DNA from: Bdellovibrionota bacterium FG-1
GTDB taxonomy: Bacteria > Bdellovibrionota > UBA1018
Assembly (NCBI GenBank): GCA_051382295.1
Contig: JBBCAW010000110.1
Span: 1-38,775, forward strand
Reading direction: 5' to 3'
DNA length: 38,775 bases
Position numbers and translations under genes: made by a program. The notes beneath the pieces are model-generated. The model was given only the letters and a program-made list of their open reading frames with translations. It did not search any database and had not been told where the DNA came from. Position 1 is the first letter of the stretch, and each line of letters opens with the position of its first letter. This document shows, in pieces, positions 1 through 38,775 of the stretch.

Positions 1-2
1 GG

Positions 3-500
3 TTTATTCAGCTCGCGGGGGATCGCCTCGAGGGCGGGTGGGTTCTTTTGGGTGGTACGCTGCTCCCGTATTTAGGAATTGAGTATCGTGTGACCACGGA
101 TATTGATCTTGCGGGACTCGGCACCAAAGAACAAAGTCAGACGCTAGAACTGATGAGGATTGCCGAAGATCTGGGTTTGCCTGTTGAAAGTATCAACCAA
201 GCGGCCGCCTATTTTTTAATGAAACAACAACCGTTTGATCATCATTTGATTCTTTTGCATCGAGGAAAAAAGGCGGAGATTTGGCGTCCGGATCTTTTCT
301 TGTTTTTGACCCTGAAAATCGGGCGCCTCACGGAGTCTGACCTAACCGATTGCTTGGAAATGGTCAAACGTGAGGGACTCCTTTCTCAGGATGAGACTCA
401 AAAGATAAAAAAGCTCATCCGTAACGAACAAAAGAAATCTATTGAAAAGGAAAAGCAAACCCGCCTGGAAAGGTTGGCCCAGGCCTTGGATAAAAAATGA
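3..500 (+). CDS. Nucleotidyltransferase-like protein (DUF6036/AbiEii-like), 5'-truncated by the window edge
   Basis: Frame is open from position 3 (FIQLAGDRLEGGWVLLGGT...). The motif hhGG...R.T.DIDL (VLLGGTLLPYLGIEYRVTTDIDL) is typical of Pol-beta-like nucleotidyltransferases. Confidence 0.6.
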   Translation, partial: FIQLAGDRLEGGWVLLGGTLLPYLGIEYRVTTDIDLAGLGTKEQSQTLELMRIAEDLGLPVESINQAAAYFLMKQQPFDHHLILLHRGKKAEIWRPDLFLFLTLKIGRLTESDLTDCLEMVKREGLLSQDETQKIKKLIRNEQKKSIEKEKQTRLERLAQALDKK

Positions 501-646
501 GGCAATTGAAAATGGCCGATTTAAGAAATCTTCAAGCATTTCAGTAATATAAATTAAATTAGCTGAAGTGTATTGTTTTTAGTTGAGCTTTTTGGTTTTA
601 TCGGTAGGATATGAATATAGCACAACTCTCGGTCTAGGAGTTCACC

Positions 647-718
647 ATGAGATCATTGGTTATTTTCGGCTTTGTCGCCGGGCTCTTCGCCACGATTTCT
701 GTTTTTGTCGGGAGCTAA
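647..718 (+). CDS. Putative 23-aa hydrophobic small protein (MRSLVIFGFVAGLFATISVFVGS)
   Basis: AGGAG at 636-640, ATG 647, TAA 716-718. Single hydrophobic helix. Below the ORF-track cutoff. Confidence 0.35.
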   Translation: MRSLVIFGFVAGLFATISVFVGS

Positions 719-775
719 TTCATTCACTGATTTGAATAGTTCTATGGCAGAACTAATTGTATACTTATTAGTACT

Positions 776-1966
776 ATGGCAGAACCGCATGCTTTCACGG
801 AAATGCTCACCAGTCTGAAAATCATTGAATCTCGGAAACGCGCAGCCCTTCCCCAGGTACGCCGCCCGATCGAATTTGACGTATTTCAGAAAAACCATCA
901 GGCAATGATGGTGACGGGTGCTCGCGGAGTAGGAAAAACGACCCTCATGCTGCAAGACTGCGCGGCGGAAGAATTTCTTTATTTTTCCGCGGATAACCCC
1001 ATTTTGATGGGGGTTTCGCTGTACGAGCTGGGCGAGGCGGCTTTCATGCAAGGCTATGAAGGAATTTTGGTGGACGAGGTTCATTATGCAAAGGACTGGT
1101 CCGCTCACCTTAAGGCTCTTTATGATTCCTTTCCGCAAAAAAAAATATGGGCTTCCGATTCAAGCGCCATCGTTCTCCGTAAAGGGATGGGTGATCTCTC
1201 CCGCCGTTTTTTGGTTCAAAGGCTTCCTCTTCTTTCGTTTAGAGAGTTTTTGATTCTGATAGGGGCCGGGGAGTCTTTCCCTCTGCTGAACCCATTTTCC
1301 CCGGACAAGAAAGCCATTCATTCAGTGGTTTCAAAAATCAACATCATGAAGCACTTCCAAAACTACTTAAAGTACGGATTTCGACCTTTTTTCCTGGAGA
1401 GCATTGCTCAATACCCAGAGAAACTCATGGCAACGATTGATAAATCGCTCACTCAGGACATCCCTTTCTTGGTTCCACAGCTTTCCGAAAACCACTATCG
1501 CCTCATGTCCGCCGTGGTGGGATACCTTGCGAAATCTAGCGTGCCGACCCTTGCGGTAAACTCTCTTTGCAATGAGTGGGGAATCGGAAAAGAAAAACTG
1601 TATCAACTCTTACAAGCGCTCGAGGCAGCACAGGTCATCCGCATCATTCGCAAACCCAAAGATCATCGACTCCATTCCATCGGAGCCAAGATCTTTCTGC
1701 ATGAACCGGCCACCTACGGGGCGCTTGCTGGAAATACGGGCAGCGTCCGTGAAGCCTACTGTGCCGCCGCCCTTCAAGAGAGCGGTCACACCGTCCATGC
1801 GGCCCCTGATGAAAAAGAATGCGACATGATCGTGGATGAAAAAATCAGCCTTGAAATCGGTGGCGCCACAAAGAAGAAAAAGAAGGCAGACTGGGTCATC
1901 CGAGATAATATCGATCTTCCTGCCCCGGGAGTGATCCCGATGTGGCTGTTAGGCTTTGGTTATTGA
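776..1966 (+). CDS. ATP-binding protein, AAA_14/DUF4143-like
   Basis: Walker A GARGVGKTT, Walker B ILVDEVH, 'DLSRR' motif, and C-terminal D...EIGG...IPMWLLGFGY typical of this family. Confidence 0.8.
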   Translation: MAEPHAFTEMLTSLKIIESRKRAALPQVRRPIEFDVFQKNHQAMMVTGARGVGKTTLMLQDCAAEEFLYFSADNPILMGVSLYELGEAAFMQGYEGILVDEVHYAKDWSAHLKALYDSFPQKKIWASDSSAIVLRKGMGDLSRRFLVQRLPLLSFREFLILIGAGESFPLLNPFSPDKKAIHSVVSKINIMKHFQNYLKYGFRPFFLESIAQYPEKLMATIDKSLTQDIPFLVPQLSENHYRLMSAVVGYLAKSSVPTLAVNSLCNEWGIGKEKLYQLLQALEAAQVIRIIRKPKDHRLHSIGAKIFLHEPATYGALAGNTGSVREAYCAAALQESGHTVHAAPDEKECDMIVDEKISLEIGGATKKKKKADWVIRDNIDLPAPGVIPMWLLGFGY

Positions 1967-1977
1967 AGCCAATTTAG

Positions 1978-3183
1978 CTAGATCGCCGCCCATCCAAATC
2001 GATAATACATCTCTTCGAACCGCTCAAATGGCAGCACCGCAAAATCGGCGTCCATCCCAAGCTCGATCGTCCCTTTGTGGGATTCCAAGCCCAGAGCCTT
2101 GGCGCCGTTGTACGTCACGGCTGCAAAAATTTCGGCGCGAGTCATGCCCAAATAAAGCGCCGCAATGGTCATGATGATCGGCAGTGAGAGGCACATCGAA
2201 GTCCCGGGATTAAAGTCCGTCGAAAGAGCGACGCAGCCGCCGGCATCAATGATTTTGCGAGCCGGAGCGTGCGGGGCCTTAAGATAGAACGCTGTTCCGG
2301 GCAAGAGCACGGCCACGGTTTGCGAGGCGGCAATGGCTTTGATTCCGCGATTCGAGATCTTGAGCAAATGGTCCGCTGACAATGCACCGAGCTTGGCGGC
2401 AAGGGCTGCGGATTCGGTATTGGCGAGTTCATCAGCATGGACTTTGACCCGAAGCCCTAGTTCGCGGGCGCGCTGGAGAATTTTACGACCTTCAGCCAAG
2501 GTGTAATAGCCCTCGTCAATAAATACATCACAAGCCTCAGCCAATTTACGGCGGGCGATCTCGGGAAGCATGTGGTCGGTGAGTTCTCTCAGATAATCTT
2601 CGCGTGAGCAGTCTTTTGGAAAGGCATGAGCACCCAAGAAGGTCGCCTGAAGCGTGAGCTGCGGGAATTTCTTTTTTAGCCTGGCGATGACCTCTAGGAT
2701 TTTGATTTCACTTTCAAACGAAAGCCCATAGCCACTTTTGATCTCGATGGTGCGTACGCCATAGGCGCTGAGTTCCTTGAGTCTTGCGATTGCGTCGCGT
2801 TCTAATTCTGCGGGACTGGCCTCCCGAGTTGCTCGAACAGTCGCGGTAATGCCGCCCCCTTTGGCCGCGATCTCTTGATAAGTGGCGCCGCCACAACGGG
2901 CAGCAAACTCATCGGCCCGATTGCCGGCAAAAACGAGGTGAGTGTGACAATCGACCATGCCAGGAATGATGGCCTGCTTGAGCATCAGATTGCGGGCTTT
3001 GAGCTTCAAGAAACGCCGAGGAAGGTCTGAGGTGAGTCCTACCCATTTAATTTTATTGCCTCCGTAAACCATGGCGCCGTCCTCGATTCGGCCCAGGTCG
3101 GCTTCGAGTGCTTTTCGGCCATCTTTTTTACGGATTCCGCGACCGGTCAGGATTTCGCTGGCATGAGTGATGAGTTGATCCAT
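1978..3183 (-). CDS. hutI: Imidazolonepropionase
   Basis: PGMVDCHTHLVFAG, GGGI...TV, EIKSGYGL, TFLGAH, KVHADEL, SADHL, STDFNPGTS. Start placed at MDQLITH (3183). Confidence 0.93.
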   Translation of the reverse strand: MDQLITHASEILTGRGIRKKDGRKALEADLGRIEDGAMVYGGNKIKWVGLTSDLPRRFLKLKARNLMLKQAIIPGMVDCHTHLVFAGNRADEFAARCGGATYQEIAAKGGGITATVRATREASPAELERDAIARLKELSAYGVRTIEIKSGYGLSFESEIKILEVIARLKKKFPQLTLQATFLGAHAFPKDCSREDYLRELTDHMLPEIARRKLAEACDVFIDEGYYTLAEGRKILQRARELGLRVKVHADELANTESAALAAKLGALSADHLLKISNRGIKAIAASQTVAVLLPGTAFYLKAPHAPARKIIDAGGCVALSTDFNPGTSMCLSLPIIMTIAALYLGMTRAEIFAAVTYNGAKALGLESHKGTIELGMDADFAVLPFERFEEMYYRFGWAAI

Positions 3184-3239
3184 GAGGTTGTTTAAACCTC
3201 TTTTTGCAAAAGACAGCAAGTCCCCGTATAGCTTTAGCT

Positions 3240-4796
3240 ATGCGCGCTCATGGTTTTTGGACTGCCCTGGTTTCTCTTTCGGCTTTGGCTTCCGTGACCT
3301 TTTTAGGAAAGGCCTACGAAACCTCACTTCGAGGCATTGACTCCAATATTCATGGTGCGGTTTCCATGAGCGTGACCTCGGGGCCCGGGCTCGCCCCACG
3401 GTTGCCGATTCCGATTCGGAATTTTCAAGCGGCCGCACCTTCGGTGCCGGGATCAAAGTTAGATCCGAATCTTTATTTTAATGATCATCCGTTCTTTTTG
3501 TTTTGGGTTAATGGTTTGATCCTACGTGCTTTTGGTCCGAGTGCCTGGTCGGCCAGGCTTTTGACCGCGCTTTTTTCGGTCGGTACGGTCCTTCTGACAT
3601 TCTTGATAGGCAGCCTTTTGGTTTCTCGACCCTTTGGAATGGTGGCGGCGCTTCTTACCGTCTTTTGCCGTGATTTTGTCCTGACCAGCGCCACAATGAG
3701 TTTGGACACCGCGCTCGTTTTTTTTATCGTGCTGACCTTCTATCTCTGGTTGCGAGGTCGGTGGTTTTGGCTTGGAATTGCGGCGGGAGTGGGGCTTTGG
3801 ATTAAGACGCCTTTGGTTTTACTCGTGTTTCCAACGGCGGTGATTTACGCGGCTATTCAAAAGAAGCTCAAACAAGACTGGCGGGGTCTCGCTTGCGCGG
3901 GTGGCTTGGCCGTTTTGGTGGGTTCGATCATTTGGATCTACACGGGCGTCCATGGAGGCTGGGAGCTGGTTCAGGATTACTGGTTGCGTCAGTTTTGGGG
4001 GACGGCAGTTCAGGGACGTGGTCAGGCGCAGGGAACGGACTTTGGATTTTTTTGGTACTATGTGCGGACGGGGTTTTTGCCAGGGTTTCCATTTTTATTA
4101 GTAGCGTTGGCCTTGATCGCAAAAAATAGAAAATGGCGAGAGGCTTCTTTTTTGGTTCCGGCGATTGCGGTTTTGATTTTGGCTTTTGTTGTGACGGTGA
4201 TGCGCTTTAAGCTGGGTCATTATGTCACGCCTGTTTTTCCGTTCTTAGCGCTGATTTCAGCGCACTCGGTGGGGAGATGGGTGGAGCAGCATGAGACTCG
4301 ATTTTACTCGGGTTTGAGTATCGTCGCGATTTTGTTGATGGCATTTTTACTGGTGACTCCCGTGGGGCTTGGCCCCGAGGCTTTTGTCGCGCTCAAACGA
4401 TTTGTGCCGTTGATTCAAACCCACGGAAATTGTGACGATCACATCGCGTTGATTCCGGGGGGAGAGCCCGTCGGTGGGGATCTGGATTATCGGTTGTTTC
4501 TGAATTTTTACACGGGCCGGTATGTCGATGTCGTGGAGTGTTCGCAAGTGGGGCAACTGACCAGGGCTTTGCCTCAATGGGTGATCGTGAGTCACGAGAA
4601 CTTTGAGCGTTGCCTATCTCAAGCCTTGCGAAAGAAGTATTTGTCGACCTACCGGATGGGGTCGCAATACTTGCTGACGACTTTGACTGCTAGTGCCCCG
4701 GTGATTGATCTCACGCCGCTTGAGCTTGAACTCAAAGCAGTGACAGATTGCAAAGCTCCGCCGTTTCCGAAGGACATTTGGCATCGTTATGATTAA
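3240..4796 (+). CDS. Glycosyltransferase family 39 (ArnT/PMT-like) membrane protein
   Basis: Many TM segments, with FNDHP, 'FGPSAWSARL', 'GLWIKTP' and 'KLGHYVTPVFP' motifs. Confidence 0.75.
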   Translation: MRAHGFWTALVSLSALASVTFLGKAYETSLRGIDSNIHGAVSMSVTSGPGLAPRLPIPIRNFQAAAPSVPGSKLDPNLYFNDHPFFLFWVNGLILRAFGPSAWSARLLTALFSVGTVLLTFLIGSLLVSRPFGMVAALLTVFCRDFVLTSATMSLDTALVFFIVLTFYLWLRGRWFWLGIAAGVGLWIKTPLVLLVFPTAVIYAAIQKKLKQDWRGLACAGGLAVLVGSIIWIYTGVHGGWELVQDYWLRQFWGTAVQGRGQAQGTDFGFFWYYVRTGFLPGFPFLLVALALIAKNRKWREASFLVPAIAVLILAFVVTVMRFKLGHYVTPVFPFLALISAHSVGRWVEQHETRFYSGLSIVAILLMAFLLVTPVGLGPEAFVALKRFVPLIQTHGNCDDHIALIPGGEPVGGDLDYRLFLNFYTGRYVDVVECSQVGQLTRALPQWVIVSHENFERCLSQALRKKYLSTYRMGSQYLLTTLTASAPVIDLTPLELELKAVTDCKAPPFPKDIWHRYD

Positions 4797-5487
4797 GAAG
4801 CGCCCCTAAGCCCAACGCCTCACCGCTTACAGGTTCATGGGTACGTGATTCCAAGAACAGGTCGCGCTGATCGAGGGCATTGACGATTCGTTGCGCAATA
4901 TCGTCAAAATGGCTGCCGTTGTGCAAAAAATCGAGCTCGTCGCTGTCGATGATCAGTTTTTTGCCCAGAGAGTAGGTGTCTAGCCACTCATCGTAATAGC
5001 GATTGAGATCGACCAAATATTTGTCCGGAATATTTTTTTCGTAATCGCGCGCGCGGCGAGTGATGTGTTCCTTGAGGCGTGGAAGGGATTTGCGCAGGTA
5101 AATGACCAAGTCCGGCGGATTCAAAAACTGACACATCGAATGATAGAGGTCGAGGTAGTTATGGTAATCGCGTTTTTCCATCATGCCGTTCTCAAAGAGA
5201 TTGCGCGCAAAGATGTTGGCATCTTCATAAATACTTCGGTCTTGAATCGCGCTATTGGGGCCTTGCGTGATGTCTTGATGGGCCTTAAAGCGATTATTCA
5301 GAAAGAAAATCTGCAGTGGAAAGGACCAGCGCCCCATGTCCTGATAAAAATCGGCGAGGTAGGGATTGTTGGCGACCGCCTCAAAATGCGCATTCCAGCC
5401 GAAACGCTCGGAAAGCATGCGCGAGAGAGTGGTTTTGCCTGTACCGATGTTTCCGGCGACCGCGATAAAAATCTTCTCACTCGCCAA
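4732..5487 (-). CDS. Deoxynucleoside kinase (dAK/dGK family)
   Basis: IAVAGNIGTGKTT P-loop, DRSIYED and PDLVIYL motifs. Confidence 0.9.
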   Translation of the reverse strand: MASEKIFIAVAGNIGTGKTTLSRMLSERFGWNAHFEAVANNPYLADFYQDMGRWSFPLQIFFLNNRFKAHQDITQGPNSAIQDRSIYEDANIFARNLFENGMMEKRDYHNYLDLYHSMCQFLNPPDLVIYLRKSLPRLKEHITRRARDYEKNIPDKYLVDLNRYYDEWLDTYSLGKKLIIDSDELDFLHNGSHFDDIAQRIVNALDQRDLFLESRTHEPVSGEALGLGALLNHNDAKCPSETAELCNLSLL

Positions 5488-5681
5488 GCTGAATCCCCCC
5501 GCAGAAAAAATAGATGCCGATCTTAGTGATTAGAAGCAGGAGGCCGATCAAGTCAAGCGTCGGACAAAAAAAGGTGACGACGGGGTGCTTCCTGGTTGGG
5601 AAAGTTAGCGTTCAATGTCCTTTTACTGGACAACTTCCAAGGCCAGCGTTATGAGTCCCAGCCAACCAAAATTTTAGGAAA

Positions 5682-6194
5682 ATGATCATGAAAAAAACTT
5701 CGCTTTTGGCAATTATTATTGTGAGTTTCACTTTGGTTTTCGCTGCTTGCGGGAAAGACAATAGTGGCTCAACCCCCACTCCGGCTAAACCTGCCGGTCA
5801 GGGCGCTGGGGATTTGGGCGGAATCGGCGGCGGTGCAAAAGCTCCAACAGGCGGAACCGATCCAACAAATCCAGTGAAAACTCCGGCACCAGGAGCACAG
5901 AACTGCGCTGTCGGCGCGAATTTTTTCGGAAGCTGCGTTCAAAAAGACAAAATTTGCATCGATTACAGTGGAGTCTATGCACAAGTTGCCGAAGCCATTA
6001 AGAAAAGCTGTGTAGAAAATGATGGCGGAATCTTTTCTAATGCCGCTTGTTCGTTGGAAGGTATTTCTGGAAGTTGCAAGGTTTCCACGGGTACGGTGAT
6101 TGAAGTGGTGCTCCGTTTTCCACAAGATATGAAGCAAGCAGATGTCTCTATGGGCTGTACAGCTCAAAACAACGCGACCTTTTGCGCACCTTGA
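5682..6194 (+). CDS. Cysteine-rich lipoprotein, unknown function
   Basis: Signal peptide with lipobox FAAC, Gly/Pro-rich linker and a C-terminal domain with multiple Cys. Confidence 0.75.
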   Translation: MIMKKTSLLAIIIVSFTLVFAACGKDNSGSTPTPAKPAGQGAGDLGGIGGGAKAPTGGTDPTNPVKTPAPGAQNCAVGANFFGSCVQKDKICIDYSGVYAQVAEAIKKSCVENDGGIFSNAACSLEGISGSCKVSTGTVIEVVLRFPQDMKQADVSMGCTAQNNATFCAP

Positions 6195-6206
6195 GATCCT
6201 GAACCT

Positions 6207-7373
6207 CTATTTTTTTTGCCGCGCTACTGCGGGTGTTGTGTTTTGTAGACGGTTATCGAGCTGAGATAACATGCTCTCGATTTCACTTTTGAGACTCGCT
6301 TGAGCTTCGTGAAGTTCTACACCCAGTTCGCCTTCTGTGGGGCCGAGGTCGGTCGATCTGTATTTAGGGAGTCGACTGAGTGCGACTTGGAGATCTTTGC
6401 GCGCGCTCCAAAGGGAGTCAGCCCCTTCTCGAAAGAGTTCAGCTCTCAAACGAGCTAGGCTCAAAAGGCTCAAGAGATGAAAAGGCTTGGCATCGATGTC
6501 TTCTTCCAAGACGCTCACTGCCCCTTTACGATTGCCTGAAGAGGCTAAAACATCCGTGTACCAAATCGGTGCGCGTTCTGAATGTTCGAGGCCTTCATAA
6601 CCGAACTTGAGTTCCTCAATGGCTACAGCAAGTTCTCCTCGTTGATGGAGTGCGCGTCCAAGCCAAAGGCGGACCTCGGGCTCGATTGGATCTAAGCGTT
6701 TTGCAAGCCGGAGGCGCTCAGCGGCGCTGTCAAAGTCGCCGTCCAAAACGAGGCATTGGCCGATTCGCACCAAAACCTCGACATTGTCAGGTTCGGCCTC
6801 AGCCGCTTTTTCGAAACGTTCACGCGCGGCTCGGTACTTTCGTTGACCAAGAAGGTTAAGTCCTTCTTGGTAAATTTCGCGCGTCGCTTTAGTTAAAAAT
6901 AGCCGCGAAATCACTCGCGCCCTTTCTGTGAGTGCTGCTTGATGCGTCCCGGTTTGGCGGGGGATGGCCTGGTTAAGGATTCCCAGGGCTTCTTCGCGTC
7001 GGCCCGAGTAAACCAGCGCACGCGCCAATTCGATGGCGCCCGGAAAATAATCAGGATTTTTTTTAAGAACGGATCGGAGCACGATCGCAGCTTCGGCCCA
7101 TTTGCGTTGTGCGAGCAATTTCTTGGCATCCACATAATCTGAATGGGCAGGAAGCTGGGGGGCCGGATCGGGTTCGCTCGGGTCGGGGAGCCCATTGTCT
7201 CCAATTTCGGCCCAAGCGCTGGGTAGGACCGTTAAAACAATGACGCCAAGTGCGGCGCCGAGCGATAATAGTCGAACAACGACGCTGAATGGCTTCGGGA
7301 TGGGTTGCGTAGAAGAATGCGGGCGGGCTAAACTAAAGAAACGCACGGTATGGAGATTAAAGCGAAAGCGCAT
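6207..7373 (-). CDS. Secreted tetratricopeptide-repeat protein (start uncertain)
   Basis: Repeated TPR-like helices (A...L...L...PD; LARAL...G...EA). Hydrophobic signal-like segment ending in AWA. Confidence 0.75.
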   Translation of the reverse strand: MRFRFNLHTVRFFSLARPHSSTQPIPKPFSVVVRLLSLGAALGVIVLTVLPSAWAEIGDNGLPDPSEPDPAPQLPAHSDYVDAKKLLAQRKWAEAAIVLRSVLKKNPDYFPGAIELARALVYSGRREEALGILNQAIPRQTGTHQAALTERARVISRLFLTKATREIYQEGLNLLGQRKYRAARERFEKAAEAEPDNVEVLVRIGQCLVLDGDFDSAAERLRLAKRLDPIEPEVRLWLGRALHQRGELAVAIEELKFGYEGLEHSERAPIWYTDVLASSGNRKGAVSVLEEDIDAKPFHLLSLLSLARLRAELFREGADSLWSARKDLQVALSRLPKYRSTDLGPTEGELGVELHEAQASLKSEIESMLSQLDNRLQNTTPAVARQKK

Positions 7374-8516
7374 CAGCTTGTCAAATTACTCAGTGTCCGA
7401 CCCCGGGTAGGGGTTGCGATTCTGGCCGCCTTATTGACGGGGGGCGGCGAGCTGCCTCGTATTGTTCAGGCGGCTGAAGAGCCTTCTGAGTCTACGCCAC
7501 CTCTTTCGGTCGTTCCCTCACCGGCAGATCCTCTTCCTTTAATTGAAGCGCGCGTGTTTGATGTTCGGGTTGTGAGACACAGTCGTTCGGAACGAGTTTA
7601 TCTTTTTGATGATGTTTCAGACTCAAAGACGCGGCCTGGCAAAATTTTATTATTACGCAAAGATAATAATCCTGTGATGGCTTTTCGAGTGATTAGGACG
7701 TACGCCGAAAAAAAGCAAATTGCTGCAAAACGGGTTCGTCGTTACGGCGATGTTAAAAATCTCGACAATGACGCGACGTTTTCAGCCTTGGAGAAGGTTC
7801 TCGATATTCCGCTTCCTCCTCAGACCGCGCAGGATAAGGCTGATCTCAAAGAACTAGAAAATCCCAACGCGGTCCCAACTGCACCGGGTCCCGAAGTGCA
7901 TCCCTTTGATCCGGATCTCGACGCGGGATCCTCTCCCCCGCCGGGAGGGACAGTTGATAGTGATCAGTCGAAAGACACTCCTTTTCGTGACGACGACGAC
8001 GAGGATCAAGCCGCGCATCTGGGCTTAGCGATCGAAGAAACCAATCCTCTTGACCCAAACACTCACTGGCTGACGGGAGGTGTGGGGTATCTGCGTAACG
8101 GAGCCCCTGATGGGACTTCGGCCTTTTATCTCAGTGGTGGTCTGCGTTATGGTTTGACCCTCGGAAAAATGATTTTCTTGCGTCGCGCAAAAGCTCAAGA
8201 TTCGATCGTGGCTGAGGCGGGACTTTTCTTTTATCGAATTATTGGTTTTCAGAAAGACACCGAATCTTACGATGTGATGCCTCTACTGGGAACGGCTCGT
8301 TACAATATTCAATTCAGCGAAAACTTTGCGATTTTCTTTTATGGTGGAGTCGTGCAAAACAGGGTGATACGGACCAATGGCGACAATGCTCATTTGTTGA
8401 GCATGACTTTTCCGACCGCTGGTGGCGGGTTCTTGTTTCGAGTGGGGCCCAACTGGGATGCTCGCGTTGATCTAGGATATGATACGGCCACCTTGGGTTT
8501 GGTTCTCCGCTTTTAA
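7350..8516 (+). CDS. Exported protein with probable C-terminal outer-membrane beta-barrel (start uncertain)
   Basis: Signal-like N-terminus, acidic/Pro-rich linker, alternating amphipathic strands ending LGLVLRF (terminal Phe, BAM-type signal). Confidence 0.6.
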   Translation: MEIKAKAHQLVKLLSVRPRVGVAILAALLTGGGELPRIVQAAEEPSESTPPLSVVPSPADPLPLIEARVFDVRVVRHSRSERVYLFDDVSDSKTRPGKILLLRKDNNPVMAFRVIRTYAEKKQIAAKRVRRYGDVKNLDNDATFSALEKVLDIPLPPQTAQDKADLKELENPNAVPTAPGPEVHPFDPDLDAGSSPPPGGTVDSDQSKDTPFRDDDDEDQAAHLGLAIEETNPLDPNTHWLTGGVGYLRNGAPDGTSAFYLSGGLRYGLTLGKMIFLRRAKAQDSIVAEAGLFFYRIIGFQKDTESYDVMPLLGTARYNIQFSENFAIFFYGGVVQNRVIRTNGDNAHLLSMTFPTAGGGFLFRVGPNWDARVDLGYDTATLGLVLRF

Positions 8517-8529
8517 GAAAGTGATCGAG

Positions 8530-8727
8530 ATGCGTATTTCTGCTTGGATGATTCTCCTCTGTTTTTGCGTCGCAGCTATGATGATTTGTGGTTGCGGCGT
8601 AAAAGGGCCACCATTGCCTCCGCTTCCGGCCACTCCTGAGCGGTCAGAAGTTTCGCCGTCTCCTTCACCCTCACTGAAACCAATACCAACAAAAACCCCC
8701 ACCGCAATTCGGGAAGATGAGTCATGA
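8530..8727 (+). CDS. Small lipoprotein, LppL/LptM(YifL)-like
   Basis: Lipobox followed by CGVKGPPLPP. Sits directly upstream of lysA, a known context for this family. Confidence 0.7.
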   Translation: MRISAWMILLCFCVAAMMICGCGVKGPPLPPLPATPERSEVSPSPSPSLKPIPTKTPTAIREDES

Positions 8728-10013
8728 GTACACCGCTTGAGTTTTTTGAATATAAAAAAGGCATTCTGTCCACAGGGGGGGTCAGTCTAGATCACGTTGC
8801 GGATCATGTTGGTACGCCGTGTTATGTTTACTCAGCAGAAGGGTTTTTGAAGCCTCTTCAGGAGCTGAAAAAAGGTTTGAAAGGTTTGGACTCTCTCATT
8901 TGCTTTGCGGCAAAATCTTGTTCGAATATTGCGATCCTTGACCTGGTCGCCAAGGCGGGGGCTGGAGTTGATTTGGTTTCTGGAGGCGAGCTTTTTCGTG
9001 CAGGTTTAGCAGGGGTTTCACCCCAGAAGATCGTTTTTTCGGGCGTCGGAAAAACCCCAGGAGAAATGGCCACGGCGCTCGAGTTTGGCGAAGCCGGAAT
9101 TTTTGCTTTTAATGTCGAATCTGTTTCTGAACTTGCGACGTTAAGTACGATTGCGGAAGAATTAGGCCGAACGGCAACGGTGGCGCTTCGATTCAATCCC
9201 GATGTCAATGCCAAGACCCATCCCGCTGTTTCGACGGGGCTTAAAAAGCATAAATTCGGAATGAGCCGCGCAGAAATTCTTAAAATCGCCGAAGGAATTG
9301 AGAGTTTTCCAGGCATCGCGTTGGCTGGGATCAGTTTGCATATCGGGAGCCAACTTTTGTCTCTTGCACCGCTTAAAGATGCTTTCATTTTGACGCGTGA
9401 GCTTATTGAAGAATTGGATACGATCCTCCCTGACCTGATTCGTTTCGTGGATCTTGGGGGGGGCCTTGGCATTACTTACAGCAAAGAAAAGCCTCCGACG
9501 ATTGCTCAGTATTGCGCGCTGATAGCCAAACAGTTTGGTCCCAAGTCCCCGCTCAAGCGTCGGCTTAAGATTTTGATTGAACCGGGGCGGTTAATTTCGG
9601 GTAATGCGGGTGTTTTGTTGACCGAAGTTTTGTATCGTAAAGTTCGAAAAGACAAAGATTTCTTGGTTGTTGACGCGGCCATGAATGATTTACTTCGTCC
9701 TGCGCTTTACGGAAGCCATCACGAAGCCGTCCCTGTTTTCGCGATGCCCAAAGGCCCGCGTAAGAAGACGGATATCGTTGGGCCGGTCTGTGAAACCAGT
9801 GATTGCTTTGCCGCTGAAAGGCCGCTGCCAAAGGCGCTCAACCAGGGTGATCTCGTCGCGATTCTTTCGGCAGGAGCTTATGGGTTTTCGATGTCTGGAA
9901 ATTATAATAGTCGGCCCCGGGCTCCTGAAGTTTTGATTCGGGAGGGTAAAATTCGGGTGATTCGAGACCGCGAAAGCTACGAAGACCTAGTCAAGGGCGA
10001 AAGATTGGAATAA
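8724..10013 (+). CDS. lysA: Diaminopimelate decarboxylase
   Basis: GTPCYVYS, FAAK (PLP Lys), VSGGE, HIGSQ, DLGGG, EPGR, GPVCETSD, GAYG, NYNSRPR. Confidence 0.95.
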   Translation: MSTPLEFFEYKKGILSTGGVSLDHVADHVGTPCYVYSAEGFLKPLQELKKGLKGLDSLICFAAKSCSNIAILDLVAKAGAGVDLVSGGELFRAGLAGVSPQKIVFSGVGKTPGEMATALEFGEAGIFAFNVESVSELATLSTIAEELGRTATVALRFNPDVNAKTHPAVSTGLKKHKFGMSRAEILKIAEGIESFPGIALAGISLHIGSQLLSLAPLKDAFILTRELIEELDTILPDLIRFVDLGGGLGITYSKEKPPTIAQYCALIAKQFGPKSPLKRRLKILIEPGRLISGNAGVLLTEVLYRKVRKDKDFLVVDAAMNDLLRPALYGSHHEAVPVFAMPKGPRKKTDIVGPVCETSDCFAAERPLPKALNQGDLVAILSAGAYGFSMSGNYNSRPRAPEVLIREGKIRVIRDRESYEDLVKGERLE

Positions 10014-10021
10014 AAGAAGTT

Positions 10022-10921
10022 ATGCGCGGTGTTTTTACAGCCTTAATTACTCCGTTTACTTCTCAAAACGAGCTCGATCTGGGAGCTTTTAGGCGTATTC
10101 TTGAAGACCAGTGCGATGCTCAGGTCACCGGAGTCGTGGTTTGTGGAACGACCGGCGAATCGCCCACGCTCTCAATGGACGAAAAAGGAATTTTATTTCG
10201 AACCGCGCTGGAGACTCTCAAGGGAACTGGCGTCAAAGTTTTTGCCGGAACAGGGTCCAATAATACGGTCGACACGATTGAGCTTTCGCGGTTGGCTTTT
10301 GATTTAGGAGTGGATGGCCTTCTCTTGGTTACTCCTTACTACAACAAGCCCTCGCAAGCGGGACTCGAGGCGCATTTTCGCGCGGTGGCGGACGCGGTCG
10401 GGTGTGGGGTGATGCTTTATCATGTCCCTGGCCGTACAGGGGTAGGTTTAGCGCCCGAGACGGTCGTCAAGCTGGCTGCCCACCCGAGGATTACAGCGCT
10501 CAAAGATGCCGGCGGGAGTGTGGTTTATACTTCTGAGATTTTGGATCAGCTTTCGAGATCAGGTCAAAAAATGAGCGTTCTTTCCGGTGATGATGCGCTC
10601 TTTTTGCCCATGTTGTCGATCGGAGCGCAAGGTGTGGTTTCAGTGGCAAGCAATCTTTTTCCACGTGCGATGGTTGCCATTCAGAAAGGATTTGAAGCGG
10701 GGCGCGTGCATGAGGCTGCCGCGCTTCATCAGCGATATTATCCTTTGTTTCGCGACCTGTTTATCGAATCCAATCCAGTGCCCATCAAGCATGCCATGAC
10801 GAGGCTGGGTTTTGGCGAGGCTCATGTTCGCGCACCTCTGGTGGGCCTGAGCTCAGCATCGGTTCAAAAACTCAACGAAACCTATGAGCGTTGTGGAATC
10901 CAAAAAGGGTGTCGGTTGTGA
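10022..10921 (+). CDS. dapA: 4-hydroxy-tetrahydrodipicolinate synthase
   Basis: GTTGES, VTPYYNKP, YHVPGRTG, LKDA, SGDD, ESNPVPIK. Confidence 0.95.
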   Translation: MRGVFTALITPFTSQNELDLGAFRRILEDQCDAQVTGVVVCGTTGESPTLSMDEKGILFRTALETLKGTGVKVFAGTGSNNTVDTIELSRLAFDLGVDGLLLVTPYYNKPSQAGLEAHFRAVADAVGCGVMLYHVPGRTGVGLAPETVVKLAAHPRITALKDAGGSVVYTSEILDQLSRSGQKMSVLSGDDALFLPMLSIGAQGVVSVASNLFPRAMVAIQKGFEAGRVHEAAALHQRYYPLFRDLFIESNPVPIKHAMTRLGFGEAHVRAPLVGLSSASVQKLNETYERCGIQKGCRL

Positions 10922-11637
10922 TACGCGTTGGGCTTTTGGGCAGTCGCGGGCGGATGGGGCAGTGGGTGTCACGTCTTTTGGAAACGGAGTATTCGTCTCA
11001 GGTGAAAGGGGTGGTGAGCGTCGACCAACAGTCCTCCCTCGCCCCTTTGTTGGATGTGGACGTGGTCATTGATTTTTCATCGCCTTCAGCGATGACAGCG
11101 TTGATTTCGGAATGTGCCCACCGCTGCAGTGCTGATTCGAGTCGTTCCCTTCCTGCTTTTGTGGTGGGAAGTACCGGTTGGACCGCTGAGCAGTTTGCAG
11201 CACTTGATCAATTCGCCCACCAAACACCCGTGGTAGCCTCATCTAATTTTTCGACGGGTGTTTTGGCGCTGCAAAAGTTCTTACGGCAATCAGCACCTTT
11301 GCTTCAAAAGCTTGGATACTCACCTATTTTGGTCGAAACTCATCATTGTCACAAAAAAGATGCTCCGAGCGGCACGGCTCTCGCGCTTCAAAAAGTGATT
11401 GCCCCACTGGATCCGTCTGGAGTTCAGACTCATAGTATTCGCGCGGGTGAGGTGATTGGGGATCACGAAGTGACTTTTTATGGGCCCGCGGACCATTTGG
11501 TGATCGGCCATTATGCGCAAGACCGTTCAATTTTTGCCCGGGGCGCGATTGATGTGGCTCTTTGGCTGGTGGGTCGGCGGGGCAAAGCTACCCACGGCTT
11601 GATCAGCGCCGAACAGTATTTTGATGAGTTGCCATAA
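10918..11637 (+). CDS. dapB: 4-hydroxy-tetrahydrodipicolinate reductase
   Basis: GRMG, VIDFS, GSTG, SNFS.G, ETHHCHKKDAPSGTA. GTG start overlaps the dapA stop. Confidence 0.93.
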   Translation: MIRVGLLGSRGRMGQWVSRLLETEYSSQVKGVVSVDQQSSLAPLLDVDVVIDFSSPSAMTALISECAHRCSADSSRSLPAFVVGSTGWTAEQFAALDQFAHQTPVVASSNFSTGVLALQKFLRQSAPLLQKLGYSPILVETHHCHKKDAPSGTALALQKVIAPLDPSGVQTHSIRAGEVIGDHEVTFYGPADHLVIGHYAQDRSIFARGAIDVALWLVGRRGKATHGLISAEQYFDELP

Positions 11638-11725
11638 AATGTTGGGGAAATTTCGAGTGGATCGTTATAAATATAAGTGCAATGCGACAGTTGAGTGCAA
11701 AGCACCAGAAGGGAAAAACTGAGCA

Positions 11726-12496
11726 ATGAATATCTACGTTTGCATCAAGCAGGTTCCTGACACCGAGACTAAGATTAAACTCAATGCGGATAATAGCTGG
11801 ATTGACACCGCGGGCATCAAATGGATTATGTCATCCTTTGATGAAGTCGCGGTCGAAGAAGCGCTTCGCCTGAGAGAAAAAAATGCCGGAAGCACCGTGA
11901 CCATTCTTTCTGCTGGACCGGCACGGGTGGTCGAAGCCATTCGTACCGCTCTCGCCATGGGCGCTGATAACGGCATTCATATCGAAATTCCAGAAACCGC
12001 GGATAATAATCTTGCGGCGAAAGCTTTGGGCGCGGCCCTTAAAAAAGAAGCGAAGATCGATGTGGTTTTTACCGGAAAAGAAGCGGTTGATGATGGTGCG
12101 GCTCAGACCAGCCAGTTGATTGCTGAATATGCCGGAATTCCTCATGTGACGGTTGCGACCGCTATTGAGTACGGCGCGACTGTCAAGGTTAAGCGAGAAA
12201 TTGAAGGGGGGGCCTATGAAATGTTTGAAGCCCCGATGCCTCTTTTGATTGCTGCGCAAAAGGGCTTGAATGAGCCTCGATATGCGAGTCTTCCGAACAT
12301 CATGAAAGCCAAGAAAAAAGAGATTAAAGCTCTTAAAATGGCTGATCTGGGGGTTTCGGAAGCGGATCAAAAAATTCGTTATAAAAACTTCCAAATGCCT
12401 GCTCCGAAGCAGGCCGGCAAAAAGATTGCTGGCGATCCAGCCGCTCAAGCGAAAGAGTTGGTTCGTCTCCTTCATGAAGAAGCAAAGGTGGTGTGA
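11726..12496 (+). CDS. etfB: Electron transfer flavoprotein beta subunit
   Basis: VCIKQVPDTE, AVEEALRL, ALAMGAD, NEPRYASLPNIMKAKKK. Confidence 0.95.
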   Translation: MNIYVCIKQVPDTETKIKLNADNSWIDTAGIKWIMSSFDEVAVEEALRLREKNAGSTVTILSAGPARVVEAIRTALAMGADNGIHIEIPETADNNLAAKALGAALKKEAKIDVVFTGKEAVDDGAAQTSQLIAEYAGIPHVTVATAIEYGATVKVKREIEGGAYEMFEAPMPLLIAAQKGLNEPRYASLPNIMKAKKKEIKALKMADLGVSEADQKIRYKNFQMPAPKQAGKKIAGDPAAQAKELVRLLHEEAKVV

Positions 12497-12498
12497 TT

Positions 12499-13467
12499 AT
12501 GGCTAAAGTATACATTATCGCCGAACATCGCGACGGCCGTCTCAAAAAATCGACATTTGAACTTCTGGGGGCTTCCTCGGCCGCCGGCAATGATACTCAC
12601 GCTATTCTCTTGGGAGAGGGCGTCGCCGAATTGGCCAAAGAGCTGGGACAATACGGCGCCAGGGCTGTGCATTTGGTAGACAATGCGGCTTTTAAATTTT
12701 ACACCGCTGAGGCCTACACCTTGGCGATTGTTGAAATTTTAAAGAAAGGCAGCCCAGACATCGTATTAGGGAGTCATACTCCGACCGGCCGAGATTTAAT
12801 GCCGCGCGTAGCGGGTCGCTTAGGTGTTGGGTTGGCTTCCGACTGCACGCAGCTTTCCTTTGATGGAGCTAAGGTCAAAGTCCGTCGTCCTGTTTACTCC
12901 GGAAAGGCGACGGCCGAGATTGAATTTTTGGGTTCCGGTCCTCAACTCGCCACGATGCGTGCCAATGCATTGGGGGTTCCTAAAGCGGATCCATCTAAAA
13001 CGGCTGAAGTGATGACTGAGTCCGTCAGTTTAGGCACTCTTTTGACCCAGGTGACTGATGTTCAAAAAGGTGCGAGCGGACGTCCGGATGTCACTGAAGC
13101 CACTATTGTGGTCTCAGGGGGCCGTTCTTTGAAGAGTGCTGAGAACTTCAAGATGCTAGAAGACCTCGCGGATGTTTTGGGGGGAGCCGTCGGCGCTTCC
13201 CGCGCGGCGGTGGATGCAGGGTTTCGGCCTCACCGTGATCAAGTGGGTCAGACCGGCAAAGTCGTGGCTCCTACTTTGTACATTGCGTGCGGCATTAGCG
13301 GTGCGATTCAGCACCTCGCGGGCATGCGTACGTCCAAAACAATCGTCGCGGTGAATACCGACCCTGAAGCTCCGATTTTTCAAATCGCGGACTATGGGAT
13401 TGTCGGCGACTTATTCGCGGTGGTTCCTGCCCTGAAAGAAGAACTTAAAAAGCTCAAAGAACACTGA
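12499..13467 (+). CDS. etfA: Electron transfer flavoprotein alpha subunit
   Basis: [39 protein letters not shown]. Confidence 0.95.
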
Positions 13468-13495
13468 GTTTTGAACAGAGCTGAATGTATTGATT

Positions 13496-13523
13496 AGGGC
13501 TGGCCTTCTCGGAGGCCAGCCCT
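13496..13523 (+). terminator. GC-rich stem-loop between etfA and the Fe-S oxidoreductase (terminator/attenuator or mRNA stabiliser)
   Basis: AGGGCTGGCCT (13496-13506) / AGGCCAGCCCT (13513-13523), a perfect 11-bp stem with a weak TATTATT tail. Confidence 0.55.
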
Positions 13524-13551
13524 TATTATTGAAGCTCTCAAGGAGCATCAT

Positions 13552-15525
13552 ATGACCTGGCAAACTTTTGCGTTCTTCATCGTTGCAGGAGCCGCTTTCG
13601 GGTATTCAGGTTATCGTTTCACGATCCTTTACCGCATGATGAAAGCCCATCAAGGTAAGGCCAATCGTTGGGACCAGCTTTCCAAGCGAGTTCAAACTTT
13701 CATTTCCAATGTTCTGGGCCAGCGGGCTGTTCTTCAGCGGCCGGGCCCCGGCATTATGCATGCAACGATCTTTTGGGGGTTTTTGCTCATTACGATCGGT
13801 ACGTTGGAACAATTTGTCAGTACGGTTTATCAGCCTGCCAATTTCGAGTTTCTTGGCAAGGCAGTCTACAGCGTCTTAGTGTTTTTTCAGGATTTTTTTA
13901 CCGTTGGTATTTTGGTTGCTCTTGCTTACGCGTGCTACCGGCGTTTTGTGGTTCGGCCTGAGGGACTCGGTCGATCACGGGATGCCAATATTATTTTGCT
14001 TTTTACCTCTTCACTCATGGTGGCAATTCTATTGATGAATGCTTTTCATATTTTGGCGTACCGACCTTGGTATGCTGATAATTTGATTTTCTCCAATGCT
14101 CTTGCGGAAAGGCTGAATCGTCTGGCCTTGAGCCAAGAACTCAATTCGAGTTTTGCGACATTTTTTAAATGGGTGCATATGCTCATTGTTTTGGGGTTTG
14201 CGATGTACATCCCCAGTTCAAAGCACCTTCATGTGATCGCGGCGGCCCCCAATACTTTTCTACGCACTCTTGCACGCGAAAAGGGCATGACCAAGATCAA
14301 TTTCGAGGACGAGAGCGTCACCCAATATGGGGCCGCAAAAGTGACGGATTTAGATTGGAAGGATGTTTTAGATTACTATTCGTGCACGGAGTGCGGACGC
14401 TGTCAGGATCTTTGTCCAGCGTATAACACGCAGAAACCGCTTTCGCCTAAAGCGTTGATTTCAGATCTCAAAGGAAACATGTACCGCAACAAAGCGGCGA
14501 TTTTGGCTCATCAATACGATGATGTTTCTGCTGTTATCGATGAAAATATTACGGATGATGTGATTTGGGCTTGTACCAGTTGCCGTGCCTGCGAAATCGC
14601 CTGTCCCGTGTTTATCGAACAAACCGATAAGATCTTCGATATTCGACGTAATCTCGTCATGATGGAATCTCGATTTCCCTCTGAGGTGCAGGCTGTTTTT
14701 AAAAACATGGAAACGAACGCTTCTCCTTGGGCTTTCAGTTCCTCTGATCGCGCCAACTGGGCGCAAGGTCTGGGTGTCAAAACCATGGCCGAAGAGAGCA
14801 ATGTTGAGGTGCTTCTCTGGGTGGGGTGCGCGGGTTCGTTTGATGACCGCAACCAAAAAGTGCTGCGTGCAGTGGTGAGTCTTCTGAAAAAAGCCGGCGT
14901 TAAATTTGCGATTTTGGGCAACGAGGAGCAATGCACGGGTGATCCCGCGCGGCGTATCGGGAACGAATATCTCTATCAAACCTTGGCGACTGCTAATATT
15001 GAAACGCTCAATCGTTACAACGTTAAGCGGATCGTGACCGCTTGTCCTCATTGCTTCAATACCCTCAAAAATGAATACAAGGATTTTGGCGGAAATTACG
15101 AAGTTTTTCATCACTCACAATTTCTCGCCCGGCTCATTAGCGAAGGAAAGATCAAGCCGACGAGGACGCTCGATGAAACGGTCACTTTCCACGATAGTTG
15201 TTATCTCGGTCGTTGGAACGGTATCTACGAACAGCCTCGGGCTGTGATCGAGTCGTTGCCAGCGGCGCGGCTTGTCGAAATGAAAAACAGTTACGATGAC
15301 GGGATGTGCTGTGGAGCCGGTGGTGGCCGGATGTGGATGGAGGAGACGATCGGCAAGCGTGTCAATGTCACTCGGACGGAGCAAGCGCTGGATACCAATG
15401 CTGAAATTATCGCGGCCTCTTGCCCGTTCTGTATGACCATGCTCACGGATGGAGTTAAGAGCAAGGAAATGGAAAGCAAAGTCAAAGTGATGGACATTGC
15501 TGAATTGCTGGATTCGGCCACCTGA
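13552..15525 (+). CDS. Membrane-bound Fe-S oxidoreductase, FadF / heterodisulfide-reductase-like (probable ETF:quinone oxidoreductase)
   Basis: N-terminal TM domain, CTECGRCQDLCP and CTSCRACEIACP ferredoxin motifs, and CCG domains (TACPHC, HDSCYLGR, CCGAGGG). Adjacent to etfBA. Confidence 0.88.
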   Translation: MTWQTFAFFIVAGAAFGYSGYRFTILYRMMKAHQGKANRWDQLSKRVQTFISNVLGQRAVLQRPGPGIMHATIFWGFLLITIGTLEQFVSTVYQPANFEFLGKAVYSVLVFFQDFFTVGILVALAYACYRRFVVRPEGLGRSRDANIILLFTSSLMVAILLMNAFHILAYRPWYADNLIFSNALAERLNRLALSQELNSSFATFFKWVHMLIVLGFAMYIPSSKHLHVIAAAPNTFLRTLAREKGMTKINFEDESVTQYGAAKVTDLDWKDVLDYYSCTECGRCQDLCPAYNTQKPLSPKALISDLKGNMYRNKAAILAHQYDDVSAVIDENITDDVIWACTSCRACEIACPVFIEQTDKIFDIRRNLVMMESRFPSEVQAVFKNMETNASPWAFSSSDRANWAQGLGVKTMAEESNVEVLLWVGCAGSFDDRNQKVLRAVVSLLKKAGVKFAILGNEEQCTGDPARRIGNEYLYQTLATANIETLNRYNVKRIVTACPHCFNTLKNEYKDFGGNYEVFHHSQFLARLISEGKIKPTRTLDETVTFHDSCYLGRWNGIYEQPRAVIESLPAARLVEMKNSYDDGMCCGAGGGRMWMEETIGKRVNVTRTEQALDTNAEIIAASCPFCMTMLTDGVKSKEMESKVKVMDIAELLDSAT

Positions 15526-15545
15526 TTTCAGGTAGCATCTGGACT

Positions 15546-16256
15546 ATGCTCACACGCACGCTCTTGGTCCGATTTCTGGGTCTTGCTTTTTCCATGGCGT
15601 TGTTTGCGGCCCTGATCGGCTTTTCGTTAGGCGCAAGAAGGGGGCTTTGGGTTGCCGAGGCTCTTGCTCTTGGGATCGGCTTTTTGGGCGCGATGACGGC
15701 GGAAAGTGGGATTTGTTGGGCCTATGGAGGCCGCCTGTCCGTTTTCGGTGGTCCCGCACGTTCTTTAGCGCGAGTCTTGGCTAGGCAGCGAGGGGTGGCT
15801 CCTCGAATCTTGGCCTGTCCAGATACTTCGGTATTTGCCTTGGTTGTTCGTTCGCCGTTCAGTCGGGGCACCATTTTGCTGAGCGAAGGCTTGTTGGGTC
15901 TTTTGTCCGAAGACGAGTTACGCGCTCTTTTAGAGGCTAGCCTCTCGCGACTGAGGGGCCGGGGGATGGTGTTTCAAAGTTTTTGCGCCTGGTGGGCCCG
16001 GTTGGCCCTCGCGGCCGCACCGCGGCCTTGGGCAGAGTTTTGGTTGGGTGAGTTGAGGTGGCATGAGGGGCTGCGTCCTTTGCAGGCACTGCGTTTTTCA
16101 GTTTCTTTTGCGATAGCTCAGTTTTTCATTTTCTTGGGTCAGCCCGTTCGGGCGGGCGAGTCAATTGGCCTGAGCGCCGCGCAGTCCTATCGTCGACTTT
16201 CGGGATGGAACACCAAGCGAGTCAATCCTGAGGCAACCCTCTTGCTGCCGCTTTAG
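15546..16256 (+). CDS. M48/HtpX-like membrane protein lacking the HExxH motif
   Basis: 'ILLSEGLLGLLSEDELRALLEASLSRL' aligns with the M48 pre-active-site segment, but the His ligands are absent. Confidence 0.5.
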   Translation: MLTRTLLVRFLGLAFSMALFAALIGFSLGARRGLWVAEALALGIGFLGAMTAESGICWAYGGRLSVFGGPARSLARVLARQRGVAPRILACPDTSVFALVVRSPFSRGTILLSEGLLGLLSEDELRALLEASLSRLRGRGMVFQSFCAWWARLALAAAPRPWAEFWLGELRWHEGLRPLQALRFSVSFAIAQFFIFLGQPVRAGESIGLSAAQSYRRLSGWNTKRVNPEATLLLPL

Positions 16257-16291
16257 CACTGTGAGATGAAGGCACCAAAAGAGGGTGTTTT

Positions 16292-16573
16292 GTGGTACAA
16301 AATAATCAAATTCTGAAAATCGACCTGACCACTTTTTTTCTTTCTATTTCATCGGCCGCCTTTATGGGGCTTGGGATGGTTTCGCCAGAAGGGCAAAATA
16401 GTGAACCGAAGGTGGATTTAGACTTAGCTCGCCAAAATATTGATTTACTTGAGCTGATACAAGACAAGACACGTGGAAACCGGACTGCCGAGGAAGATCG
16501 ATTGATCGATCAACTGCTTTTTGAAACGCGGATGCGCTTTGTAGAGGTTCAGCGGAGAATGACAAAAGCATGA
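16292..16573 (+). CDS. DUF1844-like small protein
   Basis: F..F..S....A...LG...P.......DL.LARQ.IDLL..I..KT.GN pattern. Confidence 0.75.
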   Translation: MVQNNQILKIDLTTFFLSISSAAFMGLGMVSPEGQNSEPKVDLDLARQNIDLLELIQDKTRGNRTAEEDRLIDQLLFETRMRFVEVQRRMTKA

Positions 16574-18078
16574 GACATCTCTTTTTGGGACTAGTTTTTA
16601 TAGGCGCGGTTTCTGCGAACGCCGCACAGGTTGATGCCAATATCTTTGTGAATCTTTCAAAGAAGATTGTCCCTTCGGTCGTTAATATTTCAACCCTGAC
16701 TACCATCAAGGGCGGAATGGGTGGCAGCGGCCCGATGACTCCCGATGATATTCTCCGTAAATTTTTTGGAGATTTGTTTCGGCAAAATCACGGCTTTGGC
16801 GGTCCCCGTGGAGCGCCTGACCGGGGAATGCCAGACGACGAGGAGGAGGGGGGTCCTGGCCTTCCGCCGCATGGAAATGTGAACCCAAAAAATCTTCCCA
16901 AGGCGATGTCTCTTGGAACCGGCTTTATTATTGATAGTTCTGGACTCATTTTAACGAACAACCATGTCGTTGCGGATGCTGATGAAATTAAGATCAGCTT
17001 TACCGAGGCGCCTGATGAAAAGCCGACCGATGGCGAGGTCGTGGGACGAGATACTGAATTGGATGTCGCTTTAATTCGTGTGAAAGCAAAACGCGAAATG
17101 ACCGCAGCGACGCTTGGCGACTCGGAGCAGCTCGAAGTGGGCGAGTACGTCATTGCGGTCGGTAATCCTTTTGGGCAAGGCCATTCCGTTACCCATGGCA
17201 TTATTTCAGCCAAAGGTCGGCTGACTCCAGATTTTCCATTGGTGAACTATATCCAGACTGACGCACCGATTAATCCGGGTAATTCCGGGGGGCCTTTGGT
17301 GAATTTGAAGGGCGAAGTTATCGGCATTAACAATGCTATTGATCAACGAGCGCAGGGGATTGGGTTTGCGATTCCGATTAGCCTGGTCAAAAAGATTCTC
17401 CCGCAATTGCGCACCAAGGGGACCGTAGCACGTGGTTATATCGGTGTTCTGGTGGGAGAAATGTCTCCTGAAATTGCGTCGAAGTTGGGGGTTGCCAAGG
17501 ATTTGCAGGCGCCTTTTGTCACGAACGTGTATCCCGATGCGCCTGCTGAAAAAGCAGGCCTCAAGCCCTATGACGTCGTGCTTGAATTCAACGGAAAGCC
17601 GATTCACTCCAGTAGTGAACTCATCCTGGCAGTGACTTCGATCGAAGTAGGACAATTAGTTCCGGTTAAGATTTTACGGGCTGGAACCGAACAAACGGTG
17701 AGCATTCATGTGGCCCAACGGCCAGGCAGCCAAGAGCTTGCCGCCAAAAATAAAGGAAAGAAAAAAGGCAAGAAACCCCCTAAGACTCCGGATATGGGGA
17801 TGGAGTTGGACGACGTGACTTCTGAGGTCGCCCGTGAACTGGGGATGGTCAAGCCGTCGGGTGTTTTGGTGCGTTCGACCTCCTACGGTGGTCCGGGCGA
17901 TAAAGCGGGCCTAATGCAAGGCGATGTCATTTTGGAGGTTGATCGTAAGGTGATCAAGGGAGTGGATCAGTTTTTTGCAATCGTGAAAACGAAGAAAAGC
18001 TATTTACTGCGGGTGCGCCGAATGGATCCTCAAGGGCAGGAAGTCTTTTCAGTCGTGATCTTAGATTTAAAGGACTAA
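16570..18078 (+). CDS. HtrA/DegP-family periplasmic serine protease with two PDZ domains
   Basis: SLGTGFII, TNNHVV, DVAL, IQTDAPINPGNSGGPL, two PDZ domains and a signal peptide. Confidence 0.93.
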   Translation: MRHLFLGLVFIGAVSANAAQVDANIFVNLSKKIVPSVVNISTLTTIKGGMGGSGPMTPDDILRKFFGDLFRQNHGFGGPRGAPDRGMPDDEEEGGPGLPPHGNVNPKNLPKAMSLGTGFIIDSSGLILTNNHVVADADEIKISFTEAPDEKPTDGEVVGRDTELDVALIRVKAKREMTAATLGDSEQLEVGEYVIAVGNPFGQGHSVTHGIISAKGRLTPDFPLVNYIQTDAPINPGNSGGPLVNLKGEVIGINNAIDQRAQGIGFAIPISLVKKILPQLRTKGTVARGYIGVLVGEMSPEIASKLGVAKDLQAPFVTNVYPDAPAEKAGLKPYDVVLEFNGKPIHSSSELILAVTSIEVGQLVPVKILRAGTEQTVSIHVAQRPGSQELAAKNKGKKKGKKPPKTPDMGMELDDVTSEVARELGMVKPSGVLVRSTSYGGPGDKAGLMQGDVILEVDRKVIKGVDQFFAIVKTKKSYLLRVRRMDPQGQEVFSVVILDLKD

Positions 18079-18159
18079 GCGCACGCTGAGCAGCCAACCG
18101 GCGATGGCTTGACAGGGCCGGGTTCGTTGCCACCTTACAAAGAGGAGGCGAAGACCGTT

Positions 18160-20790
18160 ATGGCCGCTCAATTTACTAATAGTGCCCAAGAAGCGCTACA
18201 ACAAGCTCAGGCCGAAGCGATTCGGCGTGACCATCAAGATTTGCAGCCAGAACATCTTCTTTACGCGCTCTTAAGCGCTGATGACGAGGCGAGCGCGATC
18301 CTTCCTAATCTGCTTGAACTCGCAGGGGTTGATGCGCGCGCCCTTAAACGGTCGTTAGAAGGGGCTCTGAATAAACTTCCCAAGGTCACGGGCGGCAGCG
18401 GACAGATTTTTGCCTCCTCTCTTTTTAATCGTCTGATGGTCATGGCCGAAGAAGAAGCCAAAAAACTCGAGGATGAGTTTGTCTCCGGTGAGCATTTTTT
18501 GCTGGCCCTCTTTGGTTCGCAATTTAAGGATTCTGCGGTATTTCGGGCGTTAAGCGAAGTGGGTGCCAAGCGTGACAAAATCGAGGCCGCTATGAAGAAG
18601 GTCCGAGGAAGTCAAAAGATTCAAGACGCTGAACCGGAGGGTAAATATCGCGCCTTAGAGAAGTATTGTCGGGATCTCACGGCCTTGGCCCGCAGTCAAA
18701 AGTTGGACCCGGTTGTAGGGCGCGATGAAGAGATCCGGCGAGTGGTCCAGGTGCTTTCTCGCCGTACTAAAAACAATCCCGTGCTGATTGGTGAACCCGG
18801 AGTGGGAAAGACCGCCATCGCGGAAGGGCTCGCTCAACGAATCATTAATGGTGATGTCCCGGAGGGGCTCAAAGAAAAGCGCCTTTTAGTGCTCGATCTG
18901 GGTGCTTTGATTGCTGGCGCTAAATTCAGGGGCGAGTTTGAAGAGCGTCTTAAAACCGTTCTGAAAGAAGTGACCTCGGCACAAGGGGGCATTATACTTT
19001 TTATCGATGAGATGCACACCCTCGTGGGCGCCGGAAAAGCGGAAGGAGCAATGGACGCGGGCAATATGCTCAAGCCAGCGCTAGCTCGAGGAGAGCTGAA
19101 GTGTATCGGGGCCACCACTCTGGATGAGTATCGTAAGTACATCGAAAAAGACGCCGCGCTTGAACGGCGGTTTCAACCGGTTTTTGTCAAAGAGCCGACG
19201 GTCGAGGATACGATCAGTATTTTGCGTGGCCTTAAGGAACGTTACGAAATTCACCATGGTGTCGCAATTCGTGACGCGGCGTTAGTGGCGGCTGCGACGC
19301 TTTCTAACCGTTATATTACTGATCGATTTTTACCAGATAAAGCGATCGATCTGGTGGACGAAGCAGCCTCGCGGATTCGGATTCAGCTGGATTCGCGCCC
19401 CGAGGAAGTGGACCAACTGGAGCGTCGAATCTTGACGCTCGAAGTGGAGCGACAGGCGCTTAAAAAAGAAAAGGACGCTGGCTCGGTTGAGCGACTCAGG
19501 CAGCTCGAGGATGAGTTGGGTGGCTTGAAAAATCGCAGCGTGGGCCTAAAATCTCAGTGGGAACGGGAGAAAAAGGAGGTCACTGCGGTCAAAGATTTGC
19601 GCGCGCGAATTGAGCGGGTTCGCATGGACTCTGAAAGTGCTGAACGAAGGGGTGACCTCGAAAAGGCCGCCGAACTTCGTTATGGCCAGCTTCCGTCTTT
19701 GCAAAAAGAGCTCGAGGAACTTGGCAAAAAGGAAGTGCAATCCAAAAAAGGCCTCAGTTTGCTTCGGCAAGAGGTCACTGAAAACGATGTGGCCGAAGTC
19801 GTCTCTCGTTGGACGGGGGTTCCGGTCACGAGGATGCTCGAGGGCGAACAAAAAAAGCTTCTCAAAATGGAGGAGCGTCTCGCTGAGCGCGTGATTGGAC
19901 AGGCACAGGCCCTCGGCGCTGTAGCCAATGCGGTGAGGCGTTCTCGTATCGGCTTGCAAGAAAAGCATCGTCCGATGGGGTCATTTCTATTCTTGGGACC
20001 CACGGGCGTAGGCAAAACTGAAACGGCCAAAGCACTGGCTGAATTTTTATTTGATGATGAGCGCGCGATGGTGCGAATTGACATGAGCGAGTACATGGAA
20101 AAACACTCTGTATCGCGTCTCATTGGCTCGCCTCCGGGATACGTGGGATACGAAGAGGGCGGGGCGCTGACGGAGGCGGTCCGTCGTCGACCTTATTCGG
20201 TGATTTTGCTCGATGAAGTCGAAAAAGCACATCACGACGTCTTTAATATTTTCTTGCAGATTTTGGACGACGGCCGTGCAACGGATGGGCAGGGTCGCAC
20301 GGTCGATTTTACGAATACGATTATCATTATGACCTCTAATATCGGGAGCCATCTGATTCTTGAAGAGAAGGACGCCACTCGCCGCGAAGAAGGGATTATG
20401 CAGTTGCTGCGTTCTCATTTTAGACCCGAATTTTTGAATCGGATCGATGAGACGGTAATTTTTTCGAACTTAGAAAAGTCACAGCTTCGGCAAATTGTCC
20501 TGCAGTATGCCAAAAAATTGAGTGGCATGCTCAAGGAGCGAAGCTTGAGCTTGGAGCTGACGCCAGAGGCGGTCGATCTCCTTTGCGAAAAGGGCTATGA
20601 TCGTGATTTTGGCGCAAGACCGATGAAGCGCGTCTTTCAGCGCGAGATTCAGAACCCGCTTGCCATTGAAATCCTGTCTGGAAACTACCCTCCAGGGTCC
20701 ATTATTCGGACTCGGGTCGACAAAGGGGGCTTTGTATTTGAGCACTTTTTGGACAAAACGGGGTTAGGGGTACTGAGTTCTGTAAAATAA
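18160..20790 (+). CDS. clpB: Chaperone ClpB
   Basis: Two AAA modules ([16 protein letters not shown]), LSRRTKNNP, long coiled-coil M domain, GYVGYEEGG. Confidence 0.96.
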
Positions 20791-20818
20791 CCATTTAAAA
20801 ACAAGCTATTGCAATGAT

Positions 20819-20856
20819 TTGCATTCTTGACGACCCGCCTCTACAATAAGTAGAGG
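20819..20856 (+). promoter_or_regulatory. Putative sigma70 promoter of spoVG/tRNA with an inverted repeat over the -10 box
   Basis: TTGCAT (20819-24), 17 nt, TACAAT (20842-47). CCTCTAC-AATAA-GTAGAGG inverted repeat at 20838-20856. Confidence 0.45.
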
Positions 20857-20916
20857 TAGCCAGTTTTCCAAGGAGACGTGGATTGCAACAGGTTTGAAAT
20901 CACAAAGGGTTCCAAT

Positions 20917-21222
20917 ATGGAAATCACCGAAGTAAAAGTCTTCCCGGTCGAAGAAGAAAAGTTAAAGGCCTACATTACAATCGTCCTGGACAATTGCTTT
21001 GTCGTTCGTGATCTCAAGATCATTAGCGGAACTGCCGGACTTTTTGTAGCGATGCCCAGTAAGCGTCGAAAAGATGGAACATTTAAGGACATTGCGCATC
21101 CATTGAATCAGTCAACGCGGGAAATCATGGAAAAAACGGTTTTGGATGCATATTTAGCGGAGTTAAAAAATCCCTCATCGCGTCAGCCTAAGCCCGTCTC
21201 GTCGGGAGAGGGAACTGAGTAA
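20917..21222 (+). CDS. spoVG: SpoVG nucleic-acid-binding protein
   Basis: MEITEVKV...LKAY...LDNCFVVRDLKII.G..GLFVAMPS......FKDIAHP. Confidence 0.93.
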   Translation: MEITEVKVFPVEEEKLKAYITIVLDNCFVVRDLKIISGTAGLFVAMPSKRRKDGTFKDIAHPLNQSTREIMEKTVLDAYLAELKNPSSRQPKPVSSGEGTE

Positions 21223-21305
21223 AACCTTTGCTTGCCCCACAAGGCAAAAGCGTGTTAATTATCGTGCTTATGCGTCGGTTCCGCTAAACTGGCGATCTTC
21301 TGGGT

Positions 21306-21380
21306 TGGGGCGTCGGCAAGTGGTAAGCTAGCGGATTTTGATTCCGCCATTCGAAGGTTCGAATCCTTCCGCCCCAGCCA
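21306..21380 (+). tRNA. tRNA-Gln (anticodon TTG), CCA encoded
   Basis: Acceptor TGGGGCG/CGCCCCA+GCCA. D-loop AAGTGGTAA. Anticodon stem GCGGA/TCCGC with TTG at 21338-40. T arm GAAGG-TTCGAAT-CCTTC. Confidence 0.96.
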
Positions 21381-23118
21381 ATTTTTCATCAAAGCCAACT
21401 TTTTCCGCTGGAATCAAATCAAGCGACGAGTTGGACTTCAAAACAAACCGTAACTCCCGCTTCCCATCCTTCCCCATCTCACCCACCACAATCCCATCAA
21501 ACAAACTCCGATAAGCTTTTTTCAGGGCCACTGGGTCCTGCTCCTGAATCAAATCCATGATCTTCCGGGCGTTGTCTGCCAGATCGCGCCACTTGAAATC
21601 ATCCGTCCCTACTTCTGACTTCTTTTTGTCTAATAGAGTCACAGCCGCCTCCAGGGTCTTGATCCGTTCCCGGATCCTTACCCCGGTGGCCTTGTACTCG
21701 CTCCGGTAGAGTTCGATCTCTTCCGCCGAAGCATCCTTGAGCAAGAAGTCGAGCTTCCGATCAGCAACCCGGCCTTCACCCCTCACCAACTCGATCTCTT
21801 GGAGTCGCTTCAACCTCTCGGCCTCAAGCAACGTCCCGGCATCCACCAGTTGCGAAGCCCTCTTCTGGATGGCCTCCCGGAGCCTGGGCGAGTTCTCAAG
21901 AACTTGCGCCACGGTCTGCCTGGCCTCGGCTTCGACCAAGTCCGCAGGAATACGGATGTCATTCTTTGCGTTCCGGTAATAGTTGTTCCTGTGGTTGGCT
22001 TCCTTGCCTCCATTGCCCCAGGCACCTGAACCAACGAACGTGGAGCCATCCAAATACTTCAAGAGCCCCTGAAGCAGATAGATCCGGGACAGCCTTGTGT
22101 TCTTTTCTTTGTTTCCCGCGATCTTCTTGATCGTTCGTTGGACGCTTTGCCATAACTCCAGGTCAATAACGCATCCATGAGAAAGATCCACGACCCTGTG
22201 TTGCTCGTAAGGCATAAGACGGTCTTGCCTCTTGTCTTTGAACTTTGCATTTATTTCCCACTTTCCGATGTACTTCGGATTGCCGAGCAATGTCCGAAGG
22301 GCCGCACAGGTAAATGGCTGCCCGTCCTTGTTCTTTAAACCCAGGCGATCACATTCCTCTCGCAGCCTTTGGTAGGATTCATATTTCAGAAATGTTCTCA
22401 TGATCCACTCGACGGCCTTTAGCTCATCAATATTAGGTTGGTAAAAGCCAACCTTCGCTTCGCCATTTTTTACTAGTTGGTCCAATCCAAAGAGTTTATG
22501 GGTGGCATTGAACTTTCCAGAGTTAATCATTGCAGAAAAAACGCTCTCCTTTAGTCGCTTCGAGTTGACTCTGGATTCATATTCCGCGAAAGCACTCAAA
22601 ATATCCAACTGGACCAGATGTGATGGATCGTTGGGGTTGAATGGAAACCCCCGAATTACAATCTCACAATCATGATCGATGCAAAGTTTGAAGAACCCCT
22701 TCCATATCAGGGTTTCTCGCGCAATACGTGTAAGTTCCTTAACGATAACAAACCTTCTTCGGCCCTGCTTGATGTCTCGCTGAAGGCGTTGAAACTCTGG
22801 TCGGTTATCATGAGTCCCGGTTATGCCCGGCTCAATGTAGACATCGACGATTCGGTAATTGATCTTGTTCGCGGTTGACCGCGCAATCGCCTCTGCAAAG
22901 AGAATATGGATCTGCTGTTCGAGTGAACCCTTTTCAACCGAGACTTGCTCTAGGTCCGAAAGTCGGATGTAAGCAGCGCCATCGATTGTTTCCCAGTCAG
23001 GGTTGACCGGCTTCCACTTCCGAATGTAGTCTCTCGAAATTGCTTTGCAGTCGGAAATGATCCGTTCAATGTTTGCCCTCTGCTCAGCTCGACTCAGGTC
23101 CGCTACTTTCTTCTCCAT
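21328..23118 (-). CDS. Large serine recombinase (integrase)
   Basis: YIRLS catalytic motif, 'YIEPGITG...RPEFQRL', 'KELTRIAR', 'AFAEYES..S.R', recombinase domain (LGNPKYIG), degenerate Zn-ribbon (YLLQGLL) and coiled coil. Confidence 0.9.
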   Translation of the reverse strand: MEKKVADLSRAEQRANIERIISDCKAISRDYIRKWKPVNPDWETIDGAAYIRLSDLEQVSVEKGSLEQQIHILFAEAIARSTANKINYRIVDVYIEPGITGTHDNRPEFQRLQRDIKQGRRRFVIVKELTRIARETLIWKGFFKLCIDHDCEIVIRGFPFNPNDPSHLVQLDILSAFAEYESRVNSKRLKESVFSAMINSGKFNATHKLFGLDQLVKNGEAKVGFYQPNIDELKAVEWIMRTFLKYESYQRLREECDRLGLKNKDGQPFTCAALRTLLGNPKYIGKWEINAKFKDKRQDRLMPYEQHRVVDLSHGCVIDLELWQSVQRTIKKIAGNKEKNTRLSRIYLLQGLLKYLDGSTFVGSGAWGNGGKEANHRNNYYRNAKNDIRIPADLVEAEARQTVAQVLENSPRLREAIQKRASQLVDAGTLLEAERLKRLQEIELVRGEGRVADRKLDFLLKDASAEEIELYRSEYKATGVRIRERIKTLEAAVTLLDKKKSEVGTDDFKWRDLADNARKIMDLIQEQDPVALKKAYRSLFDGIVVGEMGKDGKRELRFVLKSNSSLDLIPAEKVGFDEKLAGAEGFEPSNGGIKIR

Positions 23119-23614
23119 AAAACAAGTCCTCTAATATCGGAGCCAGGTAACCGGCCACCTCATCAACGTCCATTCCGTGAATAGATCCTTCTAATCGGAC
23201 GTTGAAGGCAATGCACCGCTTGCGGAGTCGGATAGCCTTGGCGTATCGCTTTGCTTTTCGATTGCTCACACAGGCTTTGCAGTTGGCGTCTCTGCCATCA
23301 GGCTTCGTTCGATTCCTGTCGAATTTGGCTAACGGTTTGGATCTTCCGCAACACTTACATGACTTTTCGACTTCAGAAGCCTTCGGGCAATCAGGCCGTA
23401 TAAACGACTTCTGATCGGTGAGCAACGTCCATGAAGGATCGGACTGTCCAAATAAAGCACAATCGGGGCTGATGGTGTCGATGCAGCAAGGCTGATGGGT
23501 ATCCCAGTCGATGGCCTCGGCCTCATTCCACGGAAGGTTAACGGAAACACACCCGGCGCCTATAACCAGCGCAACGATCGAACCAATCCCTATCCGCCTC
23601 CCGATTTCATTCAT
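23084..23614 (-). CDS. Hypothetical protein with C4 zinc finger; overlaps the integrase start (start uncertain)
   Basis: CKCCGRSKPLAKF...DGRDANCKAC followed by a basic helix. Confidence 0.5.
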   Translation of the reverse strand: MNEIGRRIGIGSIVALVIGAGCVSVNLPWNEAEAIDWDTHQPCCIDTISPDCALFGQSDPSWTLLTDQKSFIRPDCPKASEVEKSCKCCGRSKPLAKFDRNRTKPDGRDANCKACVSNRKAKRYAKAIRLRKRCIAFNVRLEGSIHGMDVDEVAGYLAPILEDLFYGEESSGPESS

Positions 23615-23626
23615 ACCTGCTCCATA

Positions 23627-23730
23627 GACTGGAAGAATTCCCCCAGTCGAACGAGTCGTAAGGAAAAATAATGGACGACTCGCAGATAGGGGGGCCTTCC
23701 TATTGAGTCAATTTGGCAAGAATTCTTGCC
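23627..23730. promoter_or_regulatory. Divergent control region with several inverted repeats, including the perfect 16-bp palindrome GGCAAGAATTCTTGCC
   Basis: Palindrome at 23715-23730, CGAGTCGT/ACGACTCG at 23652-59/23675-82, ATTGA-G-TCAAT at 23702-12, GACTGG/CCAGTC at 23627-32/23643-48. Confidence 0.5.
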
Positions 23731-23755
23731 TGTAACGTGATAGTTCGCACGAAAT

Positions 23756-24874
23756 ATGGAAACTTCTGGCCAGGTTGGAGACCTATTTTTGGCGCTTCAT
23801 CGACTAACGAGTCGCGGGGTCCAGTCCCCTTATGGGTCATTGCGTTATTTTGCCGGTAGGCAGGCGTTAAAAGATGGGACGAACTCGAAACACCTAGCTA
23901 GGAGCAAGATCGAGGATGCTGCTTTGGAAAATTTTGTAAAGATTGTCGCCGAGCGATGGAGGAACAGAAGGATCATAAAAGACCCAGGAAAACGGGCGGG
24001 TAAAACAAAGCTCACCAAAAAAGACATGGAGCCCGAAGGTCTTGAAGACGCTCTTCCGGGAATCTGCGTAAGGCTAAGGGACCTTCAAAATCGGCTTAAC
24101 GAACAAAATCCGGTACGGCCCCTTTTTGTCGGTCCGAATGGCTCAGCGATGGATCGTCTTCGATACATGGCTCCAGAACCTGGAATTGTAATTTTTTATC
24201 TGCTCGCTCTAAGTTGTGTTGAATACGACATTGACGGAATAATCACCGCCCTAAAGTTGGTTTCAAAAAGTGTGAAATCGAACGCGAGAGGGCAACTTGA
24301 TTTTGAGCGTCATTTTTGCCCTTTATATAAATGGTTGGATGCCATGAGTGATTCCACGACGTTTCGTTTGGGTCGTTTCAATAAATCAGGAGAGAGAGAA
24401 GACCCCGCCCTTGCCTTTAGAGTTTTCATTCAGGCCATGACTGGCACAGAACGACGGCGCAGATCAGTGAAGGCAAGGCGGTCACGCAAAAAGGAACGAA
24501 CAGCGAACTGCACTGAGCATTCATGGATAGCGGATCAAATTCCTGAAGTGCTTTCCAAAGCAAAACTGGGGCAGTCGCGCACTGACTTATACCGATCTTG
24601 GTCAATCAAGTTGATGCAGGATCTGCTAATTGAGGCCGGAGAAACAGAGGAGACTGCTACGGAGGAACTCACCTGCCTGTTCAGTGACCTTAAAGGAAAA
24701 ACTATTCGATTCAACGGAGTTGTTAAGCCACAAGACCCAATTCATAGAGTAGCTCTTCCTGATCCAGAGTACGCACTGAATCGGCTTCGGCGACTTCATA
24801 CTCTTGCTTGTTATAGGGAATATATTACTCCGCCAGTCGTCCCGAAGAAAACTAAACGACTCGTTTCAGGCTAG
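23756..24874 (+). CDS. Hypothetical protein (basic, 372 aa)
   Basis: Long ORF with no recognisable family motif. Confidence 0.6.
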   Translation: METSGQVGDLFLALHRLTSRGVQSPYGSLRYFAGRQALKDGTNSKHLARSKIEDAALENFVKIVAERWRNRRIIKDPGKRAGKTKLTKKDMEPEGLEDALPGICVRLRDLQNRLNEQNPVRPLFVGPNGSAMDRLRYMAPEPGIVIFYLLALSCVEYDIDGIITALKLVSKSVKSNARGQLDFERHFCPLYKWLDAMSDSTTFRLGRFNKSGEREDPALAFRVFIQAMTGTERRRRSVKARRSRKKERTANCTEHSWIADQIPEVLSKAKLGQSRTDLYRSWSIKLMQDLLIEAGETEETATEELTCLFSDLKGKTIRFNGVVKPQDPIHRVALPDPEYALNRLRRLHTLACYREYITPPVVPKKTKRLVSG

Positions 24875-24917
24875 AAGTATTCCTGCCGTAAGGTTCCTCG
24901 CAGAAAGCTGAGGAATT

Positions 24918-25193
24918 ATGAAACCAAATGAAAAGCTATGGCTTGCAATTGAGTCAGTTGGACTCAAAAAACAGAAAGTCGCCCAAGAACTTGGGGTATC
25001 CCCTAAGACAGTATCTCATTTTATTCACGGCATCGCCCAGCCGACTCAAGACCAAAAGTGGATTCCGTCCAGGCTTTTGCGGGTAGCCGCGAACGAGCTT
25101 TTTTCAGATTGGACCGAAGCCCCTTTGGGCGTCGAAACTGCTTCACTTAGTGGGTCAGGACTCCGTCGTGGCCATTGCGGTGAAGAGTTGTAG
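24918..25193 (+). CDS. Cro/XRE-type helix-turn-helix protein
   Basis: GLKKQKVAQELGVSPKTVSHFIHG...P. SD GAGG upstream. Confidence 0.75.
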   Translation: MKPNEKLWLAIESVGLKKQKVAQELGVSPKTVSHFIHGIAQPTQDQKWIPSRLLRVAANELFSDWTEAPLGVETASLSGSGLRRGHCGEEL

Positions 25194-25288
25194 GCTCGCT
25201 CCACGGTGAGGCAGCTTTTTCAACGAGACGAGGCCGCTTGCTACGCCCTCGTCTCAAAATTCATTCAACTATCCAACATGAAAGTTAA

Positions 25289-26620
25289 GTGACTATGCAA
25301 GAATATAAACATAGACCGACTTTAATTAAAAGTGGGAACGATGGTCTCCATACCTTTGGATGTAATCTTTCTGTAAATTTCCCACACACAACACCACCCC
25401 CACTCACCTGGGATACCCATCACTCCGTGGATGTGTCCCCGTCTGCCGTCTTCGCTTCCATGCCTGAAGGGCAGCAGCCGGAGCGTAGCGACGGAAGTGT
25501 GTGTGTGCGGAGCGGTAGCGGAGCACCTAGACTCTGCCACCCGGCCCTGGATCATGTCACGATCGAGGTTCACTATCGCCTCCAGTATTCAAATCCGAAT
25601 CCACAGACGCGAACTGCCGCATATTCGGAACGGGAGTTAGCTCGAACAAAAGAAAATATAAAGAAGATGTTTCCGCGCCTGATTCGGGAAAGTGAGTCAA
25701 ACCTCCGCAAGCGATATCCAAAGGAAGGAACCCCCATTACTGAGGGGCTACTTGTTTATCCTTCTAGCCCGAATTCGATGTTCGTTAAACATGTCATCAA
25801 GATTTCAGCACTCAAGTCTTGGAGACGGAAATCTTCAAAAGAGTACAAGGAAGTTGATCTCCAAGGTGAGGATAACTTCATTCCGTTTGAGACGCAGTCC
25901 GAACGCATCATGGGGGATCAGTCTTCAGAGCTGGGGGCGATTATCGACTCGATGAAGGCCGCCTTGCTTGGGCATTTCCAGGATAGGATTGCGCTAACGA
26001 GAAAGCGCCTGATGAGATACGAGATTGCCTTCGATTTTCCGTATGAAGGTCAGGAGCAGCTTCGCGCCATTCAGGAGGTCATTCGTTCTCATGCTATCAA
26101 AGGTAGCTTCAGAGAGACGCAAGACAACGGGTTTAAGGGTTTTACCGGAACTCTTGGCGATGGGGAGGAGATTACTATTTATACCAAAGGCAAAGACAGG
26201 CTTAGATTGGAGCTGAGGGTGCGCAGCTCCAGTACCAATAAGAAGAACAAGGTCAGAACTGATTTTACTGAACGTAGTCTGCTCTCGGTTATCAAGGACG
26301 TAGTGGAAGAACGCCAAGGCTTAATTTCTCGGTGCATCAGCGTGAGGCCGGATTCCAAAATACCTACCAGCAATACGGTGTCATTCGAGGCCTTGATGAA
26401 TGCGTTGAGATCTATTGTCAGTACAAAATGTGCGGTCGATGTAACAGAGTTGTATCTGGCCACTGGCCAGGTTCACTTCCGTGACAAAACGCCTATGCGA
26501 AAGTATGCGTCTGAGAAAGCGAAGTTGGATCGGGCTGGAGTTTTGATTCGCGTGGCTCGCGGCCAATACGGACTGGATCTCGAAAAGCTTTTTAATCAAA
26601 CGAAAGGACTCCTGACATGA
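25289..26620 (+). CDS. Putative Rep_trans-like rolling-circle replication initiator/relaxase (start uncertain)
   Basis: LDHVTI, RYEIAFDF (cf. RxDxAxD), IYTKG (cf. YxK catalytic Tyr) and RLELR (cf. RxE) occur in the Rep_trans order. Confidence 0.55.
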   Translation: MTMQEYKHRPTLIKSGNDGLHTFGCNLSVNFPHTTPPPLTWDTHHSVDVSPSAVFASMPEGQQPERSDGSVCVRSGSGAPRLCHPALDHVTIEVHYRLQYSNPNPQTRTAAYSERELARTKENIKKMFPRLIRESESNLRKRYPKEGTPITEGLLVYPSSPNSMFVKHVIKISALKSWRRKSSKEYKEVDLQGEDNFIPFETQSERIMGDQSSELGAIIDSMKAALLGHFQDRIALTRKRLMRYEIAFDFPYEGQEQLRAIQEVIRSHAIKGSFRETQDNGFKGFTGTLGDGEEITIYTKGKDRLRLELRVRSSSTNKKNKVRTDFTERSLLSVIKDVVEERQGLISRCISVRPDSKIPTSNTVSFEALMNALRSIVSTKCAVDVTELYLATGQVHFRDKTPMRKYASEKAKLDRAGVLIRVARGQYGLDLEKLFNQTKGLLT

Positions 26621-27246
26621 ACCCAAAAGATAGAGCGGAAGTTGAAGCACTCTACCAACATTTTTGCCTCGAAACTCAGCGTCTGGGGTTTCCGGGGAGC
26701 TTTGCGACAAGGCCACGGTCCTATCAGTACGAGCAGAGTCGGGACATAATTCGGCATCTGGGATTGGACCGGGCCAAAGCGGTCATCACCTTTGCGATTC
26801 AGCACTGGGTCGAATATCGAGACGAAAGTCGTTTTTGGGAGCGTCTTCATGTCTACCCAAATTTCAATCAAATGCTGCCGGAGTGGCATTACTCTAAATG
26901 GTTGAGTAATATGATGGAAGAGGACTTGCTTGAATCCGAGTTTGGAAAAAATCGGGATGAGACCACCTATGGCCTATCCAAAGAAGCTTTGCACCAAGCT
27001 GTTTTGTTATTTTATGTCTCCACGAATGAGGAGTTGGTGGCCTCTGGGCTAGAGCCCTTTCCGACGCTAATTGATAGGAAGGACTACAGGATCATAGAGG
27101 CCGCTCTGCTCGGACATGGAGTCGAGGCCGCGAAAAAGAAAATGAAGGGTCATGTCGCGGTGCTTGGGCGGGATAAGCACAATCCAAAAAGTGAGTTCCG
27201 TAACTCACCCTGCCAGTTTGAATTTCTTTTGTTGGGAATGGATTAG
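26617..27246 (+). CDS. Hypothetical protein, translationally coupled to the Rep-like gene
   Basis: ATGA overlap at 26617-26620. Confidence 0.6.
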   Translation: MNPKDRAEVEALYQHFCLETQRLGFPGSFATRPRSYQYEQSRDIIRHLGLDRAKAVITFAIQHWVEYRDESRFWERLHVYPNFNQMLPEWHYSKWLSNMMEEDLLESEFGKNRDETTYGLSKEALHQAVLLFYVSTNEELVASGLEPFPTLIDRKDYRIIEAALLGHGVEAAKKKMKGHVAVLGRDKHNPKSEFRNSPCQFEFLLLGMD

Positions 27247-27453
27247 GCAGCAGTGATGGGGTGAAAAGAGGGAGCCAATATCGACGGACTTATTCGCAGG
27301 GGTTACCGCACAAATGCGGTAAGGTCGTTGATCGATATTGGCTTCTCATATATGGTAATGGACGTAGTTCTCGTTTTTTTGTTGACCCTCGTTGAGAAAT
27401 AACCGGAAGGCAGAAGGGAGCCTTCCTTTGTTGAATTTTTAAGAGGGGGCAGC

Positions 27454-28692
27454 ATGCCTACTGTTTCTACCAGTCAGTTTATTTTGCGTGAGATCGATAT
27501 CCCAAGTTCAGTGGATCTCCAGATTGATCCACTTGCGGTGCGTTATCCTTTTTCGGAAGAACGGGTAAAGGCCCTGGCTGACGATATCCGAAAGAATGGC
27601 CTGATCCAGCCGGTTGTTGTACGCGAGGGAAAGGTCATCGCAGGCAGGCATCGGCTGAAGGCATGTTTGTTGGCCGGGGTGCCGCCGAGGTTCCTGGAGC
27701 TTGTTGGTGACTGCTCCGTTGAAGCCTGGGTGCTGGGTGACAATTCGGTGCGGCGGCATGAATCGGCATCCCAAAGGGCTTGTGGTGCGGTTTCCTGGCT
27801 CCCATACTTTGAGAACGAAGCAAGGAACCGGCGAGAGGCCGGGAAGCCTGTCCTTGGAACTCTGGGAGGCGCAGCGGCCTTAAAAGCAGGTAATGTTTTC
27901 GGGGTAGGTCAAAGGTATGTTGAGGCTGCCAAACAGCTCCATGATGCAGACCAAGAGGCCTTCCTAAAAGTGTTTTCTGGTGAGCTGACACTTTCGGCGG
28001 CGGGAGCGAGGCTGAAGAAGAGGAAGGGATGTACGAAGTTGGCCGGGGACTGGAAGTCGGCTTCATTCGAGTACATTGATCGCGAACCGGCAGAGTTTTT
28101 GAAAACGGGTGAGCAAAAGTTCGACTTGTTGATTGCTCGCCTGAGCACCGAACTTCTTGCGAAGTACCCATTGGCCGATTGGGTTGGACACCTTGCTCAG
28201 GTAGCCCCGACTGGACACGCGATCTTGGTAATGGATTTTTCAGTGGCCTGCCAAGTGAGGTTTGAGCTGGATCGTCTCGGAATGCTGGCAGGAGTTCAAT
28301 TTCTGATTAGTTTTAACCCGGTGATCGATCAGTCTAATGGCGTCGTTCGTGCTGAGAAGCCAGGGGACAAGATCTTTTACCGTCGTGATCATGTTGAGAA
28401 CTTTTTTGTCCTCTGCCACATTCGTTTAAGCAAAGACTCGAAGTTTCTTCGGTTCACGAAGACCTCTGAACTTGGGGCCGTTATTGATTTGGGCCACGGA
28501 GCTGGATCAGTCTCAATGCGTCTCGCCTCAGTTTGGATTGAGCGAACTTGCGCATCCACAGTCTTGGACTTGTTTCCCGACTCCGAGGCATCGTTCGCCC
28601 GGTCGGCTGCGGTTCTGGGGCGGAAGGGATACGCCCTTGGCCGAGAGCCGGAGGCCAGTCTGATGGATCGCACTCGGACTTTGGCGGGATAG
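27454..28692 (+). CDS. ParB N-terminal domain fused to a degenerate N6/N4 DNA methyltransferase-like domain
   Basis: LADDIRKNGLIQPVVV...IAGRHRLKAC (ParB/Srx) and N..RRH..SQRA. C-terminal FDLLIA and VLDLFPDS...SAAVLGR resemble MTase motifs. Confidence 0.65.
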   Translation: MPTVSTSQFILREIDIPSSVDLQIDPLAVRYPFSEERVKALADDIRKNGLIQPVVVREGKVIAGRHRLKACLLAGVPPRFLELVGDCSVEAWVLGDNSVRRHESASQRACGAVSWLPYFENEARNRREAGKPVLGTLGGAAALKAGNVFGVGQRYVEAAKQLHDADQEAFLKVFSGELTLSAAGARLKKRKGCTKLAGDWKSASFEYIDREPAEFLKTGEQKFDLLIARLSTELLAKYPLADWVGHLAQVAPTGHAILVMDFSVACQVRFELDRLGMLAGVQFLISFNPVIDQSNGVVRAEKPGDKIFYRRDHVENFFVLCHIRLSKDSKFLRFTKTSELGAVIDLGHGAGSVSMRLASVWIERTCASTVLDLFPDSEASFARSAAVLGRKGYALGREPEASLMDRTRTLAG

Positions 28693-28755
28693 ATCGGCAT
28701 CTTACGATAGGTGTTTGGCTGATTCCCGGAGTGATGCCAGCACTCTTGGATCAGT

Positions 28756-29550
28756 TTGACCAGGTATGAGGAACTAATCCCAACTTCCGACGGATTTTTG
28801 AGGTGTGTTATGGCGCTGTCACAAATGAATGCCTGGGAACAAGAGGTCGGGGACGCACTCAAGCGAGCGGAGCAAATCCGGGCACCTGCCTCGGTTCAAA
28901 ATTACGGGGTCGAGAAGATCAAAAGGCTCCGTTGTTTCGAGTGGGTCAAGTCCGAAATTTTGGCAGGAACTCCGGCCCGGCAGGTTGCGGCGGAGATTCA
29001 GGCCAAGGGGGAATTGATCGATTTGAAGCCTGAGACCGTTAGGCGTTATCTGGAGTCATATCGGTCCAGCTTGTCGCCTCTACAGAGGATCGCCAACCTC
29101 GGCAGTCCTGATCAACTTGCCGATCTTCGGGGTCGTGTGGTCAAAACTCTCGATGTGATCGGGGAGCTTGAATCTCTTTTCCGCATGATGAAGGGACGAC
29201 TTGAAAAGGTTGTGAGCACGGAGGAGTCCTTGGGGTTTCTCTTGGAGGGGGCTCACAAGGAATTTCAGACTGCGCTGGACATTTTGTCACGGATTCACGA
29301 ACTGAAGGGGCGGCCAGAAGTGTGGCAGAAGGAAGAGGAGCCTTCGCCGCCTTTGGTGGAACAGATTGACTGGAGCCTGGTTTACGACGCGCCGAATGTA
29401 AATGCGGTGTTAAAAAGTGCGGACTCGCGTGCCCGGATCTTACGGTTCGTCGAGACTGTCTGTGGTGTTTTTGGTCCAATGACAGCGGAAAAGCAGGAGC
29501 GGATTCTTGAAGTTGCCCGGCGCAGGACTGCCTCACCGCAGCAAAAATAG
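28756..29550 (+). CDS. Hypothetical helical protein with an HTH-like segment (start uncertain)
   Basis: ILAGTPARQVAAEIQAKG...KPETVRRYL followed by helical/coiled segments. Confidence 0.5.
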   Translation: MTRYEELIPTSDGFLRCVMALSQMNAWEQEVGDALKRAEQIRAPASVQNYGVEKIKRLRCFEWVKSEILAGTPARQVAAEIQAKGELIDLKPETVRRYLESYRSSLSPLQRIANLGSPDQLADLRGRVVKTLDVIGELESLFRMMKGRLEKVVSTEESLGFLLEGAHKEFQTALDILSRIHELKGRPEVWQKEEEPSPPLVEQIDWSLVYDAPNVNAVLKSADSRARILRFVETVCGVFGPMTAEKQERILEVARRRTASPQQK

Positions 29551-29771
29551 ATTACGGGTTTCAGGATTTTGAACCTATGTTTGTGGCTGCGCGGATGGGC
29601 TGATGCCGGAAAAAATGGCCCGACAACGTGGTGTTGCTAGGAAATTTCCTGTGAATGTTGAGAAATTTAGTCGGTGGTAACGGACTGTTACTGGGACTTT
29701 TTTCGGAGTGTAACAGACTCTGCGATGTGGAATGGATCGTTCGGTAAAAATAGATTACGGGTTTCAGGATT
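29543..29771 (+). repeat. Perfect 26-bp direct repeat AAAAATAGATTACGGGTTTCAGGATT, two copies
   Basis: Copies at 29543-29568 and 29746-29771. Confidence 0.9.
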
Positions 29772-29846
29772 GTCGCTAACTTTGCCGCTGTCTGGGGATG
29801 AAACCAGTCTGAGGGGAAGGTGTTTTGTCTGGCCGCGTATTTTCCT

Positions 29847-30677
29847 TCACGGCCAACTGCTGCTAGCTCTGATTTTCTGGCAATAGCTTTTCTTTGTATT
29901 TGCGCGATTGAAGTGGGGTTGCACGTTTGGCGAGTGGAAATTACCGCGTGGCTTTCCGAAATCCCGTGCGATTTGTTTAACCTCAACCATCAGCTGTTCG
30001 TAGTCGGCCATGCAGTCCTTGTATCGTGCCTCTCTTGCCTGGGACTGGTCGACGCTTCGATGATGCAACGGTGGGGTTGGTGTTTCTGCTCTGACGACTG
30101 ACTCTGTCCTGATCATGATCGTTTGAACTTTGGCCTGTTCGATAGCAGACATCTTTGCCTCAAGTACTGCCATCTTTTGCTCGGCAGCGGCGGTGCGGCT
30201 TTCTTGCTTTCCGATTATCATATAAACGCGGTCCTTGATGCTGTTCCAGACCGAATCCTGGGGAGTGAGTCCCTCAAGTTGCGAATAAATATCCTGATTT
30301 CGAACGAGTTCTGGGTTTGATAGCGACCTTCGGCTTTCGCCCTTTGCTTTGATTGCCTCTTCGCAGGCGGCAGTGTTAATACCGGCACGAGCGTAGGCTC
30401 TGAAGTTTTTGTCGGAAAGTTGTTCCAGATACCGATCCCAAATGACGATATCTCTGTGGGCAAGTGAACACTCTGAAATCACGTTCTTCACTGCCATCGA
30501 CTCCGCTTTGAACCGGGCCACTTCAGGGGTTGGGCCGAGGCCCTGTCCTGCGTGCATGATATCCCCACCGATAACGTGCCTTGATTGGCGATCGAGCCAT
30601 TCAGGGCGTGGTTCAGCAGCCATACACAGGGTGATAGTTAAAATGAAATACAGGATTGAGAGTGCGGTGACCTTCAT
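29847..30677 (-). CDS. Secreted protein (LPP20/FlgT-N-like G.G.T...A...A...A motif, then coiled coil and Cys pairs)
   Basis: Signal peptide MKVTALSILYFILTITLCMAA and GQGLGPTPEVARFKAESMA. Confidence 0.6.
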   Translation of the reverse strand: MKVTALSILYFILTITLCMAAEPRPEWLDRQSRHVIGGDIMHAGQGLGPTPEVARFKAESMAVKNVISECSLAHRDIVIWDRYLEQLSDKNFRAYARAGINTAACEEAIKAKGESRRSLSNPELVRNQDIYSQLEGLTPQDSVWNSIKDRVYMIIGKQESRTAAAEQKMAVLEAKMSAIEQAKVQTIMIRTESVVRAETPTPPLHHRSVDQSQAREARYKDCMADYEQLMVEVKQIARDFGKPRGNFHSPNVQPHFNRANTKKSYCQKIRASSSWP

Positions 30678-30755
30678 CGTTTTTTCCCGTTTTTTGAAGC
30701 ATCAAGAACAAATCTCCGAGCGAAGTCATTTTTTAGCCCTCTGTCCGTTGGGCCA

Positions 30756-31220
30756 TCAGGCAACATTAGTAGTGCCAGTAACATACAGTAATTCCAATCT
30801 GGATTTGAAGACCAATACTCCGAACACTCTTTCATCGGAGTTCGCGAGGAGATCTCTCGCCCTTAACATGAGACCCTCAAGGATTTCAGTTTTGTCGAAA
30901 TGACGTAATATTTCGTCCGACAAACTCAGGGTATGGATGTCGCAACCATCAATTAGGCAGCGGCTGACTATGGCAGTCAAACCGTCACCAGCGGCCTTTC
31001 GGGTCTTAATGTGCGCCAAGAGATGCACAACGATTGCCGAGGAAATCGATGGGTCTTGATTGTCCTGCTCGTTAAATGAAATCTTCACCAACTCATCCAC
31101 TATACTTACGTTATCTGAATTCGCACAGTTTACTTCTCTTTGAACGGAGATCCCCGGCCCTAATACAGGTTTTATATTGTCAGCTTTGGTGTTTGAGTTG
31201 CCCTTGGCTTTGAGTTTCAT
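30756..31220 (-). CDS. Hypothetical protein (154 aa)
   Basis: Starts 6 nt after the stop of the ClpX-like gene. No family recognised. Confidence 0.6.
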   Translation of the reverse strand: MKLKAKGNSNTKADNIKPVLGPGISVQREVNCANSDNVSIVDELVKISFNEQDNQDPSISSAIVVHLLAHIKTRKAAGDGLTAIVSRCLIDGCDIHTLSLSDEILRHFDKTEILEGLMLRARDLLANSDERVFGVLVFKSRLELLYVTGTTNVA

Positions 31221-31226
31221 TCTTTA

Positions 31227-32159
31227 CTAAACTTTAGCCCCGTGACATTTTTTTACGATCTCTTTCGTGATAGTCACGACCCCTTTAGGGCAGCCAAAAA
31301 TAATAAATTCTTTAATCTCTGACATTATCTTAGGTACGATCCTCATTCCATACTTTGGATTCTGTGCTGCCATTGCTAACTCTAAAAAGGCGGTGTTGTC
31401 GAATTCAACCTCAAACCCCTGTTCCTTCATCTCATCAAAAAATGTCACGATCATCTCGTCCTGGGCAACGCGCCTAACGACATCTTCAGTACTTGGGAGG
31501 TCAGTGGATGCGAATTTCTGTATCCGCCCAAGAAGCTCATTCTTAAAGCCATACTTTATGAGATCATCTGAATTCAATTTTGGCTGCGCCTGCTTCATTT
31601 CGTCGGTATAAGAGAACGCTCCGGCAAAAATCCACAGCGAGTTTCGAGTGTCAATGGCACCCTCTTGGATTCCTTGAATCAGCGTGAGCAGCTCCGATTG
31701 CAGTGAGTGGCTCTTATGAATGTCCCCACCGTTTGCAAATTCTGAGAGTTTATCAAACTCATCCAAAATGACGATGCAACCTCTCGAAGCCATCATATTC
31801 CCGCTAAAAAATCCAGTAAGGGAGTCTCGCAATGTATTTCCAACGTAGCCAGATGGTACAAGGCCAGAAGCATCGATCAACAGATAGGGGAGTTCAAAAT
31901 CAGGAACACATTGTTGGAGTAAATAAGTTTTACCAGAGCCACTCGGACCAGACACCAATAGATGCATTCGCCTGGTTCGGTTATTGATGAACTCTGACAA
32001 TGACAGCGCTAAAGACTGCTTGTATTTGGTGTTACCGATAATAGCTCTGTCTAACCGATCAAAAATAGACTGAGCGTTCCATGCCGCCTTGGATTTTGAC
32101 TTCTCCGTCTCTACCAAGGCCATTATTTCCCTAATTTTGGCTTCATCGAACTGTGACAT
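31227..32159 (-). CDS. ClpX/HslU-clade AAA+ ATPase, minimal (no Zn-binding domain, no IGF loop)
   Basis: IIGN, GPSGSGKT, DAS...GYVG, VILDEFDK, LQSELL.LIQG, IDT.N.LWIFAGAF, DLIKYGF..ELLGRI, YGMR. Confidence 0.85.
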   Translation of the reverse strand: MSQFDEAKIREIMALVETEKSKSKAAWNAQSIFDRLDRAIIGNTKYKQSLALSLSEFINNRTRRMHLLVSGPSGSGKTYLLQQCVPDFELPYLLIDASGLVPSGYVGNTLRDSLTGFFSGNMMASRGCIVILDEFDKLSEFANGGDIHKSHSLQSELLTLIQGIQEGAIDTRNSLWIFAGAFSYTDEMKQAQPKLNSDDLIKYGFKNELLGRIQKFASTDLPSTEDVVRRVAQDEMIVTFFDEMKEQGFEVEFDNTAFLELAMAAQNPKYGMRIVPKIMSEIKEFIIFGCPKGVVTITKEIVKKCHGAKV

Positions 32160-32161
32160 GT

Positions 32162-34330
32162 CTAACCCGCCTTCTTGATGCCTGTGATATTTAGGAGTTC
32201 CTCAACGTCAGCTCTTGAAACCCTTTCTGCATGTTCCGTGATTATGTGTCTCGTCTTATGGCGTCTGAAGAAAGTTTGATCGATTTTATCGAAGGCTCTG
32301 ACGAATCCGCCTGTTTCCATACAATAATGACAAAGTAGTGCAAGCGCATCGTCATCGTATTCTAAACCCCGCCTTGTGCAAACATGACCCACGGCTTTCA
32401 TTAAAGTTTCCAACGTCCAACCTGGGAATCGCCAGTCCGAGAAGTCTATACTTCCCCCTAATGCATTTCCAAAAATAGCTGTCAGACCATTAGTCAGCTG
32501 AAGTGCCGAATTATCCAAAGACGGTACCGTTCTCAAGAAAACAAAATATACAGGCTTTAAGGAATAGTTTGTTTTCAGCGCGTGGCGAAAGTCCATTAGT
32601 TCAGGCGACGGCCCGTTTGCCGCGTCTGTATCAAAAAACTCGTCTGGCAAATCAAATAGAACGAGCAGTCGTTTCTCTACAGTATTGGCTACTTGCAAGG
32701 AGCTGCAATCCGAGATTTTCACATACTTAACGCCTAAGTCGGGCAGGTTGAGGCCAGGAATTTCGTCAGTCAATCCGGAAATCCGTTGCGCAACCTCAGT
32801 TTTCCCGGTCCCTTGGGTTCCCCAGAAACATCGCATTCTACTTTTTGAGCTTAATAGAAAATCCTCTAGGTCCACCGAGAAGTGTTTTATGATTGAATCT
32901 AGTCCAACCATTCCCGTCATACTTTTTGTCAATTGTATTCTGATCTCAACAGCCGTCAACTTGACTGGAGGTGAAGTATTTTCCAATTCTTCCGACTTTG
33001 AAGTATCTTTCAGTAGTGCTCTAATTCTGTTATCAAATGTCTTGTCACAGGCCGCCTCACCAGCGTTATCTGTAATTCGTTTATCAGCGCCGTGGTGGAG
33101 CAACAGTGTCACTGCGAGTTCATGGTCATTTGCTGCCGCAATCATAAGTGCCGTTTGAGATTCCCTATTTTGTTTATCTAGGGTGGCCCCGGCTCCAATC
33201 AGCAACTCACATACATTAACAAAGCCGCCCTCCGCAGCGGCCATCAAGGGAGTATTGGATTGGTTACTTGAATTTACGTTGGCTCCGATTTTTATTAGCA
33301 GTTCAACGATGCCGTGGTAGCCACCAAGCGATGCGAGATATATGGGGGAATTTCCCTCGTCATTTTTAATTTCTGTATCGGGTTTTCTCTTTCCTATCTC
33401 CTCGGCGATTTTCAGAAAACCGTGCTCAGCGGCTATGGCTAATGACGTATTTCCGAACATGTCTTTTTCGTTAATATTCTTCATGCGAGCGATATTTTGT
33501 TTTACAAACTCCAAGTCGTCGGCCTCAATTTTTGACATAAATTCTTCAATATCCAATGCACCACTGGTGGTGTCATCTTTTTCTTGGCAAGTTCTATTTT
33601 CGTTTTGCACGCCATCACTGAATCCGTGCGCCTTGAAAATCTTTTTAAGAGCAGGACTTCCATCTTCAAAAATACCTGCCAAAAGACTATAACCTCTGGA
33701 GTCTTTGATGTAAGGACTAGCTCCTTTTTTTAAAAGTTGTTGCACAAGGTCGCCGTGATCGTTTTCTACGGCACAGGAGAGCGCAGTTTCTCGCTCTGCG
33801 TTTCGTTGATTGACATCAATGTCGGCGCTACTTAGCAAGAGGCTCGCGATTTCTAAATTTGATTGGTCTGCCGCCACAATTAAAGGAAAATTACCACTAT
33901 CGTTTTTGATGTTGGAGTTTGCACCGACTGCGATGAGCAGTTTAACAATCGAGCAATCTTCATTTGAGCAGGCGAAATGCAAAGCAGTGTCGCCACTTGT
34001 GTTTTTCAGATCTGGTTTGGCTTTATTTGTAAGTAAAAGACTGACCACATCTACATGCGAGGCGGAGGTGGCTAACATTAGAGCTGTTTCTTGCTCCTCA
34101 CTTCGGATATTTATGTCGCCGCCGGTTGCAATGAACTCACGCACTATTTGGATGTCACCATCGGAAGCGGCCTGGAGGAAAGTATCATCGCTGACATTAC
34201 CTTTATTCTTGGCCAATGAGTTACCTCTCTTTACATTTTGCGTGAGTTCGGGGGAATCCAATATCTTCCCATATGCCGACATCTTTTGATCTACCTTCCT
34301 ATCGGAAGGGGCCCTTTTTTCTTTAATCAT
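32162..34330 (-). CDS. Ankyrin-repeat protein with C-terminal divergent AAA+ domain
   Basis: Two blocks of ankyrin repeats (TALMLA, TALHFA, TPLMAA, etc.), then MVGLDSI, Walker A GTQGTGKT and Walker-B-like LLVLFDLPDE. Confidence 0.85.
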   Translation of the reverse strand: MIKEKRAPSDRKVDQKMSAYGKILDSPELTQNVKRGNSLAKNKGNVSDDTFLQAASDGDIQIVREFIATGGDINIRSEEQETALMLATSASHVDVVSLLLTNKAKPDLKNTSGDTALHFACSNEDCSIVKLLIAVGANSNIKNDSGNFPLIVAADQSNLEIASLLLSSADIDVNQRNAERETALSCAVENDHGDLVQQLLKKGASPYIKDSRGYSLLAGIFEDGSPALKKIFKAHGFSDGVQNENRTCQEKDDTTSGALDIEEFMSKIEADDLEFVKQNIARMKNINEKDMFGNTSLAIAAEHGFLKIAEEIGKRKPDTEIKNDEGNSPIYLASLGGYHGIVELLIKIGANVNSSNQSNTPLMAAAEGGFVNVCELLIGAGATLDKQNRESQTALMIAAANDHELAVTLLLHHGADKRITDNAGEAACDKTFDNRIRALLKDTSKSEELENTSPPVKLTAVEIRIQLTKSMTGMVGLDSIIKHFSVDLEDFLLSSKSRMRCFWGTQGTGKTEVAQRISGLTDEIPGLNLPDLGVKYVKISDCSSLQVANTVEKRLLVLFDLPDEFFDTDAANGPSPELMDFRHALKTNYSLKPVYFVFLRTVPSLDNSALQLTNGLTAIFGNALGGSIDFSDWRFPGWTLETLMKAVGHVCTRRGLEYDDDALALLCHYCMETGGFVRAFDKIDQTFFRRHKTRHIITEHAERVSRADVEELLNITGIKKAG

Positions 34331-34489
34331 CGATTTCTCCCCTCTAGTGAAGAAAGTTGGCGCTGGAGCCTTCTGAAGGCATGGAACCGAGACGCGGTGT
34401 CATTTCGATGACCTTTTCACTATAGTCATAGTCGCAATCGCACTTATCTCGATACCTTGGTGGATAACCTGCCGCATCGATCGGATGAC

Positions 34490-34819
34490 TTACTCTTTTG
34501 ACGCTTTGTTGGCGGTCTTAGGGGCGAGGGTGCTCAAGGTCTTTAATTTCTTGGCGGCTATGCCCTTCGTTGTTGGCGTAGTGCGTGGATAACCTCCAAT
34601 TGTGGAGGTATGCTCCTCTCTCCATGCCTCTGGGGGCAGTGCTTTAAATCCATCGAACATTAGCTTTCTTGCTGCGTCATGAATTGAAAGAATATTCCCC
34701 ATGTCGTCAAGTTGTCCGGCTGCATAATTTTGCAGAGCCATGAATACATGGCCTGAGAGCCGAAAAGTAATTATCCCGGAACTTTTTGAGTGCCTTTTCG
34801 TCTTTGCCTGATCGGCCAT
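34490..34819 (-). CDS. Small putative ribbon-helix-helix-like DNA-binding protein
   Basis: SD GAGG before MADQAK. IITFRLSGHVFMALQNYAA...SIHDAARKLM follows an RHH pattern, with a basic tail. Confidence 0.5.
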   Translation of the reverse strand: MADQAKTKRHSKSSGIITFRLSGHVFMALQNYAAGQLDDMGNILSIHDAARKLMFDGFKALPPEAWREEHTSTIGGYPRTTPTTKGIAAKKLKTLSTLAPKTANKASKE

Positions 34820-34877
34820 TTTCTTCCTCATTGATAAAAAGTCAGTAGTTGCGCTTGTAAACATTGTACGCGTTCTC

Positions 34878-34907
34878 TTGACAAAACGCTACGGCAGCAT
34901 GTATACT
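34878..34907 (+). promoter_or_regulatory. Near-consensus sigma70 promoter driving the resolvase operon
   Basis: TTGACA (34878-83), 18 nt, TATACT (34902-07). Confidence 0.6.
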
Positions 34908-34958
34908 GAAATGGTCAAGTATTAAGCCCCGAATAACATGGGCTTTTTTGGAGGCGTT

Positions 34959-35297
34959 ATGGGACTTGTTCAACTGAAACAGGAAAGCATCACATCGGGC
35001 GAGGTCGCAGCCGTCCTTAGTCTCGTTGAAACAATCCAGGCCCTTGAGCGTAGGGTTTGCGAATTACATACGGCGTTGGACCCGCAGGTGGGTTCCATTA
35101 TTTCAAGGCTGGATGCCGGAGCCGACACCTCCGGACTGGGCTTCGATCTCTTTGTCCGTGAACTCTCCAGGCGTTCTGTTGCCTGGCGTGAGGTCGCGGA
35201 AAAAAATCTCGGAGCAGCACTCGTAGAAAAGGTCCTATCCGAAGCTCCGGTAAAGACCCACCGTTTTCTGACAATCAATGGCAGGAAGGTTGCCTGA
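34959..35297 (+). CDS. Hypothetical protein
   Basis: SD GGAGG before ATG 34959. First gene of a coupled operon. Confidence 0.55.
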   Translation: MGLVQLKQESITSGEVAAVLSLVETIQALERRVCELHTALDPQVGSIISRLDAGADTSGLGFDLFVRELSRRSVAWREVAEKNLGAALVEKVLSEAPVKTHRFLTINGRKVA

Positions 35298-35300
35298 CCT

Positions 35301-35834
35301 ATGGCGAAGCACTACCTATATACGCCGCTCCTGCCTCACGAGGAAGCTGACCAAGCGATAAGGGATATCATTGCCGTGGCGCGAGATGCACAGATAGGCT
35401 CACCGCTGGAGGTCGTGGTCTCGTCGTGGAGGACTCTCCCTCATGGGGCACTTGTCTTCTCTGACGGACTTCACCGCTTCGGTAGCGACCCACAGTCAGT
35501 CCTGCGGACACTCCTGGCGCTTATCACTAGGGACAATGGCATCCTCATTGGATCGTGCGATTTGCGCGTCTCAAGTATCCACCGAGCGGTCCTGATTGAT
35601 TTCATGCAAGCTCTCGCTGGTGTTTCCCAGATTTACAGAAAGAGCAGGATTCGTGCGGCATTTAAAAGAAGGCGGGAACAAGGATTACCATCGGGAAGAT
35701 CGGGGGTATCTGGTGAAATTCGCCAAAAGATCCTAGCTGAGTCTTCAGGTTCGGTCAGGGACACTGCGAAGCGGTTCGGTGTAAGTAAGAGCTTTGTTGG
35801 GCAACTTCGAAAAAAGAATCGTGGTGCCGCGTGA
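35301..35834 (+). CDS. Degenerate serine resolvase-like protein with C-terminal HTH
   Basis: LHRFG (cf. DRLG), ALAG...RKSRIRAAF..RREQG..SGR, HTH SVRDTAKRFGVSKSFV. No YxRxS motif. Confidence 0.65.
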   Translation: MAKHYLYTPLLPHEEADQAIRDIIAVARDAQIGSPLEVVVSSWRTLPHGALVFSDGLHRFGSDPQSVLRTLLALITRDNGILIGSCDLRVSSIHRAVLIDFMQALAGVSQIYRKSRIRAAFKRRREQGLPSGRSGVSGEIRQKILAESSGSVRDTAKRFGVSKSFVGQLRKKNRGAA

Positions 35835-36445
35835 AAGCATTAACAGTGGCAACCTACAGCCGATGCAGTACTGCTGACAAAGGGCAAAACCCAGAAGTTC
35901 AGGTTCATGAACTGCGTAGGTATTGCGAAGCTAGGGGATGGCTGATTACCGAAGAGATTATTGATCACGGCTATTCAGGCGGCAGCGGAGCGGATCAACG
36001 CCCAGGTCTTCGGAAACTTATGGCTCTCGTTCGGGCACGGCAGGTCGATGGTGTAGTCGTTGTCAAGATGGATAGATTCTTCAGGTCGTTAAAAAATCTA
36101 GTAACAACTTTGGACGAGTTTCAAAGTTTAGGCGTCACTTTCACTGCGACCCAAGACCAGATTGATATGAGTTCTGCGAGTGGTCGCCTCATGCTTCATC
36201 TTATCGGGGCATTTAGCGAGTTTGAAAAATCGCTACTGCGCGAAAGAACAATGCTGGGTCTTGACCACGCTCGTCGCAGCGGCAAAACGCTTGGTCGTCC
36301 CAAGCGGCGGGATGACAAGGCGATTGCAGATTTGAGATCCCAAGGTCTCTCTATCCGCCAGATAGCCCTTGCCCTTGGAGTGTCAACGACGGCAGTCCAG
36401 CGCGGACTGTCTGTGACCAAATCGGGTCTCCGGAGGGCATCCTAA
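35831..36445 (+). CDS. Serine resolvase/invertase with C-terminal HTH
   Basis: YSRCST, DHGYSG, RPGL, MDRFFRS, FSEFEKSLLRERT..GL..AR..GKTLGRP, HTH. GTGA overlap with the upstream gene. Confidence 0.92.
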   Translation: MKALTVATYSRCSTADKGQNPEVQVHELRRYCEARGWLITEEIIDHGYSGGSGADQRPGLRKLMALVRARQVDGVVVVKMDRFFRSLKNLVTTLDEFQSLGVTFTATQDQIDMSSASGRLMLHLIGAFSEFEKSLLRERTMLGLDHARRSGKTLGRPKRRDDKAIADLRSQGLSIRQIALALGVSTTAVQRGLSVTKSGLRRAS

Positions 36446-36763
36446 GTGCGTAAAACTAAACAGGCGAGAAAAGCAAAACCTGGCATGACGAAACCGTTCG
36501 TTTTCGGGACAGAAGGCGTCCGCCAGTTCGACAGGCCTCTTCGCTACCTCCGGGAGGCAGCGCTGAAAGTGCGTGGACTCGCTTACCTCATTGAGAATCA
36601 CCACGATGAGCCAGGCACCCCTTTGGACTTCGAAGATATTAATTCTGGGATCGGGCTGATTCTAACCCAATGCTCGCGGTCAATCCTTCGTCATACACGA
36701 GGGATCGAGGAGCGATCTCTCACAACGATGGTTAAGCGTTCCTCAAAGGAGATGAAACCATGA
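36446..36763 (+). CDS. Hypothetical protein
   Basis: ORF begins immediately after the resolvase stop. Confidence 0.45.
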   Translation: MRKTKQARKAKPGMTKPFVFGTEGVRQFDRPLRYLREAALKVRGLAYLIENHHDEPGTPLDFEDINSGIGLILTQCSRSILRHTRGIEERSLTTMVKRSSKEMKP

Positions 36764-36767
36764 ACCA

Positions 36768-36992
36768 TCACTCAAATTCAATCAACTTCCTGAGTGGAAC
36801 CCCGATGGTGATTGCGATTTTCTGCAAAGTCCAAATTTGGGGGTTCACGAGACCATTTTCAATCTTTGACAGGGTACCCCGCGAAAATCCGGCTTCCAAA
36901 TATATGCGATCCTGCGAGTACCCTTTGGTTCGCCGAACCCTTGCTATGTGCGCACCCAATTTATTCAAAAATGCCTGTTGTTTCGGCTCCAT
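36768..36992 (-). CDS. XRE-family HTH transcriptional regulator
   Basis: LGAHIARVRRTKGYSQ...SRGTLSKIENG..NP...TL.KIA. Confidence 0.85.
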   Translation of the reverse strand: MEPKQQAFLNKLGAHIARVRRTKGYSQDRIYLEAGFSRGTLSKIENGLVNPQIWTLQKIAITIGVPLRKLIEFE

Positions 36993-37197
36993 TTCCTCTC
37001 ATCGTGTGACAATGAGTAATTCATACTCTTCCAATAAGAAGGGAATCGTTAAGAAGGTCAAGTTTAGGAAGGAAATGCCGAAAAATGAGATAGTCCCATG
37101 TTTCGACATTAGTGCGCCAAAAATTCAACCGGCACCGTCAGGTGTGCCTTAAAAGAAAAAGGGGCGGCATAGGAAATACCCATGTTTGGAGGCAGTT

Positions 37198-37869
37198 ATG
37201 AATATTAAAGATGTCAAAAATGTAGGTTCCACTCAGTCTATAAAATGGATGCTTTTTTTTGCTACATTTTGTGCTTGCTCAAGTGCACCAGTTGCCAGAA
37301 CCAAATACTCCGACCATGCCCATCGCGTTTTTCTCTCCCCAAAAGGGATTTCTGGAGAAGACTACGTCGCCATTCAGGCGTCGTTATCAGAAGTTAACCG
37401 ATTCTTCATCGTGGACCGCTCAAGTGGTTTCAATGCTGTTCGTAGAGAGCAAGCAATGATTCATCGTGACGACATCGAGGCTTTTAACGATGCGGACAAG
37501 TATTCAAGGCTGGGGGCGCTTTATTCGGTGGGGGCAGTGATTGTTGCTAACGCGCATTGTACCCGAATTGAGGGCTTCCTTGGTCCGTCGCTAATGTGTC
37601 GGCAATACATCAGTGCAGTCGATGCTTCCACTGGCTTGGTAATCGTTGCTGTTTCTGGGACTTCTGAGGCGAGAATGGTCAACGGTATGCCATCATGGGA
37701 TGACACCGTGGACAAGTTTTGCAAGGCCTTTCCAACGACTTGGGAGTCAAATCAGAACACCGCTGAATTGGAGACTTACCGAAAACTAGCTGGTGAAGAG
37801 GCCCGAAAACAAAAACTAAAACCGCACAAAGAACAACCAACGAAGGACGACCCCTTTGGTGAAGACTAA
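37198..37869 (+). CDS. CsgG/HfaB-like lipoprotein
   Basis: SD GGAGG, lipobox-like FCACSS, RFFIVDRS...VRREQ and VDASTG.VI motifs. Confidence 0.55.
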   Translation: MNIKDVKNVGSTQSIKWMLFFATFCACSSAPVARTKYSDHAHRVFLSPKGISGEDYVAIQASLSEVNRFFIVDRSSGFNAVRREQAMIHRDDIEAFNDADKYSRLGALYSVGAVIVANAHCTRIEGFLGPSLMCRQYISAVDASTGLVIVAVSGTSEARMVNGMPSWDDTVDKFCKAFPTTWESNQNTAELETYRKLAGEEARKQKLKPHKEQPTKDDPFGED

Positions 37870-37962
37870 AGCAACAGATGGCAACATTATCCGAGCAAGG
37901 TGGGCGGAAACGAAGAAAAAGTCGGCATAGAATAGGTGGCAGATTTTTTGATCGGAGATTAT

Positions 37963-38649
37963 ATGGATGATGCTATGAAAGAGAAACAAAAGCAGGTTGG
38001 GTTTGGCGTAGTATTATTCGCAGTCATTTGCTCACTCGTTTTCAGCCACCTTGCCGACATTCTTCTCACAATCGCAACGTTCATATTTTTCGCGGTTAAC
38101 TATGCTGCAATCAAAAGCCGCCTTTACTTGTCTACCGGAGTGTTCTCCCTAATATTTCAAGCCTGCGTACTTTTATTCTATCCGTACAATCATGCCGCTC
38201 TTTATGTCTCTGCCTACAGCCTGCTGTCGCTTCTGATGATTCTAATTGGATATGCATTTCACCATAAGTCCGTTTCTGAAACGCGAGTTGCGGTAGTTGC
38301 GACACTGTTTTTGTTGTGGTCGATCCCGTTTGCTGGAAAGTTTATTGGTAATCAGTACATTGAAAAGGCGAACCTGAGGGTGGATGCAGCGATTACCAAA
38401 TTTCGAGTGTGGCAGCAACCAGTTCGGAAACCGGCATCGAACAAGGGTGAAAATAAAAAGAGGCCCCAAAGTAAGAGGCAAATAGCAACCGTTTCATCAG
38501 AGCGGCCTCAACTACCAGTTGAGGTTGCCCTGGCCCTTGGTTTTCCTTTTATTGTTTTATTGTTGAGCGGAATTATTGAGTCAACGCGGGAACAAAAGAA
38601 CGATAGTAGCCGATCACCTGCATCTGTATTGGGGCAGTCGCTATGCTGA
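37963..38649 (+). CDS. Integral membrane protein, unknown function
   Basis: Several hydrophobic segments. SD GGAG upstream. Confidence 0.6.
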   Translation: MDDAMKEKQKQVGFGVVLFAVICSLVFSHLADILLTIATFIFFAVNYAAIKSRLYLSTGVFSLIFQACVLLFYPYNHAALYVSAYSLLSLLMILIGYAFHHKSVSETRVAVVATLFLLWSIPFAGKFIGNQYIEKANLRVDAAITKFRVWQQPVRKPASNKGENKKRPQSKRQIATVSSERPQLPVEVALALGFPFIVLLLSGIIESTREQKNDSSRSPASVLGQSLC

Positions 38650-38775
38650 AAAAACACTAGAGGGTGGTGCACGAAGTTATTGAAAAGTCCCCTCGATTGA
38701 CGTTGGTTAGGGAAGTCACAAAACAACCCAAGCCATAAACAACCGAGGAGACCGTAATGAAGACAAAGAAAATCA

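Follow-up and report, generated by a model that had tools for sequence, protein, structure and literature searches.

The attP site is already known to lie inside the integrase gene in three kinds of element: the myxophage Mx8, the Dehalococcoides ssrA islands that carry DsiB and the streptococcal rumA ICEs. In Mx8, integration replaces a 112-residue C-terminus by one of 13 residues and yields a less active enzyme, according to the accessible parts of two reports (PMC4701971, PMC6070905). The rumA ICEs, which have single serine integrases, also carry the att site inside the integrase gene and have its C-terminus changed by integration, and the available section on them proposes a functional difference between the two forms (PMC4701971). 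DsiB, in the portion of McMurdie 2011 on which we draw (PMC3146451), always overlaps attL and has no stop codon of its own, and its authors suggest that the enzyme may reach full function solely on the circle or when it lies behind a tandem island. Serine integrases, as far as the consulted text of PMC11722253 goes, read both half-sites in a modular way, and at the time of Islander (2014), by the available part of that paper, they were not known at tRNA genes (PMC4383910). Our full-text literature search, mostly at surface level and largely confined to openly available papers, found no description of a serine integrase that gains a DNA-binding module on excision, and the accessible text of the tycheposon preprint and of PMC12884075 has no bearing on such a swap.

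Here we analyse a window of 38,775 nucleotides, the whole of contig C110 in the assembly of a Bdellovibrionota bacterium (genome G000), in which the integrase gene, as in Mx8, DsiB and the rumA ICEs, is an open-reading frame without a stop inside its element that crosses the att site.

Results

An integrase gene that ends inside a host tRNA gene

ARAGORN finds a single tRNA in the whole window, a tRNA-Gln(TTG), which we assign to the host because spoVG and tRNA-Gln occur as a pair in 22 of 29 relative loci (Table 1). The integrase gene runs into it from the opposite strand: in the codon map, the tRNA read in antisense supplies codons 580-596 and the TAG stop, with L580 (21381-21379) placing its first base 1 nt outside, A581 at 21378-21376 and R596 at 21333-21331, and the CTA complementary to the stop covers the final two bases of the 3' D-stem strand and the next unpaired base. 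The preliminary description was right that the integrase frame reads antisense through tRNA-Gln, ends in the peptide it quoted and stops at the 3' side of the D-stem. When 24 tRNA-Gln(TTG) genes are read backwards in the same phase they give a similar peptide, 17 codons long in 18 of them, and since they do so whether an integrase is present or absent, the tRNA-antisense peptide is passive. The T-stem of the window tRNA (21353-21371) is unique among these 24 genes, carrying compensatory changes relative to the commonest form.

Table 1. Positions of the integrase, its target and the island features in the window
Feature	Position	Strand	Basis or remark
spoVG, host gene flanking the island	20878-21222	+	Domain search, synteny
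Promoter-like motif upstream of tRNA-Gln	21232-21260	+	Similar by eye in several relatives
Host tRNA-Gln(TTG), integration target	21306-21380	+	ARAGORN; spoVG-linked in 22 of 29 relative loci
Large serine recombinase (integrase) ORF, 596 aa	21328-23118	-	ORF translation
TAG stop borrowed from the D-arm antisense	21330-21328	-	Codon map; host side of predicted crossover
tRNA-antisense filler, codons 582-596 (15 residues)	21331-21375	-	Predicted lost on excision; pLDDT <50
Predicted crossover dinucleotide, bases 5-6 from CCA	21375-21376		Inferred from relatives; arm offset match
Element-side attL arm (P arm), inside integrase codons ~568-581	21377-21416		Arm comparison
Island body, right end outside the contig	21377-38775		Gene content
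Small serine resolvase with C-terminal HTH	35831-36445	+	Domain search
143-nt repeat, common to three other contig ends	38633-38775		Breaks the assembly

By its sequence and predicted structure the integrase is a large serine recombinase. Pfam places a resolvase domain (PF00239) at residues 48-192 (E 3e-19), in which Y50, R52, L53 and S54 are invariant across 30 sequences and Ser54 is the catalytic serine, and a recombinase (RD) domain (PF07508) at residues 231-332 (E 2e-13). The model adds a zinc-ribbon-type domain at ~350-560, built of strands 353-391, helices 392-539 forming a long coiled coil and strands 540-560; this region has no Pfam zinc-ribbon match and no four cysteines (Cys4). Foldseek matches the full length to SPbeta integrase (E 8e-19) and phiC31 integrase also matches over its length. 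The model is confident to about residue 560 and its pLDDT is below 50 from residue 572 to 596; as the folded protein ends at ~560-570, all known domains lie before the tRNA overlap. Membership of SCCmec CcrB was rejected (NCBIfam NF047343, 86.5 bits against a cut-off of 900).

The genes neighbouring the integrase have no Pfam match. One of them, a 176-aa ORF (23084-23614) immediately upstream that overlaps the integrase start, contains paired cysteine motifs, has no NCBIfam match either and is a candidate cofactor gene. The remaining cargo comprises a ParB-N protein (27454), AAA+ ATPase and ankyrin-repeat genes (29847-34330), the small serine resolvase and mostly unknown genes. As for transcription signals, a consensus promoter scan called 0 promoter-like sites and did not call the motif upstream of the tRNA, there are no terminator-like sites at 21380-21940 and the three sites in the region are at chance level. 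A hairpin of about -12 kcal/mol is possible at 21395-21434, past the tRNA and within the last codons of the integrase, and the absence of a T run sets it apart from a typical terminator. G361 has a hairpin with a T run beyond attR, and two other flanks that were checked contain hairpins of ambiguous significance. On this sequence, silencing of the convergent integrase gene by read-through from the tRNA, which the preliminary description had raised, is plausible.

Antisense overlap is a family trait

Of 50 distinct integrase ORF ends compared, that of the window and those of related genes, 36 overlap a tRNA or tmRNA in antisense; contig ends truncate three of the remaining 14. The counts are not independent of one another, as the relatives share descent, and because 36 of 50 ends share it the overlap exceeds chance; it is a trait of the integrase family. 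The targets of the 36 comprise 11 RNA types, ten of tRNA and tmRNA, the latter in five cases, and the window integrase is the sole one at tRNA-Gln (1 of 36). Between them the fillers span 4-56 codons and vary freely in length and sequence, and 28 of the 36 overlaps lie in phase 1, as in the window.

Among the 120 homologues listed, 75 end in a motif resembling tRNA or tmRNA antisense by a loose pattern and 10 end as tRNA-His would give, with three carrying a long extra tail, 26 having unclassified ends and six being short. The few named homologues are mostly Bdellovibrionota, and matches to the integrase occur in only two of 115 other genomes of the same order, both at tmRNA. A FastTree built from the window integrase and homologues up to P0076 of at least 540 aa, 76 sequences in all, groups the former with tRNA-Asn-type integrases at a support of 0.87, the target labels being taken from peptide patterns. 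No relative was found in viral contigs by tblastn among 81 pattern matches, nor was there an exact arm match. Three homologues (P0005, P0006 and P0009) carry the arm-encoded peptide twice at the C-terminus with ~50 residues between the copies, an arrangement that looks like two att sites flanking a tiny relic element.

Predicted crossover near the tRNA's 3' end

To locate the crossover we matched 13 relative integrases each with the nearest upstream tail copy and rebuilt attP in silico. In seven pairs the two ends coincide over 6-9 nt at the tRNA's 3' end and the attP symmetry peaks at bases 5-6 from the CCA (18-32 of 40, against ~9-11 at other centres), and in two further pairs, in which the called gene ends are not CCA, it peaks at 19, two bases from the called end. 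In nine of the 13, attP is imperfectly palindromic about a centre close to the tRNA's 3' end, and rejoining gives an in-frame integrase fusion that continues for 152-205 aa past the junction, compared with 12-31 in the integrated state. The four other pairs are not cognate (3-4 nt shared, no symmetry peak) and are probably neighbours within tandem arrays. The host flanks that form one half of attB look unrelated among the non-tandem elements.

The window arm, compared with 14 arms of seven elements, fits best at the CCA-end offset (13.6 of 36), a modest margin over the next-best of the 51 offsets tried (12.6 of 36). Since the window integrase shares phase and arm offset with its relatives, its crossover is predicted at 21375-21376, within codons 581-582, and the stop codon, ~45 nt deeper into the tRNA, would lie on the host side. 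The preliminary description had started from the usual case of tRNA-targeting elements, a crossover in the anticodon or T arm with restoration of the 3' part of the gene; the relatives, which cross at bases 5-6 from the CCA end and duplicate only ~6-9 nt, speak against such a crossover and make a sizeable displaced tRNA fragment unlikely. Its broader claim, that a host-side stop gives the circle a different C-terminus, is supported by the nine of 13 pairs and by natural fusions.

A tail joined to the integrase in relatives

The sequence beyond the junction contains weak HTH matches followed by a stretch like the N-terminal half of PF07508, and is recombinase-domain-like; residues 169-246 of SPbeta integrase are similar to it (E 6e-6). 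The model of the tail consists of two small domains, both helical (mean pLDDT 82), and gave nothing in Foldseek at E 0.001 or better, the best matches being SPbeta integrase and a paired domain. Of 35 distinct tails, 29 have at least 33 open codons ahead of the HTH, by an approximate measure, and four share a single ORF with the C-terminal part of an integrase. Natural integrase-tail fusions occur in three of the 120 homologues listed (P0022, P0026 and P0061), whose long forms fall at three places in the 76-sequence tree, and in P0129 a pre-junction peptide almost equal to that of the window integrase is followed by a tail. Tandem arrays generate such fusions in the chromosome (L136, L138, L145 and L165; G407, G408 and G412), so the fused ORFs demonstrate the fused frame and not circles. 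In two complete genomes there are 11 and 32 matches to the tail, many of which are broken. A search for longer tail fusions scored none among 7996 candidates, and the same search missed known fusions.

The preliminary description had proposed a built-in stability or directionality switch. Degradation tags (degrons) follow rules for their ends, with which we compared both ends of the integrase: the last residues are -KIR in the integrated form and basic or variable in the tails, so that neither the short nor the long form looks tag-like. A degradation-tag model was rejected on this comparison, a stability switch finds no support in it, and the gain of a domain is the better fit. A role of the swap in directionality would be plausible.

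Proposed mechanism and alternatives

We lean towards the following account as a whole. The integrase gene runs into the tRNA and stops there, the attachment site probably falls inside codons 581-582, and excision would swap the 15 filler residues for a predicted DNA-binding tail of ~155 residues, so that the long enzyme of the circle likely integrates well and the inserted short form is weaker. A cut 5-6 bases from the CCA would leave one attB half made of four tRNA bases and arbitrary host DNA, a poor half-site, for which a DNA-binding module carried by the circle form alone would compensate by supplying grip during integration. Loss of the tail would then disfavour excision, by analogy with the less active short form of Mx8, and together with tRNA read-through opposing the gene would hold the island where it is. 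That the job of the tail is half-site grip or the setting of direction is speculative, at rather less than even odds. We give rather less than an even chance to the general form of the idea, that serine integrases centred on the Bdellovibrionota, cutting near the 3' end of at least 11 tRNA or tmRNA kinds, use recombination to attach and remove a two-part DNA-binding module, a natural self-made fusion of integrase and cofactor that would set direction and accept an arbitrary host half-site.

The first alternative, which we consider unlikely, is that the tail acts as a regulator or directionality factor, produced by itself from a start created by the CCA at attR, which drives excision in trans and, once fused on the circle, holds back re-integration. 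Engineered integrase-RDF fusions do favour attL x attR in the available part of PMC5737554, many tails (49 matches) are called as separate proteins and a stand-alone gene with the tail domain exists (C28:2490-3188), yet the tail resembles a DNA-binding domain, and a promoter and ribosome site would need to come from variable host DNA. The attR junctions themselves can be read both ways: six of the nine in cognate pairs begin with ATG, GTG or TTG, but the TG is forced by the CCA, and the other three remain in frame without such a start, so a fusion is favoured over a separate gene.

Alternatively the swap may be real and yet no switch, the tail doing other work on the circle (repression of island promoters, for example) or none in recombination, with both forms recombining alike. 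Every domain of a working serine integrase precedes the junction, filler length and sequence vary freely, and McMurdie 2011, in the portion available, lists a trivial explanation for DsiB (PMC3146451). We nevertheless regard this as improbable, as the in-frame link is kept across integrases that are ~40-50% identical and across many targets.

Search for the far end of the island

Direct reconstruction of the circle is possible in relatives only. The attR and tail of the window island were not found in the G000 assembly, and since the contig ends in a repeat we infer the circular form of this island from its kin; of the check that the preliminary description had suggested, rebuilding and translating attP, the part on relatives gave nine of 13 in-frame fusions whilst the part on this island ended at the search for its attR. 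The 143-nt repeat, found at four contig ends, cuts into genes on at least three of them and no inverted copy was found; it is probably an insertion sequence whose body is missing from the assembly, and linking contigs across it did not find the other end.

Elsewhere in G000 there are three orphan tails (L089:736-1203, L090:2739-3242 and L001:1952-2416), with two tRNA-His-like cores and one like tRNA-Met/Ala/tmRNA, and integrases belonging to them were not found in the assembly. There is also the stand-alone gene on C28 (L089), whose 232-aa product has an HTH and a recombinase-like module behind an N-terminal part of its own. As partners for the window attL the orphan tails on C28, C1 and C143 were rejected, sharing 3 nt with it and scoring 7-12 of 40, a background level, at the expected centre; the one on C28 reaches 18 of 40 when shifted off-centre by one base, but its core differs and its frame does not fit. 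A genome-wide arm search over 2642 core-matching sites gave a best score of 20 of 40, and the top-scoring sites open no tail ORF. The prs gene, tried as the downstream host gene, sits on C46 without a tRNA remnant, and synteny gave no link, the genes after tRNA-Gln varying between relatives.

A BLAST search for the displaced tRNA fragment proposed in the preliminary description returned short matches and a second tRNA-Gln(TTG) gene (L001:3957-4032, on C143), which stands amid mobile-element genes and has a 29-bp block in common with window positions 21324-21352. If this gene were the other end of the island, the crossover would lie in that block, stop included, and the join would leave the protein the same in both states. 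We hold this to be very unlikely: symmetry in the block forms no single peak (17-18 of 40, with centres scattered), none of the paired relatives has its crossover there and the window arm agrees best with the family arms at the offset of the CCA end. The T-stem of the C143 gene is of the common type, the window's being the exceptional one, and a ParA element follows it, like those after the spoVG-linked tRNA-Gln in three relatives (L015, L020 and L024); these points favour the C143 gene as a partner, yet a second, enclosing element would account for it equally well, and it may mark the distant end of a larger element around the window island. Scarcely credible is a further reading, in which an 8-nt tRNA-Gln-like site on C28 (~1395-1402) serves as attR and gives the circle form a short basic C-terminus of 14 residues: the site is identical to the tRNA 3' end over 8 nt, intergenic and within a tandem island array, but such 8-mers are common, the symmetry of 10 of 40 at the expected centre is background and there is no physical link between C110 and C28.

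We return, then, to excision at the CCA end. On the comparison with relatives the C-terminus of the window integrase very probably changes on excision, and it is likely that what it gains is the tail; the swap is well supported for the family, and for the window island it is an extrapolation.

Comparison with known systems

By the accessible text of PMC3146451, the missing stop of DsiB was an open question in 2011, and the complete relatives now give a defined pair of short and long proteins, a predicted crossover and att sites. On this reading integrase genes of this family are annotated in truncated form, and orphan 'recombinase family proteins' at island ends are the missing integrase halves. 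Island finders whose criteria call for a tyrosine integrase or a longer tRNA fragment, such as Islander in the part of its description available (PMC4383910), miss these islands. If the tail sets direction, it would be a new way to control serine integrases, and the family a source of tRNA-targeting integrases for genome engineering.

DsiB, as far as the consulted portion of its description goes, resembles the window integrase in being a large serine recombinase, CcrB-like, on the opposite strand and overlapping attL without its own stop. It differs in its target, which is ssrA only, against tRNA-Gln here and ten tRNA types plus tmRNA in the family, and in its surroundings, since a dsiB-dsiA-recF-parB-mom module adjoins attL whereas the window small resolvase (35831) and ParB-N gene (27454) are far from the integrase; an added DNA-binding domain does not appear in that portion (PMC3146451). 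Mx8, in the sections seen, has a tyrosine recombinase, unlike the serine recombinase of the window, whose predicted lost piece is an HTH with a recombinase-like module. The rumA ICEs, by the available account, use a protein gene as target with reciprocal exchange of 3' ends and no tRNA-antisense filler. With SPbeta, phiC31 and Bxb1 the window enzyme shares its fold, these being top Foldseek matches, and crossover at a central dinucleotide (PMC11722253, in part), and the engineered integrase-RDF fusions are alike in that a C-terminal fusion can set direction (PMC5737554, in part). For SPbeta, phiC31 and Bxb1, however, the sources as far as available give RDFs as separate proteins or artificial fusions, whereas in the present case the fusion would be formed and undone by recombination itself.

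Follow-up and report, generated by a model that had tools for sequence, protein, structure and literature searches.

Genomic context and base composition

The window analyzed here is the whole 38,775-nucleotide stretch of contig JBBCAW010000110.1 from Bdellovibrionota bacterium FG-1. Four minus-strand open reading frames are clustered in it: gene 1 (32162 to 34330; 722 amino acids [aa]), encoding a putative specificity subunit with ankyrin repeats and a ClpX/HslU-fold AAA+ domain; gene 2 (31227 to 32159; 310 aa), encoding a minimal ClpX-derived ATPase; gene 3 (30756 to 31220; 154 aa), whose product has a low-confidence N-terminal tail and a compact domain; and gene 4 (29847 to 30677; 276 aa), encoding a predicted exported protein outside the conserved core. 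These frames had been claimed in an original prediction made from the DNA sequence, and both the frames and the gaps of 2, 6, and 78 nt between them were confirmed. The cluster sits past a tRNA-Gln(TTG) gene (21306 to 21380, plus strand), which is the probable left boundary of an integrated element, and past a large serine recombinase gene (21328 to 23118, minus strand), which probably encodes the integrase of the module-bearing element. A right attachment site, recognizable as a repeat of the tRNA end, was looked for in the assembly and not found, and a promoter scan stayed at chance level overall (7 found versus 7.9 expected). The AT richness claimed for all four genes holds for genes 1 to 3, with a G+C content of 0.444 (the 0.2th percentile of 4006 same-size windows of the genome), and not for gene 4, with a G+C content equal to the genome mean (0.511).

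Gene 2 encodes a minimal ClpX-derived ATPase

The best matches of gene 2 in both NCBIfam and the PDB are to ClpX, and phylogenetic analysis nests it among ClpX sequences; this tree, like the control-locus comparison described below, excludes L001 (unpublished genome G667). Its earlier assignment to the ClpX clade is borne out by database matches, motifs, and tree position. Gene 2 belongs to a separate family of minimal ClpX-derived ATPases that comprises 86 clusters. The window copy carries the Walker A lysine (K77), the Walker B pair (D133-E134), an arginine finger (R212), a sensor-2 arginine (R273), and a pore-1 loop (GYVG, residues 104 to 107). Across the family, the catalytic residues are invariant in all 84 to 86 members covering each site, and the aromatic pore residue is found in 76 of 86. 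The IGF-type ClpP-docking motif occurs in none of the 86 members, the segment being deleted in gene 2 relative to ClpX, and the spacer at this site measures 19 to 20 residues in the 80 members matched. The RKH loop is likewise deleted in the alignment of gene 2 to 9ndj and 8e91, and neither alignment nor Pfam identified an N-terminal C4 zinc-binding domain. The host genome encodes a separate, complete ClpX on another contig, with the zinc-binding domain present.

Gene 1 joins ankyrin repeats to a divergent AAA+ domain

Both parts of the ankyrin-AAA+ fusion proposed for gene 1 were recovered, the ankyrins by Pfam and the AAA+ domain by profile and fold comparison. The ankyrins (Ank_2, E value of 4e-53, four stretches) form two blocks with approximate limits, one at about residues 50 to 215 (33686 to 34183, minus strand; Pfam Ank_2/Ank, stretch 49 to 214) and the other at about residues 260 to 440 (33011 to 33553, minus strand; stretches 264 to 410 and 342 to 442). 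The AAA+ domain (32162 to 32962, minus strand) had no match of its own in Pfam, PHROG, or NCBIfam and is recognized by its motifs, its predicted model (pLDDT of 91.5), and its fold matches, the best of which are ClpX (Z score of 15.6; rmsd of 3.4 with 237 aligned residues) and HslU (Z score of 15.4). A PDB sequence search with alignment A6 gave results dominated by ankyrins. An hhalign comparison of gene 1 with gene 2 was colinear with a probability of 99.7%, which is inflated by ankyrin columns and, with respect to a possible origin of the two genes by duplication, shows colinearity only. In the tree, the domain sits on a long branch and takes no settled position relative to ClpB NBD2 and Skd3.

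The Walker A motif of this domain is intact (G504 to T511) and the sensor-2 arginine is retained. Walker B (D560-L561) is without the catalytic glutamate, reading FDLPDE versus IDEADK, and the arginine finger is replaced by S627. As judged from these motifs, the AAA+ domain of gene 1 in the window is catalytically degenerate. Across the 55 domains of the gene 1 family (the partner family), all four catalytic motifs are kept in 39 and motif loss is seen in 16, while the pore-1 motif is absent from all 55, window copy included. The partner copies of loci L071 and L077 have intact motifs. The N termini vary widely: 44 were sorted into 14 groups, and the types include ankyrin, membrane helices, kinase, beta-helix, and lipoyl. 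A membrane-like segment was identified in 28 of 53 partner N termini; no membrane helix was found in gene 1 of the window. One protein (P0040) has ankyrins fused straight onto a gene 2-type ATPase, which suggests that recognition and motor functions are tied together, and a distant partner (P0202) has a subthreshold nSTAND3 match. Some copies may be undergoing decay, given the long branch of the window's gene 1 (1.18) and the split partner gene of locus L084.

Gene 3 encodes a small protein with three invariant residues

The compact domain of gene 3 (residues 57 to 154) has a confidently predicted fold in which a helix plus three strands occurs twice, and residues C88, H96, and H107 are invariant. 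A fold search of 48,161 chains returned nothing above a Z score of 4.1, and no match was found in PDB and viral libraries at an E value of 0.001. The predicted domain thus appears to be without a fold match, though failure to find a match is not proof that the fold is new. A TRADD-N lead came from Atlas only (0.78); Pfam had no match in 16 members, and no TRADD-N chains were among the rows of the fold search (best Z score of 4.1). Complex prediction of gene 3 with both ATPase domains scored 0.00, which is no answer and counts neither for nor against.

Conservation and distribution of the three-gene module

Gene 3 is in the same operon as gene 2 in all nine other loci, which belong to nine other genomes of the phylum, and a gene 1-type partner is in the same operon in all eight informative loci. 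The intergenic gaps of the trio in these loci range from -14 to +14 nt, and the gene order exists in two versions, with gene 1 followed by gene 2 in 4 of 8 loci. A homolog of gene 4 was found in none of the nine. The conserved unit is three genes (genes 1 to 3), not four: co-occurrence of homologs in other genomes, which had been set as a test of the four-gene cluster, was found for genes 1 to 3 and not for gene 4. In addition, 10 of 15 partner clusters have a longest contig exactly equal in size to one from a gene 2 family cluster. The identity matrices of the trio co-vary (Mantel rho of 0.82, 0.71, and 0.59; 8 loci), a pattern that shared descent predicts too.

The distribution of the module is patchy (1/116, 6/182, and 9/301 genomes). 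Searches for the family found nothing in two sets of 301 genomes, one drawn from around a Myxococcales genome and the other from around a Planctomycetota genome, and nothing on plasmids, phages, and viral contigs including IMG/VR. Collection scans with the gene 2 alignment relied on generic Walker motifs; among the matches listed (21 to 38% identity over long alignments) were only ordinary or phage ClpX-type loci, which later served as controls. The gene 3 family is absent from 65 such control loci. Loci L071, L083, and L084 are surrounded by ordinary genes. Further neighbors of the trio include RDD and DnaJ-zinc-finger membrane proteins.

A candidate ClpP-independent remodeling machine

There is, in our estimation, an even chance that genes 1 to 3 encode one ClpP-independent remodeling machine made up of a pair of divergent AAA+ subunits of the ClpX clade plus a small protein dedicated to them. 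In its sequence, the gene 2 protein has all the parts for hydrolyzing ATP and, in its pore-1 tyrosine, for gripping a polypeptide, and it lacks the parts of ClpX that pick substrates (zinc finger and RKH loop) or dock ClpP (IGF loop). Members of the gene 1 family share the fold and have no pore loop; their N-terminal module is exchanged from one locus to another and in many cases is predicted to be membrane anchored. We hypothesize that the gene 1 protein either forms a mixed ring together with gene 2 subunits or acts as their loader, such that target recognition would come from gene 1 and pulling force from gene 2. The sensor-plus-motor idea of the original prediction fits the variable N termini and the apparent division of labor among the motifs. 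The gene 1 protein of the window probably binds ATP and would not be expected to hydrolyze it or to activate a neighboring subunit, which suggests a gate or loader and not a co-motor. Gene 3 may represent the constant third part, either a cofactor or a substrate or effector switched on by remodeling, with the Cys/His/His residues forming a putative metal or catalytic site.

As to purpose, we judge conflict surveillance the likeliest, with a probability that we place just short of even; it could involve, e.g., the sensing of proteins from phages or competitors within or close to the envelope. A defense role fits the patchy, island-borne, and diversifying pattern of the module, and the output may run through variable neighbors such as a class III cyclase or a TIR-membrane protein. 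No recognizable toxic effector was found in the three-gene core. The neighbors show no clear enrichment in defense genes: in PADLOC, 67 proteins (6 partner proteins and 61 locus open reading frames) yielded nothing beyond generic, partial matches (cyclase, TIR, HNH, Fic, and AAA), which do not make up a defense island. A bolder proposal, which we regard as possible but on balance doubtful, is a new class of immune or conflict system in which swappable receptors plug into a constant ClpX-derived motor ring and gene 3 is remodeled or released as an effector or switch. The receptors would be the ankyrin, membrane, kinase, and beta-helix subunits, sometimes two per locus, and recognition of a foreign protein would trigger action of the ring on the small Cys-His-His protein.

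Alternative explanations

Instead of defense, the module could serve envelope-linked signaling or membrane protein quality control, with a membrane-anchored gene 1 and the gene 2 motor extracting or remodeling a membrane partner and thereby controlling how a neighboring cyclase responds to an exported ligand-binding protein. The neighborhoods point in this direction: downstream of the trio, 5 of 9 loci have an exported protein that they share and 4 of 9 have a membrane class III cyclase, and an exported or membrane-anchored gene adjoins gene 3 in 8 of the 9 other loci and in the window. The membrane-like segments in 28 of 53 partner N termini and the RDD and DnaJ-zinc-finger neighbors are in line with this. 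However, gene 1 of the window has no membrane segment, no cyclase gene was found near its trio, and the loci with a cyclase are not independent, being mutually related (three come from one genus). Rapid swapping of the recognition end, which is commoner in conflict than in housekeeping signaling, also counts against this explanation, and we consider it rather unlikely.

The two ATPases could also form a split two-ring chaperone, with hexamers of gene 1 and gene 2 stacked in the manner of the two ClpA/ClpB rings to give an accessory disaggregase whose ankyrins catch substrate as in Skd3/CLPB. The 39 of 55 partner domains with all four motifs could form a ring of their own, the combination of ankyrins with a Clp-clade AAA+ domain is the Skd3 architecture, and gene 1 precedes gene 2 in half of the eight loci. 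Yet the pore-1 motif is missing from all 55 partners, no ATPase-ATPase fusion was evident among the partner-family matches scanned with Pfam, the gene order flips, and the invariant gene 3 and patchy spread stay unexplained, which makes this arrangement decidedly unlikely.

It is very improbable that the system has four genes, with gene 4 an integral exported component whose variable slot is held by unrelated exported proteins elsewhere. Gene 4 is co-oriented and lies 78 nt downstream, the same slot holds an exported protein in most other loci, and its hydrophobic N-terminal segment (mean hydropathy of 2.17) agrees with the earlier claim of a secreted protein; it is possibly LPP20-like, which is a lead only. 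The exported neighbors of the other loci have weak links among themselves (hhalign, 19.5% and 1.2%). Against core membership, as originally predicted, the homolog is missing from 9 of 9 loci, and the 8 genomes with a relative of gene 4, out of 115 others of the order, carry neither the ClpX-like gene nor any other island gene next to that relative. Its G+C content differs from that of the trio (0.511 versus 0.444), and it does not resemble the exported family found at other loci (0.05% probability in hhalign). Least probable of all is that the module is real elsewhere and that the window's trio is decaying, gene 1 having lost catalytic residues under relaxed selection: the missing Walker B glutamate and arginine finger, the long terminal branch, and the split partner in L084 are set against three intact, tightly packed frames, a fully conserved gene 2 on a branch of normal length (0.32), a gene 3 that keeps C88, H96, and H107, a gene 1 domain model with a pLDDT of 91.5, and repeated loss of motifs across the family (16 of 55 members), suggesting that the state is tolerated.

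Comparison with known systems

Among the systems compared, ClpX (PDB 9ndj, 8e91, and 3hws) is the nearest solved relative of gene 2 (E value of 1.6e-29). Gene 2 retains Walker A and B, the arginine finger, sensor 2, and GYVG but differs in the missing zinc finger, RKH loop, and IGF loop, in the pore-2 sequence, in its score (78.6 bits versus a cutoff of 359), and in being encoded with a pore-less paralogue and a small protein, not with clpP. Gene 2 also has a weak partial match to IetA of IetAS (E value of 1.6e-7); this candidate was rejected because only the generic P-loop core is matched (27.9 bits versus 510) and no S8 protease is found among the adjacent genes. The analogy drawn earlier between gene 1 and STAND (Avs/NLR-like) repeat sensors, based on the island location and the fusion of repeats to an NTPase, did not hold, since the domain has a ClpX/HslU fold, no STAND match, and N-terminal repeats.

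MoxR-vWA ternary conflict systems, including iSTAND and VMAP types, are described as combining a constant AAA+ chaperone and a constant co-component with a variable third part; this part is in some cases an NTPase without activity, and cyclase or TIR domains are found close by (PMC7159879). The module appears to be built on the same constant-plus-variable grammar; it differs in that both ATPases are of the ClpX clade with no VMAP or STAND domain, and no MoxR or vWA was found in the window genes and scanned neighbors. Torsin with LAP1/LULL1 and Pex1/6 similarly pair an AAA+ ATPase with a second protein of AAA+ fold, which may be degenerate and anchored in the membrane (PMC4358337, PMC4490564). 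These pairs are eukaryotic and the likeness is one of architecture; LAP1 is described as keeping the arginine without nucleotide-binding motifs, and gene 1 of the window is the reverse. Mitochondrial Skd3/CLPB has a single Clp-clade AAA+ domain preceded by two blocks of ankyrins, and ankyrin-AAA+ fusion was reported in 2022 as known solely from this protein (10.1101/2022.02.17.480866). Gene 1 shares the fusion of ankyrins to one Clp-clade AAA+ domain, but its fold is nearer to ClpX/HslU (Z scores of 15.6/15.4) than to Skd3 (Z score of 12.9), it has no pore loop and a separate motor subunit, and the window copy is without the Walker B glutamate and arginine finger. The resemblance to Skd3 is probably convergent.

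The claim that the architecture is unlike described systems stands, with no match in PADLOC, NCBIfam, or the literature searched. No paper on the system was found in a search that left subscription journals and supplements outside its scope, and a listing in a supplementary table is possible. On sequence grounds, the gene system appears to have the defining features of no family tested, with ATPase parts from a known clade. The module supplies many bacterial ankyrin-AAA+ fusions together with a small conserved protein without a fold match. Clp/Hsp100 unfoldases are generally homohexamers that obtain specificity via separate adaptors or a fixed N-domain; the module appears to split the work between a constant substrate-gripping motor and a pore-less subunit with a swapped recognition end. 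If the two ATPases co-assemble, they would represent an unfoldase that is retargeted in nature and offer a simple way to study the gating of an AAA+ ring by subunits that are inactive or have no pore loop.

Genomic context of the cluster

Genes 1 to 3, which encode an ankyrin-AAA+ protein, a minimal ClpX-derived ATPase, and a small protein, are a real conserved three-gene system whose function is only predicted. In the window, they lie on the minus strand at positions 32162 to 34330 (gene 1, 722 aa), 31227 to 32159 (gene 2, 310 aa), and 30756 to 31220 (gene 3, 154 aa), followed on the same strand by gene 4 (29847 to 30677, 276 aa), which encodes an exported protein. The four frames and their gaps of 2, 6, and 78 nt are as originally described. 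The whole cluster had also been called AT-rich, which holds for genes 1 to 3 (joint G+C of 0.444 against a mean of 0.513 for 4006 host genome windows of the same size, placing them at the 0.2th percentile) but not for gene 4 (0.511).

Housekeeping genes occupy positions 1 to 21200 and are followed by a tRNA-Gln gene (21306 to 21380) and a large serine recombinase (21328 to 23118, minus strand), whose frame terminates within the tRNA gene with a 53-nt antisense overlap; the tRNA end was not found anywhere else in the assembly. Beyond the recombinase lie an endonuclease VII-like gene, HTH genes, a ParB-domain gene, and a resolvase. Together, these genes place the cluster in an integrated element, which extends past the contig end. 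A replication/partition module for the element may be encoded by the plus-strand run at 23756 to 29550, where genes mostly without a family (372, 443, 209, and 264 aa) accompany an HTH gene and a ParB-domain protein of 412 aa. An invertase-like/resolvase pair and a 105-aa gene are found at 35301 to 36763; close relatives of this resolvase (52 to 55%) are encoded on host contigs C29, C47, and C81, with the 105-aa gene found again beside the C47 copy, which suggests that the host genome holds a family of related elements. A near-consensus sigma-70 site (11 of 12; 34878 to 34907, plus strand) lies upstream of an operon at 34938 and is divergent from a 124-aa gene without a family that precedes gene 1. 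The 227-aa protein at 37186 to 37869 has a lipoprotein-like N terminus (by eye) and no family match; contig C115 encodes a paralogue with 33% identity. Contig C12 of the host encodes a complete ClpX. The gene 1 ATPase, gene 2, and gene 3 families are each represented in the host genome by the window's copy alone.

Co-occurrence of genes 1 to 3

Homologues of gene 2 were identified in 1 of 116 genomes of its own order (the window's genome only), 4/401 of the phylum, 6/182 of another family (including 4/44 in one genus), and 9/301 of the class containing that other family; these samples overlap and together provide nine other genomes with gene 2. Gene 3 shares the operon in all nine of these loci (in L083 to L085, which were outside the gene 3 profile, it scored 66 to 70 bits), and all eight informative loci also carry the gene 1 type; L079 begins inside gene 2. 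The expected co-occurrence of genes 1 to 3 in other genomes is thus borne out. Intergenic gaps range from -14 to +14 nt, in two gene orders, and the gene 3 profile had 0 matches in 65 control loci from ClpX-motif scans. At L084 (10438 to 12364), the partner ATPase gene is broken into two frames.

Beyond the nine genomes, 10 of the 15 partner (gene 1 type) clusters checked have a longest contig exactly as long as that of a gene 2 cluster, which points indirectly to linkage; two different partners have longest contigs of one identical size. Co-variation among the identity matrices of genes 1 to 3 gave Mantel rho values of 0.82, 0.71, and 0.59 for 8 loci and 0.91 for 16 pairs, of which half were paired only through identical longest contig size; because kin are not independent, we take this to show co-inheritance rather than contact. 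Genes 1 to 3 very probably form one functional unit.

Features of the three proteins

Among the best 120 of 233 matches, the gene 2 family comprises 86 clusters, mostly of 301 to 316 aa (41 to 64% identity, self excluded; E < 1e-51), separated by a gap from true ClpX, which starts at E = 1e-21. The Walker A Lys (85/85), Arg finger (85/85), and sensor-2 Arg (84/84) are invariant in members covering the site, as is the Walker B Asp-Glu (86/86); 76/86 carry an aromatic residue at the pore-1 position, and an IGF-type motif occurs in 0/86. Aligned to solved ClpX, gene 2 has the RKH and IGF segments deleted and the zinc finger absent. In a tree with ClpA/ClpB second domains as the outgroup, the family is a single clade (99) within the ClpX radiation. 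Its neighbours there include some stripped ClpX-like proteins of phages, a grouping that may be a long-branch effect. Viral contigs L040, L046, and L047 carry such stripped genes branching beside the family, without genes 1 and 3. The invariant catalytic motifs, missing segments, and ClpX-nested clade suggest a ClpX-derived, active-looking unfoldase that, given established ClpX biology, is unlikely to dock ClpP.

Gene 1 has two clear ankyrin blocks, and its last 266 residues, which have no library match, adopt a confident predicted fold (pLDDT of 91.5) closest to ClpX (Z of 15.6, rmsd of 3.4, 237 aligned) and HslU (Z of 15.4), with Skd3 at 12.9. A profile search retrieved 51 proteins at E <= 1e-30 among 50%-identity representatives. 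A domain of >200 residues is present in 55 of 59 candidates. Of these 55, 39 have all four catalytic motifs intact; counted singly, Walker A is preserved in 50, sensor 2 in 44, the Arg finger in 43, and Walker B in 42. The pore-1 motif is found in 0/55. The segment preceding Walker B has 22 residues in 43/55, versus 31 to 32 in gene 2 (slightly different anchors). The N termini are highly variable: ankyrins match 25 of 54 proteins scanned, single cases carry a protein kinase, biotin/lipoyl domain, DUF4236, or beta-helix, and 44 N termini of at least 100 residues sort into 14 groups. One protein, P0040, fuses ankyrins directly to a gene 2 type ATPase. Eight partner ATPases (P0122, P0125, P0126, and P0145 to P0149) have an unnamed N-terminal domain in common, which stretches of P0212 and P0217 resemble, yet these two have no ATPase match.

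None of the 16 gene 3 sequences matched a Pfam family, and fold searches gave no match above a Z of 4.1. C88, H96, I104, H107, A121, and V137 are invariant in their alignment, and the Cys and two His could form a metal or catalytic site. In the model, the N-terminal 56 residues are low-confidence, followed by a compact domain of a helix and three strands, twice, with pLDDT of >90 across residues 81 to 154.

Proposed mechanism and purpose

As read from sequence, gene 2 is a motor with a grip and without a selector or protease dock. Gene 1 is a same-fold partner with a selector and without a grip, and gene 3 is the constant small protein of a constant three-gene unit. The partner would join or load the motor ring and determine the target, with gene 3 as a cofactor or switched substrate. 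We give this division of labour an even chance. Walker A and sensor 2 are retained in the window's gene 1, which has D-L instead of D-E at Walker B and Ser at the Arg finger; without the catalytic Glu and the Arg that acts in trans, it would dampen hydrolysis instead of driving it and would serve as a gate.

A purpose in conflict or defence is our tentative reading, a little short of even. It is consistent with the patchy spread, the low-G+C island at the window locus, insertion sequences or toxin-antitoxin-like genes close to several loci, the fast swapping of recognition ends, and the presence of cyclase or TIR genes nearby. However, a known effector is absent, a PADLOC scan of 67 proteins gave generic matches only, several loci are surrounded by ordinary genes, and no match was found on plasmids or phages.

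Envelope signalling is the rival that the neighbours bring to mind. The position after gene 3 is filled by one exported family in 5/9 loci (with a membrane class III cyclase next in 4/9), another exported family in 2/9, and a TIR-membrane protein in 1/9; a membrane-like segment occurs in 28/53 gene 1 family N termini, while the window's copy is without one. The first exported family (L083, 1872 to 2795; relatives in L071, L077, L084, and L085) is unnamed and has a conserved G-x-W-x-G and Cys; a Pfam scan of two members gave no match. In 3/9 loci (L072, 6352 to 8124; L073, 11685 to 13067; L077, 7134 to 8999), the trio adjoins proteins that carry numerous DnaJ-type CxxCxGxG zinc-finger repeats and C-terminal membrane helices. 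At L078, one protein (4939 to 6006), convergent on the trio, combines a TIR domain, a membrane helix, and an exported beta-rich domain, and an additional classical AAA ATPase lies immediately upstream of the trio.

A stacked two-ring chaperone, the next rival, would have the two same-fold ATPases each form a ring; the many gene 1 family domains with all four motifs intact are in its favour, and the lack of pore-1 throughout that family is against it. Decay of the window's copy would account for its two altered gene 1 motifs, set beside its uninterrupted frames. A further rival is the four-gene system of the original prediction, also given a low probability: gene 4 has a homologue in 0/9 other trio loci, and its relatives occur in 8/115 other genomes of the order, all without gene 2. 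Most of these relatives have lipoprotein-like N termini (by eye), no other island gene was found alongside them, and an LPP20-like assignment (0.77 to 0.82) is a lead. The slot repeatedly holds an exported protein, of differing families, but gene 4 itself is not core.

Comparison with known systems

The original view that the architecture matches no described system stands for the systems compared and the literature searched. The trio failed membership tests for ClpXP (gene 2 being without the zinc finger, RKH, and IGF segments), MoxR-vWA, STAND/Avs, and IetAS, and no description of it was found in the literature searched, subscription journals and supplements lying outside that scope; we therefore regard it as a three-gene system without an earlier description in that literature. 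Gene 1 and Skd3 have an ankyrin-plus-Clp-AAA+ layout in common, and the authors of the Skd3 study report knowing of no other such protein (10.1101/2022.02.17.480866); no evidence of specific kinship was found (fold Z of 12.9 versus 15.6 for ClpX). In its predicted action, the trio is likened to a ClpX unfoldase operating without ClpP, and its layout is reminiscent of the ternary chaperone-based conflict systems (PMC7159879).

Follow-up and report, generated by a model that had tools for sequence, protein, structure and literature searches.

A ClpX-clade ATPase lacking zinc, RKH and IGF modules, carried with two partner genes in an apparently undescribed cassette

The model AAA+ unfoldase, ClpX, is studied as one half of a protease. 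In the E. coli enzyme, as described in the consulted parts of the sources, the IGF loops make most of the contacts with ClpP (PMC7112951), the RKH loops are important for substrate recognition, and the Walker, arginine-finger and sensor-II residues are required for hydrolysis (PMC7112951; PMC9035409). Non-degradative remodelling is also on record for this clade, and mitochondrial ClpX activates ALAS through partial unfolding from an unstructured N-terminal tail, according to the available portion of PMC7077987. The part of PMC5430801 at hand deals with canonical ClpXP only, and the literature that we searched, mostly the main texts of non-subscription papers, contained no description of the family or the cassette reported here.

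The window that we analysed is the whole stretch of 38,775 nucleotides from Bdellovibrionota bacterium FG-1. It contains three adjacent genes, referred to here as A, B and C, with B upstream of A and ending 2 nt before the A start, and C downstream of A and starting 6 nt past the A stop:

32162..34330, reverse strand: gene B, 722 aa, with ankyrin repeats at about residues 50-430 and a C-terminal degenerate AAA domain
31227..32159, reverse strand: gene A, a ClpX-clade AAA+ ATPase of 310 aa that lacks the zinc domain, the RKH loop and the IGF loop
30756..31220, reverse strand: gene C, 154 aa, about 60 N-terminal residues of low model confidence followed by a compact alpha/beta domain

An intact clpP-clpX pair lies on contig C12 of the host genome (4.44 Mb, 97.7% complete, 5.0% contamination), and that ClpX has the zinc domain, the RKH loop and the docking loop. 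The initial annotation had noted that no clpP or hslV gene lies near gene A, which is correct: no clpP is found in the window, ClpP-family matches occur only on contigs C12 and C3, and neither HslV nor an HslU above the cut-off was found anywhere in this 97.7% complete genome. Since the host has an intact clpP-clpX pair, it is the missing IGF loop, and not the neighbourhood, that argues against the use of ClpP by A.

The ATPase and its family

The reading frame of gene A is unbroken, with 0 internal stops, and its features are as follows:

32094..32144, reverse strand: conserved N-terminal helix, residues 6-22, at the position of the ClpX zinc domain (pLDDT about 65-73)
31926..31949, reverse strand: Walker A GPSGSGKT, residues 71-78 (G71, G74, G76, K77 and T78 invariant in 81/81 family members)
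31839..31850, reverse strand: pore-1 loop GYVG, residues 104-107 (family consensus GYKG)
31758..31763, reverse strand: Walker B Asp133-Glu134 (invariant in 81/81)
31647..31673, reverse strand: pre-sensor-I stub in the place of the RKH hairpin (two-residue-strand hairpin predicted, residues 165-170)
31551..31616, reverse strand: short linker Phe182-Tyr203 at the ClpX IGF-loop site, by alignment
31524..31526, reverse strand: arginine finger Arg212 in ELLGRI (invariant in 81/81, aligned with the ClpX EFIGR motif)
31341..31343, reverse strand: sensor-II Arg273 in YGMR (invariant in 81/81)

Alignment to the genome's own ClpX, with which A shares about 22% identity, shows that box II, Walker A and B, the arginine finger and sensor II are all kept, and the Walker motifs, GYVG, ELLGRI and YGMR that had been read from the letters are indeed present in the window protein. 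The C4 zinc domain is absent, the RKH-bearing segment has 6 residues vs 21 in the host ClpX (15 shorter), the segment with the IGF-type loop has 19 vs 43 (24 shorter), and the pore-2 loop is shortened and rewritten. These losses agree with the initial annotation, which had described a ClpX-like ATPase stripped of all three modules, except that the zinc domain has not simply been truncated but is replaced by the conserved helix at residues 6-22.

The AlphaFold model of A has a mean pLDDT of 89, and its ten best Foldseek matches are all ClpX (TMq 0.70-0.75). Overall, the ClpX matches of the model reach a TMq of about 0.70-0.76, and the resemblance in fold corresponds to a TM of 0.73-0.76. The top PDB sequence matches are likewise to ClpX (E 8.6e-17), with HslU next. 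Scores against the family models are nevertheless far below the cut-offs, at 78.6 bits vs 359 and 71.8 vs 370.75 for the NCBIfam ClpX models and 34.7 vs 362 for the HslU model TIGR00390.

A search with A gave 233 matches, among which 85 others form a discrete set with 42-64% identity and lengths mostly of 301-315 aa, parted from other ClpX-like proteins by a gap in E-value from 1e-52 to 1e-21. An index-free search added three members (P0123-P0125) and gave ten clusters at 50% identity, and the family numbers about 88 proteins. In the alignment of 81 near-full-length members, from which fragments and N-terminally extended forms were left out, the catalytic and ATP-site residues are invariant in 81/81 and are the counterparts of those that E. 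coli ClpX needs, as given in the part of PMC7112951 consulted. The deletions are equally uniform: the spacer at the RKH site is 7 residues long in 81/81, the motif [ILVM]G[FL] occurs at the IGF site in 0/81, and CxxC occurs within the first 60 residues in 0/81. The C-termini are variable, with no conserved tail among the 81. The GYVG of the window protein is not a family trait (1/81); GYKG is found in 40/81 members and an aromatic pore-1 residue in 72/81. The initial annotation had gone on to propose a protease-independent unfoldase, and of this the protease independence is well supported at the level of sequence, by the lack of an IGF-type loop in 81/81, of a conserved C-terminal tail and of HslV; the unfolding part enters below as a step of the proposed mechanism.

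The A family is under strong purifying selection. The closest pair (L008/L009), which is the sole unsaturated one, has a dN/dS of 0.016; between the window A and its relatives dS is saturated in 11/11 pairs, with dN of 0.32-0.60. In trees of 91 and 38 rows, the second built without three long-branch B rows, A forms one clade (SH-aLRT 98 and 94) outside canonical ClpX, although an AU test did not reject a clade of A and canonical ClpX (p 0.054). Many members carry a ClpX label in JGI and NCBI, so that the family is mislabelled in these databases; AHI05136.1 from the cultured Bdellovibrio bacteriovorus W, for instance, is annotated simply as ClpX.

Two members (P0041 and P0123) have ankyrins fused to ATPase A itself, and P0084 has an 80-residue N-terminal extension that begins with a hydrophobic segment and is perhaps membrane anchored. 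No family member was found among the PLSDB plasmids (79 records) or the INPHARED phages (214 records), where all records were below 60% identity and those among the matches listed were at 25-27%, nor among 27 viral-contig loci (best E 4e-22). Metagenome contigs contain at least one member among the matches listed (57 loci). ClpX-like AAA domains also occur in tandem, two or three to a chain, in proteins of 700-1240 aa (P0126-P0134), and most of them lack RKH or IGF motifs. These proteins were considered as A-B fusions and rejected, as the domains of the five tested fell outside A and B in trees. An 808-aa protein of a Helicobacter plasmid, annotated as 'AAA family ATPase' (L136:2585-5011), resembles ClpX in its C-terminal part, at 26% identity, and does not belong to family A.

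Partner genes, loci and island

What stays constant in B is, by its sequence, an AAA domain that is paralogous to A and has degenerated:

32165..32980, reverse strand: AAA domain of B, Walker A lysine and sensor-II arginine kept, Walker B glutamate aligned to leucine

In hhalign this domain can be aligned to A across both subdomains (probability 98.4%), and in a mixture-model tree B is the sister of A (SH-aLRT 86), on a long branch. The hhalign comparison with A shows that the pore-1 segment is deleted in B, and the window's domain has neither an arginine finger nor a pore-1 aromatic loop. In a 10-row alignment of B the Walker A lysine is kept in 10/10, the canonical Walker B DE in 7/10, sensor-II in 6/10 and the arginine finger in 5/10. 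The N-terminal part is variable, being made up of ankyrins in 7/11 B proteins, of a membrane helix and a non-ankyrin region in 2/11 and of a short low-complexity stretch in 2/11. A membrane helix is predicted in 6/11, while the other 5/11, the window's protein included, have none at the threshold used.

Protein C is small and has no matched fold. Its model has pLDDT <50 over residues 6-17 and 19-59 and is confident from about residue 61, and the low-confidence N-terminal region is also polar. The confident part holds an invariant core of Cys and His residues:

30900..30959, reverse strand: Cys88, Cys/His93, His96 and His107 of C, candidate metal (zinc) site

C88, H96 and H107 are invariant in 29/29 C homologues and position 93 is Cys or His in 28/29, and the invariance of this core suggests a metal site, probably for zinc. 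A single-sequence homologue search with C matched 1/64 candidates, namely C itself, and a profile search matched 20/7038. No credible Pfam family was found in a scan of 28 members (best E 0.006, in 2 members), nor any match to a PDB sequence, and Foldseek gave nothing with an E of 0.001 or lower in PDB or BFVD; a search of the Atlas with a C homologue gave no usable match, and no toxic domain is recognisable. VIA-align against 48,161 chains gave a best Z of 3.7 (rmsd 4.7, 90 aligned), and its repeated rows for class II aldolase and GAF were rejected as too weak.

Fourteen distinct loci were compared (the window, L003-L012, L018, L106 and L108). The hosts that carry a name are Bdellovibrionota, one MAG of the Myxococcaceae, one 'delta proteobacterium' and a MAG with the label Pseudomonadota. 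All three genes are adjacent in 11/14, and C, which adjoins A in 13/14, is the most constant partner. The genes often overlap or stand a few bases apart, and they occur in at least four arrangements: B-A-C, B-C-A, A-B-C and a divergent layout interrupted by an endonuclease I gene, which in L003 (L003:9104-9922) separates A from the C-B pair. L012 and L018 have A with C, B being hidden by short contigs. The A gene of L006 has only an 87-aa B stub after it, with no C and no B AAA domain found in the genome, and B is frameshifted in L009. The initial annotation had named the upstream ankyrin protein as the most plausible adaptor of the ATPase. A link between the two is real, as seen from the adjacency in 11/14 loci and the ankyrin-A fusions P0041 and P0123, but ankyrins as the constant element do not hold, as they are missing in 4/11 B proteins. 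Protein C, the most constant partner, had been passed over in that annotation.

The distribution of the cassette is patchy. A was found in 4/401 genomes of the window's phylum and in 1/401 of that of L005 (the centre genome being counted in both), and C in 1/75 genomes of the window's family. In one family with 182 genomes, A was present in 6; all of these also have C, and 5/6 have B, and neither B nor C was found in the other 176/182, which have no A. The B and C profiles derive from these very loci, which makes their positive matches circular and leaves only the misses informative. The distances of the three proteins co-vary over 10 loci (Spearman 0.82 for A-B and 0.68 for A-C), for which linkage alone would suffice. 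Promoter-like sites were at the level of chance (7 vs 7.9 expected), and terminator-like sites numbered 10 vs 5.2 expected, none of them clear for the cassette.

The cassette is often located on tRNA-targeting islands of predatory bacteria. In the window its GC is 0.444, and only 0.17% of 1158 genome windows are as low. The following features mark the island:

21306..21380, forward strand: tRNA-Gln(TTG), likely integration site of the cassette-bearing island
21328..23118, reverse strand: large serine recombinase at the left end of the island (Pfam Resolvase and Recombinase)
29847..30677, reverse strand: accessory gene D, 276 aa with a hydrophobic N-terminus, homologue beside the cassette only in L003
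35831..36445, forward strand: small serine resolvase, with a close homologue beside the L004 cassette (E 1.8e-42)

Relatives retain spoVG, most of them with clpB before it and tRNA-Gln after it (8/11 loci with the tRNA), and differ downstream; the host ClpB gene lies at 18109-20790. No second att copy was found, and the contig ends in a repeat: the last 143 nt of the window (38633-38775) are identical to the ends of contigs C132, C129 and C32. The right end of the island is not seen because this multi-copy repeat broke the assembly at the contig end. A second tRNA-Gln(TTG), 92% identical to the window's, is present at G000:C143:3957-4032 and is either a paralogue or contamination. Elsewhere, L003 and L004 are near tRNA-adjacent tyrosine recombinases, L005 is near an excisionase-like gene, and L007 and L108 are near transposases.

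The core of the island (23756-29550) consists mostly of unannotated genes (372, 443, 209 and 264 aa) together with an HTH and a ParB-N protein. The four large proteins have no match in Pfam, NCBIfam, PHROG or PADLOC, and the core may be an integrative element that has yet to be described. Between the forward-strand block of the island and gene D lies a pair of identical 26-nt direct repeats (29543-29568 and 29746-29771), 203 nt apart, which are possible sites of binding or recombination.

PADLOC gave 0 family-level matches for A, B and C and generic domain matches only for 65 neighbours, with no known defence system flanking the cassette. Genes that recur next to the cassette encode exported proteins and a class III nucleotide cyclase of the membrane (L008, L009 and L106). 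An exported protein follows the A-B-C cassette in four loci (L007:13463-14506, L008:12042-14218, L009:13453-15632 and L106:5165-7375), and the gene after it encodes the cyclase in L008, L009 and L106 and IS1380 in L007. Related membrane proteins with DnaJ-type CxxCxGxG zinc repeats lie beside the cassette in L007:7621-9486, L011:12258-14030 and L108:11685-13067. In L010, a classical-clade AAA ATPase (99-1499), with an IetA-like match below cut-off, lies directly upstream of the cassette and a TIR-domain membrane protein (4939-6006) directly downstream.

Mechanism and rival readings

Because of the roles that the missing modules have in E. coli ClpX, A can be said to have the engine without the protease dock or the usual substrate selectors. 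Our proposal, which we hold tentatively and at slightly less than even confidence, is that A and its partner B form a protease-free ring motor that would grip the predicted disordered tail of C and remodel C. In this scheme A would, with high probability, assemble as a hexamer and hydrolyse ATP, and activation of ClpP by A would, just as probably, be impossible. The AAA domain of B, expected to bind nucleotide but poorly catalytic and devoid of a pore loop, would probably join the A ring or dock on it and bring a swappable targeting module, in the form of ankyrins, a membrane anchor or both. We give somewhat under an even chance to the last step, in which C would serve as the dedicated client and threading from the unstructured N-terminus would release or switch its probably zinc-bound domain; the action of mitochondrial ClpX on ALAS, as described in the accessible part of PMC7077987, would be an analogous precedent. 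As the RKH loop is missing and the pore-2 loop is shortened, the grip of A may be weak or specialised, and selection for A could come from the co-travelling parts B and C. Against this proposal, a disordered tail alone does not make C a client, L006 has A with only the 87-aa stub of B and no C found in the genome, and B is frameshifted in L009.

The biological role is the least certain part of the proposal, and by a narrow margin we prefer a mobile switch in conflict or defence to signalling at the envelope. The patchiness, the island location and the variable sensor-like domain point to the conflict role, and the lack of an evident effector and the exported and cyclase neighbours point to signalling. 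A defence role is weakened by the lack of family-level PADLOC matches for A, B and C and of a recognisable toxic domain in C.

The alternative that survives best, although we consider it unlikely, is that C, instead of being the client, acts as a cofactor or adaptor and supplies in trans a metal module for the lost zinc domain, so that the A or A/B ring acts on an outside target (of host, prey or phage) chosen by the ankyrins of B. It is exactly the substrate-selecting zinc and RKH modules that A has lost, C is the most constant partner (13/14 loci) and has the candidate zinc site, and the N-terminus of B varies as a sensor would. However, the ligands (Cys, Cys/His, His, His) do not resemble those of the C4 zinc domain in the host ClpX, no fold link between C and that domain was found, and no gene for an outside target is conserved across the loci.

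It is improbable that B is the client, with A disassembling or recycling membrane-anchored B oligomers and C acting as a regulator in an envelope-linked signalling module. The decay of the catalytic residues of B, the membrane helix predicted in 6/11 B proteins, the exported proteins that follow the cassette in L007, L008, L009 and L106 and the class III cyclase in L008, L009 and L106 would all fit, but the helix is not predicted in 5/11 B proteins, the window's among them, at the threshold used, the accessory genes vary among loci, and ankyrins can be fused to A.

Quite improbable, too, is a stand-alone stress disaggregase in which A would work with the ankyrins of B on general aggregates, like Skd3/CLPB or a mobile ClpB-type chaperone. 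The combination of ankyrins and an HCLR-clade AAA domain is the architecture of Skd3, as presented in the consulted part of bioRxiv 2022.02.17.480866, and it occurs as a single chain in P0041 and P0123. The AAA domain of A is nevertheless nearest to ClpX and HslU, with Skd3 not among the best 60 of 106 PDB matches, and the host already has ClpB (18109-20790). A general chaperone would also leave the strict need for C and the rarity of A (4/401 and 1/401 genomes) unexplained.

That A feeds substrates to the host ClpP or another peptidase by a non-canonical contact is very improbable: the host does encode ClpP, the AU test does not reject A as a sister of canonical ClpX (p 0.054) and the JGI and NCBI labels of many members say ClpX, but IGF-like motifs are found in 0/81 members, the C-terminal tail is not conserved, the loci share no peptidase gene, and A reaches only 72-79 bits with the NCBIfam ClpX models, whose cut-offs are 359-371. 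A decaying clpX pseudogene, for which only the missing modules would speak and which the initial annotation had named as a possible refutation of its own reading, is a negligible prospect, because the family is under strong purifying selection (dN/dS 0.016 in the one unsaturated pair) and the frame is intact, the same clean deletions are present in 81/81 and A is only about 22% identical to the host ClpX.

Returning to the ring motor of A and B that would remodel C, a fuller version of it can be drawn, which we regard as speculative and unlikely: an undescribed mobile three-part conflict switch of predatory bacteria, built as a heteromeric AAA+ ring of a ClpX-derived motor and its catalytically decayed paralogue, in which the swappable ankyrin or membrane module of the paralogue would sense an invader and license the motor, which would then unfold or release a zinc protein whose fold is new. 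If the conflict-switch reading were true, bacteria would have evolved an ankyrin-AAA+ remodeller independently, and the cassette would provide a natural example of a heteromeric ring of the ClpX type. Since the paralogous partner and the candidate client are packaged together with the motor, the mechanism can be tested with three purified proteins, and a cultured carrier is available in Bdellovibrio bacteriovorus W (AHI05136.1).

Comparison with known systems

A is most like ClpX (TIGR00382 / NF003745; PDB 3hws, 6vfs, 8e91), which is its best match in both sequence and fold and with which it shares box II, Walker A and B, the arginine finger, sensor-II, the position of pore-1 and the large and small AAA subdomains. 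It differs from ClpX in its identity of 22-25%, its scores below the family cut-offs, its own N-terminal helix, the shortened pore-2 loop and the missing zinc, RKH and IGF modules, as well as in having no linked clpP and in having B and C as partners. HslU, which is not known to have an IGF loop either, provides (TIGR00390) the next-best PDB matches after ClpX, but A, at 310 aa, has no I-domain insertion, its HslU matches falling into two pieces or to the 310-aa entry, and no conserved C-terminal tail, and no HslV was found in the genome.

The mitochondrial ClpX-ALAS pair resembles the proposed action of A on C in combining a ClpX-clade motor, non-degradative remodelling and a single client (PMC7077987, in the part consulted). 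The mitochondrial system is, in contrast, eukaryotic and encoded by a single gene, with a known enzyme as the client, no paralogous partner and no co-mobile client. Yeast is not known to have ClpP.

Small mobile operons that pair an AAA+ ATPase with a dedicated partner are found in Iet (IetA-IetS), Dodola (DolA-DolB) and the TRIP13-HORMA type of CBASS. The PADLOC matches of A to IetA (E 1.6e-7) and DolB (E 1.1e-5) are weak and confined to the P-loop region, and A differs from IetA in scoring 27.9 bits vs a cut-off of 510. No S8 protease (IetS), HORMA or DolA match was found among the cassette proteins or 65 neighbours.

Skd3, or human CLPB, has an AAA domain homologous to NBD2 of ClpB and was, to the knowledge of the authors of bioRxiv 2022.02.17.480866 and in the part of that text consulted, the only protein to combine ankyrins with an HCLR-clade AAA+ domain. 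The cassette supplies bacterial ankyrin-AAA+ fusions and thus the pairing held there to be unique to human Skd3: the likeness is seen in B (7/11 loci), P0041 and P0123, though not in the window A. The AAA domain here looks more like that of ClpX and HslU, its best matches, than like that of Skd3, and it is degenerate in B, and the likeness is likely to be convergence.

In conclusion, ATPase A is a variant of a known motor, that of ClpX, within an apparently undescribed system, and the cassette also offers the small protein C, for which no fold was matched. As a natural and conserved minimal engine of the ClpX clade without the zinc, RKH and IGF modules, ATPase A invites the question of what the bare motor is capable of, and the point that sets it apart from the systems above is the fixed trio of A, B and C.
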